A stretch of DNA of 64,000 nucleotides from an uncultured virus (IMG/VR IMGVR_UViG_3300024261_001453) (IMGVR_UViG_3300024261_001453); one strand, 5' to 3'; positions 1 through 64,000 are shown, numbered from the stretch's first letter. Made by a program: numbers and translations. Notes: a model not told the origin generated them from the sequence alone.

Positions 1-2
1 AG

Positions 3-101
3 ATTGCTAACTTAGGAAACGATTCTATCGTAGCAGTTAAAGATGATAATGTTTGTAAGGTTATTAGTGTTACTCCTTATGGAAACAATCCAGTAGATTA
101 A
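3..101 (+). CDS. 3' end of a gene truncated by the window edge (IANLGNDSIVAVKDDNVCKVISVTPYGNNPVD*)
   Basis: Open frame from the window start to TAA at 99-101, converging on the next gene. Confidence 0.5.
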   Translation: MANLGNDSIVAVKDDNVCKVISVTPYGNNPVD

Positions 102-126
102 TATGAATCGAATTTAGTTGGATTCA

Positions 127-1029
127 TTAATAGATAATTGGTCCATCAAACCCCAAACGAACATTTTGACCATCAAACACAATTGTTTCCGTTATCTCAG
201 AAGGCTTAAATGTATTTTTGTGATAAACTTTCATTGGTCTTCTAAAGTCTTCTTCTGGTGGAGTATAGACATAATTAAAACACTCACATCCACCACCCGT
301 TCTTTTCCAAGACTTGGTTAAAAAAAAGTTATCACCTATTAATTCCTTTATGTGAAAATAAATATAATTCTCTTTTGAGTATTCATTGATAGGCATTAAA
401 GATACTAAACCAATATCATTTATCTCAACAGAGTTTGCCCATTCTAAATATTTAAATACTTCTTCTGGTGTATCTATATAATTCTTTATTAAGTTACATC
501 TGAATTGTACTTGGTGTGGATGTGTTTGTAAATGGCTTATAGCCTTTATCTCTTCTGATGTAGGAGTTTTGCATTTGAATATCTCATCATTAATCTTATC
601 ATCATAGTGGTGACGACTAAGTTGTATATAATCATATCTTTTAGCAATAGGGTCGTTAAATAACTTCTCCCATCTAAATCCGTCTGTATTCAGTGATAAT
701 TCACAATCAGGTGCATATTCCACACCAACATTGGACATTTCCAGAAAATTATCCCAATATAAAGTTGGTTCTCCACCAGAAATGGCTATTTTTCTAATCT
801 TAATTCTATCTGATATATGTTGTAAGACTTCTTTATATTTTTTACCGTTCCATTTGGATGCGTCTGAGTGATATGTACAGAATGAGCACTTAGCGTTACA
901 GAATTTAGTTCTAACATAAAGATTTATATAAGGTTCTTCAATGGCGTTTCCCTCCTCCTCTCCAAATAAGGCACAATTATGAGTTATTAGCTTAATTTCT
1001 TTCCCGAATAATTCGATTGATTCTAACAT
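127..1029 (-). CDS. Radical SAM protein, function unknown
   Basis: CxxxCxxC motif (CNAKCSFC), ISGGEPTL motif, NTDG, SRHHYDD. Confidence 0.9.
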   Translation of the reverse strand: MLESIELFGKEIKLITHNCALFGEEEGNAIEEPYINLYVRTKFCNAKCSFCTYHSDASKWNGKKYKEVLQHISDRIKIRKIAISGGEPTLYWDNFLEMSNVGVEYAPDCELSLNTDGFRWEKLFNDPIAKRYDYIQLSRHHYDDKINDEIFKCKTPTSEEIKAISHLQTHPHQVQFRCNLIKNYIDTPEEVFKYLEWANSVEINDIGLVSLMPINEYSKENYIYFHIKELIGDNFFLTKSWKRTGGGCECFNYVYTPPEEDFRRPMKVYHKNTFKPSEITETIVFDGQNVRLGFDGPIIY

Positions 1030-1039
1030 TATTTATTTA

Positions 1040-1300
1040 TTAACAAGATGATCTTGAATATGATGAATCATCGTTTCGAAATCTCGAAATTGATGATTTT
1101 GGTGTTGGTGTTACTTTTTTATTAATTCGTGGCTCGATATCATTTTCGATACAAAACTTTATATAAACAGCTCTTTTCAAATCGCCTGTGTTTATTAAAT
1201 CTTCACAAGCATCATTAAATTTTGATTCAAGGTTAGTACCTTCATATCTACCTTTGTAGAATTGTAAAAGTTTTGCTAAAAGTTCTAATTGTTGGTCCAT
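1040..1300 (-). CDS. Small protein (86 aa) with Ser/Arg-rich tail ending in Cys
   Basis: ORF tightly packed between nadR and the radical SAM gene on the same strand. Confidence 0.7.
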   Translation of the reverse strand: MDQQLELLAKLLQFYKGRYEGTNLESKFNDACEDLINTGDLKRAVYIKFCIENDIEPRINKKVTPTPKSSISRFRNDDSSYSRSSC

Positions 1301-1318
1301 TGTGAATTCTTATTTTAG

Positions 1319-2338
1319 TTATATATTAAATTGTGAATTTACAATTTCAATAGATTTGCTTAATCTATCTCTCCAATTACCACCCACTTCTATATAATTA
1401 CAATTGTACTTTTCCAATTCTGATTTAATAACATTATAATGTTCCATCCTTTCTTCTAAAAACTGTCGTGTTCCGTCTTGAACACCATCACAATCAGGTT
1501 TCAATAGTAAGTATAAATCATAATTACTATTTTTATATACTTTATCTAGTAATATGTTTTCAATACTTTTATAACCATTTGGAAAATACATTTTTGAGAA
1601 GAGGTATGTTGTTATATCCTCTGTATCACAGAATAATAATTTATTGGATGTCTTTATTTTTTGATTTTCCAATTCTTGTCGACCAACAGATATTGGGATA
1701 AAGTCTTCTATTCCTATTTTATTACCATTTCTTTCAAATACAGTTCTGCCATATTCCTCAACAAAATTTGTGTTATAGTATTTAGCTAAATTTTCACTCA
1801 TTGTTGATTTCCCAACAGATTCCGGCCCCATAATAACAATTCTCTTAACGAAGTAGGGTTTTATTTCATCCGGTATAAATTCCCAACTATCAAAGGGGTT
1901 AGTTCTTACTTTAGTTCCTGATATAGGAAATTTCTTTCTTTCTTTATCAACTAGATAGTGTTTTATACCCAAATATTTAGCAAAATCATCACCGTAATTC
2001 TCAGAAGTGAATACACAATCTAATTTACCAACAAATTTATAAACAAATGGAACCCAATAAGAATAAAATTCATCAAGTGATTTACATTCGTGTTCATATT
2101 GTGGCATCTCACTATCATCAACAGAGTGTATTATGACATTTGGGTTACTTTCATATATTTCTCGTAAAGATTTTACTCTTAATTTACCAGGGATTGTTTG
2201 TGTAGGATTATGACAAGCTAAAACATGAACAACTTCCGAATTTTCCAAAGCGGTGTCTATTAAATAAAGGTGCCCGGTGTGTAATCCGTAGAATTTACCC
2301 AATACTAAACTACTTTTGTACTTTTTATCCATTTCCAT
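1319..2338 (-). CDS. nadR: NadR-type bifunctional NMN adenylyltransferase / ribosylnicotinamide kinase (no HTH)
   Basis: GKFYGLHTGHLYLI (HxGH) NMNAT motif, ISGTKVR, P-loop GPESVGKST, EEYGR, DG.R; overlaps the end of pnuC. Confidence 0.92.
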   Translation of the reverse strand: MEMDKKYKSSLVLGKFYGLHTGHLYLIDTALENSEVVHVLACHNPTQTIPGKLRVKSLREIYESNPNVIIHSVDDSEMPQYEHECKSLDEFYSYWVPFVYKFVGKLDCVFTSENYGDDFAKYLGIKHYLVDKERKKFPISGTKVRTNPFDSWEFIPDEIKPYFVKRIVIMGPESVGKSTMSENLAKYYNTNFVEEYGRTVFERNGNKIGIEDFIPISVGRQELENQKIKTSNKLLFCDTEDITTYLFSKMYFPNGYKSIENILLDKVYKNSNYDLYLLLKPDCDGVQDGTRQFLEERMEHYNVIKSELEKYNCNYIEVGGNWRDRLSKSIEIVNSQFNI

Positions 2339-2853
2339 AATCCAATTGATGCTAATATTAAGAATAAACCATATACATATGATGATACGTCTAAGCCATT
2401 TGATGAGAATAATACTATTAATAGAATGTCATTTATAATCCAAAGAATCCAAGCTTCTATTTTCTTCTTCACTAATAGGAATGTAGCCATAACACCCAAT
2501 GTCATTACAGCAGAGTCTAGAAATGGCATATTACCACCATATTCACTTGTTATACAAAACGTGGTCATGTATAGAATAATGGTGCTGGTTGTTAGATATC
2601 CTAATTGCTTTTTATTTAACCAACTAATAGCCAATTCTTCTTTTGGTTTGCTCCAGTTTATCCAACCTAGTATAGATTGGACTAGAAATACACCTTGTAA
2701 AACTAAATCACCAAGTAAGTTATGGTTGTAAAAGATAACAGAGTAAAAGATAACTCCTACGATACCAAATGGCCAACATAATATGTTATCTTTTACTGTT
2801 AGAATAACAGCTAGTAACGTGAATAAAACAGCTACTGCCTCAATAATATCCAT
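2305..2853 (-). CDS. pnuC: PnuC-family nicotinamide riboside/vitamin transporter
   Basis: Multi-TM 182 aa; WPFGIV, GWINW, PFLDS, KKIEAWILWIIND motifs. Confidence 0.92.
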   Translation of the reverse strand: MDIIEAVAVLFTLLAVILTVKDNILCWPFGIVGVIFYSVIFYNHNLLGDLVLQGVFLVQSILGWINWSKPKEELAISWLNKKQLGYLTTSTIILYMTTFCITSEYGGNMPFLDSAVMTLGVMATFLLVKKKIEAWILWIINDILLIVLFSSNGLDVSSYVYGLFLILASIGLWKWIKSTKVV

Positions 2854-4835
2854 TAAATCTTAAATTTAATTGTAGCGAAGAAGTTGAATGGTGGATTAAC
2901 AAAGAAGTGTCTATCTGTACCAACTGCGTATCCATTAGTGTAATAACTTTCATTAGTTATGTTATTTACTCTAATACTTAAACTGTGTTGTTTATAGAAT
3001 TTATAATCAACTTGAGCATTTAATACCACAAAATCTGGTGTTGTGAGTGTGTTCTCCATATCAATATAAGACTCTGAGTGGTACTTCACATCAAATCCAA
3101 CTCTTATTCTATCTTTTGAATCTTTAATCACCACACCTTGGTTAATTATCAAATTAGGTGTGTATAATGGACTAAATTCTTTCCCATCATCATTAATTCT
3201 GTTATAAGAGTATGATGATGTATTAACTAATAATAAGTTAATTTTCTTTTTACTAAATAAACTTAAAGTCATATCTAATTCAATACCACTTCTAAAAGAG
3301 TTTTCAACATTAGTCATTAACGGTAAACCATTTGAACCAATTGCTCCTAATAATGTTATTTCATTTTTGAAATCCATATAGTATAGATTACCTTGTAACT
3401 TAAAGTTATCTAATGTTATATTAGTACCTAATTCATAATCAACAACCGATTCTGGTTTAACATCTATGTAACTAATAGGATCATCTTCTCCCATAAAAAT
3501 ATCATTTCTTGTTGGTTCTCTTTGTGATTGACCAACAGAAGCATAGAAGTTATAGTGTTTACATTTCGTGAACATTATACCACCTTTTGGGTTGAAGAAT
3601 GTCCATTCAAATGGTGCCATATCCATAGTACCTTGATACTTGAAATCAACGTATCTAACTTGAGCATCTCCGAAAAGAGTAAACTTCTTTATATCATATC
3701 CGAATTTAACAAATGATGATACTTCGTTTTTAAGTCCTTTATTAGAATATAGTTCATCTGTGTTTGCTAATACAGTCATAGCATGTCGTCTATCATACAT
3801 ATTACCACTAACACCAATATTCAATCTATATTTATTACCAGTTAAGTTATAGTTAGAGGTTAATCCATAGAAGTTAGAACCTAAATTGAAGTTAAGAACA
3901 TCATCCCCTCCACCAAGTGGTAGTAAATCTAATCCCCAATCTCCATCTAATCTATTATAGAAAGCGGTAGTCGTTAAATTTGACTTGTTAAAAAAGTGTT
4001 TGTGTTTTAAGATAACCATACTTTGTGTAAAGTCGTCATTTTCTCTAGTAGTATTATAGTTAGTTCTTGGTTCTGATTTTATATCATCTTCTGAAACTGC
4101 GAACCAAGCCATTTCATTAGTTGTGTGTCCATTGAATGCTGTTATTTTAACAAAATCCTTTTCTCCATAATAACCACCACTTAAAAAGAATGATTGTCCT
4201 TCACCACCTGAGTTATATTTGTATCCATCACTCGCGTAATTTGAATATCTAGTATAAAAGGCTGTTTTATTTTTTAGTAATCCTGTTGAGTTTTCAATAC
4301 TAACTCTATAAGTATTAAATGATCCATATCCAATTTGTCCTTCTGTTCCTTTCTTTAATCCCGTTGGTGATTCAAAATTAATAGAACCAGCATATGAGGA
4401 AACACCGTTTGTTGATGTACCAACACCACGTTGTATCTGCATTGACCTAATTGAGTTTGTAAAATCTGGGTAATTTGAGAAATATACACCTTGGTCCTCT
4501 GGTTCATTAAGAGGAACCCCATCGAGTGTCATATTAATTCTAGTTTGGTCAATACCTCTCAATCTAAAGTAAGTATATCCCATATTGTGACCGCCATCTG
4601 TTGATGATGTTACACTTGGTGTTGTGTTTAATAACAACGGTAATTCTTGTGTATGATACATAACATCTATATCATCTTTACTGATTGTTTTCTGAGTGAC
4701 TGGTGTTTTAGATCCAGCTCTAATTCCTTGTATAGTAACTTCTTCAATTTGCACCATTGATGTGTCAACCTTTAGAGTATCCTGTGAATACGATGTTGAT
4801 GTTGCTAATAAAAATAAAAATAGTAATTTCTTCAT
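2853..4835 (-). CDS. TonB-dependent outer-membrane receptor (Bacteroidota vitamin-receptor type)
   Basis: Signal peptide ending ...SYS/Q, TonB-box-like IEEVTI, plug motifs (RLRGIDQTRINMTLDGVPLN; QIQRGVGTS..G..SYAGSIN), C-terminal NNITN...ATIKFKI beta-barrel end. Confidence 0.93.
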   Translation of the reverse strand: MKKLLFLFLLATSTSYSQDTLKVDTSMVQIEEVTIQGIRAGSKTPVTQKTISKDDIDVMYHTQELPLLLNTTPSVTSSTDGGHNMGYTYFRLRGIDQTRINMTLDGVPLNEPEDQGVYFSNYPDFTNSIRSMQIQRGVGTSTNGVSSYAGSINFESPTGLKKGTEGQIGYGSFNTYRVSIENSTGLLKNKTAFYTRYSNYASDGYKYNSGGEGQSFFLSGGYYGEKDFVKITAFNGHTTNEMAWFAVSEDDIKSEPRTNYNTTRENDDFTQSMVILKHKHFFNKSNLTTTAFYNRLDGDWGLDLLPLGGGDDVLNFNLGSNFYGLTSNYNLTGNKYRLNIGVSGNMYDRRHAMTVLANTDELYSNKGLKNEVSSFVKFGYDIKKFTLFGDAQVRYVDFKYQGTMDMAPFEWTFFNPKGGIMFTKCKHYNFYASVGQSQREPTRNDIFMGEDDPISYIDVKPESVVDYELGTNITLDNFKLQGNLYYMDFKNEITLLGAIGSNGLPLMTNVENSFRSGIELDMTLSLFSKKKINLLLVNTSSYSYNRINDDGKEFSPLYTPNLIINQGVVIKDSKDRIRVGFDVKYHSESYIDMENTLTTPDFVVLNAQVDYKFYKQHSLSIRVNNITNESYYTNGYAVGTDRHFFVNPPFNFFATIKFKI

Positions 4836-4851
4836 ATTTTTTGTTATTGAT

Positions 4852-5211
4852 TTATATTGATTGATTTATTATTGATTCTCTGTTTTCTGATTTAAGATAT
4901 TCGAAAAAGTCTTTTAGTAAAATATTTTCTGTTCCATCATACTCATATTCACTACCACTTCCTATATTCCCATAATTTATATTTGAGTTTTTAAACTCAT
5001 TAAATTTTTCTTCTAATTTCTTACTCATTTCAGTGGATGTATGGATATCAATTGTATTGTCTCTTTCATCTAAGTAAAAAGTGAACAATTTGTTATCTAA
5101 TCCAGTTCTTTTGTGGTGTACCGAGACGAATCTTTTACCAAGTACCTCAATATGGTCTGAGTTATCACATTTAAGTTCAATTCCGTAAAATGGTAAGTAT
5201 AAATTTATCAT
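4852..5211 (-). CDS. Hypothetical protein
   Basis: 119-aa ORF in the minus-strand run; C-terminal NRESIINQSI. Confidence 0.7.
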   Translation of the reverse strand: MINLYLPFYGIELKCDNSDHIEVLGKRFVSVHHKRTGLDNKLFTFYLDERDNTIDIHTSTEMSKKLEEKFNEFKNSNINYGNIGSGSEYEYDGTENILLKDFFEYLKSENRESIINQSI

Positions 5212-5231
5212 ATTAGATTAAAATTATTTGA

Positions 5232-6020
5232 TTAAATATCATCCTCTTCAAAATCTTGTTCGAAGCTAAGCATCAAATTAGATTCTTCATCTTTAACTAA
5301 CATAAAGGTTTCGAATATACTGAATGTGATTTTTTCTCTCTCAGCGTTTATGCAATTTAAAAACCTTTTATTAAAAATAAGGTTAGAACTTCTATCATCT
5401 TCTAAGTTATCGACTTCTAAATCCCAAGCTGATTTTTCAGAGAAGTTAACAATACCTTTATCGATACCAATATTTATAATTCTCTCTGAGTTAATACTTG
5501 AAAGTTTTTTAATATCAGTGAAATCATCTTTCGTAAGAGCGAATGACCATTTACTATTTTTTAGATTTAAGTTCTTAGCTAACATTTCTTTATTGATTTC
5601 TCTAGTTTCATTATTGTGTTCTCCACCAACCCAATTAATCTTAAATCGACCACAAGATACTTGGAAATATCTTACTTGATAAATGTCTCTATCATCGGCT
5701 GATGGTTTATAATTAAATTCTATTGTTACTTTATCCGGATCCTTGATCATACCAAGGTTCTTAACAAATTTCTTGATATTAGGTATGACTAAATCTAATT
5801 GATAATCTAGGTCATCGTTTTTTATGAGAAATTCATCTGTTGGTATTAAATAGTTTTTGAAGGCGAGTAATATATTCTTACCTAAGATAGAATACATTAA
5901 TACATCATCATTATCTATTTTCAACCTAACACTATCATCAATAGTTGATAAATCACTTAATTTAGAAACAAATGTATTAAATGTGTCTCCGTTTATTTTA
6001 AATTTTACTTTATTCGCCAT
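5232..6020 (-). CDS. Putative sliding clamp (gp45/PCNA-like)
   Basis: 262 aa, acidic, alpha/beta repeat pattern resembling the PCNA N-terminus; a clamp loader is also in the window. Confidence 0.6.
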   Translation of the reverse strand: MANKVKFKINGDTFNTFVSKLSDLSTIDDSVRLKIDNDDVLMYSILGKNILLAFKNYLIPTDEFLIKNDDLDYQLDLVIPNIKKFVKNLGMIKDPDKVTIEFNYKPSADDRDIYQVRYFQVSCGRFKINWVGGEHNNETREINKEMLAKNLNLKNSKWSFALTKDDFTDIKKLSSINSERIINIGIDKGIVNFSEKSAWDLEVDNLEDDRSSNLIFNKRFLNCINAEREKITFSIFETFMLVKDEESNLMLSFEQDFEEDDI

Positions 6021-6090
6021 TTCGTAGAAATATTATTACTAAGTATATCATGTAAATCTTTTTTTGTTTAGTTATTTTAATATATATGTT

Positions 6091-6417
6091 ATGGTAAAAA
6101 AATGGAATCAATTTATTAGAGAATTCATAGAGAACTCGGATAATGTTATCGATATTAAAATGCAAGAGATAAGAACACTTATAAATGGTGTTTCTGATGG
6201 CCAGAACATAGTATATGAATGGGAGAATAAAAATGATCATCAATTAATAGTTAATTTCACTAAAGATGATTTATCTATTAGATATGAATTTGACATCGAT
6301 AATTTGATAGTTAAAAAAATAGTTGGTGATACTGTTGATTTCACCAATCAGGCAAAATCCATAAGTGGTGGGTTAATTAATATTGAAAAGGATATACATA
6401 TGGTTTTAAGTATTTAA
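6091..6417 (+). CDS. Hypothetical protein with CTS-like N-terminus (MVKKWNQFIRE)
   Basis: ATG just after TAATATATA; more plausible than the TTG start at 6064. Confidence 0.7.
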   Translation: MVKKWNQFIREFIENSDNVIDIKMQEIRTLINGVSDGQNIVYEWENKNDHQLIVNFTKDDLSIRYEFDIDNLIVKKIVGDTVDFTNQAKSISGGLINIEKDIHMVLSI

Positions 6418-6798
6418 GATAGGTTTAACGTGTTCGTTAATTATTCTTTCAACTTCCTTTAACTTCTTTCTCGTAGTTTTAACATCTAATTGAATTCTCC
6501 AATTTCTAACAAGTACATCATCATCATCTGGAATTTCTTCGATTATTATATCGAAGTCTTCATCTTCCTTTAAAATTTCAAAGAAATTCTCATCACTTTC
6601 AAAAGAAGTCTTAAATTCTTTCATTGTCTTTTCATCAATCTGTTGATAAGCACCATAAGGATCTAGAACCTCATATGTACCATTTTCGTTTGGTTCAAAT
6701 ATATGACCTTTTTCATAAATGACCTTTTCCTTTGAAAGGCCCATAAAATCAGTCTTTATACACCAATCTTCTTTTGATATAAATCTAGGATACTTCAT
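6406..6798 (-). CDS. Hypothetical protein
   Basis: 130-aa ORF. Confidence 0.7.
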   Translation of the reverse strand: MKYPRFISKEDWCIKTDFMGLSKEKVIYEKGHIFEPNENGTYEVLDPYGAYQQIDEKTMKEFKTSFESDENFFEILKEDEDFDIIIEEIPDDDDVLVRNWRIQLDVKTTRKKLKEVERIINEHVKPILNT

Positions 6799-6822
6799 TT
6801 TTAATTTGTTTTTTATAAAATA

Positions 6823-7320
6823 TTAACTACGACCTAAATAGTTCATTAATTCAATCATATTCTTTATTGAATATGAAAAGCTTTCAAGATTTCTTACGGT
6901 GTCTCTTAAAAATTCTATATATGATTCTATTAATTCCATACATCTATCATTCTCGGCTAGGTGACCGTCTATTAAAATACCCTTTTCTCCTAAATTGGTT
7001 TTCATACCAAAACCCGTTGCATAAAAAACAAATTTATCTTGTCTAAGTTTCTTTATCTTAGTCGTTTCTCTACTACGTTTATTTAAAAAGAAGTTAATTT
7101 GTTCGTTAATTTGTTGTCTGTGTGTGAGAGCGTTAGCTTGAGCATCAAGTAATGGTTTAGCATTTGAGGGAATACTTAAATCCAAAGAAAGTACTTGAAA
7201 TAATGGTTCCACATTTTTATTCCAATCTGTTCTTTTGTCATTAAAGAAGTCTTCTAATTTATCATTAGTCTCCTTTGCTTTTTTGATTCTCTCTAATTCT
7301 TCTTGGTTATATGGGTTCAT
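6823..7320 (-). CDS. UvsY-like recombination mediator
   Basis: Helical protein ending LESFSYSIKNMIELMNY, similar to the UvsY C-terminal IKN.IE motif. Confidence 0.6.
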   Translation of the reverse strand: MNPYNQEELERIKKAKETNDKLEDFFNDKRTDWNKNVEPLFQVLSLDLSIPSNAKPLLDAQANALTHRQQINEQINFFLNKRSRETTKIKKLRQDKFVFYATGFGMKTNLGEKGILIDGHLAENDRCMELIESYIEFLRDTVRNLESFSYSIKNMIELMNYLGRS

Positions 7321-7397
7321 ACTTAAATATTTTTTTCATTTGTTAATCATACCTTTTATGTCTTTATCTATGTTTTGATTTAAATATTTTTCAAAAT

Positions 7398-7676
7398 TTA
7401 TTTATTTATTTCATCCATAATCTTTGAGATTTTGAAATCTCTTATGATTTTAATTGTTGAATTATCGATACCCTCATATATATCATTTGATGAGTGACCA
7501 TTATTATTGATAATATTTAATACTGATATTAATGATTCTCCCATCTCATCTAGATGTTGATTGATAATATTCTTCTTATTAATATTATTATTTTTTATAT
7601 AATCAGAAATTATAATTATATGTGATGTTAGGTAATCAAGGTATTCATTAATTTCTAACTCTGTTGGTTCTTGCAT
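7398..7676 (-). CDS. Hypothetical protein
   Basis: 92-aa ORF; C-terminal IRDFKISKIM. Confidence 0.6.
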   Translation of the reverse strand: MQEPTELEINEYLDYLTSHIIIISDYIKNNNINKKNIINQHLDEMGESLISVLNIINNNGHSSNDIYEGIDNSTIKIIRDFKISKIMDEINK

Positions 7677-7742
7677 ATGTATCGAATTTTATCTAAAAAT
7701 GGGTATTTTGTTTATTATATATACTAAAAATAAAAGTATCTT

Positions 7743-8474
7743 ATGAGTATAACAATAGGAAACCTTAAAAGGGTTATGAAAAACAAAGGATATAAATGGT
7801 ATACAGATAGACCTAATATGATAGGAGTGAGAACCACATTAGATATACCAGATTCGTTTAATGATTTCTTCTGTATGGTTTATTCTATCCCAGAAATGCC
7901 TTCTACTTTATCATTAAAACAAAAACAATCTTTTTTAAATAATTGGGGATTTATAGGAGCCAATGGTAGAAAATTATCGGAGGATGGTGTTAGTGGTAAA
8001 AATACTGATTATGCTATTTCTCAATATGAATCTAAGAAGGGAAAAGAAGATTTAAAAATATTTCCGAATACAACTAACCCTGGGGTTTATTGGTTAAACC
8101 ACCCTATGAATAAAATGGGATCAGCTGTTCTTAAACCTGGTCAATGGGAAGATTGTTGGTCTCGTGGACAACACATAAAGCCTAGTCATAGAGCATTAAG
8201 ACAAACTGGTAAGATAACAGTTTATAGAGATAATGATAAAGATAATAATTATGACTTGAATGAGTCTAATACACAAAATGGTTTATTTGGTATAAATATT
8301 CATGGTTCTGGTAGAAAGTACCCTTCTAAACAAATTGGTAAATGGTCTGCTGGTTGTCAAGTTTTCTCTAATTGGGAACATAAAGAGTTTGTGATGGATG
8401 TTTGTGATAATTTCAAAGCACACACTGGTAATAAATTTACTTATACATTAATAGATGAAGTTGATTTAGTTTAA
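7743..8474 (+). CDS. Putative cell-wall enzyme: L,D-transpeptidase-like catalytic domain with an inserted peptidoglycan-binding-like motif
   Basis: GINIHG-x13-SAGCQV (YkuD-like His...Cys); LSEDGVSGKNTDYAI resembles the PG_binding_1 DG..G..T..A motif. Confidence 0.65.
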   Translation: MSITIGNLKRVMKNKGYKWYTDRPNMIGVRTTLDIPDSFNDFFCMVYSIPEMPSTLSLKQKQSFLNNWGFIGANGRKLSEDGVSGKNTDYAISQYESKKGKEDLKIFPNTTNPGVYWLNHPMNKMGSAVLKPGQWEDCWSRGQHIKPSHRALRQTGKITVYRDNDKDNNYDLNESNTQNGLFGINIHGSGRKYPSKQIGKWSAGCQVFSNWEHKEFVMDVCDNFKAHTGNKFTYTLIDEVDLV

Positions 8475-8488
8475 AACTAAAATAAAGT

Positions 8489-8519
8489 AAAAACCCACTC
8501 AGATTTTGAGTGGTTTTTT
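8489..8519. terminator. Bidirectional intrinsic terminator
   Basis: A-tract CCACTCA-loop-TGAGTGG T-tract between convergent genes. Confidence 0.85.
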
Positions 8520-8841
8520 ATGCTTTTTTATTTATTTTGTCATATAACTTTTTGAAATGATCTCTTATCATTCTTTTAGTAACTTCTTCTAAAGATAAAA
8601 TGTTATTAACTTCGTTAAGAAAATCTTCTAATCCTAAATCATCCATGAATTCTTTGGTGAATTCTTTGTTTAATTCTCTTAGTATTGTTCTTGAATCTAT
8701 TTTCTTATCCATGTTCAAAAGTATAGAAGTTCTATATTCTTTTAATCTAAATAATAAATTATCATTTATCTGTGATAATGTATTTTCATCCAAATCAGAC
8801 ATTTTTAATTCTTCGTTAAACTTTTTGAAATTATAAATCAT
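8518..8841 (-). CDS. Hypothetical protein with CTS-like N-terminus (MIYNFKKFNEE)
   Basis: ATG at 8841 follows the upstream gene's stop. Confidence 0.7.
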   Translation of the reverse strand: MIYNFKKFNEELKMSDLDENTLSQINDNLLFRLKEYRTSILLNMDKKIDSRTILRELNKEFTKEFMDDLGLEDFLNEVNNILSLEEVTKRMIRDHFKKLYDKINKKA

Positions 8842-8845
8842 ATTA

Positions 8846-9748
8846 TTATACTTTTTCGTCAAATAGATAAAGGTCATATAGTGAATTGCCTTTAACTCTT
8901 TTAATATTTTTTAATACATCTCCTGTTATAGAGTCTAATACTTTATAAACTCCTAATTGTGTACCTTTGTCTGTTAAAACTTTAACTGTATTTCCTGGTT
9001 GACCAAGTGCTCCTAAAATAGCAATATATTTATTACCATAAATACTTTTAAGAAAAGACATTCTTAACCCAACCATATCCTTAATATTATTGATATAAGC
9101 ATTTTCCATTGGGTTTGTTAAATCTACTTGACTGTCAGCATCTTTAACTTTAATTATAGCGAATTTTCTATTTTCATCTCCAATAGTAACCTCTTCTCTA
9201 CTTTGAATCTTATCTTGTTTAACAAGGTTTTGTTGGTTTCTTCTTATTTCATTGAAATCAGCACGTGCTATCATACCACCTCTCATTCCTTTATCATTCA
9301 TATTGTATCCGTTTGGTGGAAGTCTATAAAATGAACCAGTAAATGTCATTGACAATACTCTATCAGTTCTAAAAAGTCTCCATATCTTATTAATGTGTCT
9401 TTTTTGTGATACTGACCAACCATTTAAGTGCCATCCTCTAAGTAAAGTCTTACCTTTTGATGACCTACCTAATACCATTGGATATATAACTCTTTCATGG
9501 CCAGCAAAATGAGAATCCTTTTCTCCTTTGTAGTTAAGTAAGAATATCATACCATATTTAATAGCTTTAATCATTAATTCATCCGAATATTTAACTGGTT
9601 CGTTAATAGGAATATTTGCTATATCTCTAACATTCTTTAATGAAAATCTAGGAACAAACTCTTGATTTTCAATCAAGTCATATTTTTCTTTAATAATAAA
9701 CTCAACTGGTTTTGTGTTGTAATATGCTCTTACTTGTCTTAAATTCAT
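8846..9748 (-). CDS. WYL-like domain protein
   Basis: LNYKG...ERVIYPMVLG...LLRGW...WRLFRTDRVLS pattern of the WYL fold. Confidence 0.55.
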   Translation of the reverse strand: MNLRQVRAYYNTKPVEFIIKEKYDLIENQEFVPRFSLKNVRDIANIPINEPVKYSDELMIKAIKYGMIFLLNYKGEKDSHFAGHERVIYPMVLGRSSKGKTLLRGWHLNGWSVSQKRHINKIWRLFRTDRVLSMTFTGSFYRLPPNGYNMNDKGMRGGMIARADFNEIRRNQQNLVKQDKIQSREEVTIGDENRKFAIIKVKDADSQVDLTNPMENAYINNIKDMVGLRMSFLKSIYGNKYIAILGALGQPGNTVKVLTDKGTQLGVYKVLDSITGDVLKNIKRVKGNSLYDLYLFDEKV

Positions 9749-9819
9749 GTCTTATATATTAAAATTAACCTTTAGCTAAAAAGGATGAGTTGATGAAATA
9801 AATATCTTCCCACTCAGGA

Positions 9820-9906
9820 TCACGACCACTTGTATTTTTTTAGTAGTATATCATAAACATCTGATTTTATATCATTACTTTCGTTAAATTTTCTTAGATA
9901 TTTCAT
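9820..9906 (-). pseudogene. 28-aa ORF or gene remnant MKYLRKFNESNDIKSDVYDILLKKYKWS
   Basis: ATGA overlap with the methyltransferase stop; carries the CTS-like tag; not in the ORF track. Confidence 0.5.
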
Positions 9907-10475
9907 GTCTTAGCAACTATTTCTAACCATTTTGATTGATTATCATAAAGAATTCCTTCCTTTATCTCAGATGAAACTATCTCAAATTCATTTGATACTA
10001 AATCTTCCCAAGTTTCTTTATTAAATATTGTTTTACCTGTTTGTATATCATTTACTAACTTAACAGTAAATACTAAATACTCTTTTGTGATTCTACTAAT
10101 GTCTTTGAATATACTTTGTAATTCTGACTCACTGAAATAGTGAAGTCCTAATCTAGAATAAACTAAATCAAATGAATTATCAGGAAATGGGAATTTGTTT
10201 TTGGTGTCGTGTTTAACACAGTTAATCTTCTGATTAACGTGGTCTACATATTGTTGATTGTTTTCTGTTCCGAATACTACATATCCTCTTTTTAAGAGTT
10301 CTAAAGCATCAGCCCCGTTACCACAAGAAATTTCTAAGATAGAACCACTTGAAATAAGTGATTGTATTTTCTCTACTAACTCAATATCAGCATTGTCATC
10401 TAACTTTAGTAGAGTGTCTTGATTATTTAATTCTTCTTGATTCTCGAATATTTTTCTAGTGAGTAAGTGTTTCAT
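9903..10475 (-). CDS. Class I SAM-dependent methyltransferase
   Basis: ILEISCGNG motif I, FPFPDNSFDLVYSRLGLHYF. Confidence 0.88.
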   Translation of the reverse strand: MKHLLTRKIFENQEELNNQDTLLKLDDNADIELVEKIQSLISSGSILEISCGNGADALELLKRGYVVFGTENNQQYVDHVNQKINCVKHDTKNKFPFPDNSFDLVYSRLGLHYFSESELQSIFKDISRITKEYLVFTVKLVNDIQTGKTIFNKETWEDLVSNEFEIVSSEIKEGILYDNQSKWLEIVAKT

Positions 10476-10491
10476 TAGAGTATATATAAAA

Positions 10492-11214
10492 CTACTCTAA
10501 TCTTTTTTTAGTTAAGTCAATAGCTTTCTGATTTATATCACATCCAATGAAATCCCTCTTTAGCTCCTTACAAACAACAGCACATGTACCGCTTCCTAGG
10601 TAAAAATCAGCTACCAAATCACCTTCATCTGACGAAGCTCTTATTATTCTATCAATAAGTTCTTTCGGTTTCTGTGTATCATATCCAACTCGCTCCTTCT
10701 TATCGTTTTGTCCTAGAATATTCATTTTCCATACATCACCAATTACTTTACCGTCTTTGTGATAGTACTTTTCTTTAGCATAACCTCTTGGTGCACTTTT
10801 AGCATAAGGTTCTCTGATTGGGTTGAACTTATAATTGTTACTTTTAGTGAATCGGTATATTATATCATGTCTTTTTCCAAAATCTAATTTCTTTCTGGGA
10901 GCTGTATTGTAATTCCATATGATTTCGTTTCTCATATTATCATACCCGAATATGTCTTCCATTATACAACGTATCCAGTGATTGATTTTAGTATCCATTT
11001 GTAGGTATATGGTTCCTGTATCCTTTAATACGCGGTGCATCTCCTTTAATCTAGGTATATAGTGTTCTTCTATATCAGATTTTATGGGTTTTAAGTCTTG
11101 GTAGTCTTTGAATTTCCTACCAGTCCCATATAAGATATCTACGTATATCAAATCTATTGAGTTGTCATCTAATGTTTTTAGTAAATCAAGATTATCTTGG
11201 CATGATATGTTCAT
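10492..11214 (-). CDS. Beta-class DNA amino-methyltransferase (N6A/N4C) with atypical motif IV (DILY)
   Basis: DNSIDLIYVDILY, NEIIW, TQKPKELI, GDLVADFYLGSGT. Confidence 0.88.
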   Translation of the reverse strand: MNISCQDNLDLLKTLDDNSIDLIYVDILYGTGRKFKDYQDLKPIKSDIEEHYIPRLKEMHRVLKDTGTIYLQMDTKINHWIRCIMEDIFGYDNMRNEIIWNYNTAPRKKLDFGKRHDIIYRFTKSNNYKFNPIREPYAKSAPRGYAKEKYYHKDGKVIGDVWKMNILGQNDKKERVGYDTQKPKELIDRIIRASSDEGDLVADFYLGSGTCAVVCKELKRDFIGCDINQKAIDLTKKRLE

Positions 11215-11262
11215 ATTATGTTTATAGTTAAATTATAATTTTTGTTTTTTATATATAGTGTT

Positions 11263-11583
11263 ATGAATCATATTAAAAAATACGAATCTTTCGATTTTAG
11301 TAATACTTTACCAATATCATCTAAATCAGACTTAACAATGTATTATAATTGCAATGTTTGTAATGCTCTTTGGGAATCATTTAATGATCCTTGTGTTAAG
11401 TGTAGATTTTGTGATACGGGTAACATTAAAGAATTGGATGAAGATGGTTACTATGATATGGTTGAGTCAAGGTTAGAGGATGATGAAGTAGAAGATTTGA
11501 GAAGTGAGAGGGAAGATAGTAAAGATAAATTTGTTAATTTATTATCATTAAAAGCAAAAGAGAAGAAAAAGTATGTCAATTAA
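11263..11583 (+). CDS. Zn-ribbon protein with CTS-like N-terminus (MNHIKKYESF)
   Basis: CxxC...CxxC; ATG after ATATATA. Confidence 0.7.
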   Translation: MNHIKKYESFDFSNTLPISSKSDLTMYYNCNVCNALWESFNDPCVKCRFCDTGNIKELDEDGYYDMVESRLEDDEVEDLRSEREDSKDKFVNLLSLKAKEKKKYVN

Positions 11584-12283
11584 TAACAGAGAAGATGCTA
11601 ATAAGTATTATCAAATAATGAATGAGCTTGTTGATGAGTATATCGATAAGTGGAAAATACGTCCTGCTAAATTGAAAAAGTATCTTTCTCCTGGTTCTAG
11701 TAGGTTTAATAGATTTCTAGAAAGAAATAAATTAGGTGATATTAAAGGTGCTGGTACTATACTAACTGATATAATTGATGATAGGTTCAGTATGGAGTCT
11801 GATGGTGTTCTTACATTTGAGAATCACAAGTTCTTAGAATCTGCTGAATTTAAAATACAATCATTAAAACAATGTCTTTATAAAGGTATTGAGAAGGCTG
11901 ATATTAAAATGGAAAAAATAATAGCTGATTATCACGATACTAATTTAGGTGAAATAGATGTTGTTGATTCTGATAAACATTTATTTAAAATTTCTTCTTG
12001 GGGAAATGATGGTTCCAATATTGTCATTTATTCAAAAGAGGATATTGATTTAATAGTAAGTAATATGATAGACCATTTATTTGATGAATTGTCTAAAAAT
12101 AAAGTTGAATTAACTGATTCAATTTCTATTGATCTTTCTGATTTGATTAAAAAAGAAAATTTTGAAGATAAAATGAATTCAATTTTTAATAAAGAATTTT
12201 CAACAAAGGTTATTACTGATTGTTTAGGTGAAGAATGTCAGTTTGATGGTGAATTAAATGGATTTTTACTATGGTCTATGTAA
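11573..12283 (+). CDS. Hypothetical protein
   Basis: 236-aa ORF overlapping the upstream stop. Confidence 0.75.
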   Translation: MSINNREDANKYYQIMNELVDEYIDKWKIRPAKLKKYLSPGSSRFNRFLERNKLGDIKGAGTILTDIIDDRFSMESDGVLTFENHKFLESAEFKIQSLKQCLYKGIEKADIKMEKIIADYHDTNLGEIDVVDSDKHLFKISSWGNDGSNIVIYSKEDIDLIVSNMIDHLFDELSKNKVELTDSISIDLSDLIKKENFEDKMNSIFNKEFSTKVITDCLGEECQFDGELNGFLLWSM

Positions 12284-12394
12284 AACATGTAACATCATGA
12301 TACCACTTTAACTATAATTTCGTATTTATATTTATCTTAATATACCATTAATAGATTTAAAATTTAATATATAAAAGAAAGAAATTAGTATTTT

Positions 12395-13426
12395 ATGTCT
12401 GTCACTGGTACATATAGTCCTCCTGGTGGAGGTCCTCCTTATGGAGGTAGCGCTTCGGCTGAGAGTTGGTCTGATTTGGATGATTTACTTATTCGTATGC
12501 CTGATAATACGGCTAACTTAATAGTAGCTAAGAATATTAGAGATTCTGTTTACACTTTATGGGATAGAATTGATACTGTTGAGGTAATAGCAGCTTCTGC
12601 GGGTTCGGCATCTTCTTTTTTCCAAAATACAGAATCTACACCAATTACAGTTGGTGGTATACCATCAGGAACTTCGTTTCCGACACCAACTAATATGCAA
12701 GATATGTGGGATCAATTACTTTATCCATATGTTGGACCAAGTTCTGGATTTTCACCATCATCTTTATCAAGAGAATTTGGTACACCTTTAGCGGTAACAT
12801 TGAATTGGTCTGTTGTGAAAAATAGTGATCCAATTACAGTTATAACTGTTGATGGTGTTGCTCAAATACCCACCGGTAATTCACAAGTTGGTACAAAAAC
12901 AGATTCAACTGGTACACATAGCTTAACACCCGGAGTTACTGAAACTAATGTATTTGCTATGTCTGCTTATGATGGTACATCTACTACAAATTCAAATTAT
13001 ACATTAACATGGAAAAATAGAATATTTTGGGGATATATTGACCTTGCTTCTATTGATAATCCAAATCTAACTACAAATCCAGGATCACAGTCAATAGTAG
13101 CATCACTTTGTACCGATACTGCTATAAAGTCATTGACTGGAGCAAATGCAAATGGGTCTATGTTAGGTAGTGAATTAGCAATTAGTAAAAATAAAACATA
13201 TACGGGAATAGATGGTGATGGTAAATATTTAATATTTGCTTGGCCTAGTAATGTGAGTGGTGCGTTGATACCATCATTTAGTGTTAATGGATTGCCTAAT
13301 ACGGCATTTACGAGAGTTAGGACCGCGTCAGCTTTTGTAAACTCAAATGGATTTAGTGGCACAAATTATGAAGTGTGGGTTAGTAATACATTACAAAACT
13401 CACCATTAAATATAATAATAAGTTAA
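12395..13426 (+). CDS. Putative virion structural (tail/fibre-associated) protein
   Basis: S/T/G-rich beta composition; first gene of a late cluster after TAATATATA. Confidence 0.6.
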   Translation: MSVTGTYSPPGGGPPYGGSASAESWSDLDDLLIRMPDNTANLIVAKNIRDSVYTLWDRIDTVEVIAASAGSASSFFQNTESTPITVGGIPSGTSFPTPTNMQDMWDQLLYPYVGPSSGFSPSSLSREFGTPLAVTLNWSVVKNSDPITVITVDGVAQIPTGNSQVGTKTDSTGTHSLTPGVTETNVFAMSAYDGTSTTNSNYTLTWKNRIFWGYIDLASIDNPNLTTNPGSQSIVASLCTDTAIKSLTGANANGSMLGSELAISKNKTYTGIDGDGKYLIFAWPSNVSGALIPSFSVNGLPNTAFTRVRTASAFVNSNGFSGTNYEVWVSNTLQNSPLNIIIS

Positions 13427-13437
13427 ATATATAGAAT

Positions 13438-15060
13438 ATGGCACAAAACATAGGTACATTAGTTTCATCAGCAATCAGACCCAATGATTCATTAGATCCA
13501 ATTGCGTCAGCTTTTTCTAGTGAGATAAAAGGTGGATTACATACAGTGGTATCAAGTGGTGATAGAGATGATACTATATTTGAGAGAAGAGAATGGGGTA
13601 TGATGTGTTACATTATCAATGATAAAAAAACATATCAATTAGAGTATAATTATGCGGATACTGATATAATGAACAACTCTAATTGGATTGAATTTAGTGG
13701 ATCTGGTGGAGGTGGTGGAAGCGAATGGGTTGATTCTGTGTTTTCAGTTTTGTTAACTGAGCCAACGATAGGGCCCGGGTCACCAACAAGTGGTGATAGA
13801 TATTTAGTAGGTACTAAACCCACCGATGTCGTTTCTGGTACTAATTGGTCAGTTATATCTCCTGGATTTGTAGCTGAGTGGAATTCAGCTTTAATGTCTT
13901 GGGATATCACATATCCAACTGAGGGTATGTCTGTTAGGGTAGATGATGAAGATAATTCCATTTATAAATATGAAACGGATGGTGGATTAAATAATTATCC
14001 GAATGGAACTTGGGAAAAGGAAAAATTAGGACAAGTTAGATCAATAGATGCTAATTTCACCGGAGGGTTTAGTTATTCAACAACATCTGATCCTGAATTT
14101 TCAGGATATATAAAAGATATGTTATTCCTTACCAAATTTGATACAGTTAATTCCGGAGTAACAGCTTCATTGGATGTAAATGGATTGGGTAATGTTTTAA
14201 TAAAAAAATCAACATCGGGTGGTGTTATAAACTTAAACCCATTTGATATAAAAACAGACATTGTTTATAGTTTAGTTTATGATGGTACATATTTTCAATT
14301 AAACAAACCTTCAAATGATGATTTATTTAATGTTAAATATTATATAGAACCTACTGATTATATAGTTGTTCCTCAATATTATCAATATTGGGTTTATGGA
14401 GATTTAACCATTGATGGTTGGATGGAAAATTACGGACAAGTTGTTATCGCTAATGGTTCACTTATTAACACTGGAACTTTTTCCAATTTTGGATCCTTAT
14501 CATTTATTAGTTTTGACTCTGGAACTGGATCAACCCCATCAGTAACATCATATTCTGATACAGACACGATAGATTTTGATATTTTTGTAGCACCACTTGG
14601 TCCCTCGGTATCAGCTTTCATTAAAAATGATTCACTAACGGCTTCACACTTAAACACTGGATCTTCCGGTGGAGCAACTGCTGGATATGTATTATCTGTT
14701 GATGAATCAGGATTATTTAACTGGAAAGGCGGAGGAGGAGGAGCTTTATCGTATTCTGATAAAAGTTATGTAATGAGTACTAATACTAGTGGTGACGGTT
14801 CACCTACTGGATTGGTTATATCAAATACACCTCTTGTAAATTCTTATGTTGGTGTTTTTATAAATGGTCAAGAATTTCAAGTTGGTTTTGGTACAACTTC
14901 TAGCGTTCCATGTTATTTTAGTGATGATGGTGGAACAACTGCTAAAACATCAACTTCACCTAATAATGTACAGATAGGTGACGAATTATATTGGAATGGA
15001 GTTGTAGTTGGAATGGATTTATTCACTACTTGGAGGATTTCATTATTTTATCAAGAATAA
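13438..15060 (+). CDS. Putative tail fibre/baseplate-associated protein
   Basis: G/S/T-rich; P.SGDRYLVG...AEWN...W (DUF2793-like) segment; C-terminal domain shared with the next gene. Confidence 0.6.
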   Translation: MAQNIGTLVSSAIRPNDSLDPIASAFSSEIKGGLHTVVSSGDRDDTIFERREWGMMCYIINDKKTYQLEYNYADTDIMNNSNWIEFSGSGGGGGSEWVDSVFSVLLTEPTIGPGSPTSGDRYLVGTKPTDVVSGTNWSVISPGFVAEWNSALMSWDITYPTEGMSVRVDDEDNSIYKYETDGGLNNYPNGTWEKEKLGQVRSIDANFTGGFSYSTTSDPEFSGYIKDMLFLTKFDTVNSGVTASLDVNGLGNVLIKKSTSGGVINLNPFDIKTDIVYSLVYDGTYFQLNKPSNDDLFNVKYYIEPTDYIVVPQYYQYWVYGDLTIDGWMENYGQVVIANGSLINTGTFSNFGSLSFISFDSGTGSTPSVTSYSDTDTIDFDIFVAPLGPSVSAFIKNDSLTASHLNTGSSGGATAGYVLSVDESGLFNWKGGGGGALSYSDKSYVMSTNTSGDGSPTGLVISNTPLVNSYVGVFINGQEFQVGFGTTSSVPCYFSDDGGTTAKTSTSPNNVQIGDELYWNGVVVGMDLFTTWRISLFYQE

Positions 15061-15138
15061 ATTGAGAATAAACAAAACATAGATATATAATTAAGTTTCA
15101 TATTTAATATATAATCTAAGAAAAATTAAAAATGAAGA

Positions 15139-18100
15139 ATGGCATTATTAGATGGTAAGCAAATGAGAGATAACTCACTCTCATTAGATAAATTAAATGG
15201 ATCCAGTGGTTTAGTTACTTTCACTTCTGCAACAATGAGTTTTTCTACGGGTGCTTTTTTAAGAACATCCGATGATAATATTTTAGATGGATTAGATGTT
15301 GTTAATAAAAATTATGTTGATTCTGTTTCATCTGGATTAAATCCAAAAGAATCTTCTACTGCTATTTATGAGGATGACGTTGCATCAGAGACAGGATATG
15401 TATATAATAATGGTGCTTCTGGAGTTGGAGCTACATTAACATTTACAAACGTTAATAGTCTTGATTTTGATGGTGTTACACTATCTGTAACCTCACCACT
15501 AACAAGAGTTATTATAAATTCTAACACAGACACATTTGTGAATGGTATTTATGATGTTACTAGTTTGACAGTACTTACAAGATCTACTGACTTTGATGGT
15601 TCTCCATCTCAAGAGGTTGATGGTGGTGAATATTCATTCGTTACGGAAGGTAGTTTATATGCTGATACAGGATGGGTTGTTTCCTCTCCTAATAGCACAG
15701 CTACAATAGGAACAACTCCAATTATTTGGACTCAATTCTCATCTGCTGGTGTTGTACAAGCTGGATCTGGATTAACAAAAACCGGTAACACATTAAATGT
15801 TGGATCTGGAACAGGATTATCAGCATCATCAACAGAAGTTTTTCTTGAAGATACATCCGTTACTCCTACTACTTATGGTGCTGATGATACAATACCAACA
15901 TTTACAGTAGATCAACAAGGTAGATTAACATCAGCGAGTGATGTTACGATTGATATAACGGCATCTCAAGTAAATGATTTTACATCCGCTTCAGAAACAG
16001 CTATCTTTACAGATGCGAATTTTGTGGATGGTATAACAGTCACATTCTCAGTAACACCTGGGTCCGATATTACTGCTGAAGTAGTTGATGGTTCGTTAGG
16101 AACTGTTAAACTTGATGCTAGTGGTGGAGCAACTGCTGGTTATTCTTTACTATCAAACGGAACAGGATTTGATTGGGTTCTTAACGCAGGAGACATATCA
16201 GCAGTTACTGCTGGAGCCGGATTAACTGGTGGTGGTTCGTCAGGAGCGGTTTCATTATCTGTTAATGTTTCTAATGGTTTAAATTTAGATGGCGATGATG
16301 TTGAATTAGGTGGTACATTAGATAAGACAACAACAATAGATACTGATGGTAATGTTTTAGATATAACAAATGTGGCTGATTCATACACTTTGATGAAAAA
16401 TCAGAACCTAGCGGATAAATCTGGTACATTTAGTACACTTTCTATTGGTTCTGATATTGATAATGGTATTTCGGAACCTTCGACTAATAGAGTTGATGAT
16501 TTACAAGTGGAAGCAGACTCAGTTTATATCATCGGCGCGAGTGATAGTAGTAATTTAGGATTTTTAAATATAAATAAAGAACAAGGTACTTTAGGCGTAG
16601 ATGCACCTGGAGGACAATCATCAATTAACATATTGGCAACTCAGATGTTAGTAGGTGATACTTTAAATCTAACAGGTTTAAAGTATCAAGCTGATTACTC
16701 ATCTAACTATACTGATCGTTCTTTAGTTGATAAAGAATATGTTGATGATGCTATTTCAATAGTTACTGGATCAGATATCGATGAAGTTACTGCTGGTGCT
16801 GGTTTAAGTGGAGGTGGTACTCAAGGAGTTGTTACTTTAGATGTTAATGTTAATGCTGACTCTATGGAGATAGTAACTGATGTTATTAGATTAAAAAATA
16901 CTATTACAGGAGATAGAACATTTGCTGATTCGGTTATCGTATCAGGAAACTTAACAATTGCTGGAACAGCAACTTATGTAAATACAGAAAATCTTTATGT
17001 AGTTGATAATACTATTACATTGAACGCTACTTATAGTGGTTCTCCATCAGCAGTACCTTATTCAGGTATCGAAATTAACTTAGGTGATGGTACATATTCT
17101 ACATTTTTACACGAAGAATCAACTGGGTATTTTGTTGGTGGTGTTTCTGGATCAGAATCAGCATTTATACAAGAAGCTGGTACAGGATTAACAAAAACTG
17201 GTAATGCACTATCTGCTGATTTAACAGAAATTGCTGAATCAACACAAGGTGCTGGATTAACAGCAAGTGCCGGTGTTATTAATGTTGGTCAAGGAACTGG
17301 TATTACAGTAAATGTTGATGATGTGGCAATTGATTTTGTTTCAATCACTGGTAATGGTTTAACACAATCGGGTGGAGTTATTAATGTTGATGTTGATAAT
17401 ACAACAATTCAAATTGTAAATGGTGAATTAGTCGCTACTACATTGGGTGATATACAAGGAGTTACTGCTGGTGCTGGTTTAAGTGGAGGAGGTGATTCTG
17501 GATTTGTTACTTTAGATGTTAATCTTGGAGTTGATGGTGGTTTAACATTCTCTAGTGATGATATAGTAGTTGATGAGGCTAACTTTAATTATACGATAAT
17601 AAATACTAACTTACAAGGAAATGGTTTAACTGCAAATGGTGTAGTTCTTGACGTAAATACTGGAAATGGTTTAACAATCAATTCTGATGTTGTTGAAGCT
17701 GACTTATTATCTAATGGAGGTTTAACATTCTCTAGTGGCCAAATTGAAGTATCTGTTGATAATAGTACAATAACAATTATAGATGGTGAATTAGTTGCTT
17801 CTGCACAAGGAGATATTACGGGAGTTACAGCCGGATCTGGTTTAAGTGGAGGTGGTAATTCTGGATTCTTACAGATGGATGCTGATATTACCGCACAAGG
17901 TGGTTTAACATTCTCAGGAGTTATTGTTGATAACAACAGCACTTTACAAGTTGAAACTGATGGTACAACTATAACAGTTAATGCAAGTGGTCAATTAGAA
18001 GCAATTGGTACAACAGCTCAACCAGTTTATAATCAAATGAATGAAACTTCTGTATTAACTACACCAAACACTGATAATGTTAGTACACAAATTGCTATCG

Positions 18101-18327
18101 CGAACCCACCATCTAAATATTCAAGAGTACAAGTATTTGTTAATGGACAATTACAAAACTTGGGTGATAATAACACAACCAAAGATTGTTACTTTAGAGA
18201 TTCTGGTAATACAACAACTAGAGCAATAAGTCTTATAGTTGCTACTGATGTTCTTTATTGGAATGGGGCAATTGCTGGATTTAACTTAACAACTACTGAT
18301 ACAATTTCTCTTTCTTACGAAACATAA
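15139..18327 (+). CDS. Long tail fibre-like protein with glycine-rich repeats
   Basis: NKNYVD motifs, LTRSTDFD, FTVDQQGRLTSA, repeated DI..VTAG.GL.GGG and GLT motifs. Confidence 0.75.
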   Translation: MALLDGKQMRDNSLSLDKLNGSSGLVTFTSATMSFSTGAFLRTSDDNILDGLDVVNKNYVDSVSSGLNPKESSTAIYEDDVASETGYVYNNGASGVGATLTFTNVNSLDFDGVTLSVTSPLTRVIINSNTDTFVNGIYDVTSLTVLTRSTDFDGSPSQEVDGGEYSFVTEGSLYADTGWVVSSPNSTATIGTTPIIWTQFSSAGVVQAGSGLTKTGNTLNVGSGTGLSASSTEVFLEDTSVTPTTYGADDTIPTFTVDQQGRLTSASDVTIDITASQVNDFTSASETAIFTDANFVDGITVTFSVTPGSDITAEVVDGSLGTVKLDASGGATAGYSLLSNGTGFDWVLNAGDISAVTAGAGLTGGGSSGAVSLSVNVSNGLNLDGDDVELGGTLDKTTTIDTDGNVLDITNVADSYTLMKNQNLADKSGTFSTLSIGSDIDNGISEPSTNRVDDLQVEADSVYIIGASDSSNLGFLNINKEQGTLGVDAPGGQSSINILATQMLVGDTLNLTGLKYQADYSSNYTDRSLVDKEYVDDAISIVTGSDIDEVTAGAGLSGGGTQGVVTLDVNVNADSMEIVTDVIRLKNTITGDRTFADSVIVSGNLTIAGTATYVNTENLYVVDNTITLNATYSGSPSAVPYSGIEINLGDGTYSTFLHEESTGYFVGGVSGSESAFIQEAGTGLTKTGNALSADLTEIAESTQGAGLTASAGVINVGQGTGITVNVDDVAIDFVSITGNGLTQSGGVINVDVDNTTIQIVNGELVATTLGDIQGVTAGAGLSGGGDSGFVTLDVNLGVDGGLTFSSDDIVVDEANFNYTIINTNLQGNGLTANGVVLDVNTGNGLTINSDVVEADLLSNGGLTFSSGQIEVSVDNSTITIIDGELVASAQGDITGVTAGSGLSGGGNSGFLQMDADITAQGGLTFSGVIVDNNSTLQVETDGTTITVNASGQLEAIGTTAQPVYNQMNETSVLTTPNTDNVSTQIAIANPPSKYSRVQVFVNGQLQNLGDNNTTKDCYFRDSGNTTTRAISLIVATDVLYWNGAIAGFNLTTTDTISLSYET

Positions 18328-18347
18328 TAATTAATAATTAATTAATC

Positions 18348-18379
18348 AAAAAGGAGTGAAGAAATTCACTCCTTTTTTT
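18348..18379 (+). terminator. Intrinsic terminator
   Basis: AAAAAGGAGTGAA-gaaa-TTCACTCCTTTTTTT. Confidence 0.85.
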
Positions 18380-18448
18380 ATGTACATTTTTAAAATAGAG
18401 TATCCTGTTTTAATATATAAGACTAGATAAAAATATTAAATCCATTAA

Positions 18449-19240
18449 ATGGCTCAACAGAATATTAAACAAATAAAAGGTGCTTCACAAGGTTCAGTAC
18501 TTTTCTTAGGTACTAATAGTGTAGTTAGTGAAGATTATAATAATTTAAATTGGGATCAAGGTACCTTTTCGATAAATGGTAATTTAGTAACATCTGGTAT
18601 AATAAATGGTATAGATATAGCTACTGATGTAGCAGCGAACACAGCTAAAGTAACTAATGCTACTCATACTGGTGATGTTACAGGAGATACCGCATTGACT
18701 ATTGCAGCAGGATCCGTAGATATACCAATGCTTTCAGCTAGTGGTACATCTGACACTACTACTTTTTTAGGAGGAGATAATGTTTGGAATGTTGCTCTTA
18801 AAAGCTTAACGGTAGGAAGTAGCACATTTGTAAGCTTACAAAATGTAGGTACAGTAAATGTTCCTGATATCACTTCTACATTATCTGCTACTGGTACACC
18901 GGATTCTACTACATTCTTACGAGGTGATAATACTTGGTCTGTTCCAGCAGGAGGAGGCGGAGCAACAGTATCTTTTACATTAAGAAATGTGAGTTCAGGT
19001 GATACTTTTTCAACAGCACAAGAAACTATTAACGCTACTGCTGGTACATTTATAGTAAACTTACCAACATCAGTAGGTATTCAAGGCGTAACCTATACAC
19101 TCGTAAACAGTGGTACAGGGATAATAACATTAAAAGGTAATAGTGGTGAGACAATAAACGGTTCCACAACTATTACTTTGTCAACTCAATATACAAGTAG
19201 AACAGTACAATCAGATGGTGCAAATTGGATCATCATATAA
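18449..19240 (+). CDS. Tail fibre-like protein
   Basis: NATHTGDVTG, two TFL(R/G)GDN.W motifs, C-terminal ETING...SDGANW domain. Confidence 0.7.
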   Translation: MAQQNIKQIKGASQGSVLFLGTNSVVSEDYNNLNWDQGTFSINGNLVTSGIINGIDIATDVAANTAKVTNATHTGDVTGDTALTIAAGSVDIPMLSASGTSDTTTFLGGDNVWNVALKSLTVGSSTFVSLQNVGTVNVPDITSTLSATGTPDSTTFLRGDNTWSVPAGGGGATVSFTLRNVSSGDTFSTAQETINATAGTFIVNLPTSVGIQGVTYTLVNSGTGIITLKGNSGETINGSTTITLSTQYTSRTVQSDGANWIII

Positions 19241-19270
19241 ACAAGAAGAATAAAAATAAATATATAAGAC

Positions 19271-21415
19271 ATGAGTTATACACCACCATTAGAAGCAGAA
19301 GTAACTGCATTTAAAACTACCGCACTTTTAGCAAATGGAGCGACTTACACTTCATCTGATGTAGATTGGGATGGAGATGTAAATGGTTGTTCACAAGTTC
19401 AAACAGAGATATTAGCCTCTCACGATGGTAATATTGATATTTCATTTTGTGAAGATTCAGCTTTTACAGATGTTGTTAGAACTATATCAATTCCTTATAC
19501 TGCAAGTGGGGGTTATCAATTCTTTGCCGCACCTGCTTTTGCGAACTTTATAAAATATGAGTTTACAAATAACGGTGGAGTAACACAAACAGATTTTTAT
19601 TATACTACTAAGCTTTTAACAACTGCAATATCTCCTCAGTTATTAACAACGGGCGCTTTTATTGCCCCCGCGATGGTTACTACCCTAAATAGAAGTATAA
19701 CAGTAGGACAAGACCCAAATGCTGTTTTTACAAATACTCCAAGCGGAGGAATAAGTGATGTAAATTCATCAGTTGCACCTCTTGGTGCAGGAGCAACATT
19801 TAGCGGAACATTCACCGACACTAGTGGTTATGCTTCAACTTCTATTTTTATGAAATCGGATCAAGATTCAGCCGCAGATGGACTTAAAATTATACATTCG
19901 AGTGATGGTGTTACTGATGAAAGAGTAATAAGTTTTACATATTTAACAGCATCAAATCCACAAGGACTTGTGTATATGATACCAGCTTCAACTAAATATT
20001 TTAGAGTTCAGTATATCAACGGATCCACCCCTCAAAGTTCATTTGTCATGAGTATTAAGAATGAAACATCACCACAACAAACAATAGCATTACCTGTTAA
20101 TTTACCAATTAAAGATGGCACTCTTTCTAATGTAACTAAGTCAGTTATAGTTGGTCAGAATGATGCAGGTAATTTTGAAAATGTCCCAATAGATACTAAA
20201 GGTCATTTAGAAGTAAACGTTACAAATCCTAATACCTCTTATGATGAAGTTCAAGTAGCACAACTTACTCCAGTATCTCAATTAAGTTTTCCATATAATA
20301 TTAATGCAGATATAGTAACTACTATTTTAGGAGGAAGTGGAACAGTTACACAAGGTGATAATATGGCTGTTCTTTCTACAAGCGTAGATCAAACCGCAGT
20401 AGAATCAGCAGCATTAGAAAGTAAAGAAACTATTACATTTAGAGCAGGACAAGGATCGTTAGCAAGATTTTCAGTCTTGTTTACAAACTCATCAAATGGA
20501 CCAACAAGCATTCAAGGAATGGGAGTAGGAGATGCAAATGATGGATATGGTTTTGCTCTAATAGGTTCAGTTATGAATATATCGTATAGAACAAACGGAG
20601 CAGTTGATACACCTCCTGCTAACCAGACTAACGTAGTACAGACCTTATGGAATAATGATGTGATGGACGGCACAGGAAGTGTGGATAATCCATCAGGAAT
20701 GTTATTAGACCCAACACTAGGTAATGTTTACCAAATTAGTTATGGAAGCGGGTTTGGTTGTATTAACTTTTCTATTGAAAGCGATGTAACAGGAAGAATG
20801 ATATTAGTTCACGTATTGCATCTTGCAAATATATTGGATGCTCCATCCGCCTACAATCCAACTTTTGCATTAAGAGCAGAAGTTTTCAAAGTAGGAACAT
20901 CAGATGCCAACAATTATGTAATGAAAGTTGCTGATATGTCAAGTTTCGTGGAAGGAAATAACTTACCAACTGGTCCTGTTAATGGATTCACAAACATAGA
21001 AGATACTAATAATACAACTGACGTACTAATGTTTACACTATATAACAATGCTACCTTCGCAAGTAAAACGAATAAAGTATCTTGTTTATTACAAAGTATT
21101 AGTATTGCAAGTGGTTCAGGTGAGCCTGGTGTAGTTAAAATAATAGAGGATGGTTCTTTGACTGGAGCGGGAACACCTAATGATATATCAACTGGAACAT
21201 CTGTTGTATCTACTGATATTACCGCAACTGCAATAAGTGGAGGTAGAGTACTATGGGTAGGTTCTGTCGCAAAAGATGGTGGGACCTCTGTTGATATAAG
21301 TAATTTAGGTATAAGAATGCGACCTGGTAGCCATTACACTGTTACTACTGCTTTGGTTACTACCGCTCAAAACAAAAAGATTTCAGCAGGAGTTGTTTGG
21401 AAAGAAGATTTTTAA
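19271..21415 (+). CDS. Putative structural/receptor-binding protein
   Basis: 714-aa beta-rich protein with a duplicated N-terminal module, downstream of the fibre genes. Confidence 0.55.
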   Translation: MSYTPPLEAEVTAFKTTALLANGATYTSSDVDWDGDVNGCSQVQTEILASHDGNIDISFCEDSAFTDVVRTISIPYTASGGYQFFAAPAFANFIKYEFTNNGGVTQTDFYYTTKLLTTAISPQLLTTGAFIAPAMVTTLNRSITVGQDPNAVFTNTPSGGISDVNSSVAPLGAGATFSGTFTDTSGYASTSIFMKSDQDSAADGLKIIHSSDGVTDERVISFTYLTASNPQGLVYMIPASTKYFRVQYINGSTPQSSFVMSIKNETSPQQTIALPVNLPIKDGTLSNVTKSVIVGQNDAGNFENVPIDTKGHLEVNVTNPNTSYDEVQVAQLTPVSQLSFPYNINADIVTTILGGSGTVTQGDNMAVLSTSVDQTAVESAALESKETITFRAGQGSLARFSVLFTNSSNGPTSIQGMGVGDANDGYGFALIGSVMNISYRTNGAVDTPPANQTNVVQTLWNNDVMDGTGSVDNPSGMLLDPTLGNVYQISYGSGFGCINFSIESDVTGRMILVHVLHLANILDAPSAYNPTFALRAEVFKVGTSDANNYVMKVADMSSFVEGNNLPTGPVNGFTNIEDTNNTTDVLMFTLYNNATFASKTNKVSCLLQSISIASGSGEPGVVKIIEDGSLTGAGTPNDISTGTSVVSTDITATAISGGRVLWVGSVAKDGGTSVDISNLGIRMRPGSHYTVTTALVTTAQNKKISAGVVWKEDF

Positions 21416-21487
21416 AATACACAACCATCCATATAATTTATAAACAGAAAAGTCTAGCGTTCTGTTTTTATATTTAATATATACTTT

Positions 21488-22234
21488 ATGAAACTTACTA
21501 AATATTTAGAATTTGTCCAGTCTGATTTAGAACCTGTTAAATCTTTCTATATTAAAGATGAATTAAACCCAAAAGTTTGGGAAAATGAAGAGATGATACC
21601 TGAGGTAAGAGAACAATTACTTCAAATTGCTCAAGATTTTTACGATGGTACAGATTTAAAGGCTGATGTTCAAGACATTATACTAACTGGATCTTTGGCT
21701 AATTATAATTGGTCGGAAAAATACTCTGATTATGATATACATATATTAATTGATTTCAAGGATGTTAATGATGATGAAGAATTGGTTAAGAAATATGCGG
21801 ATAGTGTTAAGAACATATGGAACGGATTACATGATATTGAGATTGGAGGATATGAGGTTGAAGTTTATATACAAGGTATAAAAGAAATACATAAAGCATC
21901 TGGGATTTATTCAGTTATGAATGATGAATGGAATGTAAAGCCGAGTAAAAAAGATTTCGAACCAAATGAAGAATTAATCAAAGAAAAGGCTAAATCAGCT
22001 ATGATGATGGTTGATGATTTAGAGGGAGATATCGATGAAGATAAATATGAAGAATTTCAAAAGAAGGTAAAGAAAGTTTGGGATAAGATTAAGAATTATC
22101 GTAAGAGTGGATTAGCTACACAAGGTGGTGAATTCTCTACTGGTAATTTAGTATTTAAGTTACTTAGAAGAAATGGATATATTGGAAAAGTTCTTGTTCT
22201 AAAGAGAAAATCTTATGATAATCAATTTAATTAA
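21488..22234 (+). CDS. Pol-beta superfamily nucleotidyltransferase
   Basis: LTGSLANYNWS..SDYDIH (GS...DxD) plus VEVY. Confidence 0.8.
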   Translation: MKLTKYLEFVQSDLEPVKSFYIKDELNPKVWENEEMIPEVREQLLQIAQDFYDGTDLKADVQDIILTGSLANYNWSEKYSDYDIHILIDFKDVNDDEELVKKYADSVKNIWNGLHDIEIGGYEVEVYIQGIKEIHKASGIYSVMNDEWNVKPSKKDFEPNEELIKEKAKSAMMMVDDLEGDIDEDKYEEFQKKVKKVWDKIKNYRKSGLATQGGEFSTGNLVFKLLRRNGYIGKVLVLKRKSYDNQFN

Positions 22235-22237
22235 ATT

Positions 22238-22933
22238 ATGGCTAGAATTTCAGAAATAGAAGAATTGCTTAAAGAAGTATTTGATGAGGAAAAGGGTGTT
22301 GTTAACTCTGTTGAATCTATTTATGAGTCACCCGAAGAAGGTGATTTTCTTAAATTGGTTATATCTATACATGGTTTAGTAACGGAAGATACTACTATCA
22401 TACACACAAAGTTTATATTTAAAGTTGATTTAGAAAAAAGAAAAACCGTAGAGGATTCTTTTATTTATTTATATGATGTTAATTGTGTTTATCATAAATT
22501 AGATTTCAAAAATATTATTGACTTGAAAGATAAGATAACTAATATTATAGAATCTAAAGATTTTGGAGAGGACTTACAAATACTTTCTGACTTCATTGAG
22601 GCACCTGCTATGTTCTTAAATTACTACATGAGAAGACACAAGATAACAGATTATTCTATTTTTGATGTGGTGTATCAACCAAAATTTAAGACTACTCCGT
22701 GTGATAAAACAACGTTTGATTTCAAAGTCAATATTAATAATAACTATGATATGGGATTATCTATTAGTAAGGTAGATCGAGATGAAGAAGAGAATGAAAT
22801 TGACTCCTATAAATTCCAATTTAGGTTTATGGATGATATAGAAACACTTGAAACAGATTCTTTGTCAAATGTTCACTTTTTTATCGGGTCTAATATCGCT
22901 AAGATGTTGGATAAAAAGTTAAAGAATAAATGA
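22238..22933 (+). CDS. Hypothetical protein
   Basis: 231-aa ORF. Confidence 0.75.
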   Translation: MARISEIEELLKEVFDEEKGVVNSVESIYESPEEGDFLKLVISIHGLVTEDTTIIHTKFIFKVDLEKRKTVEDSFIYLYDVNCVYHKLDFKNIIDLKDKITNIIESKDFGEDLQILSDFIEAPAMFLNYYMRRHKITDYSIFDVVYQPKFKTTPCDKTTFDFKVNINNNYDMGLSISKVDRDEEENEIDSYKFQFRFMDDIETLETDSLSNVHFFIGSNIAKMLDKKLKNK

Positions 22934-23580
22934 AACATCTAGAGAAATTTTATAACTATATTACGGAGTCTGATTCATATTCTAAAGATGAATTGAATGA
23001 ATTGTTAGTACCTATTAGGGATTTGGGTGTGTCTTGTGATATTGGTGATAAAAGAACAATAACAGAGGGTAAATTTTATGGTAGTGAATACATTAGTGTT
23101 GGATTTTCATTTAATGACTATGAAAAAACACCTGGTTTTGGATACCGAACCGATATTATGTCTGATAATAGAATATGGGATTTTTTCGATGAGTTAATTT
23201 CTTTGAGAAATAGGTTAGAGAATGATAAAATATTAATACATTTTTATAACACTAAGTATGGTAGTTATGGTGTTAGTATAATGTTTGTTACTGGTGAGGT
23301 AACTGATAATAAATTATTTGAACTAGAAAAGGTTTATAATGTATTAAGAACTAGATCTAATTCTGGTACAACAGATTTTTATTATAGTATGTTACTGAAA
23401 TTAAATAAAGAGGAACCCTCTATAAATATTGAGGTTTCTCAATATACTAGTAGGAAATTCAAATACTTTACTAGACAAATTGATATGTCTGGTTTTGATA
23501 TTAGAATTGTAATTATTGGAGCTGGTAGTTATGGTTATGGCGGTACAAAAGCAGATATTAAGATAACACCTAAAGGTTAA
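22930..23580 (+). CDS. Hypothetical protein with CTS-like N-terminus (MKHLEKFYNYITES)
   Basis: 216-aa ORF, ATGA overlap with the upstream stop. Confidence 0.75.
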   Translation: MKHLEKFYNYITESDSYSKDELNELLVPIRDLGVSCDIGDKRTITEGKFYGSEYISVGFSFNDYEKTPGFGYRTDIMSDNRIWDFFDELISLRNRLENDKILIHFYNTKYGSYGVSIMFVTGEVTDNKLFELEKVYNVLRTRSNSGTTDFYYSMLLKLNKEEPSINIEVSQYTSRKFKYFTRQIDMSGFDIRIVIIGAGSYGYGGTKADIKITPKG

Positions 23581-23770
23581 AACCCTCATCATGTAACCTA
23601 CTATCTGATAGATTTTTCACAACAATACACTTTTCATATTCTTCATCATTCTCAAATGAAATTAGAACTCTTTCTAATAAAACTTCTGAATAAGGCTTTA
23701 AGTCCTTATCATAAGGTTTACCTGATATAATTCTATTATAAATTTTGTTATTATCTATTATCTTAAACAT
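23570..23770 (-). CDS. Small protein with UVR-like EEYEKC motif
   Basis: Overlaps the end of the nuclease gene. Confidence 0.55.
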   Translation of the reverse strand: MFKIIDNNKIYNRIISGKPYDKDLKPYSEVLLERVLISFENDEEYEKCIVVKNLSDSRLHDEGFNL

Positions 23771-24884
23771 CGTCTTTTTTATTAGTGTAGTTTTCTTTAT
23801 AAATTTTAATTACTTCATCATACTCGTTTAATATACCATCCTTGAACTTACCATTATCATAGGTTTGTTTAAGTATGTACTCTTTTACATAGTCTTCGTA
23901 GTCTAGTTGTATAGATATATCTAAAGTCTCTTCATCCAATTCTATGATATCATCCTCACTTTTTTCTGTTATTAATGAAACATCATCTATATACTCAACA
24001 GATGCGAAATTACTACTTTCTAATATAACTTCCAATTTTCTTCTCAATTTTCTATTACTCATAAGTAATGAATTTGATATAGCTATATCAACATAATCTT
24101 TGGTGTTTTTTATCTCATCAAGACTCTCAACATCATCCTCATTTTCTACACGAACTTTCTTAAAACTAGGTGAATAAGTGTTGTGTATAAATGAAATTTC
24201 ATCAGTATCTAAATCCAACATTGTTATGCCTTTTTGGTCACCATAGTCATTTCTATCCATTTGATATAAACTACCAATAAACATAAAGTTTTTATTTTCT
24301 TGTCTTATATGTATGTGTCCAGAGAAAACATTCTTATATCCTTTGAATTCTTCAACATCAATCTTATCACCATTTCTATGAGCTATTGAATTTAGGTGCA
24401 TCTGACACCCATTTAAGTCTGAGTGACACAATAAGTAGTCTCCAGGACTTATACTTATTTGATCAATCATATCTCTTCGTCTTTCAATCCAAGGCATTAG
24501 AACGAGTTTTTGACCTCCCAATTCTAATGTTGTTGTTTCTTCATACACTTGAATATCTTTATTCATATATCCGAATAATCTAACTGAATTAACTTCATTA
24601 CTACCTTTATTCCATAAATCGTGGTTACCCACCATTATATGTAATGGTAATATATCAGACATTTCTTTAAGAATTTTCTCTACTTTGTTAATAACAATAA
24701 TAGGTAAACTATTTCTATTATCAAATAGATCACCTAAATGTATTAGTACATCACCTTCTTTAGCATTTTCTTTTAGATAAGGTATAACAAAATCATAAAA
24801 CGTTGATTCCATCATATTTAACCACTTATCTAAATTATTAAGATAGATACCAAAGTGTGTATCTGTTATCATGAATACTCTCAT
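23763..24884 (-). CDS. gp47/Mre11/SbcD-like recombination nuclease subunit
   Basis: DTHFG, GDLFD, GNHD, SGHIH metallophosphoesterase motifs. Confidence 0.9.
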   Translation of the reverse strand: MRVFMITDTHFGIYLNNLDKWLNMMESTFYDFVIPYLKENAKEGDVLIHLGDLFDNRNSLPIIVINKVEKILKEMSDILPLHIMVGNHDLWNKGSNEVNSVRLFGYMNKDIQVYEETTTLELGGQKLVLMPWIERRRDMIDQISISPGDYLLCHSDLNGCQMHLNSIAHRNGDKIDVEEFKGYKNVFSGHIHIRQENKNFMFIGSLYQMDRNDYGDQKGITMLDLDTDEISFIHNTYSPSFKKVRVENEDDVESLDEIKNTKDYVDIAISNSLLMSNRKLRRKLEVILESSNFASVEYIDDVSLITEKSEDDIIELDEETLDISIQLDYEDYVKEYILKQTYDNGKFKDGILNEYDEVIKIYKENYTNKKDDV

Positions 24885-24931
24885 ATAAAAACATTTCTTT
24901 TTTAATTATATGAATATTTAATATATAGTTT

Positions 24932-25090
24932 ATGAAATATATTAAGACTTTTGAATCTTTCTATATTGGATGTTGGATGATATTGGACGGTCACCATAGG
25001 TTATTGAAAGATATTAATAATGGTATTGTTAATATAAAGGATAGAATTTTGGACTTAAAAAGTTTTTTATCAAAAAATGATTTTTGGTAA
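24932..25090 (+). pseudogene. 52-aa ORF: CTS-like tag joined to a ParB/Srx fragment (probable deletion remnant)
   Basis: MKYIKTFESFYIGCWMILDGHHRLLK...; ILDGHHR is the ParB/Srx motif; not in the ORF track. Confidence 0.55.
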
Positions 25091-25179
25091 TTTATATATA
25101 CTAATAGAGAAAGGAGAGATTATAATATATAAATTATAATTTAACCAAAACAAATTAATTAAAAAATAATAAAAAGATA

Positions 25180-25800
25180 ATGGGATTACCACACTTTACA
25201 CAAGTAATAAATTCAGGATCACCAGGTGGACCAGGAACCTTACCGGATGAGGTTGTATATTTAAACCTTTTTGAAATAACTTTTATTTTACCAGTTATTT
25301 TACAAGCACAGGGAAGAGACCCAATTTTATTGCTACAAAACGCAACTAAGGTTGATTTAAACTTAACAGAGTTTGATTCTAGTACTGTACAACAAAGATT
25401 TAAATACTCAACTAGAGAGTTTATAACTACACCAACTAAAACTAGTGGTACTATAGCTATACCGATTCAAGTTAACGTAAATCAACAAGGTTCTATGGAG
25501 ACTTGGAACACTATGAAATCTTGGTACGATTTAATGTTTAATTCACAAAATGGTGCATTACACTATAAAAGTGATATGATTGGTACTATTATAGTTAATC
25601 AGCATGATAAGAAAGGTGTTGTTTTAAGAAGAGTAACATTTCAGAATTGTCAGATAACAAAATTAGGTGGATATTCACTCGATTGGTCATCTAATAATAT
25701 ATTAACTGAAGCATCAGCAGATTTTGTTTATGATTACTTTATTGATGAGTATATAGATCAAAACTTTACAATTAATCCTCCTTTAGTAACAGGATATTAA
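25180..25800 (+). CDS. Tail tube protein (gp19-like)
   Basis: NLFEITF, W.DLMFN, LDWS...ADFVYDYF; size; close to the sheath gene. Confidence 0.7.
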   Translation: MGLPHFTQVINSGSPGGPGTLPDEVVYLNLFEITFILPVILQAQGRDPILLLQNATKVDLNLTEFDSSTVQQRFKYSTREFITTPTKTSGTIAIPIQVNVNQQGSMETWNTMKSWYDLMFNSQNGALHYKSDMIGTIIVNQHDKKGVVLRRVTFQNCQITKLGGYSLDWSSNNILTEASADFVYDYFIDEYIDQNFTINPPLVTGY

Positions 25801-25822
25801 AATTAAGATTAATAAGAATAAT

Positions 25823-25857
25823 AAAAAAACCCACTCAAAATTTGAGTGGGTTTTTTT
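25823..25857. terminator. Bidirectional intrinsic terminator
   Basis: A7-CCCACTCAAA-a-TTTGAGTGGG-T7. Confidence 0.88.
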
Positions 25858-25890
25858 ATTATTGTCTATCCCCAATAGGTCGCCTAGTAT

Positions 25891-26142
25891 TTATAATTTC
25901 GGCATTTTCATGTTTTTTGTCATATCAGAAGCACTTTTCATCATAGAATTTGCATCGAAGTTTCCTTGTTGTCCATCTTCTTGTTTCTTCTGATTAGAAT
26001 CTTCTTCTTCAAGAATTTCATTTACTAACTTAACATTTTCTTCAAATAACCAATAAGGCCAATTGTCCATAGCTAATTCTTGTGTATGGAAATGTTTCTG
26101 TAATAATAACTTATTCTTTAAGATATGCTTCAAAGGCATCAT
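25891..26142 (-). CDS. Small tail/baseplate assembly protein (gp51-like or chaperone extension)
   Basis: Overlaps the upstream ORF in its +1 frame; MDNWPYWLFE resembles the M.PWER-type motif. Confidence 0.5.
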   Translation of the reverse strand: MMPLKHILKNKLLLQKHFHTQELAMDNWPYWLFEENVKLVNEILEEEDSNQKKQEDGQQGNFDANSMMKSASDMTKNMKMPKL

Positions 26143-27061
26143 GAATAACGAAAATACCTGAGGCTCCGTTGGGAAACGTCATATCTGTGAGGACCTCCAT
26201 TCCACACTCACCACATGATTTTTTAAGTTCCTTTATTCCAAATGTCATTTTACCAATTGCTGCGTTTAAGAATTGAAATGAAATATCATCCATATCTTCA
26301 AAATCTACAAGTTTAGATTTTATACCATCATATGATATGCTAGTTCTACCAGCTAACATAAATGGTATTATCTTCAAGAAAGCTAGATTAGGAGTTTTCT
26401 TTTCATTATTTTCTTTTATGATATAATCAGTAAAAGCTTTTTGTAAACCAATATTAGGTGGTGAAATTTCATAGTCTTTACCATTAACTGTTTTGAACTG
26501 GTATGTTTTTGTTGATAGATTTAAGAACTTAGATAAGTTCTCATCAACTTCGTGATAATTAAAACTATCTCTTTTCAATTCAACCTGAAATTCACTACCA
26601 CATCCACATCTTGCTGGTATAGCTAAGCTATTTCCTTGTTGAAATGTTAATTCTCTTATTAAGAATACAAGATATAATCTATCTTGGTCTTTAATTTCTA
26701 AATAAGATCCTACCTTACCATCTGTGTATTTAATCCTAACACATGATTGTAACATATCATTCATCTTCTCAACAATATCATAGAAGTTATTATCATCAAC
26801 CATTGAGTATGCTTGTATTTCTCTAACTTGAGCTGGTCTTACCATAAAAAGAGTACCTGTTGGGTAAAACTCACCACAAGGTAATTCTTTAACATCAAAA
26901 TTAAAGTATTGTAAATCATCAACTCTTGATCCTGATTTATTTTCTGAAATAAATGGTGTGTCAGTACTAGCTGACGCTGCCTCTTTACCAACTTCCAAGT
27001 CTGTTAAGTGTCTTTTTAAGTAGTCCTCTTCGGACATCTTATCTTGTTTTTTATCTGACAT
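26111..27061 (-). CDS. Baseplate hub/tail assembly protein (gp26-like)
   Basis: LPCGEFY, DRLYLVFLIRELT, two Cys pairs (CGC, CGEC); lies between the sheath and tube genes. Confidence 0.6.
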   Translation of the reverse strand: MSDKKQDKMSEEDYLKRHLTDLEVGKEAASASTDTPFISENKSGSRVDDLQYFNFDVKELPCGEFYPTGTLFMVRPAQVREIQAYSMVDDNNFYDIVEKMNDMLQSCVRIKYTDGKVGSYLEIKDQDRLYLVFLIRELTFQQGNSLAIPARCGCGSEFQVELKRDSFNYHEVDENLSKFLNLSTKTYQFKTVNGKDYEISPPNIGLQKAFTDYIIKENNEKKTPNLAFLKIIPFMLAGRTSISYDGIKSKLVDFEDMDDISFQFLNAAIGKMTFGIKELKKSCGECGMEVLTDMTFPNGASGIFVIHDAFEAYLKE

Positions 27062-27148
27062 AAAATTATCTTTATTTTTTAATTATATATTCTATATAAC
27101 TCTTCCTCTATTATAAATAATAATATACACTTTGTTTAGTTTAAAATG

Positions 27149-27177
27149 AAAAAACCCTCGAAATTCGAGGGTTTTTT
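27149..27177. terminator. Intrinsic terminator after the sheath gene
   Basis: AAAAAACCCTCGAA-a-TTCGAGGGTTTTTT. Confidence 0.88.
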
Positions 27178-27194
27178 AATTTATTTTGATATTT

Positions 27195-30100
27195 TTATGA
27201 GTTTTGAAACCCACCCGCGTTAATAGCTCCTGTTCTAAGTATAGTAATGTTGTTAACAATTATACCCATACCTTTGATTGGTTCTACATAAGTATCAATA
27301 ACACCAATTTGGTTATCAATAATTTCAGATGTGTTATTCTCTTCATCCATTTTGTTAAAGAAGTTGTATAAACCATTCTTACTTACATAAGTTTCACAAA
27401 TAACATCTGCTCTAAGTTTAATTTCTGCTCTTACATCAGGAGTGTTAAACTTCCATTGGTAGTCTAATAACATTCTTGATAATTCTCTTTCAAGTTCAAT
27501 AAGTACTTCTCTTACGTGTATGTAAGAAAGAGCTGATTTATAAAGAGTTTGAGCTGTATTCTCAGTTTCAATTTGGTAACCTCTATTTCTCTTGAATACA
27601 ATTGGATTCATTTGAGCTTGATTCAAGTATTCGATGTCTTCTTGTGTGAAGTCCATTTCTATACCAGAAGTGTTAGTAATCTTACCATTTGTTACACCAG
27701 CTGCTATTGTCCAAGGAGTAACAGATGTTATATTAGAAATATGCTTTCTCATATAAGTTGTTGCTACAAAGGATGCAGGTGGGAATTCTAATGGTCTACC
27801 ATTATCATTCACCGTAACATAAGGTGTGAAATAACCAACAGTAGTTGTACCTGCTCCATCACCGAATGAGTAAAGGAATGCTGGGTTACTTTCTGGGTCA
27901 CCTCCACTTGCTACATATTTAACTTGTAATGTACCTTCTGAATTAACAAATGATGGAGAAGATGAATTTTTGAACGATCTAAGTGATGGCATATTTAAGA
28001 AACCAAAGGCATCTAATCTATCACCACATATATCAACTAATTGTTGTTTTGATCTTTCGGTTAATCCTAATCCAAATGAGTCAATTAAATATCTAAAGTC
28101 TAATGCTTCTTTGTTAATTAAAGCTTTGAACATTGGAGTTCCTTTAGCTACTAAGTTAAGTACTTGATTTTGTTTATCTTCTGTTCCATCAGGTAAAGAA
28201 GCTTGTCTAACCTTGAATCCTTTCATAGTGATAGCTTTGTATGTTGTCGCATATTGGTCAACTGATACATATCTCATTGTTTGTACATCACCATTAAAAA
28301 CATAAGTAGCTATTCTAGAATCACAAGATATTTCAGTTAAACTAGCATCACCTACATATTGTCTCTTACTAAGAATTCTTGTTAATCTTCTTGGTACTTC
28401 ACCAACTGCAAGAGTTGTAGGGTCATAATAAGCTTCTAAGAAATCACCAACTTTTATTTCGGTGTATCTAGAACCATCTATTAATATCTTATTTGGTATT
28501 TGAATATATCCAGTAGGTAATTCTACTTCAACTGTTTGTTTGAAGTTTGTTTTACCTGATTGTATATAAAATGTGTTATTAGCTTGTATATCAACTGCTT
28601 CAGTTGCTAGTAATAACTCATCCATAAATTGAACATTCAATACGCCATCGTTATCAAGATATAATTTAAGGTAGTGTCTTCTAGAAGAATAGTTATAAAC
28701 TATACTCTGTGAGAATAAAGTTTCAGTCTCTACTTCCTCAGTTACTTGATAAGCGTAGAATGTACCGCCTAGAATACCATATCCTAATTTTACAGCCAAT
28801 TCATTTGGAGTATCTCCTGGCTCTACTGAGTTTCCTACTATTGTAAATGTTCCTTTATTTACTTTCGAAGTAGGGAACAATAATTGCTCAAATGTTTGTA
28901 AATCAATTTCATCAGAGAAGGACGCGACACTTGAATCAAATACGATATAATCATATCCAGCGTATGATGAAGTAGCTGATGTAGCATTTTCACCATCGAT
29001 AAATGATATATCAACTGTTGTTCCAAGAACATTAGTAGCACTCGCACTATTATCAACATAAAGTCTATTATCATAAAAGAAATCTTTTGTGTTAATAACA
29101 CCATCATAGTATTTACCATAAAGGTTAGAGTATTTAGCTACTACCCCAGAAGCTGGTGTCGAGACTAAATCAGTTGTTGTTACTTCGTCAGTACCTAATA
29201 TAAACTCATTATCTTCTGTATAGAATACTAATAAACCATCAGTTATTACATTTACTAATTCAACTGTTGTTAATCCAGTATTTAATGTGAATGATTTATT
29301 TTCTAATGTAGAAGTAACAATATCAGTTATAGTCATTAATCCCAAACTAACTTTAGTCATTGAATTATCCAATAACATAGTCATTTTATTTTTATTAGGA
29401 CTATCAATCAGATTAACCAATCTGTTATACATTTTGAATCTTCTATATTGTTCGTAGTTTTTAACATCTGATTTTGTATTAGTTCCTAAAAATTCAATTT
29501 TTAATGAACCACTTCCTAAATCAGTTATTGAATAATCGGTACCTAATCTAAAATCAAGGTAATCGAATGTCCCGCTATCACCAACTGTTACATCAGTTAC
29601 TCCACTCGATATGGCTGTTACGCTATCAATTGAACCTTGATAGACAGTAAAATCTATATACCCAAGTATAATATCACTTGTGTTAACCGATGGGTTAACA
29701 TTAGGAGTTAAGCTATTTACTAATACAACCTCACCAGTAGCGTCTAATACAAATGTTGATGTATAAGATGCTGTTGAGCTTGTATATGTATAATCACTAG
29801 CACTTATAGTAAGTGATGTAGTTCCTGATACCGGAATATGAGTATCACCTATTACTGCGAATGCGTTTGTTCCAGTAACATACTCTATTACTAAAGATGC
29901 TGATGATCCTGTTATTGGTGTAGATCTAGTAACATTATAAACAGACCCTTCACCGAAAAATCCAGTTCTATTATTACCATTCTCCAATATTCCACTTGAT
30001 AATGGTCCAATAGAACCATTTATCGGACCATCAAATGCATGTGATGCTTGACTTCCGTATGCTGAATATGTTCCTAACATAGCAGTTACGTTACCTGGTA

Positions 30101-31127
30101 AATCAAGAGGTGTATTTGTCATCACCACTGATTCTGCGATTGTTTCCTTATATGATAAGAATTCAATATCAGTTTCGTTAACACCAACTAATGTATTACC
30201 TAATAAATCAAGTAATCCTGTATAATAATCTTGTTCAACTAAATCATTGTTAAATGAACAAAATAGCCCAGTTGAATCTGTATCTCTGTTTATTGATGTT
30301 TCAATAAATATATTTCTTCCGTTTAAGTCTCTGAAATAAGGTATTAAAGATAAACCTTCGTAATAAGAAAGTAAAGTGACATTTCTATCATTAGCAAAAT
30401 TACTAACTTGGTCTTTTACTAAACCAGAAGCGTTGAAATATTCACTCCATCTTGGATCAACTGCTAATTCTTGATAGTTTGACCAGTCTCCAGCAATAAC
30501 AACAACATCAATTAAGTAATCTGATGCAAAATCATTAGCATTTACATAAGTTGGCATTTTCTCAACAGAACCATACCATTCTAGTAATGTTCTATCAAAA
30601 CCATTTAGTTGAGATTTGAACACAAAAGTAGTTATAGGCTTATCCGATAAATTAGTAAGATTAAATGCTCTTTCAGTATATCCTGTGTTATTTTTTGTTA
30701 AGTTGATAAATGATTCGGTATCTCTTTTCCAGAAACCTGTTGTATCAAACATTCTTCTATAAGGTCCTTCTCTCTTTATATCATTCTTGTATTCAGCAGA
30801 AGCAGATAGTGATTTATATTCAATCACATCTAAGTTATCATCTGTTAATAACAAGTTCATAGCATATATAGGAGCAGTCTCTAACATTTTAGCAATCGTT
30901 CTGTGGAAGAAAGAACCTTTTCTTTCTAAATTACGATCTAATTGTCCAAAGATAGCTTCTAAATCTGTTATATTAGTTAGTCTAATCGGTGTGTTAACAG
31001 GTCCTTTTCTGGATACACCCATCACAAGATTGGTAATCCCTTCAACAGTTGGACTGCTGATTACAGACGCGTCAAATTCTTCGATGAAGATTCCTGGTCT
31101 TTTGTATTTTCCAATTTGAATTGCCAT
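27195..31127 (-). CDS. Tail sheath protein (gp18-like), 1310 aa
   Basis: N-terminal PGIFIEEFDAS..., GVSRKGPVNTP; C-terminal PPAS, AG..G, YLNQAQMNPI, SALSYIHVRE, DEENNT.EIID. Confidence 0.92.
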   Translation of the reverse strand: MAIQIGKYKRPGIFIEEFDASVISSPTVEGITNLVMGVSRKGPVNTPIRLTNITDLEAIFGQLDRNLERKGSFFHRTIAKMLETAPIYAMNLLLTDDNLDVIEYKSLSASAEYKNDIKREGPYRRMFDTTGFWKRDTESFINLTKNNTGYTERAFNLTNLSDKPITTFVFKSQLNGFDRTLLEWYGSVEKMPTYVNANDFASDYLIDVVVIAGDWSNYQELAVDPRWSEYFNASGLVKDQVSNFANDRNVTLLSYYEGLSLIPYFRDLNGRNIFIETSINRDTDSTGLFCSFNNDLVEQDYYTGLLDLLGNTLVGVNETDIEFLSYKETIAESVVMTNTPLDLPGNVTAMLGTYSAYGSQASHAFDGPINGSIGPLSSGILENGNNRTGFFGEGSVYNVTRSTPITGSSASLVIEYVTGTNAFAVIGDTHIPVSGTTSLTISASDYTYTSSTASYTSTFVLDATGEVVLVNSLTPNVNPSVNTSDIILGYIDFTVYQGSIDSVTAISSGVTDVTVGDSGTFDYLDFRLGTDYSITDLGSGSLKIEFLGTNTKSDVKNYEQYRRFKMYNRLVNLIDSPNKNKMTMLLDNSMTKVSLGLMTITDIVTSTLENKSFTLNTGLTTVELVNVITDGLLVFYTEDNEFILGTDEVTTTDLVSTPASGVVAKYSNLYGKYYDGVINTKDFFYDNRLYVDNSASATNVLGTTVDISFIDGENATSATSSYAGYDYIVFDSSVASFSDEIDLQTFEQLLFPTSKVNKGTFTIVGNSVEPGDTPNELAVKLGYGILGGTFYAYQVTEEVETETLFSQSIVYNYSSRRHYLKLYLDNDGVLNVQFMDELLLATEAVDIQANNTFYIQSGKTNFKQTVEVELPTGYIQIPNKILIDGSRYTEIKVGDFLEAYYDPTTLAVGEVPRRLTRILSKRQYVGDASLTEISCDSRIATYVFNGDVQTMRYVSVDQYATTYKAITMKGFKVRQASLPDGTEDKQNQVLNLVAKGTPMFKALINKEALDFRYLIDSFGLGLTERSKQQLVDICGDRLDAFGFLNMPSLRSFKNSSSPSFVNSEGTLQVKYVASGGDPESNPAFLYSFGDGAGTTTVGYFTPYVTVNDNGRPLEFPPASFVATTYMRKHISNITSVTPWTIAAGVTNGKITNTSGIEMDFTQEDIEYLNQAQMNPIVFKRNRGYQIETENTAQTLYKSALSYIHVREVLIELERELSRMLLDYQWKFNTPDVRAEIKLRADVICETYVSKNGLYNFFNKMDEENNTSEIIDNQIGVIDTYVEPIKGMGIIVNNITILRTGAINAGGFQNS

Positions 31128-31187
31128 AGTATTATCTTTAATTTTTTGATTTAGTATATATATAAAAAGTAAAAAATGGTATTTTTT

Positions 31188-31748
31188 CTATTTTTGCTCT
31201 TGAGATGAGAGATTTTTTACATGATCCCTCATATCTTGCTCCATTTTAACCATTTTTTCTTTGTGGTCTTTTTCTTTTCCTACTAAATCTTGTTGTATTT
31301 CACTTATTTTGCTGGATCTTTCGGACATTCTATTTTTAATATCACTTATTTTGAATTCAACAGCTTTTTTTGTTTCACTATCCTCTGATAAACCAAGAGA
31401 TTGTTGTAAATCATCTAATTTTATTTTATCATTTGAATTATCATCTTGTGATTTATTTATATCCTTTTCTAACTTAGCTAAGTGTGCATATTCTACTAGA
31501 AAGGGATTTCTATCCTTTCCGCTCTGAACATCTGTCTCACCTAGTATCTTTTCTAGCTCTGGTTTGATATCAGCGCCTTCTTTAGAATATAATGCATCGA
31601 TTTGTGATTTCTTAGTCTTATAGTCTTTCATATTAGACATAATAGTATTCATCTTCTCTTTAGACATAACAACGTCTGGAGTATCAGTATCTCCTATCTC
31701 AAATTCATCAGCTTCTAGAAATAATTTATACTTTTTTAGATATTTCAT
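31188..31748 (-). CDS. Coiled-coil protein with CTS-like N-terminus (MKYLKKYKLFLE)
   Basis: 186-aa charged helical ORF. Confidence 0.75.
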   Translation of the reverse strand: MKYLKKYKLFLEADEFEIGDTDTPDVVMSKEKMNTIMSNMKDYKTKKSQIDALYSKEGADIKPELEKILGETDVQSGKDRNPFLVEYAHLAKLEKDINKSQDDNSNDKIKLDDLQQSLGLSEDSETKKAVEFKISDIKNRMSERSSKISEIQQDLVGKEKDHKEKMVKMEQDMRDHVKNLSSQEQK

Positions 31749-34576
31749 TTTTCTAAATAACCTTTTGCTTTATCAACTGATATATCACCATAAGCATTTT
31801 GTGTTGCTGATGTTGGTAGTAAGTATTGTTCACCGGAACCTTCACCTTCTTTTACATAAAATGTGTATAAATCTTCTATCTTGCCTAAGTCAACTTCTTC
31901 TGTTTTCAGTTCTGAGGAACGTTCTTTAAGAGTAGTTAAATTAATAGATTTCAATTTTAAATTGATACCTTCTTTTAAGAGACCACCTTTAGCATCGAAT
32001 AATTTATTAGATATTCTAGCATAATGTATAGTAGAGTCATTATCATTTAATGATGATGATAAGTCACCTTTCATACCCTTAACATTTTCACCTTTAATAT
32101 ATTTACTGATGTATCCAAATGTTTTTGAATATTTCAAATAAGTAAAATCACTATCACCTGCTATTACTATCATAAAATATGAATTATTTAGGTTAAAAAT
32201 ACAACCAGGTTTATCATTTACCTCTTTAGACTTTTTGAACTCAGCTATTATATTACCTTTTGTTTCATCAGCAACTTCAGCATTTCCTTCAACCTCTTTT
32301 CCACCCGTATAATCTAATTTATTTGAATCAACATCAACTTTGAAGTATTTGCTGATAAATTTATGTTGTGCGCCACCACCTTTTCCACCCGAGGACCTGT
32401 ATAAAGTATCTCCGTCTAACATATCGTTCATAAATTTGAGTAGTACTTTACCACCACCTTCTACTCTACCACTTTTCTTACCTTTATCACTAATTGATGT
32501 TGGTGAAACATTTACCCTATCATCTGCTTTACCAACTTGTATAATAGTCGATTCATCGAATAAAACTGTATATTTTGAATCCTTTATTATATCAAGAACA
32601 GCATCTTCCCATTTGGTGAATATTCTTATGTTTCTATAAGGGCCCATTCCAACTTTAAATCCACTTGATTCAGTATTAACCTCAGGAGATCCACTACCTA
32701 TATACTCATACTCTCTGAATTTTTTATTAGATACTTTACCACCACTTCTACCCGTTGGTATTGTCTGTGATGTGTGTAATTTATAAGCTCTGTTAAATAT
32801 CTTAACAATTTCTAGTATAGGATCAATACCGTTTATTTTATATGTAGTACCCTCTTTCTCCATTTTTACCAACCTCTGTTCCAGATTTTTAGCATCTTGT
32901 TCGGTAACAGACCATTTTCTCAAATATTCTTCACTGAAAAATTTATTCCATGGTATGGATAAATCATATCTATTCTCTTTTTCGATAGATTGATCCTCTT
33001 TTGAAACATCTCCAGATGGTTTATCTTTTGTTGTATCATCAACCACATCTTCACCTTCCGCTTCAAATATTTTTCTGAAACTTTTATATCTTAATAACTT
33101 ACCTTCGTTTTTCTCTACCTTATCCTCTGGTTTTTCATTTTCTGTAACCTCTGGCTCCTGTTCTAAAATAGCACTCATTGTTTCATTAAATGATTTTATT
33201 GAATTTTTCAATGCACCATCTATATCTTTCCCCCATTCATCAATTTCGGTTAAATCTCCTGATTTTGAAACACTATATAAATTTTTAATATGATTACCAA
33301 GTGCCTCACTACCGGATAATAAACTATCTAAATTTTCTGATACTGATGTTTTCTTAATATGATCATATAGGTTTTTAACAGAAGCATATTTTTGCATCAT
33401 TTCCGCGTTACCAGCTGATAATTTATTTTTATTGTCATCAGACATTTTATCATAACTTGATATCAATCCTTGTAATTCTACTAGATTATTAGGATCTTCA
33501 TTCATAAAATTAAATAATGCCTTTGTAGCATTTAGAATAGGTATATTATCTTGCTTTTTATCATCAGTTCCCTCATTTAGTGAGAATTTTCTAAAACTAT
33601 CGTTCATAGACTCGGCATATAATTCGGTATCTGGTACTTTATTCCATGTTTCAGCTTTAGCAACAGATTTTAGAAAACTTTCTCCTTCTTTGGATTTTTT
33701 GAAATCCTCCATAGTACCAGAATTTCCTTTTTCTGACCAAATTTTGTAAGCAACTTCCTGTTTAAATTTCTTTCTAGTATGTTCTCCTGGTTTAAGATTA
33801 GCTCCCTTACCAAGAGCTTTTTGACTTTTTAGCAACTCAGCTAGTTTTTTCTGATAAAGATCTTCACCTTTAACTCCCCATTCAAAATGAACCTGTTCGG
33901 GTTCTTCAACTTCTTTTGGAGCTGGTAATGACCTTACTGATTTAATCTTCTTAAAAGACTCTAATATACTAGATATGGATTTTATATTTGCCATATAAAG
34001 TTGATAAGGTATTTTTTCACCATCAGTTTCCTCATCATCAGTTTCCTCATCATCAGTTTCCTCATCATCAGTTTCCTCCATTTCTTTAAGTTCTGCTAAA
34101 AATTCAGTTAACTTTTCTAAAACTTCTTGTCTATCACCTTCACTTTCATCAGAGTATAATACCACTTCTGTTATTGCATAAATAGTTTCAGTTGTAACTC
34201 TTATTATTTCATCTAAATGATTTTTACCTTCCGCTTCAGGTTCTTTTATTGCTTTTATTAATTTCCCTATTAAAATAGAAATAGACAACATATCAATTTC
34301 TTTATTTGTTGCTTCATCAATCTCAGCTCCGTTTAATTTAGCAGTATCTACTAAATAATCAAATTGTGTTTTTAGTCTTTTAATAACAGAGTCTATTCTA
34401 ACTAAATCTATTCCTATTTGAGCCTTTCTAGCAAATGAGTGTAACATTCTTCCTAATAATGAGTCTCCCCATGCTATATCATTGGCGAATGGTCCTGCTC
34501 CTGAAACAACAGCTTCGTTAACGACTTTATATTTTGCTGACTTTAAGTATTCAGTTCTACTTGATAGATACTTCAT
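31745..34576 (-). CDS. Large charged hypothetical protein, candidate internal head protein
   Basis: 943 aa; late-type ATATATA upstream; internal tag-like segments (FRKFSLNE, LLRYKSFRKIFE). Confidence 0.75.
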   Translation of the reverse strand: MKYLSSRTEYLKSAKYKVVNEAVVSGAGPFANDIAWGDSLLGRMLHSFARKAQIGIDLVRIDSVIKRLKTQFDYLVDTAKLNGAEIDEATNKEIDMLSISILIGKLIKAIKEPEAEGKNHLDEIIRVTTETIYAITEVVLYSDESEGDRQEVLEKLTEFLAELKEMEETDDEETDDEETDDEETDGEKIPYQLYMANIKSISSILESFKKIKSVRSLPAPKEVEEPEQVHFEWGVKGEDLYQKKLAELLKSQKALGKGANLKPGEHTRKKFKQEVAYKIWSEKGNSGTMEDFKKSKEGESFLKSVAKAETWNKVPDTELYAESMNDSFRKFSLNEGTDDKKQDNIPILNATKALFNFMNEDPNNLVELQGLISSYDKMSDDNKNKLSAGNAEMMQKYASVKNLYDHIKKTSVSENLDSLLSGSEALGNHIKNLYSVSKSGDLTEIDEWGKDIDGALKNSIKSFNETMSAILEQEPEVTENEKPEDKVEKNEGKLLRYKSFRKIFEAEGEDVVDDTTKDKPSGDVSKEDQSIEKENRYDLSIPWNKFFSEEYLRKWSVTEQDAKNLEQRLVKMEKEGTTYKINGIDPILEIVKIFNRAYKLHTSQTIPTGRSGGKVSNKKFREYEYIGSGSPEVNTESSGFKVGMGPYRNIRIFTKWEDAVLDIIKDSKYTVLFDESTIIQVGKADDRVNVSPTSISDKGKKSGRVEGGGKVLLKFMNDMLDGDTLYRSSGGKGGGAQHKFISKYFKVDVDSNKLDYTGGKEVEGNAEVADETKGNIIAEFKKSKEVNDKPGCIFNLNNSYFMIVIAGDSDFTYLKYSKTFGYISKYIKGENVKGMKGDLSSSLNDNDSTIHYARISNKLFDAKGGLLKEGINLKLKSINLTTLKERSSELKTEEVDLGKIEDLYTFYVKEGEGSGEQYLLPTSATQNAYGDISVDKAKGYLEK
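34021..34078. repeat. 15-bp tandem repeat x~4 encoding ETDDE
   Basis: catcagtttcctcat repeated. Confidence 0.95.
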
Positions 34577-34647
34577 AAAAGAGTATTATTTTTTATTATA
34601 TATTATTTCTACATACTCTATTTTTATTTTTATTGATATTTATCTAT

Positions 34648-34765
34648 AAAAATTAGGTTTATCAATATATAATTACTATATTGTGTATAGAAACAATAAT
34701 AATGAATTAATAATAAAGAAAAGTAATAAAAAATTAGGTTACTTGGTATATTATCCTTATATTGT
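34648..34765 (+). promoter_or_regulatory. Two tandem early-type promoters AAAAATTAGGTT-N17-TATATTGT
   Basis: Copies at 34648-34684 and 34729-34765 with identical spacing; resemble Bacteroidota -33/-7 elements. Confidence 0.65.
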
Positions 34766-34794
34766 ATTATAATCATTAAATAAAACAAACCACT

Positions 34795-35148
34795 ATGAAA
34801 AACAACATAATTTGCATCGACCTTACTAAATTCAACAACGAGAAACTTAAAGAAGTTTCTAATGAATTAAACTTATCTTATGATATTGTTTTAAACAATA
34901 AGAAAAAGGGATTCGCTAAAATTTACTTAAAAGGTATTGAAGTTATAGCATTCACAACTAAGAAAGATAAAGGAAACATAATCTTTATGGAATCTTTCAA
35001 ACTTGGATTATTATTTATGGATTCTTTCGAATTAACTGATGAGCCAATTCAGTTCGAATTAGATTCAGTTTTAGAAAAAATCACAAAGTATGGAATTGAT
35101 TCTTTGAGTAAAAAAGAGAAATATTACCTTGATAACCTTTCAAAATAA
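34795..35148 (+). CDS. Early protein with C-terminal LD.VLEKI.KYG.DSLS..EK motif (DUF6576-like)
   Basis: Motif resembles the C-terminal tail of Bacteroidota rhomboid proteases; own promoter and terminator. Confidence 0.65.
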   Translation: MKNNIICIDLTKFNNEKLKEVSNELNLSYDIVLNNKKKGFAKIYLKGIEVIAFTTKKDKGNIIFMESFKLGLLFMDSFELTDEPIQFELDSVLEKITKYGIDSLSKKEKYYLDNLSK

Positions 35149-35177
35149 GGAAAAAAACAGGAAATAGTTAATATATT

Positions 35178-35205
35178 AAAAAACCGGGATATTTCCCGGT
35201 TTTTT
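35178..35205 (+). terminator. Intrinsic terminator
   Basis: AAAAAACCGGGA-tatt-TCCCGGTTTTTT. Confidence 0.85.
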
Positions 35206-35317
35206 AATTTTAAATAATTTTTTTTATTTACATAGTCGATTTTATTAAAAAAAAGAGGGCGGTATAATTTTCTATAAAAAATGTCGAATATATAAAGATG
35301 TAAATAATTATTAAATT

Positions 35318-35617
35318 ATGAATTTTCAAGAACTAAAGTATAACGGTAAGACTTATACAGAATACAATCAAATCATTAAAATTATTAAAGAAGAAGGATT
35401 CTATTGGTTAATAGACTCCGAGACTGATGGTGCTATTTTAGAAATAGAGAATAACACTCTTATATGGCACGAAGGTATTTATATGGTTGGTGATTGGGAA
35501 TATGGTATATTCAAAAATGGAGGTTTCTACGGCAATTGGAAAAATGGTATCTGGGAGGATGGATATTTTAAGGGCAATTGGGAAAGTGGAATAAATTTAT
35601 CAAAAAATAATGTTTAG
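35318..35617 (+). CDS. Hypothetical protein with G-x-W/F repeats
   Basis: GDWEYGIFKNGGFYGNWKNGIWEDGYFKGNWESG. Confidence 0.7.
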   Translation: MNFQELKYNGKTYTEYNQIIKIIKEEGFYWLIDSETDGAILEIENNTLIWHEGIYMVGDWEYGIFKNGGFYGNWKNGIWEDGYFKGNWESGINLSKNNV

Positions 35618-36074
35618 TATTATGAGAAGAAAAAAAGATTTACTTAAAGAATTATCAGAAATGACTTATGTTAATGATAAAGTTGTGATTAATAAAGATA
35701 GTGGTGGGTGGTTTTTTGAAATTGGTAAAGAAGTAACAACTGATGTCGCTGAAGCGGCGGTTATTCTTATGAGAGATTTTGGTTATAATCACCCAGTTTG
35801 GGAAACCGATATTATTGATGTTGAAATTGAGGAGCTAACACCTGAGAAAAGTTTGTTTTGGTTAACAGGTGGTTATAAGGAGTGGAGAAGTTTAGAACAT
35901 TATAATAGACCTTGGTGTGATTGTTATTTAGACTTTCAGGAAGAATTTGGATTTTTGATTATAAATATTGTTAAAAAGGCTAATACGATGGGAGATATTA
36001 GAGATGGTTTTATTAGATATTTGAATTTGCCTGTCTTGTATGACTTTGCTATTGGTAAAGATTTTGTGAAATAA
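35610..36074 (+). CDS. Hypothetical protein
   Basis: 154-aa ORF. Confidence 0.7.
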   Translation: MFSIMRRKKDLLKELSEMTYVNDKVVINKDSGGWFFEIGKEVTTDVAEAAVILMRDFGYNHPVWETDIIDVEIEELTPEKSLFWLTGGYKEWRSLEHYNRPWCDCYLDFQEEFGFLIINIVKKANTMGDIRDGFIRYLNLPVLYDFAIGKDFVK

Positions 36075-36077
36075 TAT

Positions 36078-36103
36078 AAAAACCCATCAATTTGATGGGT
36101 TTT
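36078..36103 (+). terminator. Intrinsic terminator
   Basis: AAAAACCCATCAA-t-TTGATGGGTTTT. Confidence 0.8.
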
Positions 36104-36122
36104 CTTTTTTTATATATACAAT

Positions 36123-36359
36123 ATGGAATATAAAAGTGTATGTAGAAACCCTTGGTGTAAAGCACATTTTATCTATAACGATATTGATATACAAGATATT
36201 GATGGTAAGAAATTATCACCAAGTCAGTGTAAAAAGTGTGAAAGTTTTGATAGTGAATTGAGTGGTGGTGTTACTTGGACGGATAAAGAATATGAAGGGC
36301 CTCGGGATGATGGAAAACCTCATGAGATGAGCTATAAAGTAACAAATTTTAAATTATAA
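36123..36359 (+). CDS. Small Zn-binding hypothetical protein
   Basis: CRNPWC...CKKC. Confidence 0.7.
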   Translation: MEYKSVCRNPWCKAHFIYNDIDIQDIDGKKLSPSQCKKCESFDSELSGGVTWTDKEYEGPRDDGKPHEMSYKVTNFKL

Positions 36360-36360
36360 T

Positions 36361-37212
36361 ATGGGTGCTCATTTTTTCGATATAGATGTATTAGTTGATG
36401 TTAATAGTAAGGTTTGGGTTATATCTAAGATAAAACCAGATATTCCTGTTATTAAAATTTCAAAACATGAATTTAAACTCATAAAAAGGGGCATTTATAA
36501 GAAATATAAACAAAACCTTAATATAGGAGGAAAATCATATTGGTTACCAGAAGATTTAATGAATAACCTAAAGGTTAGGTGTAAAAATTTAAAATGTGAT
36601 ATAACAGATTTATCATTTTCGATGCAAGAATTTATGAACCCGTTAGTTATAGATCACTTAGAATTTAAGGTACTGGTTGAACACTTTCAACAATTGAAAA
36701 ATACTAAGGATGATATTTATATTATTTGTTCAAAGAACACAGAAAAGAATTATAAAAAAGTAGTTGATACGTTAATAGAAAAAATGGCTGATTTTGGTTT
36801 GGTTATTAAGGATTTCTATTATTTATCAGAAACATTCTATAATAGAGATAAAGATAATATATCACATACTAAAGTTAAGTTACTATTACAACACTTGATT
36901 GGTTATAGAAGCGAGAGTGATAAATTTATCGATGAGGAAATAACACAATATGATAGAGTTTATTTTTATGATGATGACTCTAGTGTGATTTCATTGGCTA
37001 ATGATTGTAACAAAACATTCGATTTCATTGTTTCAAACACAGAAGATTCAATAAAATCTAACATAAAAGATGTTGTTAAAGAGGATGATAAAATAATTAT
37101 TGTTAATAAAGTAACAAATAATAAAGTAAATCCTTTTATAACCAAGGAGGTTTTAATAGAATGGAGTAATATAAAGAAAACTTTCGAGAGTTTTATCTAC
37201 AAAAGAGATTAA
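36361..37212 (+). CDS. HAD-superfamily-like protein
   Basis: N-terminal FFDID and C-terminal FYDDD motifs. Confidence 0.55.
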   Translation: MGAHFFDIDVLVDVNSKVWVISKIKPDIPVIKISKHEFKLIKRGIYKKYKQNLNIGGKSYWLPEDLMNNLKVRCKNLKCDITDLSFSMQEFMNPLVIDHLEFKVLVEHFQQLKNTKDDIYIICSKNTEKNYKKVVDTLIEKMADFGLVIKDFYYLSETFYNRDKDNISHTKVKLLLQHLIGYRSESDKFIDEEITQYDRVYFYDDDSSVISLANDCNKTFDFIVSNTEDSIKSNIKDVVKEDDKIIIVNKVTNNKVNPFITKEVLIEWSNIKKTFESFIYKRD

Positions 37213-37863
37213 TTATTTCTTTTTCTTATCTTCTTCTTTACCGGTCATCGCCCTTTTAATTAAATCATTCAATTTTCTATTATCCATTACTTCACCACCT
37301 TCATCCTTTACTCCTTCATCGGCAGCGTGAGCGACTTGTGATTTAAGAACATCTGGACTTTCAATATCATTCAAGCCTAAATCGCTTCTTAGTGTTTTGT
37401 AGAATTTTTCAAGATCTGTTCTTTGTGTTGATAGAAATTTAGAATTTTCTCTTATCTGACCAATTGTTTGATTGACAACTTCGTGCATTCTAGCTGAGTT
37501 ATCACCGTTATCTACCTGCCTTAGTTGATTTAAGAAGTTTTTACGAGTCATTTTAGAAAGAAATATAGCCTCGGCATAAACTAAAGCATCTTCCCTCATT
37601 TTTGTTTTTATGTATGAGTGTTCTTTTAATTGTGGTACATCACTTAGATATAAATCTACAAGTGACTCTAAGACTTCCATTGATTGTTGTGATGAAACAC
37701 TTAAATCTGAATCGTAATCATATATCTCTATTTCTCCTAGATCTGGTAAGTCCTCGGGTTTAGCTAAGTGGTCAGATATATCAAAATTGAAATCATTACT
37801 TTCTGACTGAATTTGGTCAAATTCATCTTGTAATCTATTTCTTTCATTCTCACTTTTAGACAT
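37213..37863 (-). CDS. Hypothetical protein, candidate terminase small subunit
   Basis: Helical protein divergent from terL; SARMHEVV resembles gp16-type R.YEV. Confidence 0.45.
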   Translation of the reverse strand: MSKSENERNRLQDEFDQIQSESNDFNFDISDHLAKPEDLPDLGEIEIYDYDSDLSVSSQQSMEVLESLVDLYLSDVPQLKEHSYIKTKMREDALVYAEAIFLSKMTRKNFLNQLRQVDNGDNSARMHEVVNQTIGQIRENSKFLSTQRTDLEKFYKTLRSDLGLNDIESPDVLKSQVAHAADEGVKDEGGEVMDNRKLNDLIKRAMTGKEEDKKKK

Positions 37864-37908
37864 AGAGGTGGTTTTTTACAATATATATAAAAAAAATATG
37901 CTTTCTTT

Positions 37909-40041
37909 ATGGCTAAGGAACAAGTACAGAGACAAATGATATTCACAACCATTCTGGTTGATGATGCTACTGATAAAATAAATGATGGTGTTGTTGTTAA
38001 GAGATACCAGAACCCTTGGCTAAAAAGTGAAGTTGGTTTAAGAAGAGCTGGTGTTACTTTTAAGATGACTACTACTGAACAACAAGAGTATATTAGATGT
38101 GCTTTGGATGTTCACTATTTCACTGAAAAATATTGTAAGGTTAAAACAGAGGACGGTAGTGTAGGTAATATAAAACTTCGAGATTATCAAAAAGATATGA
38201 TGGATAATTTTGTTAATAATAGATTTAATATATTAATGGCATCCAGGCAGGTCGGTAAGACTATATCATCCTCTATTTTTATGTTACATACAATTTTATT
38301 TAATAATGATAAGAATGTGATGATAGTTGCGAATAAAGGTGATACTGCGGTTGAGATTGTTGATAAGATGAAATCTATTTATACTTTATTACCTTTCTTT
38401 CTAAAGCCTGGTATAAAAACCTGGAACCAGAAATCATTAACATTTGAGAATGGGTGTAGGATAAAGACATCTGCTAGAACAAAGACACCTGCGATTGGTT
38501 TTACTATTGATGTTTTATATCTTGATGAGTTTGCTCATATACCATCCAATATTATAGAACCATACTACACGGCTGTATTTCCAACTGTATCAGCAATTAA
38601 GAATTCTAAGATTATAATAACATCAACACCCAATGGTATGAACTTATTCCATAAATTACTTACTGATGGTGAGAGACCAGATGGTGATCCTAGAAGGAAT
38701 AACTTTAAAGCTCATAGGGTTTATTGGTATCAAGTACCGGGTAGGTTTGTTACTTATGTTAGATTGAATGATCATAAATTATATGAACAGGGTATTGATA
38801 AGGAATATATTTTAAAATTTCTTCAAGAAAACCTTGGTGATATTACTAAAGTTGATATGTCTTATAATATTGATTTACAAAAAAATATTATAAGTGTACT
38901 TAATAATGATAAATGCTCTGATGATGATATTAGATCATTGATGATAGTAAATTCAAAGGACGAGGAGATTCCTTTATTTTCTGTTGCTGAGTTAACAACT
39001 TGGAAAGAAGAAGCTATTAAGGATATTGGTGGAGAAGATGCTTTTAACCAAGAGTACGGTTTGAGATTTATCAATGCTAGTAAATCTCTATTAAATGAGT
39101 CTATTATAGATGATTTATTAAAGTCTAAGAAAAATTATATTCATGAGGAAATTTCAGAATTTGAAAAACTTAGATTTAGTTATAATGAATTAAGATGGGT
39201 TGATGATGATGTTTACCTACCATTAATGAGAAAGGATTATAAAATTGTATTATCTGTGGATATCGCCGAGGGTTTAGGACAAGATTATTCAATAATAAAT
39301 ATATTCAGAGTTAATAATAAGACAAAGGAAGTCATAGATAACCAAAAGGCAGCATATACATCAATTGTTGATTTCTTTAAATTAGAACAAATAGGTATAT
39401 ATAGGAGTAATTTAGTATCTGTTAAGCAATTGGCTGAGATTTTATATCTTATTGCCTTTGAGTATTTTAATCCAGATAATGTTAAAGTTGTTTTAGAATT
39501 AAATAATTATGGCAATACATTATTAGCTGAGCTACCACATGTTTTTGAGGGTAATAATGATTATGGTTCTTCTATTTTTGTTAGATATAAACATAGAGCT
39601 GATGCTAACGAAGAGAAGGTTGGGTTAAAAGTTGGAGAAAATAAAAATTTATTGGTTAAGGATTATCAAGACTTAATGATATCTAAGGGATTCTCAATTA
39701 ATAATGAGGAAACAATTAGAGAGATAACAACCTTTGTTAAACACACAACAACTGCTGGTAATACCAGATATGCTGCTGATGTAGGTCATGATGATTGCGT
39801 TATGACTATTGTTAACTCAACATCTATATTTAAAAAGAGTGAATTTCGTGAAATGGTTGAGGAATGGTCGAGTAAATTTACAGATAGAGATCTTATGTCT
39901 TATATAAATGGGTGCTTGAAAAACTTTGATTATGTTGAGGGTGTGGATTATGGACAAGTACTAAAGGTTAGAAGAAATTTCCAAAATCGTAATAAGAATA
40001 CTGGATTAGATAATAACATTGGTACTTGGTTTGGTCAATAA
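37909..40041 (+). CDS. terL: Terminase large subunit (gp17-like)
   Basis: LRDYQ, ASRQVGKT Walker A, LYLDEFAH Walker B, ITSTPNG, VDIAEGLGQDYS, HDDCVM. Confidence 0.96.
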   Translation: MAKEQVQRQMIFTTILVDDATDKINDGVVVKRYQNPWLKSEVGLRRAGVTFKMTTTEQQEYIRCALDVHYFTEKYCKVKTEDGSVGNIKLRDYQKDMMDNFVNNRFNILMASRQVGKTISSSIFMLHTILFNNDKNVMIVANKGDTAVEIVDKMKSIYTLLPFFLKPGIKTWNQKSLTFENGCRIKTSARTKTPAIGFTIDVLYLDEFAHIPSNIIEPYYTAVFPTVSAIKNSKIIITSTPNGMNLFHKLLTDGERPDGDPRRNNFKAHRVYWYQVPGRFVTYVRLNDHKLYEQGIDKEYILKFLQENLGDITKVDMSYNIDLQKNIISVLNNDKCSDDDIRSLMIVNSKDEEIPLFSVAELTTWKEEAIKDIGGEDAFNQEYGLRFINASKSLLNESIIDDLLKSKKNYIHEEISEFEKLRFSYNELRWVDDDVYLPLMRKDYKIVLSVDIAEGLGQDYSIINIFRVNNKTKEVIDNQKAAYTSIVDFFKLEQIGIYRSNLVSVKQLAEILYLIAFEYFNPDNVKVVLELNNYGNTLLAELPHVFEGNNDYGSSIFVRYKHRADANEEKVGLKVGENKNLLVKDYQDLMISKGFSINNEETIREITTFVKHTTTAGNTRYAADVGHDDCVMTIVNSTSIFKKSEFREMVEEWSSKFTDRDLMSYINGCLKNFDYVEGVDYGQVLKVRRNFQNRNKNTGLDNNIGTWFGQ

Positions 40042-40046
40042 AAATA

Positions 40047-40328
40047 CTAATTTACTTCCATAGTTACTGATAACCCAGCACTTTCCAATTTATCTTTCAT
40101 TGTTGAAATAGTTTCTAAGTCTCCGTACTTTACATCACAGATTCCTTTGAAGTGTACAAGATGAGCACATTGATTAGCTTGTTCTTGTTCATGGTCACAA
40201 ACCTTCATTAAACAAGTGATTACCCAATCAAATGAATTGTGATCATCGTTATGTAAATCAAGTCTAAATGGTTTAGAAAGTATTTCATCTACCTTAGTCT
40301 CACTTTTTTTCTTTGTAATAGTTGCCAT
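40047..40328 (-). CDS. clpS: ATP-dependent Clp protease adaptor ClpS
   Basis: LHNDDHNSFDWVITCL...QA.QCA.LVHFKG. Confidence 0.9.
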   Translation of the reverse strand: MATITKKKSETKVDEILSKPFRLDLHNDDHNSFDWVITCLMKVCDHEQEQANQCAHLVHFKGICDVKYGDLETISTMKDKLESAGLSVTMEVN

Positions 40329-40353
40329 TTTTATTATTTCCTTTTTGTATATA

Positions 40354-40869
40354 TTAATATGTATTTGTTATCTTATTTACTATATCAACAACTGTTACCT
40401 CACAATCTTGTTCACTAGCCCATTCTCTGAACTTTACAAGGTGTTCGTGTCTATCATCATACATGATGAAATTATCACAGTTTGTTTTTTCAATTAATTT
40501 TTCGAAAAGTTTGGTTTTGAATTTGAATGTATCTCCACCATCATTTAAGTGAATTTCATCAAATGATAAATTGTGTTTATTTAGAATTTTTTCAACATTT
40601 CCTCTCATTCCTGGTGATTTTTCTAATCTACCAGTTGCCATTATTATGTAGTTATCCTCATCTGATACTGCTTCAAGATATCTTTGATATACCCATTCAT
40701 TTTTATCAACTTCGAAAACATCATTATCCAAAGATTCCGATTTACCCCACCATCCAACATATGGCCATGTCATCTCGGTCTTTTTCAACCAAATATCTTT
40801 ACCTTCAGTCGGCATTGGTGAGTGTACTAATGTACCATCAAAATCGAAACAGTATAATGTTTTTGTCAT
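40354..40869 (-). CDS. HAD-superfamily phosphatase (RNA-repair-associated type)
   Basis: FDFDGTL, ATGR, FK..LF, MYDDR..H. Confidence 0.8.
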   Translation of the reverse strand: MTKTLYCFDFDGTLVHSPMPTEGKDIWLKKTEMTWPYVGWWGKSESLDNDVFEVDKNEWVYQRYLEAVSDEDNYIIMATGRLEKSPGMRGNVEKILNKHNLSFDEIHLNDGGDTFKFKTKLFEKLIEKTNCDNFIMYDDRHEHLVKFREWASEQDCEVTVVDIVNKITNTY

Positions 40870-40908
40870 GTTGTTATATATTTATTTTGTCATGTTGTTA
40901 TATATTTA
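40861..40908. repeat. Exact 24-bp tandem duplication spanning the HAD gene start
   Basis: ttttgtcatgttgttatatattta x2. Confidence 0.95.
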
Positions 40909-40911
40909 ATA

Positions 40912-40943
40912 CAAATATAAGTAAAATCCTTGAATTTTTCAAA
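40912..40943 (-). promoter_or_regulatory. Bacteroidota housekeeping-type promoter TTTG-N20-TATATTTG driving HAD-clpS
   Basis: Exact match to the TTTG-N19-21-TAnnTTTG consensus on the minus strand. Confidence 0.8.
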
Positions 40944-40997
40944 TAATACAAGGAGATAATTTGTTAATTTATATATACACCAAAATAAAAAAGTTTT

Positions 40998-41411
40998 ATG
41001 AAGTTAGATATTAAGTCAATTCTCATATTAATACTTCTAGGGTTTACACTTATATTTGGGTATAAGTGGTACTTTAGTACTGATGGTGAGATTGGTGAAA
41101 AATTAGACCAATTACAGGAAAGGTATGATGAGATTGAATTAAAGAAACAAGAATCTAATAAAAGGTTAGAAGATAATTCCTTTATTATAGATTCTTTGAT
41201 GTTAGTTGATAGTCTAAATGGTGAAAAAATTGCATTACTAGAATTTAATATTAGAGAAGCTGAGGATAAAGCTACCGAAAGCGCTGATAACCTTAGTAGG
41301 ATAAAAAGAGAATTAGCGGATACTAGAAAGAAGATAGAAGAATTAAAGAAAAATCCACCAAATAGAACAGGAGACGATTTACTTAATTCTATAAAAAATA
41401 AAACGAAATAA
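40998..41411 (+). CDS. N-terminal TM + coiled-coil protein (i-spanin-like)
   Basis: Hydrophobic N-terminus followed by a heptad-rich region. Confidence 0.55.
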   Translation: MKLDIKSILILILLGFTLIFGYKWYFSTDGEIGEKLDQLQERYDEIELKKQESNKRLEDNSFIIDSLMLVDSLNGEKIALLEFNIREAEDKATESADNLSRIKRELADTRKKIEELKKNPPNRTGDDLLNSIKNKTK

Positions 41412-41911
41412 TGAAAAGTTTATTAACATTGTTGGTTGGGTTATTAATTTCTATTAATGTACTTTCACAAGAAATAGAATATCCTAGATATGAATTAGAT
41501 TCTTTGGGTCAAAGTGTTGTTGTTATGACAATAGAACAAGCTCAAAAGCTTGATAATAATTCTGATTTATTACAACTATTTGAGCAGTTAAATGTCCAGA
41601 TTGGTAGTTATGATTCGGTTTGTGTTAAGGCGGTTAATGATAAGAATATTTTGATATCAGAACAAAAAGTTTTAATAGAACAATTAAACACTAGTATTGA
41701 TACTAAGGACACCACAATCGAAACTTTACAAAAACAAGTAACTGAGTATCAGTTAAGGGAGGTTATGTTTAATGATCAATTGATAAATCTAAAGGATCAG
41801 ATAGATTTGAAAGATAAACAGATACGTGAGATGAAAACTAAGATGATAATAGGAGGAGGTCTCGGAGGTCTCGCTATTGTTGGTTTAATAATATCTATAT
41901 TATTACCATAA
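41411..41911 (+). CDS. Signal peptide + coiled coil + C-terminal TM protein (spanin partner-like)
   Basis: VLS/Q signal peptide, C-terminal GGGLGGLAIVGLII; 1-nt overlap with the upstream gene. Confidence 0.55.
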   Translation: MKSLLTLLVGLLISINVLSQEIEYPRYELDSLGQSVVVMTIEQAQKLDNNSDLLQLFEQLNVQIGSYDSVCVKAVNDKNILISEQKVLIEQLNTSIDTKDTTIETLQKQVTEYQLREVMFNDQLINLKDQIDLKDKQIREMKTKMIIGGGLGGLAIVGLIISILLP

Positions 41912-41973
41912 TTAAGTTGTAAAAAACGGCTTTTAATACTTAATATATAACTTATAAAAAAATTCTATTAAAT

Positions 41974-42567
41974 ATGAAGCATATTAGAACGTATGAAAAA
42001 TATCGTATTGTAAAGAACAGATCTGAAATTATCAAAGAAGCTGTTCTACAAGTTAATGATATTTATAAAGTAAAGACAATGATTGATATTCCTCAATCTT
42101 TGATTAACTCTTATGTTAAGAAAGTTAAAGAAACTACTGGTAAGAACCTAAGACAATTTTTTGGTGATGTTGACATCGCTGAGGAAATTGTTAAATATAT
42201 TAATATGAACAATCTTGATATAGAGAAGATTCCAGGTGGAGCTTTGATGGGTGGTCAAGAAGAAACACAAGTTCAGCAAGCTCAACCAGAAGCACAACCA
42301 CAAGCTCAAATGCAACCTCAGGTTCAACCAGAAGCACAACAAACACAACCACAAGGTGAGTTTGAAGAGCCACAAGCAGATGCTCAAGTACAGGCTCAAG
42401 ATGGTCAAGTACAAGTTCAAGCAGATGGTCAAACACAAGTACAAGATGGTCAAGTACAGGCTCAAGATGGTCAAGTACAGGCTCAAGATGGTCAAACACA
42501 AGGTCAAGTACAAGGTCAAGCACAAGACGAAGATGAAGAAGAGGACGAAGAAGAACTTCCACTTTAA
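41974..42567 (+). CDS. Protein with CTS-like N-terminus and Q-rich low-complexity/acidic tail
   Basis: MKHIRTYEKY; QAQDGQV repeats. Confidence 0.75.
   Translation: MKHIRTYEKYRIVKNRSEIIKEAVLQVNDIYKVKTMIDIPQSLINSYVKKVKETTGKNLRQFFGDVDIAEEIVKYINMNNLDIEKIPGGALMGGQEETQVQQAQPEAQPQAQMQPQVQPEAQQTQPQGEFEEPQADAQVQAQDGQVQVQADGQTQVQDGQVQAQDGQVQAQDGQTQGQVQGQAQDEDEEEDEEELPL
42375..42525 (+). repeat. Degenerate 21-bp repeats encoding (A)QDGQVQ
   Basis: caagatggtcaagtacaggct-type units. Confidence 0.85.
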
Positions 42568-42590
42568 TTTATAGAAAATATTAAAAAATG

Positions 42591-42622
42591 AAACCCATCA
42601 AATAAACTTTGATGGGTTTTTT
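42591..42622 (+). terminator. Intrinsic terminator
   Basis: AAACCCATCAAA-taaac-TTTGATGGGTTTTTT. Confidence 0.82.
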
Positions 42623-42640
42623 ATTTAATATATACTTACA

Positions 42641-43255
42641 ATGAGATACCTAAAGGCATATGAGAATTATAATACTGATACAACACTTATAATTGTTGAT
42701 GTTCAAAAATCATTTAAGAAATTCTTTTCTGAGATGTACATAAATAAATTAAAAAAGTATTGTAATGAATTTGTCAATGTTTATCAAATCTGGGATAACC
42801 ATACAGATGGTAAAATTGTTGATAAAGACTACTTATATGATAAAAATCCTGAAATTCCAATACATGATGATTTATACCATTTTCCTAACCAAAGTGAGTT
42901 AATCGAAAAGAGATATAATTATGATGTAGATGCTGATTTTTATAAAAAAATTCTAGATAAGGAAGTTTATAAAGAGATTAGTGATAAAGAGGATAATAAA
43001 CAATTAAAAAAAGGTGACTTTTTCCGAACAAAAGAGGGAACTATTATAGTTTATATTGGTAATAATCATAAATGGTTCCAAGTTCCTATTAAATTATATA
43101 AACATCTTGTTGAATTAAGGGGTAAGAGTGTTATTATTGTTGGTGGTTCTGATTCTGAATGTTTGGAGGATATTATTACATCTGCTGAAAGTCTTGGTGT
43201 TAATATTAAAAGAGATTATAAGTATATCTACTCAGCAAATCATTGTCCTATCTAA
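42641..43255 (+). CDS. Isochorismatase/nicotinamidase-fold (cysteine hydrolase) protein
   Basis: TLIIVDVQ, IEK.Y, IIVGGSDSECL match the Asp-Lys-Cys triad layout. Confidence 0.65.
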   Translation: MRYLKAYENYNTDTTLIIVDVQKSFKKFFSEMYINKLKKYCNEFVNVYQIWDNHTDGKIVDKDYLYDKNPEIPIHDDLYHFPNQSELIEKRYNYDVDADFYKKILDKEVYKEISDKEDNKQLKKGDFFRTKEGTIIVYIGNNHKWFQVPIKLYKHLVELRGKSVIIVGGSDSECLEDIITSAESLGVNIKRDYKYIYSANHCPI

Positions 43256-43629
43256 ATTACTGAAGCATAAACCTCATAGTCTTTGAGATTGAATGTTATA
43301 ACCATATACTCTTGGTGTCTATCTGGATCTTCGAAAAACTCAACTGTTAGCCCATAGTCTATACCATCTATTTCCTCTATATAATCTGATATTTGTGCTC
43401 TAATATCTCCTTCGATAGCTTCTGCTGATAATCTTGTTTCATATAATAGAGCTGGTAAATCTGCTCCGAAGTTTGGATCACCTAATAAATCACCTTTATT
43501 AGTGAAAATGACCATTTCGTATTTTTGTACGATCACCCTAATCACATCATCCTCAATCATTTCTTTATCGGTGAATCTTGGGTGACCAGGGTAACCTATG
43601 TAGAAGTCTATAAAATTAATATCTGCCAT
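43252..43629 (-). CDS. Baseplate wedge protein (gp25-like)
   Basis: IFTNKGDLLGDPNFGADL..LLYE. Confidence 0.8.
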   Translation of the reverse strand: MADINFIDFYIGYPGHPRFTDKEMIEDDVIRVIVQKYEMVIFTNKGDLLGDPNFGADLPALLYETRLSAEAIEGDIRAQISDYIEEIDGIDYGLTVEFFEDPDRHQEYMVITFNLKDYEVYASVI

Positions 43630-43661
43630 GTGTTTATATATTAATTTTTATATATACTCAT

Positions 43662-44231
43662 ATGAAATATCTGAAATTTTTTGAATCTTATAGAGGAACT
43701 GTATCTGTTAATAGAGATATTTTTATAAAGGTTTTATCTGATTATAGTAGTATATATGATGATGGTTTGGTTACACAATTAGAGGAATTGGGATTTGAGA
43801 GTAGTGATGTAATTGCTGATATGATAGAAGATTCATTGAATAATGGTGATCGTATAAGTTTAGAGGCTATAACACTTTTAGTTGATGAGATATCAAGAGG
43901 TAATTCTGAGAGGAGCGCAAGTAAGTTACAGGATATTTATAATGAATGTGAATATCATTTAAATAATAGTACTGTTGATGTTATTGATAACTTGAAAGAT
44001 ATATTCTCTGAATATGTTGATGATAATAAAGCAATGATATATAAAACTGGTGATAAATCTGACAACCGATGTGTCGTTTTACTAAAACAGGTTGATGTTT
44101 TGTTAAATATCGATTTCGATGAAGTATTAAATAGGGTTAAAGAATTTGTAAACTTAAAACATATGGAATATGTTGGTAGTAAAGACCGAATTAAATTTGA
44201 GTTTTATGAAAGATATCCTGATGAAGATTAG
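43662..44231 (+). CDS. Hypothetical protein with CTS-like N-terminus (MKYLKFFESY)
   Basis: 189-aa ORF after ATATATA. Confidence 0.75.
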   Translation: MKYLKFFESYRGTVSVNRDIFIKVLSDYSSIYDDGLVTQLEELGFESSDVIADMIEDSLNNGDRISLEAITLLVDEISRGNSERSASKLQDIYNECEYHLNNSTVDVIDNLKDIFSEYVDDNKAMIYKTGDKSDNRCVVLLKQVDVLLNIDFDEVLNRVKEFVNLKHMEYVGSKDRIKFEFYERYPDED

Positions 44232-45187
44232 TTCAATATATCTCTTAACTTACCAATTATAGTCATCCCTAAAACAATAGGATCTGTGTTAGTCTCTAAT
44301 TTTGACGAATAATCTGATATTATATAATTACACTCGAATAACTTATCAACATTTTTACCTTGTTCCATAGACCATTTTATAAATGGTGTTCCTAATACTT
44401 TAATCATACCATCTATTTTCTCAGGACCGAACATATTCATTAAGAAATGATAGATTTTTTCGTAATCCATTGATGTGTCATATATAGTCTTGTATAAATC
44501 TAACCTAACCTTATTAGAAACATTAGATGATGATGTCGATTCTCCAGTTTTTATGTGTGTTTCAAGATCAACCATTATTTCTCTGAAATCTGGGAACTTC
44601 TTATTGATAATAGTAACTAAACTTTCCTTTGATATTTCTTCTTCTTCTGTTGGTAATACAGTATTATTAATTCTCTTGTATATTGCTTGTTTTAGAAACT
44701 TTTCTTCTTCTAAATTCTCACAATCGAAGTTTAATCTAGGTATTCTGGATTTAATACCACCATCTATCTTATTTAAGTGATTGGTTGTTATTATAAACCT
44801 AACATTTTTACTATACTTTTCTATAAATGCTTTAAACCCATCTTGAAACTGAGCGGATGTTCTTTCAAACTCATCAAAAAATATATATTTATAATCTGAT
44901 TCTGTTTCCATCATAGGTGAAAACTTACAAAAATCATCAATTTCATTTCTAAGTAAATCAATTGATGTCTCGATAGAACTATTTATTTCTAGGAATGGTT
45001 TATCCTTGGTGTATTTACCAATGAGTATTCTAGCTAAGCTGGTTTTGCCAGTTCCATAATTTCCATGAAAAATATAATTTCCATCAATTCCGTTTTCAAA
45101 ATGCTTTCTGATTCTAGGTAATAGAATCACATCATCCATAGTCTTTGGACGCCATCTTTCCCATAATAATAATTTTTTTACGCTCAT
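44228..45187 (-). CDS. Clamp loader ATPase subunit (gp44/RFC-like)
   Basis: WERWRPKT.DD.IL, GNYGTGKTS, FDEFE, FIITTN, FPDFR. Confidence 0.92.
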   Translation of the reverse strand: MSVKKLLLWERWRPKTMDDVILLPRIRKHFENGIDGNYIFHGNYGTGKTSLARILIGKYTKDKPFLEINSSIETSIDLLRNEIDDFCKFSPMMETESDYKYIFFDEFERTSAQFQDGFKAFIEKYSKNVRFIITTNHLNKIDGGIKSRIPRLNFDCENLEEEKFLKQAIYKRINNTVLPTEEEEISKESLVTIINKKFPDFREIMVDLETHIKTGESTSSSNVSNKVRLDLYKTIYDTSMDYEKIYHFLMNMFGPEKIDGMIKVLGTPFIKWSMEQGKNVDKLFECNYIISDYSSKLETNTDPIVLGMTIIGKLRDILN

Positions 45188-45249
45188 AACATGTATATTG
45201 ATATTTTGTGATAAGTTTTGGAGAAGATTTAGTTTTTATATATACATCT

Positions 45250-46293
45250 ATGATAGGTGAAAGATTTAATATGGAGGATGTTTTCTTCCGAGATTTAACA
45301 GTTTGTGTTCTTGATACCTTAGAAGGTCAAGTTAATTGGGTTAATAGATTTTCTTCTGGGGATGTTTATGTAAAAGTACCTTTTTATTACTCATTGACGG
45401 GTGATGAGAGGTTTTTATTGGATACATTTCAGGATGATGTGGTTTCTGAAAATAGATTTGTTGAATTAAACACCGATATTATACCAAGGGGTCACATAAC
45501 AATGACTGGATTTAATATTAATTCTGATGAATTCTCCAATCCTAATGTTTGGTTGAGAATGGTTGTCGAGAATGAGGTTGAGATAAGAAAGATTTTAGCT
45601 AAAGTTAGAGCAGTTCCTATTACTGTTAGTTATGATTTGGAAATATTACTTTCTAGTGAAGTAGATACGTTCAAGTGTAGTCAGGCAATAATGGATACTT
45701 TATGGTTATATAAATTTATGTATTTTGAGCATAACTTTATGAATATAGATGCTGTTATATTAATGCCAGATGGTAATTCAATAGAAATGGCACGTGAAAA
45801 AAATATGTCTTCTGATAATAATATTAAGATGAAGGTCTCATTTGAGGTACAAACATATTATCCAGCTTTTAGAAAAGATAGATATAATGGTGTGGGTTAT
45901 CCTAGGAATTATGGTGATGGTATGACTGATTTAAATGGTCATACAATAGTAGATGGGTTTTCGGAGGGATTTGGTACTGATAACCCATCGAATTCTCCTG
46001 GACCGTTCGCGCCCGGAGGTGGTACTAATAACGTACCGAATTCTCCTTATGATTATATTGGTGGTCTAGATCCTAATATTAATACTGGTACTACACCATA
46101 TGGTGCTACTGGTAATTATACATACATTCAAAATCCTAATGGTTCCGGTGATCCTGATTATTATATCACACCTAAAAGAACTAGATGGTTTAATAATATA
46201 CTAAGAGCTAGACAAAAATCTAGTATACCAATAAATAACCCAAATTCACAAGATCCTAATAATGGATCATCAGGAAATCCTTACACTCCGTAA
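45250..46293 (+). CDS. Tail terminator/sheath stabiliser (gp15-like) with P/G/N-rich tail
   Basis: VKVPFYY, IPRG, VPITVSYDL, FEVQTY; ATG at 45250 after ATATATAC. Confidence 0.6.
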   Translation: MIGERFNMEDVFFRDLTVCVLDTLEGQVNWVNRFSSGDVYVKVPFYYSLTGDERFLLDTFQDDVVSENRFVELNTDIIPRGHITMTGFNINSDEFSNPNVWLRMVVENEVEIRKILAKVRAVPITVSYDLEILLSSEVDTFKCSQAIMDTLWLYKFMYFEHNFMNIDAVILMPDGNSIEMAREKNMSSDNNIKMKVSFEVQTYYPAFRKDRYNGVGYPRNYGDGMTDLNGHTIVDGFSEGFGTDNPSNSPGPFAPGGGTNNVPNSPYDYIGGLDPNINTGTTPYGATGNYTYIQNPNGSGDPDYYITPKRTRWFNNILRARQKSSIPINNPNSQDPNNGSSGNPYTP

Positions 46294-46394
46294 ATATTTT
46301 ACGATCTGTTAAAGGAATATATAAAAATGGTAAAAAATGACTTTTTACTATTAATATATAATAATAAGTAGAAAAAAAAATAATATTTTAAAGT

Positions 46395-47678
46395 ATGAAG
46401 AATCTTAAACTCGAGTTGTTTAACTTCAAGAAAAATCTTTCACTTGATCAAGAAGACGTTGCACTTATTGTAGAGGGGCATATGAATGCTTGTAATGAGC
46501 ATGCCGAGAAAGCAATAATTAATTCTCTTAATGAGAAATTAAGATCTTTCACGTATGATAGCGCTGTGAAGGGTCTATTGGAGAGTTTAAACGATGATAT
46601 GTCAAATCACGAACTAATATATGAATTAAAAAGTTTATATAATGTTCTTAATACCCAAAACCAAGGAGAGCTTTATAGACAACCAATTAATGTTCTTTTA
46701 CAAACAATCAATTTAGAATCTGATGAAGATAGAATGTCTAAGGTTTTGAATGAATTAGCTATTTATGACTGGGTTCCAGAAATTAAAGTATTTGTTCATA
46801 ACTTAACAAAGTCTCCGGAGAAAAGAAATAACCTATTGAGTGGTGGTTCTGGTGAGTCAGTATTCACTATTGTTGAATCTGTTGAAGATGGTCACATCGC
46901 TTTAATTAAAGATTCTTGGTTCTTACTTACAGAAAATGTTATTGAAAAAACACTTTTAGAAAACCATGTTAAAAATGAAGAAGACTTAAAAAGTCTTAGA
47001 ATGATTGAATCAGCTATGAAATATGCTACTATCAGTGAAGATAGAGTTAATTTCAGAATATCTGAATATCTAACAATTGGTCTTTCTGTTAGTAAAAAAG
47101 GTGGTATCTTTATTAATGAAGATGAATTAAATGAAGAAACTACATTAGAAAGTCTTTTCTCATCTCCAATTGTTCCTATTGTTAACAAAAACTTTTACCC
47201 TATTTTACTTGAGGTATCTCATAATATGGATAAATTTGTTGAATTGGATGTTGTTAAAAAGATTAATAACTTAATCAACCCTTATTTAGAGTGTTTTGCA
47301 TTCAATTATAAAAACACTACTTTCTTATATAGATGTGATGAGAGATATGGTAATTCATTCTTTAAGTATGAATCAGCTATCGAACTTGTTAATGAAGTAA
47401 GAAATGAACTTAATTATGATTTGACATATTTTTATGAAAATAAATTAGATGGTGAGTTAATCATTAAGAGAAAGCTTGAAGATAAAGAAAGAGAAATCAC
47501 TCTTAAATTAGAGGATGTCAATTTCAATATTGAAAAGGTTAAAGGTTCTATACAAATGATTGGTGAATCGGAAGTTTTATCAACAGCTCTTAATAACCTA
47601 GAGAAAAGAAAAGTAAATCTTGATGGTGAATTATTGGGTATTAAAGAAGTACAATTCAAAGAAGTAACTAAACTTTAA
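46395..47678 (+). CDS. Late hypothetical protein, possibly a head core component
   Basis: 427 aa, many L-x-E motifs, late-type upstream signal. Confidence 0.7.
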   Translation: MKNLKLELFNFKKNLSLDQEDVALIVEGHMNACNEHAEKAIINSLNEKLRSFTYDSAVKGLLESLNDDMSNHELIYELKSLYNVLNTQNQGELYRQPINVLLQTINLESDEDRMSKVLNELAIYDWVPEIKVFVHNLTKSPEKRNNLLSGGSGESVFTIVESVEDGHIALIKDSWFLLTENVIEKTLLENHVKNEEDLKSLRMIESAMKYATISEDRVNFRISEYLTIGLSVSKKGGIFINEDELNEETTLESLFSSPIVPIVNKNFYPILLEVSHNMDKFVELDVVKKINNLINPYLECFAFNYKNTTFLYRCDERYGNSFFKYESAIELVNEVRNELNYDLTYFYENKLDGELIIKRKLEDKEREITLKLEDVNFNIEKVKGSIQMIGESEVLSTALNNLEKRKVNLDGELLGIKEVQFKEVTKL

Positions 47679-47696
47679 TTATAAAAAATAAATATT

Positions 47697-47728
47697 AAAA
47701 AATCCTCAAAGAAATTTGAGGATTTTTT
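47697..47728 (+). terminator. Intrinsic terminator
   Basis: AAAAAATCCTCAAA-gaaa-TTTGAGGATTTTTT. Confidence 0.85.
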
Positions 47729-47816
47729 GTTTATATAAACTTTTCATGATTTAGTCCTATAACATGAAAGCATGAAAGAACAAATAGAGTTCTATAAAAA
47801 AATAAATGCTAATTAA

Positions 47817-48182
47817 ATGTACTTAAATAATAAAGATTTATATGTAGAGATTATCGTATCAAAAGCCCAAGGAAGATTAACCAGATCGGCTGAAAAAATG
47901 TTAGAACTTCTAGCTAAAAAAACAATCAAAAAAATGAGATACTACTCAAATGACGACAAAATGGATTGTTATCAAAGTGGGTTGTTGGATATGTTCCAAA
48001 ACTGGTTCAACTTCAATGAGGAAAAATCGGTTAATGCCTTCGCATACTTTACAGAAGTCTTCAAGAGAGGTATTGCCAAGGGTTATAATGAACTTTATAA
48101 GAAAAAAGGTGATAACGAACACAAAATAAAATTAATCTCAATAGAGGGTTCTAATGATGGTCAAGGTATTCACTCTTTGTAA
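47817..48182 (+). CDS. gp55-like late-transcription sigma factor (short, 121 aa)
   Basis: YLNNKDL..., FNEEKSVNAFAYFT, comparable to gp55-family YVNNKE...NPFAYFT. Confidence 0.75.
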   Translation: MYLNNKDLYVEIIVSKAQGRLTRSAEKMLELLAKKTIKKMRYYSNDDKMDCYQSGLLDMFQNWFNFNEEKSVNAFAYFTEVFKRGIAKGYNELYKKKGDNEHKIKLISIEGSNDGQGIHSL

Positions 48183-48203
48183 TAAGTCATCAAAGGTATT
48201 CAC

Positions 48204-48287
48204 ATGTTTGGTCGGATCTCCGAATTTGAGAGAAACCAAATAAGAAAACAGAAAATAAATAAGATACTAAAAAACCCACTCAAATAA
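48204..48287 (+). CDS. 27-aa micro-ORF MFGRISEFERNQIRKQKINKILKNPLK
   Basis: Lies between the sigma gene and its terminator; carries the R-x-x-K-I-x-x-I motif seen in other ORFs. Confidence 0.35.
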   Translation: MFGRISEFERNQIRKQKINKILKNPLK

Positions 48288-48303
48288 ATGAGTGGGTTTT
48301 TTT
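48269..48303. terminator. Bidirectional intrinsic terminator
   Basis: A6-CCCACTCA-loop-TGAGTGGG-T7 between convergent genes. Confidence 0.88.
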
Positions 48304-48321
48304 ATTTAATATAAATTATAT

Positions 48322-49404
48322 TTATACTGAAACTGGTACTTCACTAAATATCGTCTCTAACATTCTTTCAGTAACTTGGTATGGGTCACAATTAGAAGCT
48401 GGTCTTCTATCTTCAAAATACCCTTTCTTATCAACAATTGATTGTGCTGGTATTCTAATACTTGTGTCTCTCGTACTGTAACCGTGTGTAAATTCGTGTA
48501 TAGTTGAAGTTTCATGTTCTCCTGTCATTCTCTTATCATTCTCTAATCCATATACTGCCATGTGCTCTTTGTGAGTTTCTTTTAATTTCATAACAGCTTC
48601 ATCTATTAAAGATAATCCACCTTCTTCTCTCATTTCCTTTGTTGAGAAGTTAACGTGACACCCTGATCCATTCCAATCACCAGTCATTGGCTTTGGGTGT
48701 AATGATACAATAACATTGTATTTTTCAGCTACCCTTTCTAATAAGTATCTAGATACCCACATTTGGTCACATCCATTTAGTGGTTTCACTGGTCCAATTT
48801 GATATTCCCATTGGCCTAACATAACTTCCGCATTTACTCCTGAGATGTCTAAATCAATTTCTATACACATATTCATATGATCTTCAACTATACCTCTACC
48901 AACAACACTATCAGATCCTATACCACAATAATAATCTCCTTGTTGTCTTGGTTCACCTTTTTCGAATCCTAATGGTAGTGCTCCATTCGTTCCAAATGGA
49001 TTTCTATCTTTCTTCGTTAAAGTGTATTCTTGTTCCCATCCAAACCAAGGTAATTCATCCTTTTCGATTGTTTCGTCTATACCTAGTTCTTCGATTTTTT
49101 CTTGTAGTTTGTTTCTGTGATTACTTTCGTGTTGTGTACCATCTGGGTTTAATACCTCACAAAAAACTAATTTGTTTTGGTCACCTCTAAATGGGTCCTT
49201 AGTTATGAAAACTGGATTTAGTAAACAATCTGTATTCTTCCCCTTTCCCGCTTCTGCTTGTTTTGTTGAACTTCCATCAAATGACCACATTGAGTAGTCT
49301 TCCACTTTTAAGGAATCCTTTGTTTTAATTACTTTTGTTTTACTTCTTAGTTGTTGTGGATTTGACCCATCCAACCATATATACTCTAATTTAATATTTT
49401 GCAT
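48322..49404 (-). CDS. glnII: Glutamine synthetase type II
   Basis: LEYIWLDG, LRSKTK, WSFDGSST.QA, EQEY, NAEVMLGQWEYQIG, GDWNGSGCH.NFST, GYFEDRRPASNCDPY. Confidence 0.95.
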   Translation of the reverse strand: MQNIKLEYIWLDGSNPQQLRSKTKVIKTKDSLKVEDYSMWSFDGSSTKQAEAGKGKNTDCLLNPVFITKDPFRGDQNKLVFCEVLNPDGTQHESNHRNKLQEKIEELGIDETIEKDELPWFGWEQEYTLTKKDRNPFGTNGALPLGFEKGEPRQQGDYYCGIGSDSVVGRGIVEDHMNMCIEIDLDISGVNAEVMLGQWEYQIGPVKPLNGCDQMWVSRYLLERVAEKYNVIVSLHPKPMTGDWNGSGCHVNFSTKEMREEGGLSLIDEAVMKLKETHKEHMAVYGLENDKRMTGEHETSTIHEFTHGYSTRDTSIRIPAQSIVDKKGYFEDRRPASNCDPYQVTERMLETIFSEVPVSV

Positions 49405-49500
49405 AAAAATAGTTTTTGTTTTTGTTTTTATTTTTATTTTTACTTTTTTTTTAAACTTTGTTTACTTTTTAATATAAAAAAACATATATAAAATATAATT

Positions 49501-49797
49501 ATGAATAAAGTTATTTTACAAATATGGGAAGAATCAGAGAGGGGTCAAGGATCACGGCCTGATGGTTGCTCTTTACACATTGATTTAAATAATCAAAAAA
49601 AATATGTAAAGGATTCTTATGAAGATAGAAGTGGTGATGTTCCTGATACCTATGAAAGAATTGTTGGTGATCCAATAGAGGCTTTTATTGATGATGGTTT
49701 ATTTGATATTATCAATGAAGATAAAAATGTTAGATTATTTGAAAATGAGTTAAATAATCTAATAAAAATGGAAGAAATTATAATAAATCATGATTAA
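49501..49797 (+). CDS. Hypothetical phage protein
   Basis: WEESERG.G.RPDGCSLH; 98 aa. Confidence 0.7.
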   Translation: MNKVILQIWEESERGQGSRPDGCSLHIDLNNQKKYVKDSYEDRSGDVPDTYERIVGDPIEAFIDDGLFDIINEDKNVRLFENELNNLIKMEEIIINHD

Positions 49798-50131
49798 TGT
49801 ATTTTACATATTACCTATTTTATTCATTTTTATGAATGTTTATCATATGCTTAAGAATAAGCAATTAGATAAGAGATTTAGAGAAAGAGATATAATTGGT
49901 ATGTCAAGATTGGATATTATATATTATTTTACTAAAATTTCATATTGGATATGGGTACCAATTGGTTTCTTTACTAATCAACCAGAACTATTCTATGTAT
50001 TATTTGTTTTGGGATTTTTGAAATTTCCCACTTACCATTTTAATAAAAATATTTTCAGGATCTATAATGATATATACCCAATTTTTTCTATATCCACACT
50101 AATTACAATTTTTTTTCATTGGTTGTTTTGA
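49790..50131 (+). CDS. Small membrane protein
   Basis: 3-4 hydrophobic segments. Confidence 0.7.
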   Translation: MINVFYILPILFIFMNVYHMLKNKQLDKRFRERDIIGMSRLDIIYYFTKISYWIWVPIGFFTNQPELFYVLFVLGFLKFPTYHFNKNIFRIYNDIYPIFSISTLITIFFHWLF

Positions 50132-50964
50132 AATTCGTACCATTTTTCAATATTAATAGATTCTGATACATCAAAGTTTTTAAAATTCTTAATTCTTGGT
50201 AATCTACCTTTCCATTTTTTATTTAAAAATAATAGTTTGTTTTTATCAATTTTACAATTTTTATTCGAAATACTACCCTCATTAAAAAGGTTTATCATTT
50301 CATCCATACTTAATGTTTTATGTTTTTTGTCAAAATTTGGATCCGGATGCGACCATCCAAATTTTACTAACCAATTTAATAAAACTTCTTTACTATATTC
50401 TTTGTAATCCTCTGTTGTTCCATTACCAGTTCTTTTCGATAGTTTTTTATTACCTTCGAATAAAAGACCAGCATGTGTTATTTCTGGAAATTGTTTATCA
50501 GACTCAACCTCACAAATTTTATTCCATATTATTCTTTGTTTTATTTCATTAGAAATATGATCTACACCTCTTACTATATTTGTTACGTCATAATCATAAT
50601 CATCTAATATAGAAGAGAAGTTATAGGTTGGGAATCCATTATTTCTAAGTATAACCATTTCATAACCACCCATATCTAACACATAACCCTTTTCAGTTTT
50701 CGTTCCGATTTTCTCAGCAACTTCTTTATATCTGTCTAATCTTTCTGATTGTCTAAATGTTATATCACTATCCAAACCAAATTTATTCATTTGATCATAG
50801 ATATAATCTATCCATTCTGGTTTATTTCTTTCTTGATCGGTGTCATCAATACGTAGTATGAAAGTACCATTGTTAGCTTTAGCCATTAAATAGTTTAGCA
50901 ATGCTGTTCTTAAAGTTCCTAAGTGGAATTGTCCTGTTGGTGACGGAGCTACTCTTGTTATCAT
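50116..50964 (-). CDS. Truncated glutamyl-tRNA synthetase-like protein (catalytic domain only)
   Basis: TRVAPSPTG.FHLG, LRIDDTD, RQSER, G.PTYNF, RGVDH, KLSKR; only 282 aa. Confidence 0.85.
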   Translation of the reverse strand: MITRVAPSPTGQFHLGTLRTALLNYLMAKANNGTFILRIDDTDQERNKPEWIDYIYDQMNKFGLDSDITFRQSERLDRYKEVAEKIGTKTEKGYVLDMGGYEMVILRNNGFPTYNFSSILDDYDYDVTNIVRGVDHISNEIKQRIIWNKICEVESDKQFPEITHAGLLFEGNKKLSKRTGNGTTEDYKEYSKEVLLNWLVKFGWSHPDPNFDKKHKTLSMDEMINLFNEGSISNKNCKIDKNKLLFLNKKWKGRLPRIKNFKNFDVSESINIEKWYEFQNNQ

Positions 50965-51019
50965 AATAATATTATTTTTACTTATTAAGTATATATTAAA
51001 AATAATATGAGTAAATTTT

Positions 51020-51541
51020 TTAACTAAACATTTTCAAATGATCTTCTGTTATTATAATAAATTCATAACCCTTTTTATTACACCAATTTATCATAGTTTC
51101 CCATTTATTCTTGTTCTTATATGCCATTTTTAAGTCATACTCGAAGTTTTTCAACTTTTTAGTTCCTTTTTCAGGAACACTAAGTTTACCAGCATTAAGA
51201 GCGATTACCATATTATATTCCTTTTTAGGTTTTACTTCAACAACTACTTGTTTTAGTACACCATTTACCCTCATTTCATAATAGAAATCTACATAATACG
51301 TATGTTTTTTAACTTTAGCATCTCCATTTTCAAAATGTGTCATTTGGTAAGGTATATTTAAACATTCGGCTCCCCACATTGTTACTTGATCATTATTATC
51401 TAACCAAAACATTATTTTCTTTTCCCAAGAACTCCTATAATAAAGTCCACGTTCAGCATTTAACTTTATCACTTTATCTTTATTTTTTGGTATATAATTA
51501 CCACCATGATATTTAGAATTATTTGGTTTCGAGTTTAACAT
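51020..51541 (-). CDS. Head completion nuclease (gp4-like, TnsA fold)
   Basis: YRSSWE, W..E...IPY, YYVDFY, VEVKP, NK.KW, F.IITE. Confidence 0.85.
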   Translation of the reverse strand: MLNSKPNNSKYHGGNYIPKNKDKVIKLNAERGLYYRSSWEKKIMFWLDNNDQVTMWGAECLNIPYQMTHFENGDAKVKKHTYYVDFYYEMRVNGVLKQVVVEVKPKKEYNMVIALNAGKLSVPEKGTKKLKNFEYDLKMAYKNKNKWETMINWCNKKGYEFIIITEDHLKMFS

Positions 51542-51583
51542 TATGATTATAATTTTTTTTATATATAAAAGAAAAATGTCTTG

Positions 51584-52297
51584 ATGGGTGAATTAGCAGA
51601 AAGAGTTAAAATAAATTTATTGGTTAATGGTAATGGCATTCCGGATAACTTCAAAAATAATTCTTTATTTTTTTATAATAAATATCAAGAATCTACTAAG
51701 GAGGTTCTAGGAGTTTCTGTTACTGATATACAACCTGGAGGGTTTTATTTTATACACTATTTAGATACCTCTAGTTGGATGCAATTTTCTCCAGTTTTTG
51801 TATCTGATTATAAGAAATTCTCAAATAAAATTATTATATTTGCTATCAACTTTAACTTTATACCTATTGAGGTTAGAACATTGTTATTTGATCAGTATGT
51901 TAGTGAACAAGACTTTGAGAATGATGCTTTATTAAAAGTTGATTATAAAGGTGTTTATGATAAATTAAGAGATTTGGGTTTTGAATATGCTATGGTGGAG
52001 TATGATGCTTCAAGAGTTAAATTAGTACATAAAATAGAATTAGACCTATTACCAAGATTTTTATATTCACAACATCCTAAAAATATTTATGACCCTAAGA
52101 AGTTAATACAAATATGGGATGCTAAGATAGCTAATAGGGATGAGAGACATAAAGAAATGATGATGGCTAGTATAGATGAATTCTTTGATATAAATAATGA
52201 TATATCGGAGAAGTATGGTGTTCTTAGAAACCACGTTTCTAGAATACGAAATAATATGAAGAAGTATGGACCGGGAGGTTCTAACACATGGACTTAA
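51584..52297 (+). CDS. Putative DNA end protector (gp2-like)
   Basis: PGGFYFIHY, SPVF, AINFNFIP..VR; divergent from the gp4-like gene. Confidence 0.5.
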   Translation: MGELAERVKINLLVNGNGIPDNFKNNSLFFYNKYQESTKEVLGVSVTDIQPGGFYFIHYLDTSSWMQFSPVFVSDYKKFSNKIIIFAINFNFIPIEVRTLLFDQYVSEQDFENDALLKVDYKGVYDKLRDLGFEYAMVEYDASRVKLVHKIELDLLPRFLYSQHPKNIYDPKKLIQIWDAKIANRDERHKEMMMASIDEFFDINNDISEKYGVLRNHVSRIRNNMKKYGPGGSNTWT

Positions 52298-52309
52298 AAA
52301 ATAATAATA

Positions 52310-52660
52310 ATGAGAATTTTCAGAAAAAGTAAAAAAGAACTTAGTGGTGATGTAAAACCTATGGGTATTAAATATACAATAGAAAGACCAAGTGAGTCTG
52401 ATATTGCTAACTTACAGAGGCAAAGAGAAAATATGAAAAAGCCAATTACTAATAAGGTTGATAAGATGATTTTACAGGATATTTCGGATAGATTATATGG
52501 TCCTGATTCTGATGATTATATTAAATCGTTGAATAAATTGAATAAATTATTTAAACCTAGAGCTGGAAAATCATGTAATGATTTCTTTGATCCAGATATA
52601 GTGGAGAATGTCAAGAAAAACCAGAAAAAAATAAATGAAATAATAAAACACGAGTCTTAG
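52310..52660 (+). CDS. Hypothetical protein
   Basis: 116-aa ORF. Confidence 0.65.
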   Translation: MRIFRKSKKELSGDVKPMGIKYTIERPSESDIANLQRQRENMKKPITNKVDKMILQDISDRLYGPDSDDYIKSLNKLNKLFKPRAGKSCNDFFDPDIVENVKKNQKKINEIIKHES

Positions 52661-52673
52661 CTCGTGTTTTTTT
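52645..52673 (+). terminator. Intrinsic terminator
   Basis: AAAACACGAG-tcttag-CTCGTGTTTTTTT. Confidence 0.82.
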
Positions 52674-52733
52674 GTTACAGGAGGTAGGTGTTAAAATTAA
52701 TATATAACTTAAATTTTTAAATTATTTTAATAT

Positions 52734-54431
52734 ATGCCATCATATAATAACTTTAACGGAGCAGCAGGAGCAGATTCTAACTTCGCTGCTAGTAATTCAG
52801 CAGTTGAGAATAAAGGACTATTTAGTCGTATTCTAAGAAACCTTTCAAATTATGGTATGAACTATGATGATATGATCATCAGAAATCAAGTTGGTATCGG
52901 TATAAATGAGGATCCATATTCAGCTAGAGGTAATTCGATGTATGATTTCTTTAGTCAGAGAGCTGTGGCTTCTGTTTTGAATAGAAAGTCAATACCTTAT
53001 CTAGATAAAGCATATGGTGATAAGAGAAGAATACTTAGAGAGTATTCTATTAAGGATGAAATAAGAGATTTTGTGAGTACTATATCGGATGAGTCTATTG
53101 TTTTTAATGATGATGTTGCCTTTTGCTCACCTAAATCACTATCAAATGAATATCCACAAGAAGTAAGAGATAAGTATCAAGAATATTTCGAAAAAATATA
53201 CAATAAGTATGGATTTTCTGATGGTATTAGTGCTTGGGATATGATGAGAGATTTCCTTATTGATGGTTATATAGCTATTGAGATTATATATGATGATAAG
53301 AAAAAGAATATTGTTGGTTTCAATAGAATGAGACCAGAAACTTTAGTACCTGCTTATGAACCAGCTATTGGACACTTATGGATACAATTTCCAGAGGATC
53401 CACAATTAAGGAGAATATTTTTAGATTCACAAATAGTTTATATATCATATTCAACACAGAATGATTATTCAGAAACTTCTTATGTTGAAGGTTTGATAAA
53501 ACCATATAATCAATTAAAAATATTAGAACAAACTAGAATAATGTTCAATGTTATAAACGCTACTCTTTATCAAAAATTTACAATTCCTATTAAAGGATTG
53601 TCTAGACAAAGAGCAGAAGAACAAATAGGTCAGTTAATACATGATTATTCAGAAGAAGTTGAGTGGGATGATAGTCTAGGAACACTTACTATCAATGGTG
53701 CTAAGCACTTACCTTACAATAAACAAATATGGTTTCCTGAGGGAGATGCTGGTACTCCTAATATGGAGATGGTTTCACCAGAAGGTCATGATTTGAATGA
53801 TGAAACTATGTTATCTTGGTTTTATAAGTCTCTTAAAAGAGCTTCTAAGATACCTATATCTAGATTCGAAGGTGAAAATGGTGGTGGTAACCTTTTTGGT
53901 GACGCTTCTGAGATGACTAGAGATGAGATTAAATTTCACAATTTTATTAGTAGATTAAGAGCTAACTTTAAAGAACTTATTGTTAAGCCACTTAAATTAC
54001 AAATGTTAATTGAGTTTCCTGAATTAACAGAGGATGAGGTATTTACTAATAGAGTTGATATTGACTTCTATACTAATCAAATATTTGAAGATTGGAAGAA
54101 GATAAATAACTTAGCTAAGAAATCAGAAATAGTTGGAACTTTATTAGGTGTTATGAGAACAGATGAAAAACCTTATTTTCACATTGAGTGGATAATGGAT
54201 AATATATTCAAGCTTACTCCAGAGGAGAAAGCTGAGAATGACAGGTATTGGGCTCGTGATGCTGGTGAAGGTGTTGGTTCTGGTGAAGAAGGCGCTGAAG
54301 GCGGAGATGATGGAGGCGACTTTGGTGAATCTGGTGATGTTGGTGGTGTAGATGATGCTGGTGGTGGAGATGATGGTGGAGATGCTGGTGGAGATGCTGG
54401 TGGAGATGACGGTGGAGAATTTGAATTCTAA
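52734..54431 (+). CDS. Portal protein (gp20-like)
   Basis: FLIDG, SYVEGLIKPYNQLKILE, ASKIPISR, EMTRDEIKF.NFISRLR; G/D-rich tail. Confidence 0.92.
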   Translation: MPSYNNFNGAAGADSNFAASNSAVENKGLFSRILRNLSNYGMNYDDMIIRNQVGIGINEDPYSARGNSMYDFFSQRAVASVLNRKSIPYLDKAYGDKRRILREYSIKDEIRDFVSTISDESIVFNDDVAFCSPKSLSNEYPQEVRDKYQEYFEKIYNKYGFSDGISAWDMMRDFLIDGYIAIEIIYDDKKKNIVGFNRMRPETLVPAYEPAIGHLWIQFPEDPQLRRIFLDSQIVYISYSTQNDYSETSYVEGLIKPYNQLKILEQTRIMFNVINATLYQKFTIPIKGLSRQRAEEQIGQLIHDYSEEVEWDDSLGTLTINGAKHLPYNKQIWFPEGDAGTPNMEMVSPEGHDLNDETMLSWFYKSLKRASKIPISRFEGENGGGNLFGDASEMTRDEIKFHNFISRLRANFKELIVKPLKLQMLIEFPELTEDEVFTNRVDIDFYTNQIFEDWKKINNLAKKSEIVGTLLGVMRTDEKPYFHIEWIMDNIFKLTPEEKAENDRYWARDAGEGVGSGEEGAEGGDDGGDFGESGDVGGVDDAGGGDDGGDAGGDAGGDDGGEFEF

Positions 54432-54448
54432 AAGATATTTAAAAAAGG

Positions 54449-54480
54449 AAACCTCTTAAAATTAATTAAGAGGTTTTTTT
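54449..54480. terminator. Bidirectional intrinsic terminator
   Basis: AAACCTCTTAA...TTAAGAGGTTTTTTT between convergent genes. Confidence 0.82.
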
Positions 54481-54934
54481 ATGCCGCAGTTTTTGGGTCG
54501 GGTATATCAAAGTAAAATTGTGTTACGCTATTACAACTTGGAAGTTTCATTTGTTTAACTTCTAGTAAACACCCCGATTCTAATATGTTTTTTAATTCTT
54601 TACCTTTTGGTGTATCTAGAACTTTTAATACTATTTTTAACTCATCCACTTTATTATTCGTTATGATAAAAGACATTGACCTAACAAAAAATGATATACT
54701 TTTTAATAATATATCAGAATATTCTGGTTTTCCTAAACTACCATATACCGGACTATTTATTTTTGATATTTCGGTTACGTCAAATCCAATCCTTTTACCT
54801 TCGTTTAATAAAACATTAAGTTTTATCTCACGTTTATATTGTATCCATTGTGGAAATTTAGTTAGTAATCGATCATAGTTATTTAACTCAACATCATTTC
54901 CTAAAACAACATTATATTCTAGTAAATCATCCAT
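54479..54934 (-). CDS. Hypothetical protein
   Basis: 151 aa, coupled to rnr; KVLDTPKGK.LK segment weakly recalls prohead protease folds. Confidence 0.65.
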   Translation of the reverse strand: MDDLLEYNVVLGNDVELNNYDRLLTKFPQWIQYKREIKLNVLLNEGKRIGFDVTEISKINSPVYGSLGKPEYSDILLKSISFFVRSMSFIITNNKVDELKIVLKVLDTPKGKELKNILESGCLLEVKQMKLPSCNSVTQFYFDIPDPKTAA

Positions 54935-56838
54935 TACATTTTTATGAAATCTATTTGTTTCTTTTCTAAATCAACACCATTAACTATGATAGTTATCTCA
55001 TCACCTAATCTGATTCTATCCCCAACATCATTAAAGATTTGATAGTTTTGTGTGTCTATATTATAATTACCTTCTAAAGATTGGTATCTTATCATACCCT
55101 CACATTTACTTTCTGTTAATTCAACATATAATCCCCAATCAGTTACACCAGAAACTATCCCAGTGAATACTTTCCCAATTTTATCTAAAAGATATTCGGC
55201 TTGTTTGTATTTTATAGAATCTCTTTGGGCTCTGGATGCTATCAATTCTCTACTTGAACACCATTTAGCCTCATCTTCAACTTTAGTAGGGTTTCCTTGT
55301 TTCTTATTATGTAAGAAATCAAGTAACATTCTATGTGTCATTAAATCCGGATACCTACGTATTGGACTTGTGAAGTGTGAATAGTGTGTGAATCCTAATC
55401 CATAATGTCCTATGTTTTGTATTGTGTATGTTGCTTTAGACATACATCTAGTTACAACCGTACTTAACATATTTTCTTCTGGTGTTCCTTTAACATCTTG
55501 TAATAACTTGTTTATAGATTTTTTAAGATCTTCAGATTCGCCTTCTATTTTGAATTCGTGACCAAAAGTCTTACACACATTTGATAATGCTGTTAACTTC
55601 TCCATATTAGGAGTATCATGTACTCTAAATACATTAGTTCTCGAATTACTTGATAATAGTTTAGCAACAGATTTATTAGCTAGTAACATAAATTCTTCAA
55701 TTAATTTATTAGCTTCTTTCTGTTCTTTGAAATAAACACCAATTGGTTTCTTATTATCCTCTGCTAATTCGAATCGAACTTCCACACCACCCATCTCTAA
55801 TGAACCGTCTTTAATTCTTTTCTTTCTTATTTTCTTAGCTAATGTGTTTAGATGATTAATCATCAATGGATAAACACTACCATCACCTGTGTATTTTTCA
55901 TCATTACCCTCGATTATCTCTTGAGCATCCTCATAAGCAAATCTCATATCAGAATGTATGACTGTTTTACCGTGCCATTCTTTAACAATTTTACCATCCG
56001 AGTCTAGTGTAAATACAACTGAAAATGCTAACCTATCTTCATTAGGTTTTAATGAACATATTCCATTACTAAGTCTTTCTGGTAACATAGATACACATCT
56101 ATCAACTAGATACACAGATGTTGCTCTTTCATAAGCTTCATCATCTAATTTAGTACCAGGTTTAACATAGTGTCCAACATCAGCAATATGTACTCCTACT
56201 TCAAATCTATTATCATTCATTACTTTAAGTGATAATGCGTCATCAAAATCACGAGCATCTACTGGGTCGATTGTTATTGTTGTTGTATCTCTCATATCTC
56301 TACGAGATTTTATTTCCTTTTCGGTTATTACTTCTGGTGTGAGTTCTGATTCGTTTATAACATCTTGTGGAAAATCAACTGGTAATCCATATTCATACAT
56401 TATCGAATTCATCTCAGCGTTATTATCACCAACATCTCCTAATATCTTAGTTATCTTAGCTTGTGGGGATTTACTATCTACCCACTTTGTGAGTTCGACT
56501 ATAACCTTTTGGTTATCTTCCGATTTTAATCCACCCTTGATATAGAAATCAACTGGTATTCTTTTATTATCTGCTATAACAAATGTTGATTTACCATTAA
56601 TATGTACCTTACCAACGAATTCTTTCTTATTCCTTGATATTGTGTTAATTACTTTAGCTTCTAATTTCCTATCACCCCTAAATACTTCTACAATTACTTT
56701 ATCTAAGTGTAAAGCATTTTTAGTATTCTTCTTATAAATGAAAATTGATTTATCGTTTATTGTGATTGTTGCGTGTCTGTTTGTTGAGAACTCTATTTGA
56801 CCTTCGTAACGTTCTCCTTCTTTTATATTATTATTCAT
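54934..56838 (-). CDS. rnr: Ribonuclease R
   Basis: TIDPVDARDFDDALS, VHIADV, TSVYL, LIEEFMLLAN, HFTSPIRRYPD, C-terminal S1; ATG at 56838 preferred. Confidence 0.95.
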   Translation of the reverse strand: MNNNIKEGERYEGQIEFSTNRHATITINDKSIFIYKKNTKNALHLDKVIVEVFRGDRKLEAKVINTISRNKKEFVGKVHINGKSTFVIADNKRIPVDFYIKGGLKSEDNQKVIVELTKWVDSKSPQAKITKILGDVGDNNAEMNSIMYEYGLPVDFPQDVINESELTPEVITEKEIKSRRDMRDTTTITIDPVDARDFDDALSLKVMNDNRFEVGVHIADVGHYVKPGTKLDDEAYERATSVYLVDRCVSMLPERLSNGICSLKPNEDRLAFSVVFTLDSDGKIVKEWHGKTVIHSDMRFAYEDAQEIIEGNDEKYTGDGSVYPLMINHLNTLAKKIRKKRIKDGSLEMGGVEVRFELAEDNKKPIGVYFKEQKEANKLIEEFMLLANKSVAKLLSSNSRTNVFRVHDTPNMEKLTALSNVCKTFGHEFKIEGESEDLKKSINKLLQDVKGTPEENMLSTVVTRCMSKATYTIQNIGHYGLGFTHYSHFTSPIRRYPDLMTHRMLLDFLHNKKQGNPTKVEDEAKWCSSRELIASRAQRDSIKYKQAEYLLDKIGKVFTGIVSGVTDWGLYVELTESKCEGMIRYQSLEGNYNIDTQNYQIFNDVGDRIRLGDEITIIVNGVDLEKKQIDFIKM

Positions 56839-56848
56839 ATTCCTTTTA

Positions 56849-57250
56849 TTAGGAAATATCGTTTTGTTTATTATCGCGTTTGGATATGTTGTCAACACCG
56901 TACTTATCTATAAGTGTTTTTTTCATTTTTTTCAATATTTTATTGTTTTGTATTGGATAGTCAACACCGTAATTTTCTCTTAATGATTTTTTCCTTTTTG
57001 ATTCTGAGCATTTTCTACAAGAGTATTCACCCCAGTTATTATCATATTTAATATAGTTCTTGAATATTACATCCTTTTCGATTCCACATTTATCACACTT
57101 ACACTTTATTTTATAGTGGGATCCTTTGGATAGTAATTCAACTGGTATTATTAATAATTCACCAATTGTAACATCACTATATCCTAGATTTTCATAGTAT
57201 GAATAGTTTGCTTCGCTTATTTTAACTTTTATCTCTCTAGTTATTATCAT
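56849..57250 (-). CDS. Zn-ribbon protein with YGVD repeats (homing-endonuclease-associated N-terminal module, no nuclease domain)
   Basis: CDKCG...CRKC, YGVDYPIQN, YGVDN. Confidence 0.6.
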   Translation of the reverse strand: MIITREIKVKISEANYSYYENLGYSDVTIGELLIIPVELLSKGSHYKIKCKCDKCGIEKDVIFKNYIKYDNNWGEYSCRKCSESKRKKSLRENYGVDYPIQNNKILKKMKKTLIDKYGVDNISKRDNKQNDIS

Positions 57251-57340
57251 AAAAAACCTCAAAATTTTAATTATTTATTAAATATGTGTTGTCCTCTTCC
57301 CGTACTCACCAAACCTTCTTTAATAAAAGATTATAGAGCC

Positions 57341-57392
57341 TCTGTAAAGAATCCACCTTTGTTATTTTTAGAATTTACATTGTCAATATATA
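57341..57392 (+). promoter_or_regulatory. 19-bp element TCTGTAAAGAATCCACCTT + N26 + ATATATA upstream of protease/scaffold
   Basis: Identical element with identical spacing before the major capsid gene. Confidence 0.75.
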
Positions 57393-57419
57393 CTAAGAAG
57401 CAAAAAATAATTATTTTAC

Positions 57420-59561
57420 ATGAAACCGGTTTTAATAGTAGAAAATTCACAAAACCAACTTATTAGAGAGAGTAACTCTGCTAATAAGGGGTACACATTA
57501 GGTGGTACATTCACCGAATTCGGTGTCAAGAACAGAAATGAACGTATTTATTCGGCTGATAAATTTTTACCAGCATTGAATGAAATGAATGAACGTATAA
57601 GTGGCTTAGGTGCTGTTTATGGTGAATTCGATCATCCAGACGTTTTTGACACATCACTCTCAAGAGCCTCGCATATTATCACAAAGGCAAGTTATATCCA
57701 AGAGAAAAATATCGTAGCGGGAGAGATTAAATTACTAAGTACTTACTGGGGTAAGGAAGCAAAAGCACTTGTCGATGACGGGTGTCCTGTATTCGTTTCT
57801 TCAAGAGCTGCTGGTATTACTGAATCTGATGGTTCAGTTTCCCTTAAAAAATTATTTACTTATGACATTGTTGCTGACCCAGGATTTGCGTCAGCTAAAA
57901 TGGATGTTAAGGTACTTAATGAGTCATTGGGATATAATGACGAAAAATCTAACTTTAGGATATATGAAATGTCCGATGAGTCAAAAATAAATGAGTTATT
58001 CAATATGAACAAAAATGAGTTTGTAACAAAAAAACAATTGACTGACTACTCTAACTACTTAGTTAACGAATTAGCATCAACTAAGAAGACAGTTAATACA
58101 GCCATTACTAAAGGTAATGTAGCTCCAAAGAAATTGGAACAATTATTAGAGTATTATGAAGAGTTAAACAACTCTAATTCAAAAGTAGCTAAGTATCTTG
58201 ATTATTTATCAGAAAAGGTACAAATAGTAGTTAATGAGAATAAATCATTAAAGAAGACAACTGAGAAATTAGTTAAACATAATGATTATTTAGCAGAAAA
58301 CTTAGAGAAATCTATTAATTACGCTGAGTATTTAGGTGAAAACTTAGATAAGAACATTGATTATTCTGAGTATTTAGCTGAGAATTTAGACAAGAACATA
58401 TCTTATGCTGAGTATTTAGCTGAGAATGTTGATAAAAACATTTCATATTCTGAGTATTTAGCTGAGAGTTTAGATAAGAACATTGCTTATTCTGAATATA
58501 TCGCTGAGAATTTAGACAAAAACATCGCTTATTCTGAGTATATCGCTGAGAATTTAGACAAAAACATTGCTTACTCTGAGTATATCGCAGAAAACGTTGA
58601 TAATAATATCGCTTATTCTGAATACTTATCTGAGCATGTTGAAGGTAACATTGCTTACTCTGAGTATATCGCAGAACATTTAGATGATAACATCGCTTAT
58701 TCTGAGTATGTAGCAGAGAATCTTGACAAATCAATTAATTATCAAGGATTGATAGTTGAGAGATTAAACGGAGATAAATTATTTGAATCTGTTGAAGGAT
58801 CTGAAAGCTTCCCATCTCTAGACGATGCTGGTTTTGAAGCTTTTGATGATGAAGAAAACAAAGATGAAGAAAATTGTAATCTTGAAGTATCATTAGATAA
58901 TAATGATGAAGAAAATGGTGTTGAAGAATCTGTTGAGAATACAGATGATTACGCAACAGAAGAAAACAAAGATGAAGAAAATAAAGATGAAGAAAACAAA
59001 GAAGATAAAACTGAAAGCCATGATATGGTAAACGGTGATAGTGATTCTGAATTATCTGAATCTATTGATAAACTAATTGAAGAAGCTAAAAAACGAAAAG
59101 TTTCTGAAACAACAGATGTGAATTTCTTGAAGTTCATGTCTAAATCACAAGTTGACAGCTTTTACGCTTTGTCAAATGACGAACAAGAGTCAGTTAAAGT
59201 CCATATAAACGAAAGAGACTACTTTACTCAAAAAGATGTTTTGTTATTGATATCTGAAGCACTATCAACTAAGAACGAATCTCTTGAAGAGAGAATAATC
59301 AGATTGATGCCTGAAAACACAAAGCCAATCTGGGAACAATTAAACGACACTTCTAAGAAATCTATCTTGTCACAAGCTAGATTATATCCAGAAGACGTTT
59401 TAACTACTGAGGCACAAGTTGAACATTTTTGGTCAACTAGAAAGCTAAAGACAAATGAGTCTGTAACAAAGAAACTTGTATCACATGAAAGCCTTATCCA
59501 AGAAGATAAACTTTCAGATAATGATGTTCAAGCGATAATGGAAAGATTCAAAAATATTTAA
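57420..59561 (+). CDS. Prohead protease (gp21-like) fused to scaffold/core domain
   Basis: NRNERIY, GEFDHP, VSSRAAG, TYDIVADPGF, then a long coiled-coil/repeat region. Confidence 0.9.
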   Translation: MKPVLIVENSQNQLIRESNSANKGYTLGGTFTEFGVKNRNERIYSADKFLPALNEMNERISGLGAVYGEFDHPDVFDTSLSRASHIITKASYIQEKNIVAGEIKLLSTYWGKEAKALVDDGCPVFVSSRAAGITESDGSVSLKKLFTYDIVADPGFASAKMDVKVLNESLGYNDEKSNFRIYEMSDESKINELFNMNKNEFVTKKQLTDYSNYLVNELASTKKTVNTAITKGNVAPKKLEQLLEYYEELNNSNSKVAKYLDYLSEKVQIVVNENKSLKKTTEKLVKHNDYLAENLEKSINYAEYLGENLDKNIDYSEYLAENLDKNISYAEYLAENVDKNISYSEYLAESLDKNIAYSEYIAENLDKNIAYSEYIAENLDKNIAYSEYIAENVDNNIAYSEYLSEHVEGNIAYSEYIAEHLDDNIAYSEYVAENLDKSINYQGLIVERLNGDKLFESVEGSESFPSLDDAGFEAFDDEENKDEENCNLEVSLDNNDEENGVEESVENTDDYATEENKDEENKDEENKEDKTESHDMVNGDSDSELSESIDKLIEEAKKRKVSETTDVNFLKFMSKSQVDSFYALSNDEQESVKVHINERDYFTQKDVLLLISEALSTKNESLEERIIRLMPENTKPIWEQLNDTSKKSILSQARLYPEDVLTTEAQVEHFWSTRKLKTNESVTKKLVSHESLIQEDKLSDNDVQAIMERFKNI
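58290..58745 (+). repeat. About 11 x 42-bp coding repeat (14-aa unit IAENLDKNIAYSEY)
   Basis: Visible in both DNA and protein. Confidence 0.95.
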
Positions 59562-59563
59562 TG

Positions 59564-59615
59564 TCTGTAAAGAATCCACCTTGGTAAAAATCAAGAATTT
59601 GTGGGTTTATATATA
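59564..59615 (+). promoter_or_regulatory. 19-bp element TCTGTAAAGAATCCACCTT + N26 + ATATATA upstream of the major capsid gene
   Basis: Second exact copy. Confidence 0.75.
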
Positions 59616-59646
59616 CATTAATTAAAAAAAATAAAAAAAGAAAATT

Positions 59647-61377
59647 ATGTCACACATTAGAATAGACAAACAAAAAGCTATGAAGAAATGGTCTCCAGTA
59701 TTAGAGAACATGGGAGTTGCTGGTGAAGATAGATTGGATTGGATGTCAGAATATGCTGAATTTCACTCAATCAATGAAAACGCTTACGCAAACGCTTCAA
59801 ACGTATCGGGTATGGGAGCTGTAGTAGCTGCACAACCTAATTCATTAGCTGGTAACACAATTGGCAATTACGCTGACTCAACTGGTTCAGGTGATGTTGG
59901 TCAAAACCTTTTACCGGTAGCGATGAAAATAGCAGCTCAAACAATCGGTTTAGATTTAGTAGCTGTTAAACCTTCTCCAGGTCCAAAAATTGATTTATTA
60001 TATATCGACTTTAGATATGATGATGCTCATTTAGGAGATTCAGACGAAAGACCACAAGTCTTTAAGATTGCACCAAACGCTACATTTTTAACTACTGGTG
60101 CTGGTGGTATGACAGCAGTTATCGCTGGATTAAGAGCTCAATTAGCTACGAATACAATCACTGAAACAGTTGGTGGTTTAACTGGTAGAATGTGGAATGA
60201 TATCACAGATGGTTCAGATGTAGTTGTAGAACCAACACCTTCAAAAGAAGGAAAAGTTGAATTTTTAGGATTCTCTAGAATTGATGGTTATCCAATGTTC
60301 AGAGCTTACAGACAGATGAATACATCTCACACAGATGTTGGTTCAGCTCAAGCAAACTGGGGATTTGACCCGACTAGAAACACATTTAGTCCTACAATGT
60401 CAATGGCTTCTCAAATTACTGATTTAGGAGATGTTACTTTAACTGATGAGCCTACTATTGAATTAGTATCAGCTCTTGAAGATCACATTCCTGGTTTCTC
60501 TGCAAACTGGATGTCGGATGCTACTGGCCCTGCTGGTAACTATCCAATGGATAGAGAAATGGACGATAAAAGATACTCTGGTATCATCGGACCAAAAATT
60601 AGTTCTAAAACAGTTGCCGTAGGTACTATTGAAGTATCTTCAGCTCTTAGAAGAACTGAAATTGAAGATATCAAAGCTAACACTGGTATGGATATCGTTC
60701 AAAAAATGGAGTCAATTCTTGTTAATGAATTATCTCAAACAATCTCTAAGCAAATTGTTGCTAAGATATTTGAAATGGGTTCACTTAACAGATTATCTGC
60801 ACCAGCTTATGTTGGAACAGCACCGGCACCATTAGCGGGACAAACAATCTTTGACTTAAACACAGCTTATGCAACTGTTGCTGCTGGTAATGGAAACGTT
60901 GGTGGTGAAACTACACACGCTGTTCAAAGAAAGCTTGTAACTAAGATAGCTCACGCTTCTAACTACATCGCTACAGAGGGACGTGTTGGTCCAGCTCAAT
61001 ACCTTATTACAAATGGGGGATTAGCAGCAGCACTTTCTGATATCTCTGGTTATACAATTAACCCAGTGAAATCAAAAATCAATGGTCAAGGTCAATTATA
61101 CCCAGTAGGTTCAATTGGAGATATTTCAATATATGTTGATCCATATATGAGATATAACGACAATAGAATTGCTCTTGGTAGAAAGAACAATCCAGATCAA
61201 CCAGGTATTATTTTTGTACCTTACTTAATGGCTCAGTCTATATCTGTAATTTCTGAAGCGACTTTCGCTCCTAGAATGTTACTAAGATCTAGATACGCTG
61301 TAACAGAAGTTGGTTGGTTCCCACAAAAACAATTTATGACTATCGAAGTTACAGATGTGAATACACTTCTTAACTAA
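59647..61377 (+). CDS. Major capsid protein (gp23-like)
   Basis: KKWSPVLE, AQTIGLDLVAVKP, ELSQTISKQI, YVDPY, PGIIFVPY, TFAPRMLLRSRYA; follows the protease gene. Confidence 0.92.
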   Translation: MSHIRIDKQKAMKKWSPVLENMGVAGEDRLDWMSEYAEFHSINENAYANASNVSGMGAVVAAQPNSLAGNTIGNYADSTGSGDVGQNLLPVAMKIAAQTIGLDLVAVKPSPGPKIDLLYIDFRYDDAHLGDSDERPQVFKIAPNATFLTTGAGGMTAVIAGLRAQLATNTITETVGGLTGRMWNDITDGSDVVVEPTPSKEGKVEFLGFSRIDGYPMFRAYRQMNTSHTDVGSAQANWGFDPTRNTFSPTMSMASQITDLGDVTLTDEPTIELVSALEDHIPGFSANWMSDATGPAGNYPMDREMDDKRYSGIIGPKISSKTVAVGTIEVSSALRRTEIEDIKANTGMDIVQKMESILVNELSQTISKQIVAKIFEMGSLNRLSAPAYVGTAPAPLAGQTIFDLNTAYATVAAGNGNVGGETTHAVQRKLVTKIAHASNYIATEGRVGPAQYLITNGGLAAALSDISGYTINPVKSKINGQGQLYPVGSIGDISIYVDPYMRYNDNRIALGRKNNPDQPGIIFVPYLMAQSISVISEATFAPRMLLRSRYAVTEVGWFPQKQFMTIEVTDVNTLLN

Positions 61378-61398
61378 ATAGTTAAATTGAAAATACCG

Positions 61399-61425
61399 AA
61401 AAAAGACTCCTTGTGGGTCTTTTTT
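61399..61425 (+). terminator. Intrinsic terminator after the capsid gene
   Basis: AAAAAAGACTC-cttgt-GGGTCTTTTTT. Confidence 0.8.
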
Positions 61426-61451
61426 CTTTTTAAATAATTTATATATACACT

Positions 61452-61841
61452 ATGATTAAAAAGTATAATTATTTCTTTGAGTCTAAGAAGACTAAGTTCC
61501 CTAATATTAAGAAAGTTGAAGTAGAAGGATTCTTTATTCATATAGGTAGAGACTCCAAATCTAACGACCACTTAACATTTAACGTTGCTGATGATAAAGA
61601 CATCTGGATGCACGCTAAGGGTGTTCCTGGGAGTCATGTTATTATAAGAGTTAGAGAAAACTTACCAACTCAAGAAATACTAAGATATGTTGCTGAATTA
61701 GCTAAAAAGAATAGTAAAGCTAGTAAAGAAGATAATGTAACTGTTGTTTATTGCCAAAGAAAATTTGTTAAGAAAGAAAGTGGTATGAATGAGGGTCAAG
61801 TAAGAGTTGATTATATCAATGCCTACGAAATCGTAGTTTGA
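61452..61841 (+). CDS. Stand-alone NFACT RNA-binding domain (DUF814) protein
   Basis: IGRDSKSNDHLT, DIWMHAKGVPGSHVII, A.LA..NSK, FVKK, GQV. Confidence 0.88.
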   Translation: MIKKYNYFFESKKTKFPNIKKVEVEGFFIHIGRDSKSNDHLTFNVADDKDIWMHAKGVPGSHVIIRVRENLPTQEILRYVAELAKKNSKASKEDNVTVVYCQRKFVKKESGMNEGQVRVDYINAYEIVV

Positions 61842-61878
61842 TATTTAATATATAAGATTAATAAAATAAATTTTTATA

Positions 61879-63234
61879 ATGGCAGGAGAAACTAAAAGAG
61901 TAAAATTTTCGGATAAATTACTAAAGATACTTAAAAGTATGGAGGATAATAATAGTTATCTAGCTTTTGAACTTCTTTGGATGAATGATCCAACTGCAAA
62001 ATATCATAATGGCCTTAATATAACAAATGTTGATTGTGGTACAGATAAATCATCAGATTTTAATTTCACTGTTGTTATTGGTGGTAAGAAAAATATAATG
62101 AAAATTGGTAAATTCATTAGATATTACTTTTCTAATCTATTTAGTAGTGATGAGATAACAAAATTTGCTCATGCTTTCAATAGAGTGAAGAATGGTGGTA
62201 AGGCTGAACAATCTGGTAAAAAAGTTGAAATACCTGAGTTTAGTTATAATCCAAAAGACCCTAGGTCTACATTCTTATCACTTGTTACAGAAACATACCC
62301 ACACCCACATGAGGAGAAAGTTATGAAATACTTACCAAAAGACTTAGATAAAGATGAATTTGGTAATTATTATAAAGTGATTCCTGGTGATGATACTACA
62401 ATGTTTAGTTCTCACCTTGATACGGCTGATAGAAGTCCAGTTCCTACTAACCTATTCACTAAAGAGGTAGATGGGGATGAGATAATCTATACTGATGGTA
62501 GTACAATATTAGGGGCTGATGATAAGTCTGGAGTTACTGTTATGATGTATATGATGGTTCATAATATCCCAGGTATTTATTATTTCTTTATTGGTGAAGA
62601 AAGAGGTGGTATTGGTTCTAATCAATTAGCTGATGTTTATGATAAATTTGATTTCCTAAAAAATGTTAAGAAATGTATTTCTTTTGATAGAAGAAGAACA
62701 ATTTCTGTTATAACACATCAAATGGGTGGTCGTTGTTGTTCTGATGCTTTTGGTACAGGACTTTGTAAAGAGTACAATAAACAAGGACTTAACCTTTCAT
62801 TGGATAATGGTGGCGTTTATACTGATTCTGCTTCATTTATGGATATTATTCCTGAGTGTACTAATTTATCTGTTGGTTATTTAAATGAACACACAGGTAG
62901 AGAAGAACAAAACATGACATTTTTAATACAGTTGTGTAAAACTTCTATTAATGTTGATTGGGCTGGATTACCAGTTGCTAGAAAAGTAGGTTTGAACCTT
63001 GATTTAGTGCAGAAGCACAAATCTTTAATTGATGTTATAAAAAATGCAGTATTTGAATTAGAGGTGAAGATGGTTGGGTTTGAGGATAAAATATATATAA
63101 GAATAGATTTAGATGATACTAATCTAGTAACTGTTTATGATACTTTGAATATTGTACAAAACTTACTTGATAAACATAAAGTAGATAGTATGTGTATTTT
63201 TACTGAAACATATCTTAAAATAGAATTAACATAA
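61879..63234 (+). CDS. M20/M28-family zinc peptidase
   Basis: SHLDT, LGADDKSG, GEERGGIGS, FDRR, YTDS, GY.NEHT. Confidence 0.88.
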   Translation: MAGETKRVKFSDKLLKILKSMEDNNSYLAFELLWMNDPTAKYHNGLNITNVDCGTDKSSDFNFTVVIGGKKNIMKIGKFIRYYFSNLFSSDEITKFAHAFNRVKNGGKAEQSGKKVEIPEFSYNPKDPRSTFLSLVTETYPHPHEEKVMKYLPKDLDKDEFGNYYKVIPGDDTTMFSSHLDTADRSPVPTNLFTKEVDGDEIIYTDGSTILGADDKSGVTVMMYMMVHNIPGIYYFFIGEERGGIGSNQLADVYDKFDFLKNVKKCISFDRRRTISVITHQMGGRCCSDAFGTGLCKEYNKQGLNLSLDNGGVYTDSASFMDIIPECTNLSVGYLNEHTGREEQNMTFLIQLCKTSINVDWAGLPVARKVGLNLDLVQKHKSLIDVIKNAVFELEVKMVGFEDKIYIRIDLDDTNLVTVYDTLNIVQNLLDKHKVDSMCIFTETYLKIELT

Positions 63235-63235
63235 T

Positions 63236-63730
63236 ATGAAGAATATTAAGAATTATAAGAAGTTCCTAGAAAAGGAAAATATAAGAGAGGATGAGAACTC
63301 ATATCTTAATGATGATATTAACGATCCTTGGGGTGATCCAAGTGATAGATGGTCTGATCGGTCGGATTATGATGATGAGGGTTACCAGTATCTTAATGGT
63401 GGTGAGTCTAGATCTAGTGAGGATGATAATGATGATAGAGATGATGTTCAACATTTACTTTACTTGTTAAGAACAATGTTTAAGAACAATGGTATTGAGG
63501 TTGAAATAGAACATAAGAACTTAGATATTATGATATATTGTGTTATGAATAGAAAGGAAAGATTAAAAGATGTTATTAATGTTTTAGATGTGGCTAATAA
63601 ATTGAAGAAGGATGTATTACCACAATATGATTGTGAGTTTGAGATGTGGGAAACTAGAAAAGGTAAACCAATGTTAACCTTTAACTTCTTTTATGATGAA
63701 GGTTTGAACGATGATCGTGTTCCATTTTAA
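63236..63730 (+). CDS. Acidic hypothetical protein with CTS-like N-terminus (MKNIKNYKKFLE)
   Basis: 164-aa ORF. Confidence 0.72.
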   Translation: MKNIKNYKKFLEKENIREDENSYLNDDINDPWGDPSDRWSDRSDYDDEGYQYLNGGESRSSEDDNDDRDDVQHLLYLLRTMFKNNGIEVEIEHKNLDIMIYCVMNRKERLKDVINVLDVANKLKKDVLPQYDCEFEMWETRKGKPMLTFNFFYDEGLNDDRVPF

Positions 63731-63800
63731 CTATAAACAATCCATTTTAACAACTTTTAAATATTTTAGTATATTATATATACATTAATTACAAACACTT

Positions 63801-64000
63801 GGGGGTGTCATAGAATAGATTCGCAGAGTAAAGGTAGTTATGCAGGTATCGGATTGTTAAATACCCGATTAATAAATTAAATAACAAAACAGTAAACGGA
63901 AACGTAACAGAAGTAGCAAGCAAAGAAGATTTAGTATTTGCTCTACAAAACAACCTACTTAACGTAGGGGAGTTAGTTGAAGCTTAATAGAGGAAACTCT
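63801..64000 (+). ncRNA. ssrA: tmRNA, 5' portion (runs off the window)
   Basis: GGGGGTG acceptor-like 5' end; pk1-like pairings (ATCGG/CCGAT, TTGTTA/TAACAA); TAAAC|GGA resume context; tag frame 63898-63987 GNVTEVASKEDLVFALQNNLLNVGELVEA*. Confidence 0.78.

Follow-up and report, generated by a model that had tools for sequence, protein, structure and literature searches.

A TonB-dependent receptor, PnuC and NadR encoded as one block in a marine T4-like megaphage: a probable route for NAD precursor import

The three-gene block and its phage carrier

The window analyzed here is a stretch of 64,000 nucleotides of DNA from an uncultured virus; the three genes of the block, the features within them and the three flanking genes described with them lie on the minus strand. 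Three of its genes encode a TonB-dependent receptor (TBDR; 660 aa, 2853..4835), assigned from its ORF and Pfam matches, and, assigned from ORFs and profiles, a PnuC-family inner-membrane transporter (182 aa, 2305..2853) and a NadR-like bifunctional enzyme without the HTH domain (339 aa, 1319..2338). The genes overlap, as the preliminary description had reported. The TBDR/pnuC junction reads TAATG, with 1 nt (2853) in common, and nadR, read from the ATG at 2338, begins 34 nt inside pnuC; a start at the alternative ATG, 2332, would shorten the overlap to 28 nt.

The block is bordered by two small ORFs without a Pfam or PHROG match: one of 119 aa (4852..5211), 16 nt directly upstream of the receptor gene, and one of 86 aa (1040..1300), 18 nt directly downstream of nadR. 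Counterparts in locus L001 are 39% and 60% identical, respectively. The same gene string continues with a radical SAM protein (127..1029; PF04055, E 3e-13), which is a conserved neighbor of the block: its gene adjoins the block in L001, L002 and L128, at identities of 87%, 46% and 44%, respectively, with the L002 gene on the opposite strand, and in the Atlas the protein falls in virus-dominated radical SAM clusters. The block had also been placed in a phage region, next to a sliding clamp. The phage region stands, but the clamp is not confirmed: searches of Pfam, PHROG and PDB sequences gave no match to the ORF in question (5232..6020), and its only lead, to gp45/PCNA clusters of the Atlas, is weak (0.93-0.94).

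The carrier is a marine T4-like megaphage, and the block lies inside its DNA. The window carries genes for a T4-type portal, the Gp23 capsid protein, terminase, tail sheath and clamp loader, and it belongs to a phage fragment (G001) of 154 kb with an estimated completeness of 27%. The nearest deposited genome record is LR745206, of 635 kb (634,780 bp). A host chimera in the assembly had been named as one finding that would undo the case, and close cellular homologues do exist for all three genes. However, the possibility that mis-assembly or mis-binning attached host DNA to that of the phage is practically negligible. The block sits ~115 kb into the phage fragment with phage genes on each side, and GC is ~0.30 throughout. 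Three more contigs of IMG/VR, each belonging to a different data set from the window (L113, 242 kb; L114, 483 kb; L115, 42 kb), have the surrounding 12 kb at 96-100% identity, and the neighborhood is syntenic within the 634,780-bp LR745206. Furthermore, the stretch is present in 16 DNA runs from marine, seawater or brine samples, presence being scored as at least 0.70 of its sampled words. Contigs from RNA libraries also match the window exactly, and these may represent DNA carry-over.

Features of the three proteins

The receptor has a Plug domain (residues 43-150, 4386..4709; PF07715, E 5.8e-12) and a C-terminal beta-barrel (residues 203-626, 2958..4229; PF00593 TonB_dep_Rec_b-barrel, E 5.1e-26), both above the Pfam cut-off. 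Its translation begins with a predicted signal peptide, residues 1-17 MKKLLFLFLLATSTSYS (4785..4835), with a putative cleavage site before Q18, a residue that is invariant in alignment A1. Residues 28-37, VQIEEVTIQG (4725..4754), align to an L/I-x-L-x-E-V-x-V/I segment of cellular homologues and include G37, also invariant in A1; this we take to be a TonB-box-like segment. The C-terminal residue is Ile, while most cellular homologues have Phe. No gene with a TonB_C domain was found in G001 or LR745206, and consequently the TonB of the host must serve the receptor. The solved structures nearest to it are YncD/PqqU, PhuR and FecA, but only at E ~1e-12, so that its substrate is not readable by homology.

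An orthologue, 85% identical, is present in LR745206, and in the megaphages Mar_Mega_1 and LR745206 the homologue has been labelled a "TonB-dependent receptor (SusC)" and suggested to raise carbohydrate uptake (Michniewski et al. 2021, PMC9723777); PnuC and NadR go unmentioned in the available part of that paper. If so, the receptor would be a SusC-type carbohydrate importer, unrelated to both downstream genes. Yet the features of SusC are absent. The receptor, at 660 aa, has no match to the SusC/RagA model TIGR04056 (at E up to 0.01, as well as at 1e-5) and no N-terminal CarboxypepD_reg domain. No SusD-like gene lies beside it: its neighbors are pnuC, which it overlaps by 1 nt, and the 119-aa ORF, which was considered as a SusD and rejected, having no Pfam family. 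In addition, homologues of the receptor are linked to pnuC and nadR in most of the cellular and viral loci described below. The published label is thus not supported, and a carbohydrate importer at this position is very improbable.

PnuC is recognized by PF04973 (E 7e-45), by TIGR01528 (88 bits; cut-off 42) and by phrog_1880, and it matches PDB 4QTN at E 1.6e-7. The Pnu-family ligand motif WxxW(x)3D/N (defined in PMC5749112) was located by motif scan as WILWIIND, residues 135-142 (2428..2451). The protein is only 28% identical over 141 aa to the Bas29 transporter of NARP3, a phage NAD+ pathway discussed below. The nicotinamide riboside (NR) contacts N45, Q94 and N180 of the related transporter Bas30_87 come from docking plus mutation; they are N, Q and N in Bas29 and T, S and D in the window protein, although in this 28%-identity alignment a Q lies one position before the S, beside an indel.

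By its sequence, the NadR of the window is a divergent member of its family, with motifs that are nonetheless intact. It scores 228 bits against TIGR01526 (equivalog cut-off 341) and 186 bits against PRK08099 (cut-off 201), below both cut-offs, but the match spans positions 61-405 of the 411 in the latter model. It also matches phrog_3462 (E 4e-79), PDB entries 8X7F and 1LW7 (E 2e-43) and 9X6F, the NARP3 enzyme Bas30_86 (E 6e-39). The NMN adenylyltransferase (NMNAT) domain (residues ~10-146, 1901..2311), identified by CTP_transf_like (E 5e-4) plus motifs, is indeed intact, as had been claimed: GKFYGLHTGH, ISGTKVR and the loop residues P79, Y81 and W95 are conserved in 64 family members. The ribosylnicotinamide-kinase-type domain (AAA_28; residues 166-325, 1364..1843; PF13521, E 2.7e-29) likewise retains its motifs, namely Walker A GPESVGKST, DTE, DGTR, E224 and D274.

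Residues of Bas30_86 that are needed, as judged by mutation, or are named in the available part of the NARP3 paper include K10/F11, S37, E80/P84/G89, Y86/W90, E230 and D275 (PMC13464706). Most of these have counterparts here. K10/F11, P84, Y86, E230 and D275 are conserved as K15/F16, P79, Y81, E224 and D274, and the family Trp of the Y86/W90 set is W95, after a 3-residue insert. E80 aligns to D75 and S37 to C42, a position that is also C in the NadR of H. influenzae; G89 has no clear counterpart in the alignment.

Distribution, selection and the thiamine question

As an operon, the block is widespread among Bacteroidota. By tblastn, all three genes are present in 56 of the 80 GTDB-genome loci that have a TBDR homologue, and in 49 cellular loci the gene for PnuC has those for a TBDR and for a full-length NadR beside it, both on its strand and no more than 1.5 kb away. 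These cellular operons (loci L008-L086) have the same genes in the same order as the window, often with the same small overlaps; identities to the window proteins are 40-48% for TBDR, 30-40% for PnuC and 28-45% for NadR. Literature searches found no description of this cellular operon, nor was the link among TBDR, PnuC and NadR found in print. NadA was also present in all five cellular genomes tested for it, and the operon is therefore accessory in cells.

A survey of phage genomes, which the preliminary description had proposed, showed that the block recurs. It is syntenic in LR745206, LR756502 and LR756501, and 15 of 23 IMG/VR loci, with phage genes in their flanks, have all three genes, while another six have TBDR and NadR. 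The window block nests within clade I of the cellular operon, but it lies in a phage replication/structural gene context and has diverged from every sampled cellular copy. It is thus a captured Bacteroidota host operon rather than a phage invention, and megaphages have captured this operon at least twice. Relative to LR745206, purifying selection acts on all three genes (dN/dS 0.09-0.16, specifically 0.093 for the receptor, 0.158 for PnuC and 0.111 for NadR).

What the operon carries must be weighed against a well-known precedent. In Bacteroidetes, uptake of thiamine by a TBDR paired with a Pnu protein is established (PMC6977713, in the part available), and such thiamine loci (L112, L109) are present in the same genomes. 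It could be argued that the receptor and PnuC import thiamine or another B vitamin in the manner of OMthi-PnuT-TPK, with NadR as a bystander or a vitamin kinase. The last residue of the WxxWxxx[D/N] motif in the window PnuC is D, as in the PnuT of S. woodyi according to the accessible portion of PMC5749112. Furthermore, some Pnu transporters are accompanied by kinase-only NadR-like genes, and one such transporter, that of L111, groups with PnuT in the PnuC tree. Consequently, the kinase domain of NadR is by itself no proof of NR, because kinase-only NadR-like proteins beside Pnu may serve thiamine.

Several findings stand against this reading. In a maximum likelihood tree of PnuC (69 rows, with L112 and L109 as the only two thiamine comparators), the window groups with L001 and L002 at 98*, within a 97* clade that holds 11 cellular rows linked to both NadR and TBDR, whereas the thiamine-linked PnuTs L112 and L109 occupy a separate clade at 99*. 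The NadR tree and a concatenated tree agree with this PnuC tree. The D of the ligand motif is the rule in NadR-linked cellular PnuCs (45 of 49), and thus it is no marker of thiamine. The receptor, too, falls in a different clade from thiamine-type receptors, so that the comparison with thiamine types called for at the outset places both proteins apart from them; it keeps 123 of the 128 columns conserved at a level of 95% or more among 47 cellular operon-linked homologues, and thiamine-type receptors keep only 77-86.

The surroundings of the genes agree with the trees. A search of window positions 1-9000 up to E 1 detected no TPP riboswitch; no Rfam family reached its gathering score there, and the sole match up to that E value was a sub-threshold CRISPR-DR44. 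No TPP riboswitch was found in L001-L006 or in seven NadR-linked cellular loci either, and the riboswitch-linked control, L112, scored 66 bits. A Pfam search of 11 neighboring ORFs gave no TPK domain, with TPK-linked L109 as the positive control. The absence of both from the block, as first reported, is borne out within these limits. Finally, thiamine metabolism has no use for an intact NMNAT domain. Import of thiamine or another vitamin is accordingly a decidedly improbable alternative to an NAD precursor.

A rather less improbable, though still unlikely, alternative keeps PnuC and NadR as a NARP3-type pair and gives the receptor another job, such as superinfection exclusion or a decoy for phages that use TBDRs, or makes it a passenger of linkage. 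Phage-encoded outer-membrane proteins often work in exclusion, and the receptor belongs to no PHROG family. In addition, PnuC was not detectable in the six viral loci with TBDR and NadR, and in Lak phages a distance of 5 kb separates the receptor from NadR-PnuC, and no more than 88-91 of the 128 conserved columns are retained in it. However, purifying selection on the window receptor is as strong as that on NadR, and the number of transporter-family residues that it has kept falls inside the range seen in cells. Moreover, the order and overlaps of the host operon are preserved in two independent captures, and one would expect a passenger gene to decay or disappear.

Proposed function and known systems

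Taken together, these results suggest that the block was copied from a Bacteroidota operon, is functional and is maintained by selection, and that it probably imports an NAD precursor and rebuilds NAD+ in infected cells. The route from outside the cell to NAD+ by way of an outer-membrane receptor, PnuC and NadR, as first put forward in the preliminary description, is thus supported by a unit conserved in cells and phages, a NadR-linked PnuC clade, intact motifs and the lack of a TPP riboswitch or TPK. What the block transports, that it does so actively and with the aid of TonB, when it acts and any role in counter-defense are what we infer from the genes.

In this model, the receptor would be exported and inserted into the outer membrane of the host, where it and the host TonB-ExbBD would pump a scarce NAD precursor, most likely NR but possibly NMN or NAD, into the periplasm. 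NR would then diffuse across the inner membrane through PnuC, the kinase domain of NadR would trap it as NMN, and the adenylyltransferase domain would make NAD+. The scheme would amount to NARP3 plus an outer-membrane step and would suit hosts in which vitamin uptake through the outer membrane is TonB dependent. The benefit may be a supply of NAD+ over a long infection. Relatives encode NAD+-dependent DNA ligase (LR745206, LR756502 and Lak-A1) and NAMPT (directly upstream of TBDR in L130, L131 and L133), and a NAPRTase-family gene lies ~2 kb from TBDR in LR756501. The block may also rescue the phage from defenses that deplete NAD+.

A bolder hypothesis can be offered only tentatively, and we would sooner bet against it than for it. 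It holds that with this receptor family we have the first outer-membrane transporter dedicated to a riboside or nucleotide of vitamin B3 (NR, NMN, NAD), that the whole operon was captured at least twice because import-based rebuilding of NAD+ works in Bacteroidota only with an outer-membrane step, and that external precursors sustain NAD+-dependent replication and defeat NAD+-depleting immunity. If true, an infecting phage would re-plumb both membranes of its host to draw on external NAD precursors.

PnuC plus NadR is already a published phage pathway, and the receptor is the added outer-membrane step. NARP3 of the Escherichia phage TrudiRoth/Bas30 consists of the PnuC-like Bas30_87 and the HTH-less NadR Bas30_86, and experiments have shown that it takes up NR and restores NAD+ (Yan et al., Sci Adv 2026, PMC13464706, in the portion available). 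The activities that characterize NARP3 are NR uptake, NAD+ synthesis and rescue from Sir2-HerA. Like NARP3, the window has adjacent genes for a PnuC-family protein and an HTH-less NMNAT+RNK NadR-family protein, and the proposed chemistry, NR to NMN to NAD+, would be the same. Unlike NARP3, its operon includes a TBDR, and neither TonB nor the outer membrane is mentioned in the available text of that paper. Furthermore, PnuC precedes NadR here and follows it in Bas29 and Bas30, and the block comes from a Bacteroidota operon and is carried by a megaphage, whereas NARP3 is found in a T5-like phage of Enterobacteriaceae.

Jumbo phages offer a second comparison: pnuC occurs in 68 of 174 "NAD-jumbo" phages, nadR and NAMPT are likewise found in large phages (PMC11662467), and relatives of the window phage similarly carry NAPRTase/NAMPT genes. 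Unlike the window, however, these phages are described with no outer-membrane component, the accessible part of that paper having no mention of TonB or the outer membrane. NadV/NatV of KVP40 constitutes NARP2 (KVP40 as cited in the available parts of PMC9723777 and PMC13464706), whose substrate is intracellular nicotinamide rather than an imported riboside. A parallel in architecture is OMthi-PnuT-TPK of B. thetaiotaomicron, which is under a TPP riboswitch and serves both membranes as the window block would: a single operon joins a TBDR and a Pnu facilitator with an enzyme that traps the substrate in the cytoplasm (PMC6977713, in part). Thiamine-type receptors are nevertheless larger (740-814 aa), and that of L109 has the CarboxypepD_reg and TIGR04056 matches that the window receptor lacks. 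In the window, the receptor and Pnu proteins belong to different clades from OMthi and PnuT, and in place of the TPP riboswitch and TPK the partner is a NadR with an NMNAT domain.

Three overlapping genes in phage DNA

The minus strand of the window carries genes for a TonB-dependent receptor (TBDR) of 660 aa (2853..4835), with Plug and TonB-dependent-receptor barrel domains, a PnuC of 182 aa (2305..2853; PF04973, E 7e-45; TIGR01528, 88 bits against a cut-off of 42), and a NadR of 339 aa (1319..2338; TIGR01526, 228 bits; PRK08099, 186 bits; phrog_3462, E 4e-79). An ORF listing places all three where the preliminary description had put them, and the overlaps are also as it gave them: receptor and pnuC share one base at 2853, the junction reading TAATG, and the nadR ATG (2338) lies 34 nt within pnuC, with an alternative ATG at 2332 giving an overlap of 28 nt. 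NadR lies below the curated cut-offs of both TIGR01526 and PRK08099, and because its match begins at model position 61 and runs onward, it has no HTH domain. The receptor matches no PHROG family.

The genes from 6020 to 127 are all on one strand, with gaps of at most 20 nt. A scan of positions 1-8000 for sigma-70 promoters and terminators gave counts not above those of shuffles (53 vs 54.7 and 2 vs 2.2, respectively); thus, the operon boundaries are not given by such sites. The last gene of the string encodes a radical SAM protein (127-1029, minus strand) that weakly resembles HxsC, viperin, and MoaA models, with every score far under cut-off. A radical SAM gene again lies beside the block in the huge-phage records LR745206 and LR756502 (opposite strand) and in an IMG/VR locus, L128. 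The neighboring ORF at 5232..6020 had been called a sliding clamp, an assignment that could not be confirmed: searches of Pfam, PHROG, and PDB sequences gave no match, and only a weak Atlas lead points to clusters with gp45 or PCNA domains in 10-63% of their members.

The window is indeed phage DNA, with a T4-type portal, a Gp23-type capsid protein, a large terminase, a tail sheath, a head protease, a clamp loader, and SbcD; its GC content is about 0.30 throughout, and it contains no tRNAs. Host-like genes lie among its structural genes, encoding a glutamine-synthetase-like protein (48322-49404, minus), a 282-aa protein with a Glu/Gln-tRNA-synthetase catalytic domain (50116-50964, minus), an RNase R/II-type RNB nuclease (54934-56898, minus), and an NFACT-R_1 RNA-binding protein (61452-61841, plus).

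The preliminary description had raised the possibility that the block is a host chimera in the assembly. The block is located about 115 kb into the nearest IMG/VR contig, G001 (154,019 bp; CheckV 27% complete). Its neighborhood shares 80% DNA identity and an identical gene order with the 634,780-bp huge-phage genome LR745206, and its 12 kb recur, with proteins 96-100% identical, in another three IMG/VR contigs, which come from other data sets (L113, 242 kb; L114, 483 kb; L115, 42 kb). Furthermore, at least 0.70 of the sampled words of the stretch are present in each of 16 DNA runs (marine, seawater, or brine) belonging to 12 or more studies. Given these matches, an assembly chimera is, for practical purposes, ruled out.

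When compared with LR745206, dN/dS is 0.093 for the receptor, 0.158 for PnuC, and 0.111 for NadR, and 0.03-0.06 for neighboring core genes, with dS of about 1. Small contigs from marine RNA libraries (four runs, three studies) cover parts of the block and its neighbors; those matching the receptor without mismatch lie at 3948-4227 (X18), 3631-3873 (X19), and 2995-3145 (X20). Because these contigs show neither strand nor level, and DNA carry-over is possible, they give only a hint that the block is transcribed; uncovered stretches carry no information either way.

Origin in Bacteroidota and repeated capture

Among 8000 scored candidates from public proteins, 6252 are related to the receptor at E <=1e-10, and a scan in which each prokaryote species was represented by one genome yielded 304 relatives. 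The best 80 of these 304 loci, nearly all from Bacteroidota, were kept for an analysis of gene content by tblastn with the PnuC and NadR of the window. All three genes are present at 56 of the 80 loci, TBDR and NadR at 6, TBDR and PnuC at 5, and TBDR alone at 13, six of which end <1.7 kb past the receptor. Under a stricter ORF rule, requiring a flanking TBDR and NadR (>=290 aa) on the same strand and within 1.5 kb, PnuC is flanked by both at 49 loci. Given these counts, TBDR-pnuC-nadR is an operon standard in Bacteroidota, of which the phage carries a captured copy. NadA is also present in 5/5 cellular genomes checked, and in cells the operon is consequently an accessory salvage route. In the text available to a literature search, no publication describing this cellular operon was found.

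In a maximum likelihood (ML) tree of PnuC (69 rows), which replaced a neighbor-joining tree, the window, LR745206, and LR756502 form a clade (support 98) nested within another (support 97) that contains 11 cellular PnuCs, each with a linked receptor and full NadR. In the tree of NadR (64 rows, with 7 kinase-only rows excluded), the trio is recovered (support 98), and a Fluviicola MAG and Bacteroidia MAGs are again the cellular rows nearest to it. In a concatenated three-gene tree (52 rows, 1201 columns), the operon falls into two clades, each with support 100: clade I holds the window, LR745206, LR756502, and the short contig L007, and clade II holds LR756501. A single clade of the four phage blocks, a group defined after inspection of the tree, was rejected by an AU test (lnL difference 308, p 7e-75); the operon has therefore been captured, or replaced, at least two times.

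L007 is a 16.5-kb contig binned as a deltaproteobacterial MAG; its block, with 57% receptor identity, is the closest to that of the window among the 'cellular' loci. It may be a mis-binned phage contig, since the gene after its block matches the phage-only family phrog_33734 (E 1e-63).

Substrate and receptor

Second Pnu paralogs are present in the same Bacteroidota genomes. One (L112) lies behind a TPP riboswitch (66 bits) and a 740-aa receptor, another (L109) is flanked by thiamine pyrophosphokinase (TPK) and by an 814-aa receptor carrying a CarboxypepD_reg domain, and two more adjoin kinase-only AAA_28 proteins. In the PnuC ML tree, the thiamine-type PnuTs form their own clade (support 99), the trees including only two comparators linked to a TPP riboswitch or TPK. 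The phylogenetic comparison proposed earlier thus places the PnuC of the window with NadR-linked proteins. The absence of a TPP riboswitch was likewise upheld: none was found in positions 1-9000 of the window (Rfam, E up to 1), in six phage loci, or in seven NadR-linked cellular loci. The sole Rfam match in these positions, CRISPR-DR44 at 2838-2865 (28 bits vs 35, E 0.24), was taken as chance. A WxxW(x)3D/N motif of the Pnu family is described in the accessible part of PMC5749112. The D/N position that closes this motif was rejected as a discriminator between thiamine and NR because D, found in 45/49 NadR-linked PnuCs, is not a thiamine mark.

Of the 128 columns with >=95% conservation across 47 operon-linked receptors from cells (leave-one-out range 0.92-0.98), 123 are kept in the receptor of the window, 77-86 in thiamine-type receptors, and 88-91 in those of Lak megaphages. 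The low retention in Lak partly echoes a FastTree grouping of Lak with thiamine-type receptors, which carried a long-branch warning and is contradicted by pairwise scores. Kinase-only AAA_28 proteins (168-222 aa, no NMNAT domain) occur beside Pnu paralogs at L110, L111, L041, L042, and L045-L047; the L111 Pnu groups with thiamine-linked PnuT, and neither L110 nor L111 has a TPP riboswitch at gathering score.

The NadR of the window is intact, with GKFxxxHxGH, the loop Pro/Tyr/Trp, SxTxxR, Walker A, DT[DE], and DGTR; the first three of these bear out the NMNAT HxGH domain reported in the preliminary description. To our knowledge, NMN adenylyltransferase has no place in thiamine salvage, and the NadR partner is the strongest argument for an NAD precursor over thiamine. 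The protein aligns to E. coli and H. influenzae NadR at E 2e-43 and to Bas30_86 (9X6F), the enzyme of the published phage pathway NARP3, at E 6e-39, with conservation of K10/F11, P84, Y86, E230, and D275, which are among the functional residues given for Bas30_86 in the accessible part of PMC13464706. Taken together, these results support the core of the preliminary description, in which receptor, PnuC, and NadR would form a route for an NAD precursor; the substrate, the transport activity, and the counter-defense role of the block are inferred.

A 'TonB-dependent receptor (SusC)' in Mar_Mega_1 and LR745206, with carbohydrate uptake suggested, is reported in PMC9723777, whose accessible text never mentions PnuC or NadR. 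The SusC label is unsupported: the 660-aa receptor of the window has no TIGR04056 match, no N-terminal extension, and no SusD neighbor next to it. In profile searches, the closest relatives with solved structures are YncD/PqqU, PhuR, FecA, and FyuA (E about 1e-12). The N-terminus of the window's receptor has a predicted signal peptide, then an invariant Gln, and then a TonB-box-like segment aligned with cellular homologs. The C-terminal residue is Ile in the receptors of the window, LR745206, and L007 and Phe in most cellular homologs, a difference that might matter for recognition by the barrel-assembly machinery. No TonB_C gene was found in G001 (about a quarter of a genome), LR745206, LR756502, Lak-A1, or Lak-B1. 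LR756501 encodes its own TonB C-terminal-domain protein (470226-470459, locus L094; 268-aa ORF, 81 bits).

Distribution in phages and relation to known systems

A survey of phage genomes, as suggested in the preliminary description, covered 50,697 deposited records. NadR homologs are present in 797 and the receptor in only 25: LR745206 (85% identity), LR756502 (43%), LR756501/3 (39%), 15 Lak megaphages of Prevotella (29-32%), and six faecal contigs. The block recurs, in the same three-gene order, in LR745206, LR756502, and LR756501; at 23 IMG/VR loci with a receptor relative, the receptor is accompanied by both PnuC and NadR in 15, by NadR alone in 6, and by neither in 2. In Lak-A1 (L136), DUF4407 and three unknown ORFs come after the receptor, followed by NadR overlapping PnuC, the order seen in NARP3. 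The Lak-A1 receptor, NadR, and PnuC genes have no in-frame TAG codons, unlike two nearby ORFs (L136:4693-5988 and 480-1496), which contain 7 and 6 of them and stay open only when TAG codes for a residue.

Among the genes flanking 13 divergent viral loci are those for homing endonucleases, tRNA nucleotidyltransferase, dNMP kinase, helicases, and DNA ligase. The receptor of L130, L131, and L133 is directly preceded by a NAMPT gene and followed, in the place of pnuC, by an ORF of 167-172 aa (L130:6970-7473, L131:6952-7455, L133:7317-7835), with NadR downstream; the ORF has a weak nucleoside 2-deoxyribosyltransferase-like match (E 8e-5, under cut-off). This arrangement suggests a differing layout of an NAD island. 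In addition, a NAPRTase-family gene lies about 2 kb from the receptor in LR756501, and LR745206, LR756502, and Lak-A1 encode an NAD+-dependent DNA ligase. G001 has no NAPRTase or NAD-ligase match, which carries little weight as this contig is about a quarter of the genome.

A literature search found no publication joining a TonB-dependent receptor, PnuC, NadR, and phage, and the huge-phage and Lak papers use neither TonB nor outer-membrane terms in their main texts. In the accessible part of PMC11662467, pnuC is reported in 68/174 NAD-jumbo phages and TonB is absent. Yan et al. 2026 (PMC13464706) showed that NARP3, a PnuC-like transporter with an HTH-less NadR, takes up NR, synthesizes NAD+, and overcomes Sir2-HerA; the accessible text of that paper contains none of the terms TonB, outer membrane, megaphage, and jumbo.

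Import of an NAD precursor by the receptor would make it a phage-encoded TonB-dependent transporter whose substrate is assigned, correct the published SusC/carbohydrate-uptake annotation, and point to Bacteroidota as hosts of this megaphage group. A function would also be named for a large uncharacterized Bacteroidota receptor family (the 304 relatives and 6252 protein matches), and the missing outer-membrane step of vitamin B3 salvage would be filled, beside the known B1 and B12 receptors. Furthermore, NARP3 counter-defense would extend from T5-like coliphages to Bacteroidota megaphages of the sea, lakes, and guts. The PnuC of the window is only 28% identical to the transporter of Bas29, a phage with a NARP3 homolog; at the three named NR contacts (N45, Q94, and N180) it aligns T, S (a Q lies one position earlier, beside an indel), and D. 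The block is a module of the same type but of a separate, Bacteroidota-derived lineage and, as judged from its genes, would be NARP3 extended by an outer-membrane receptor.
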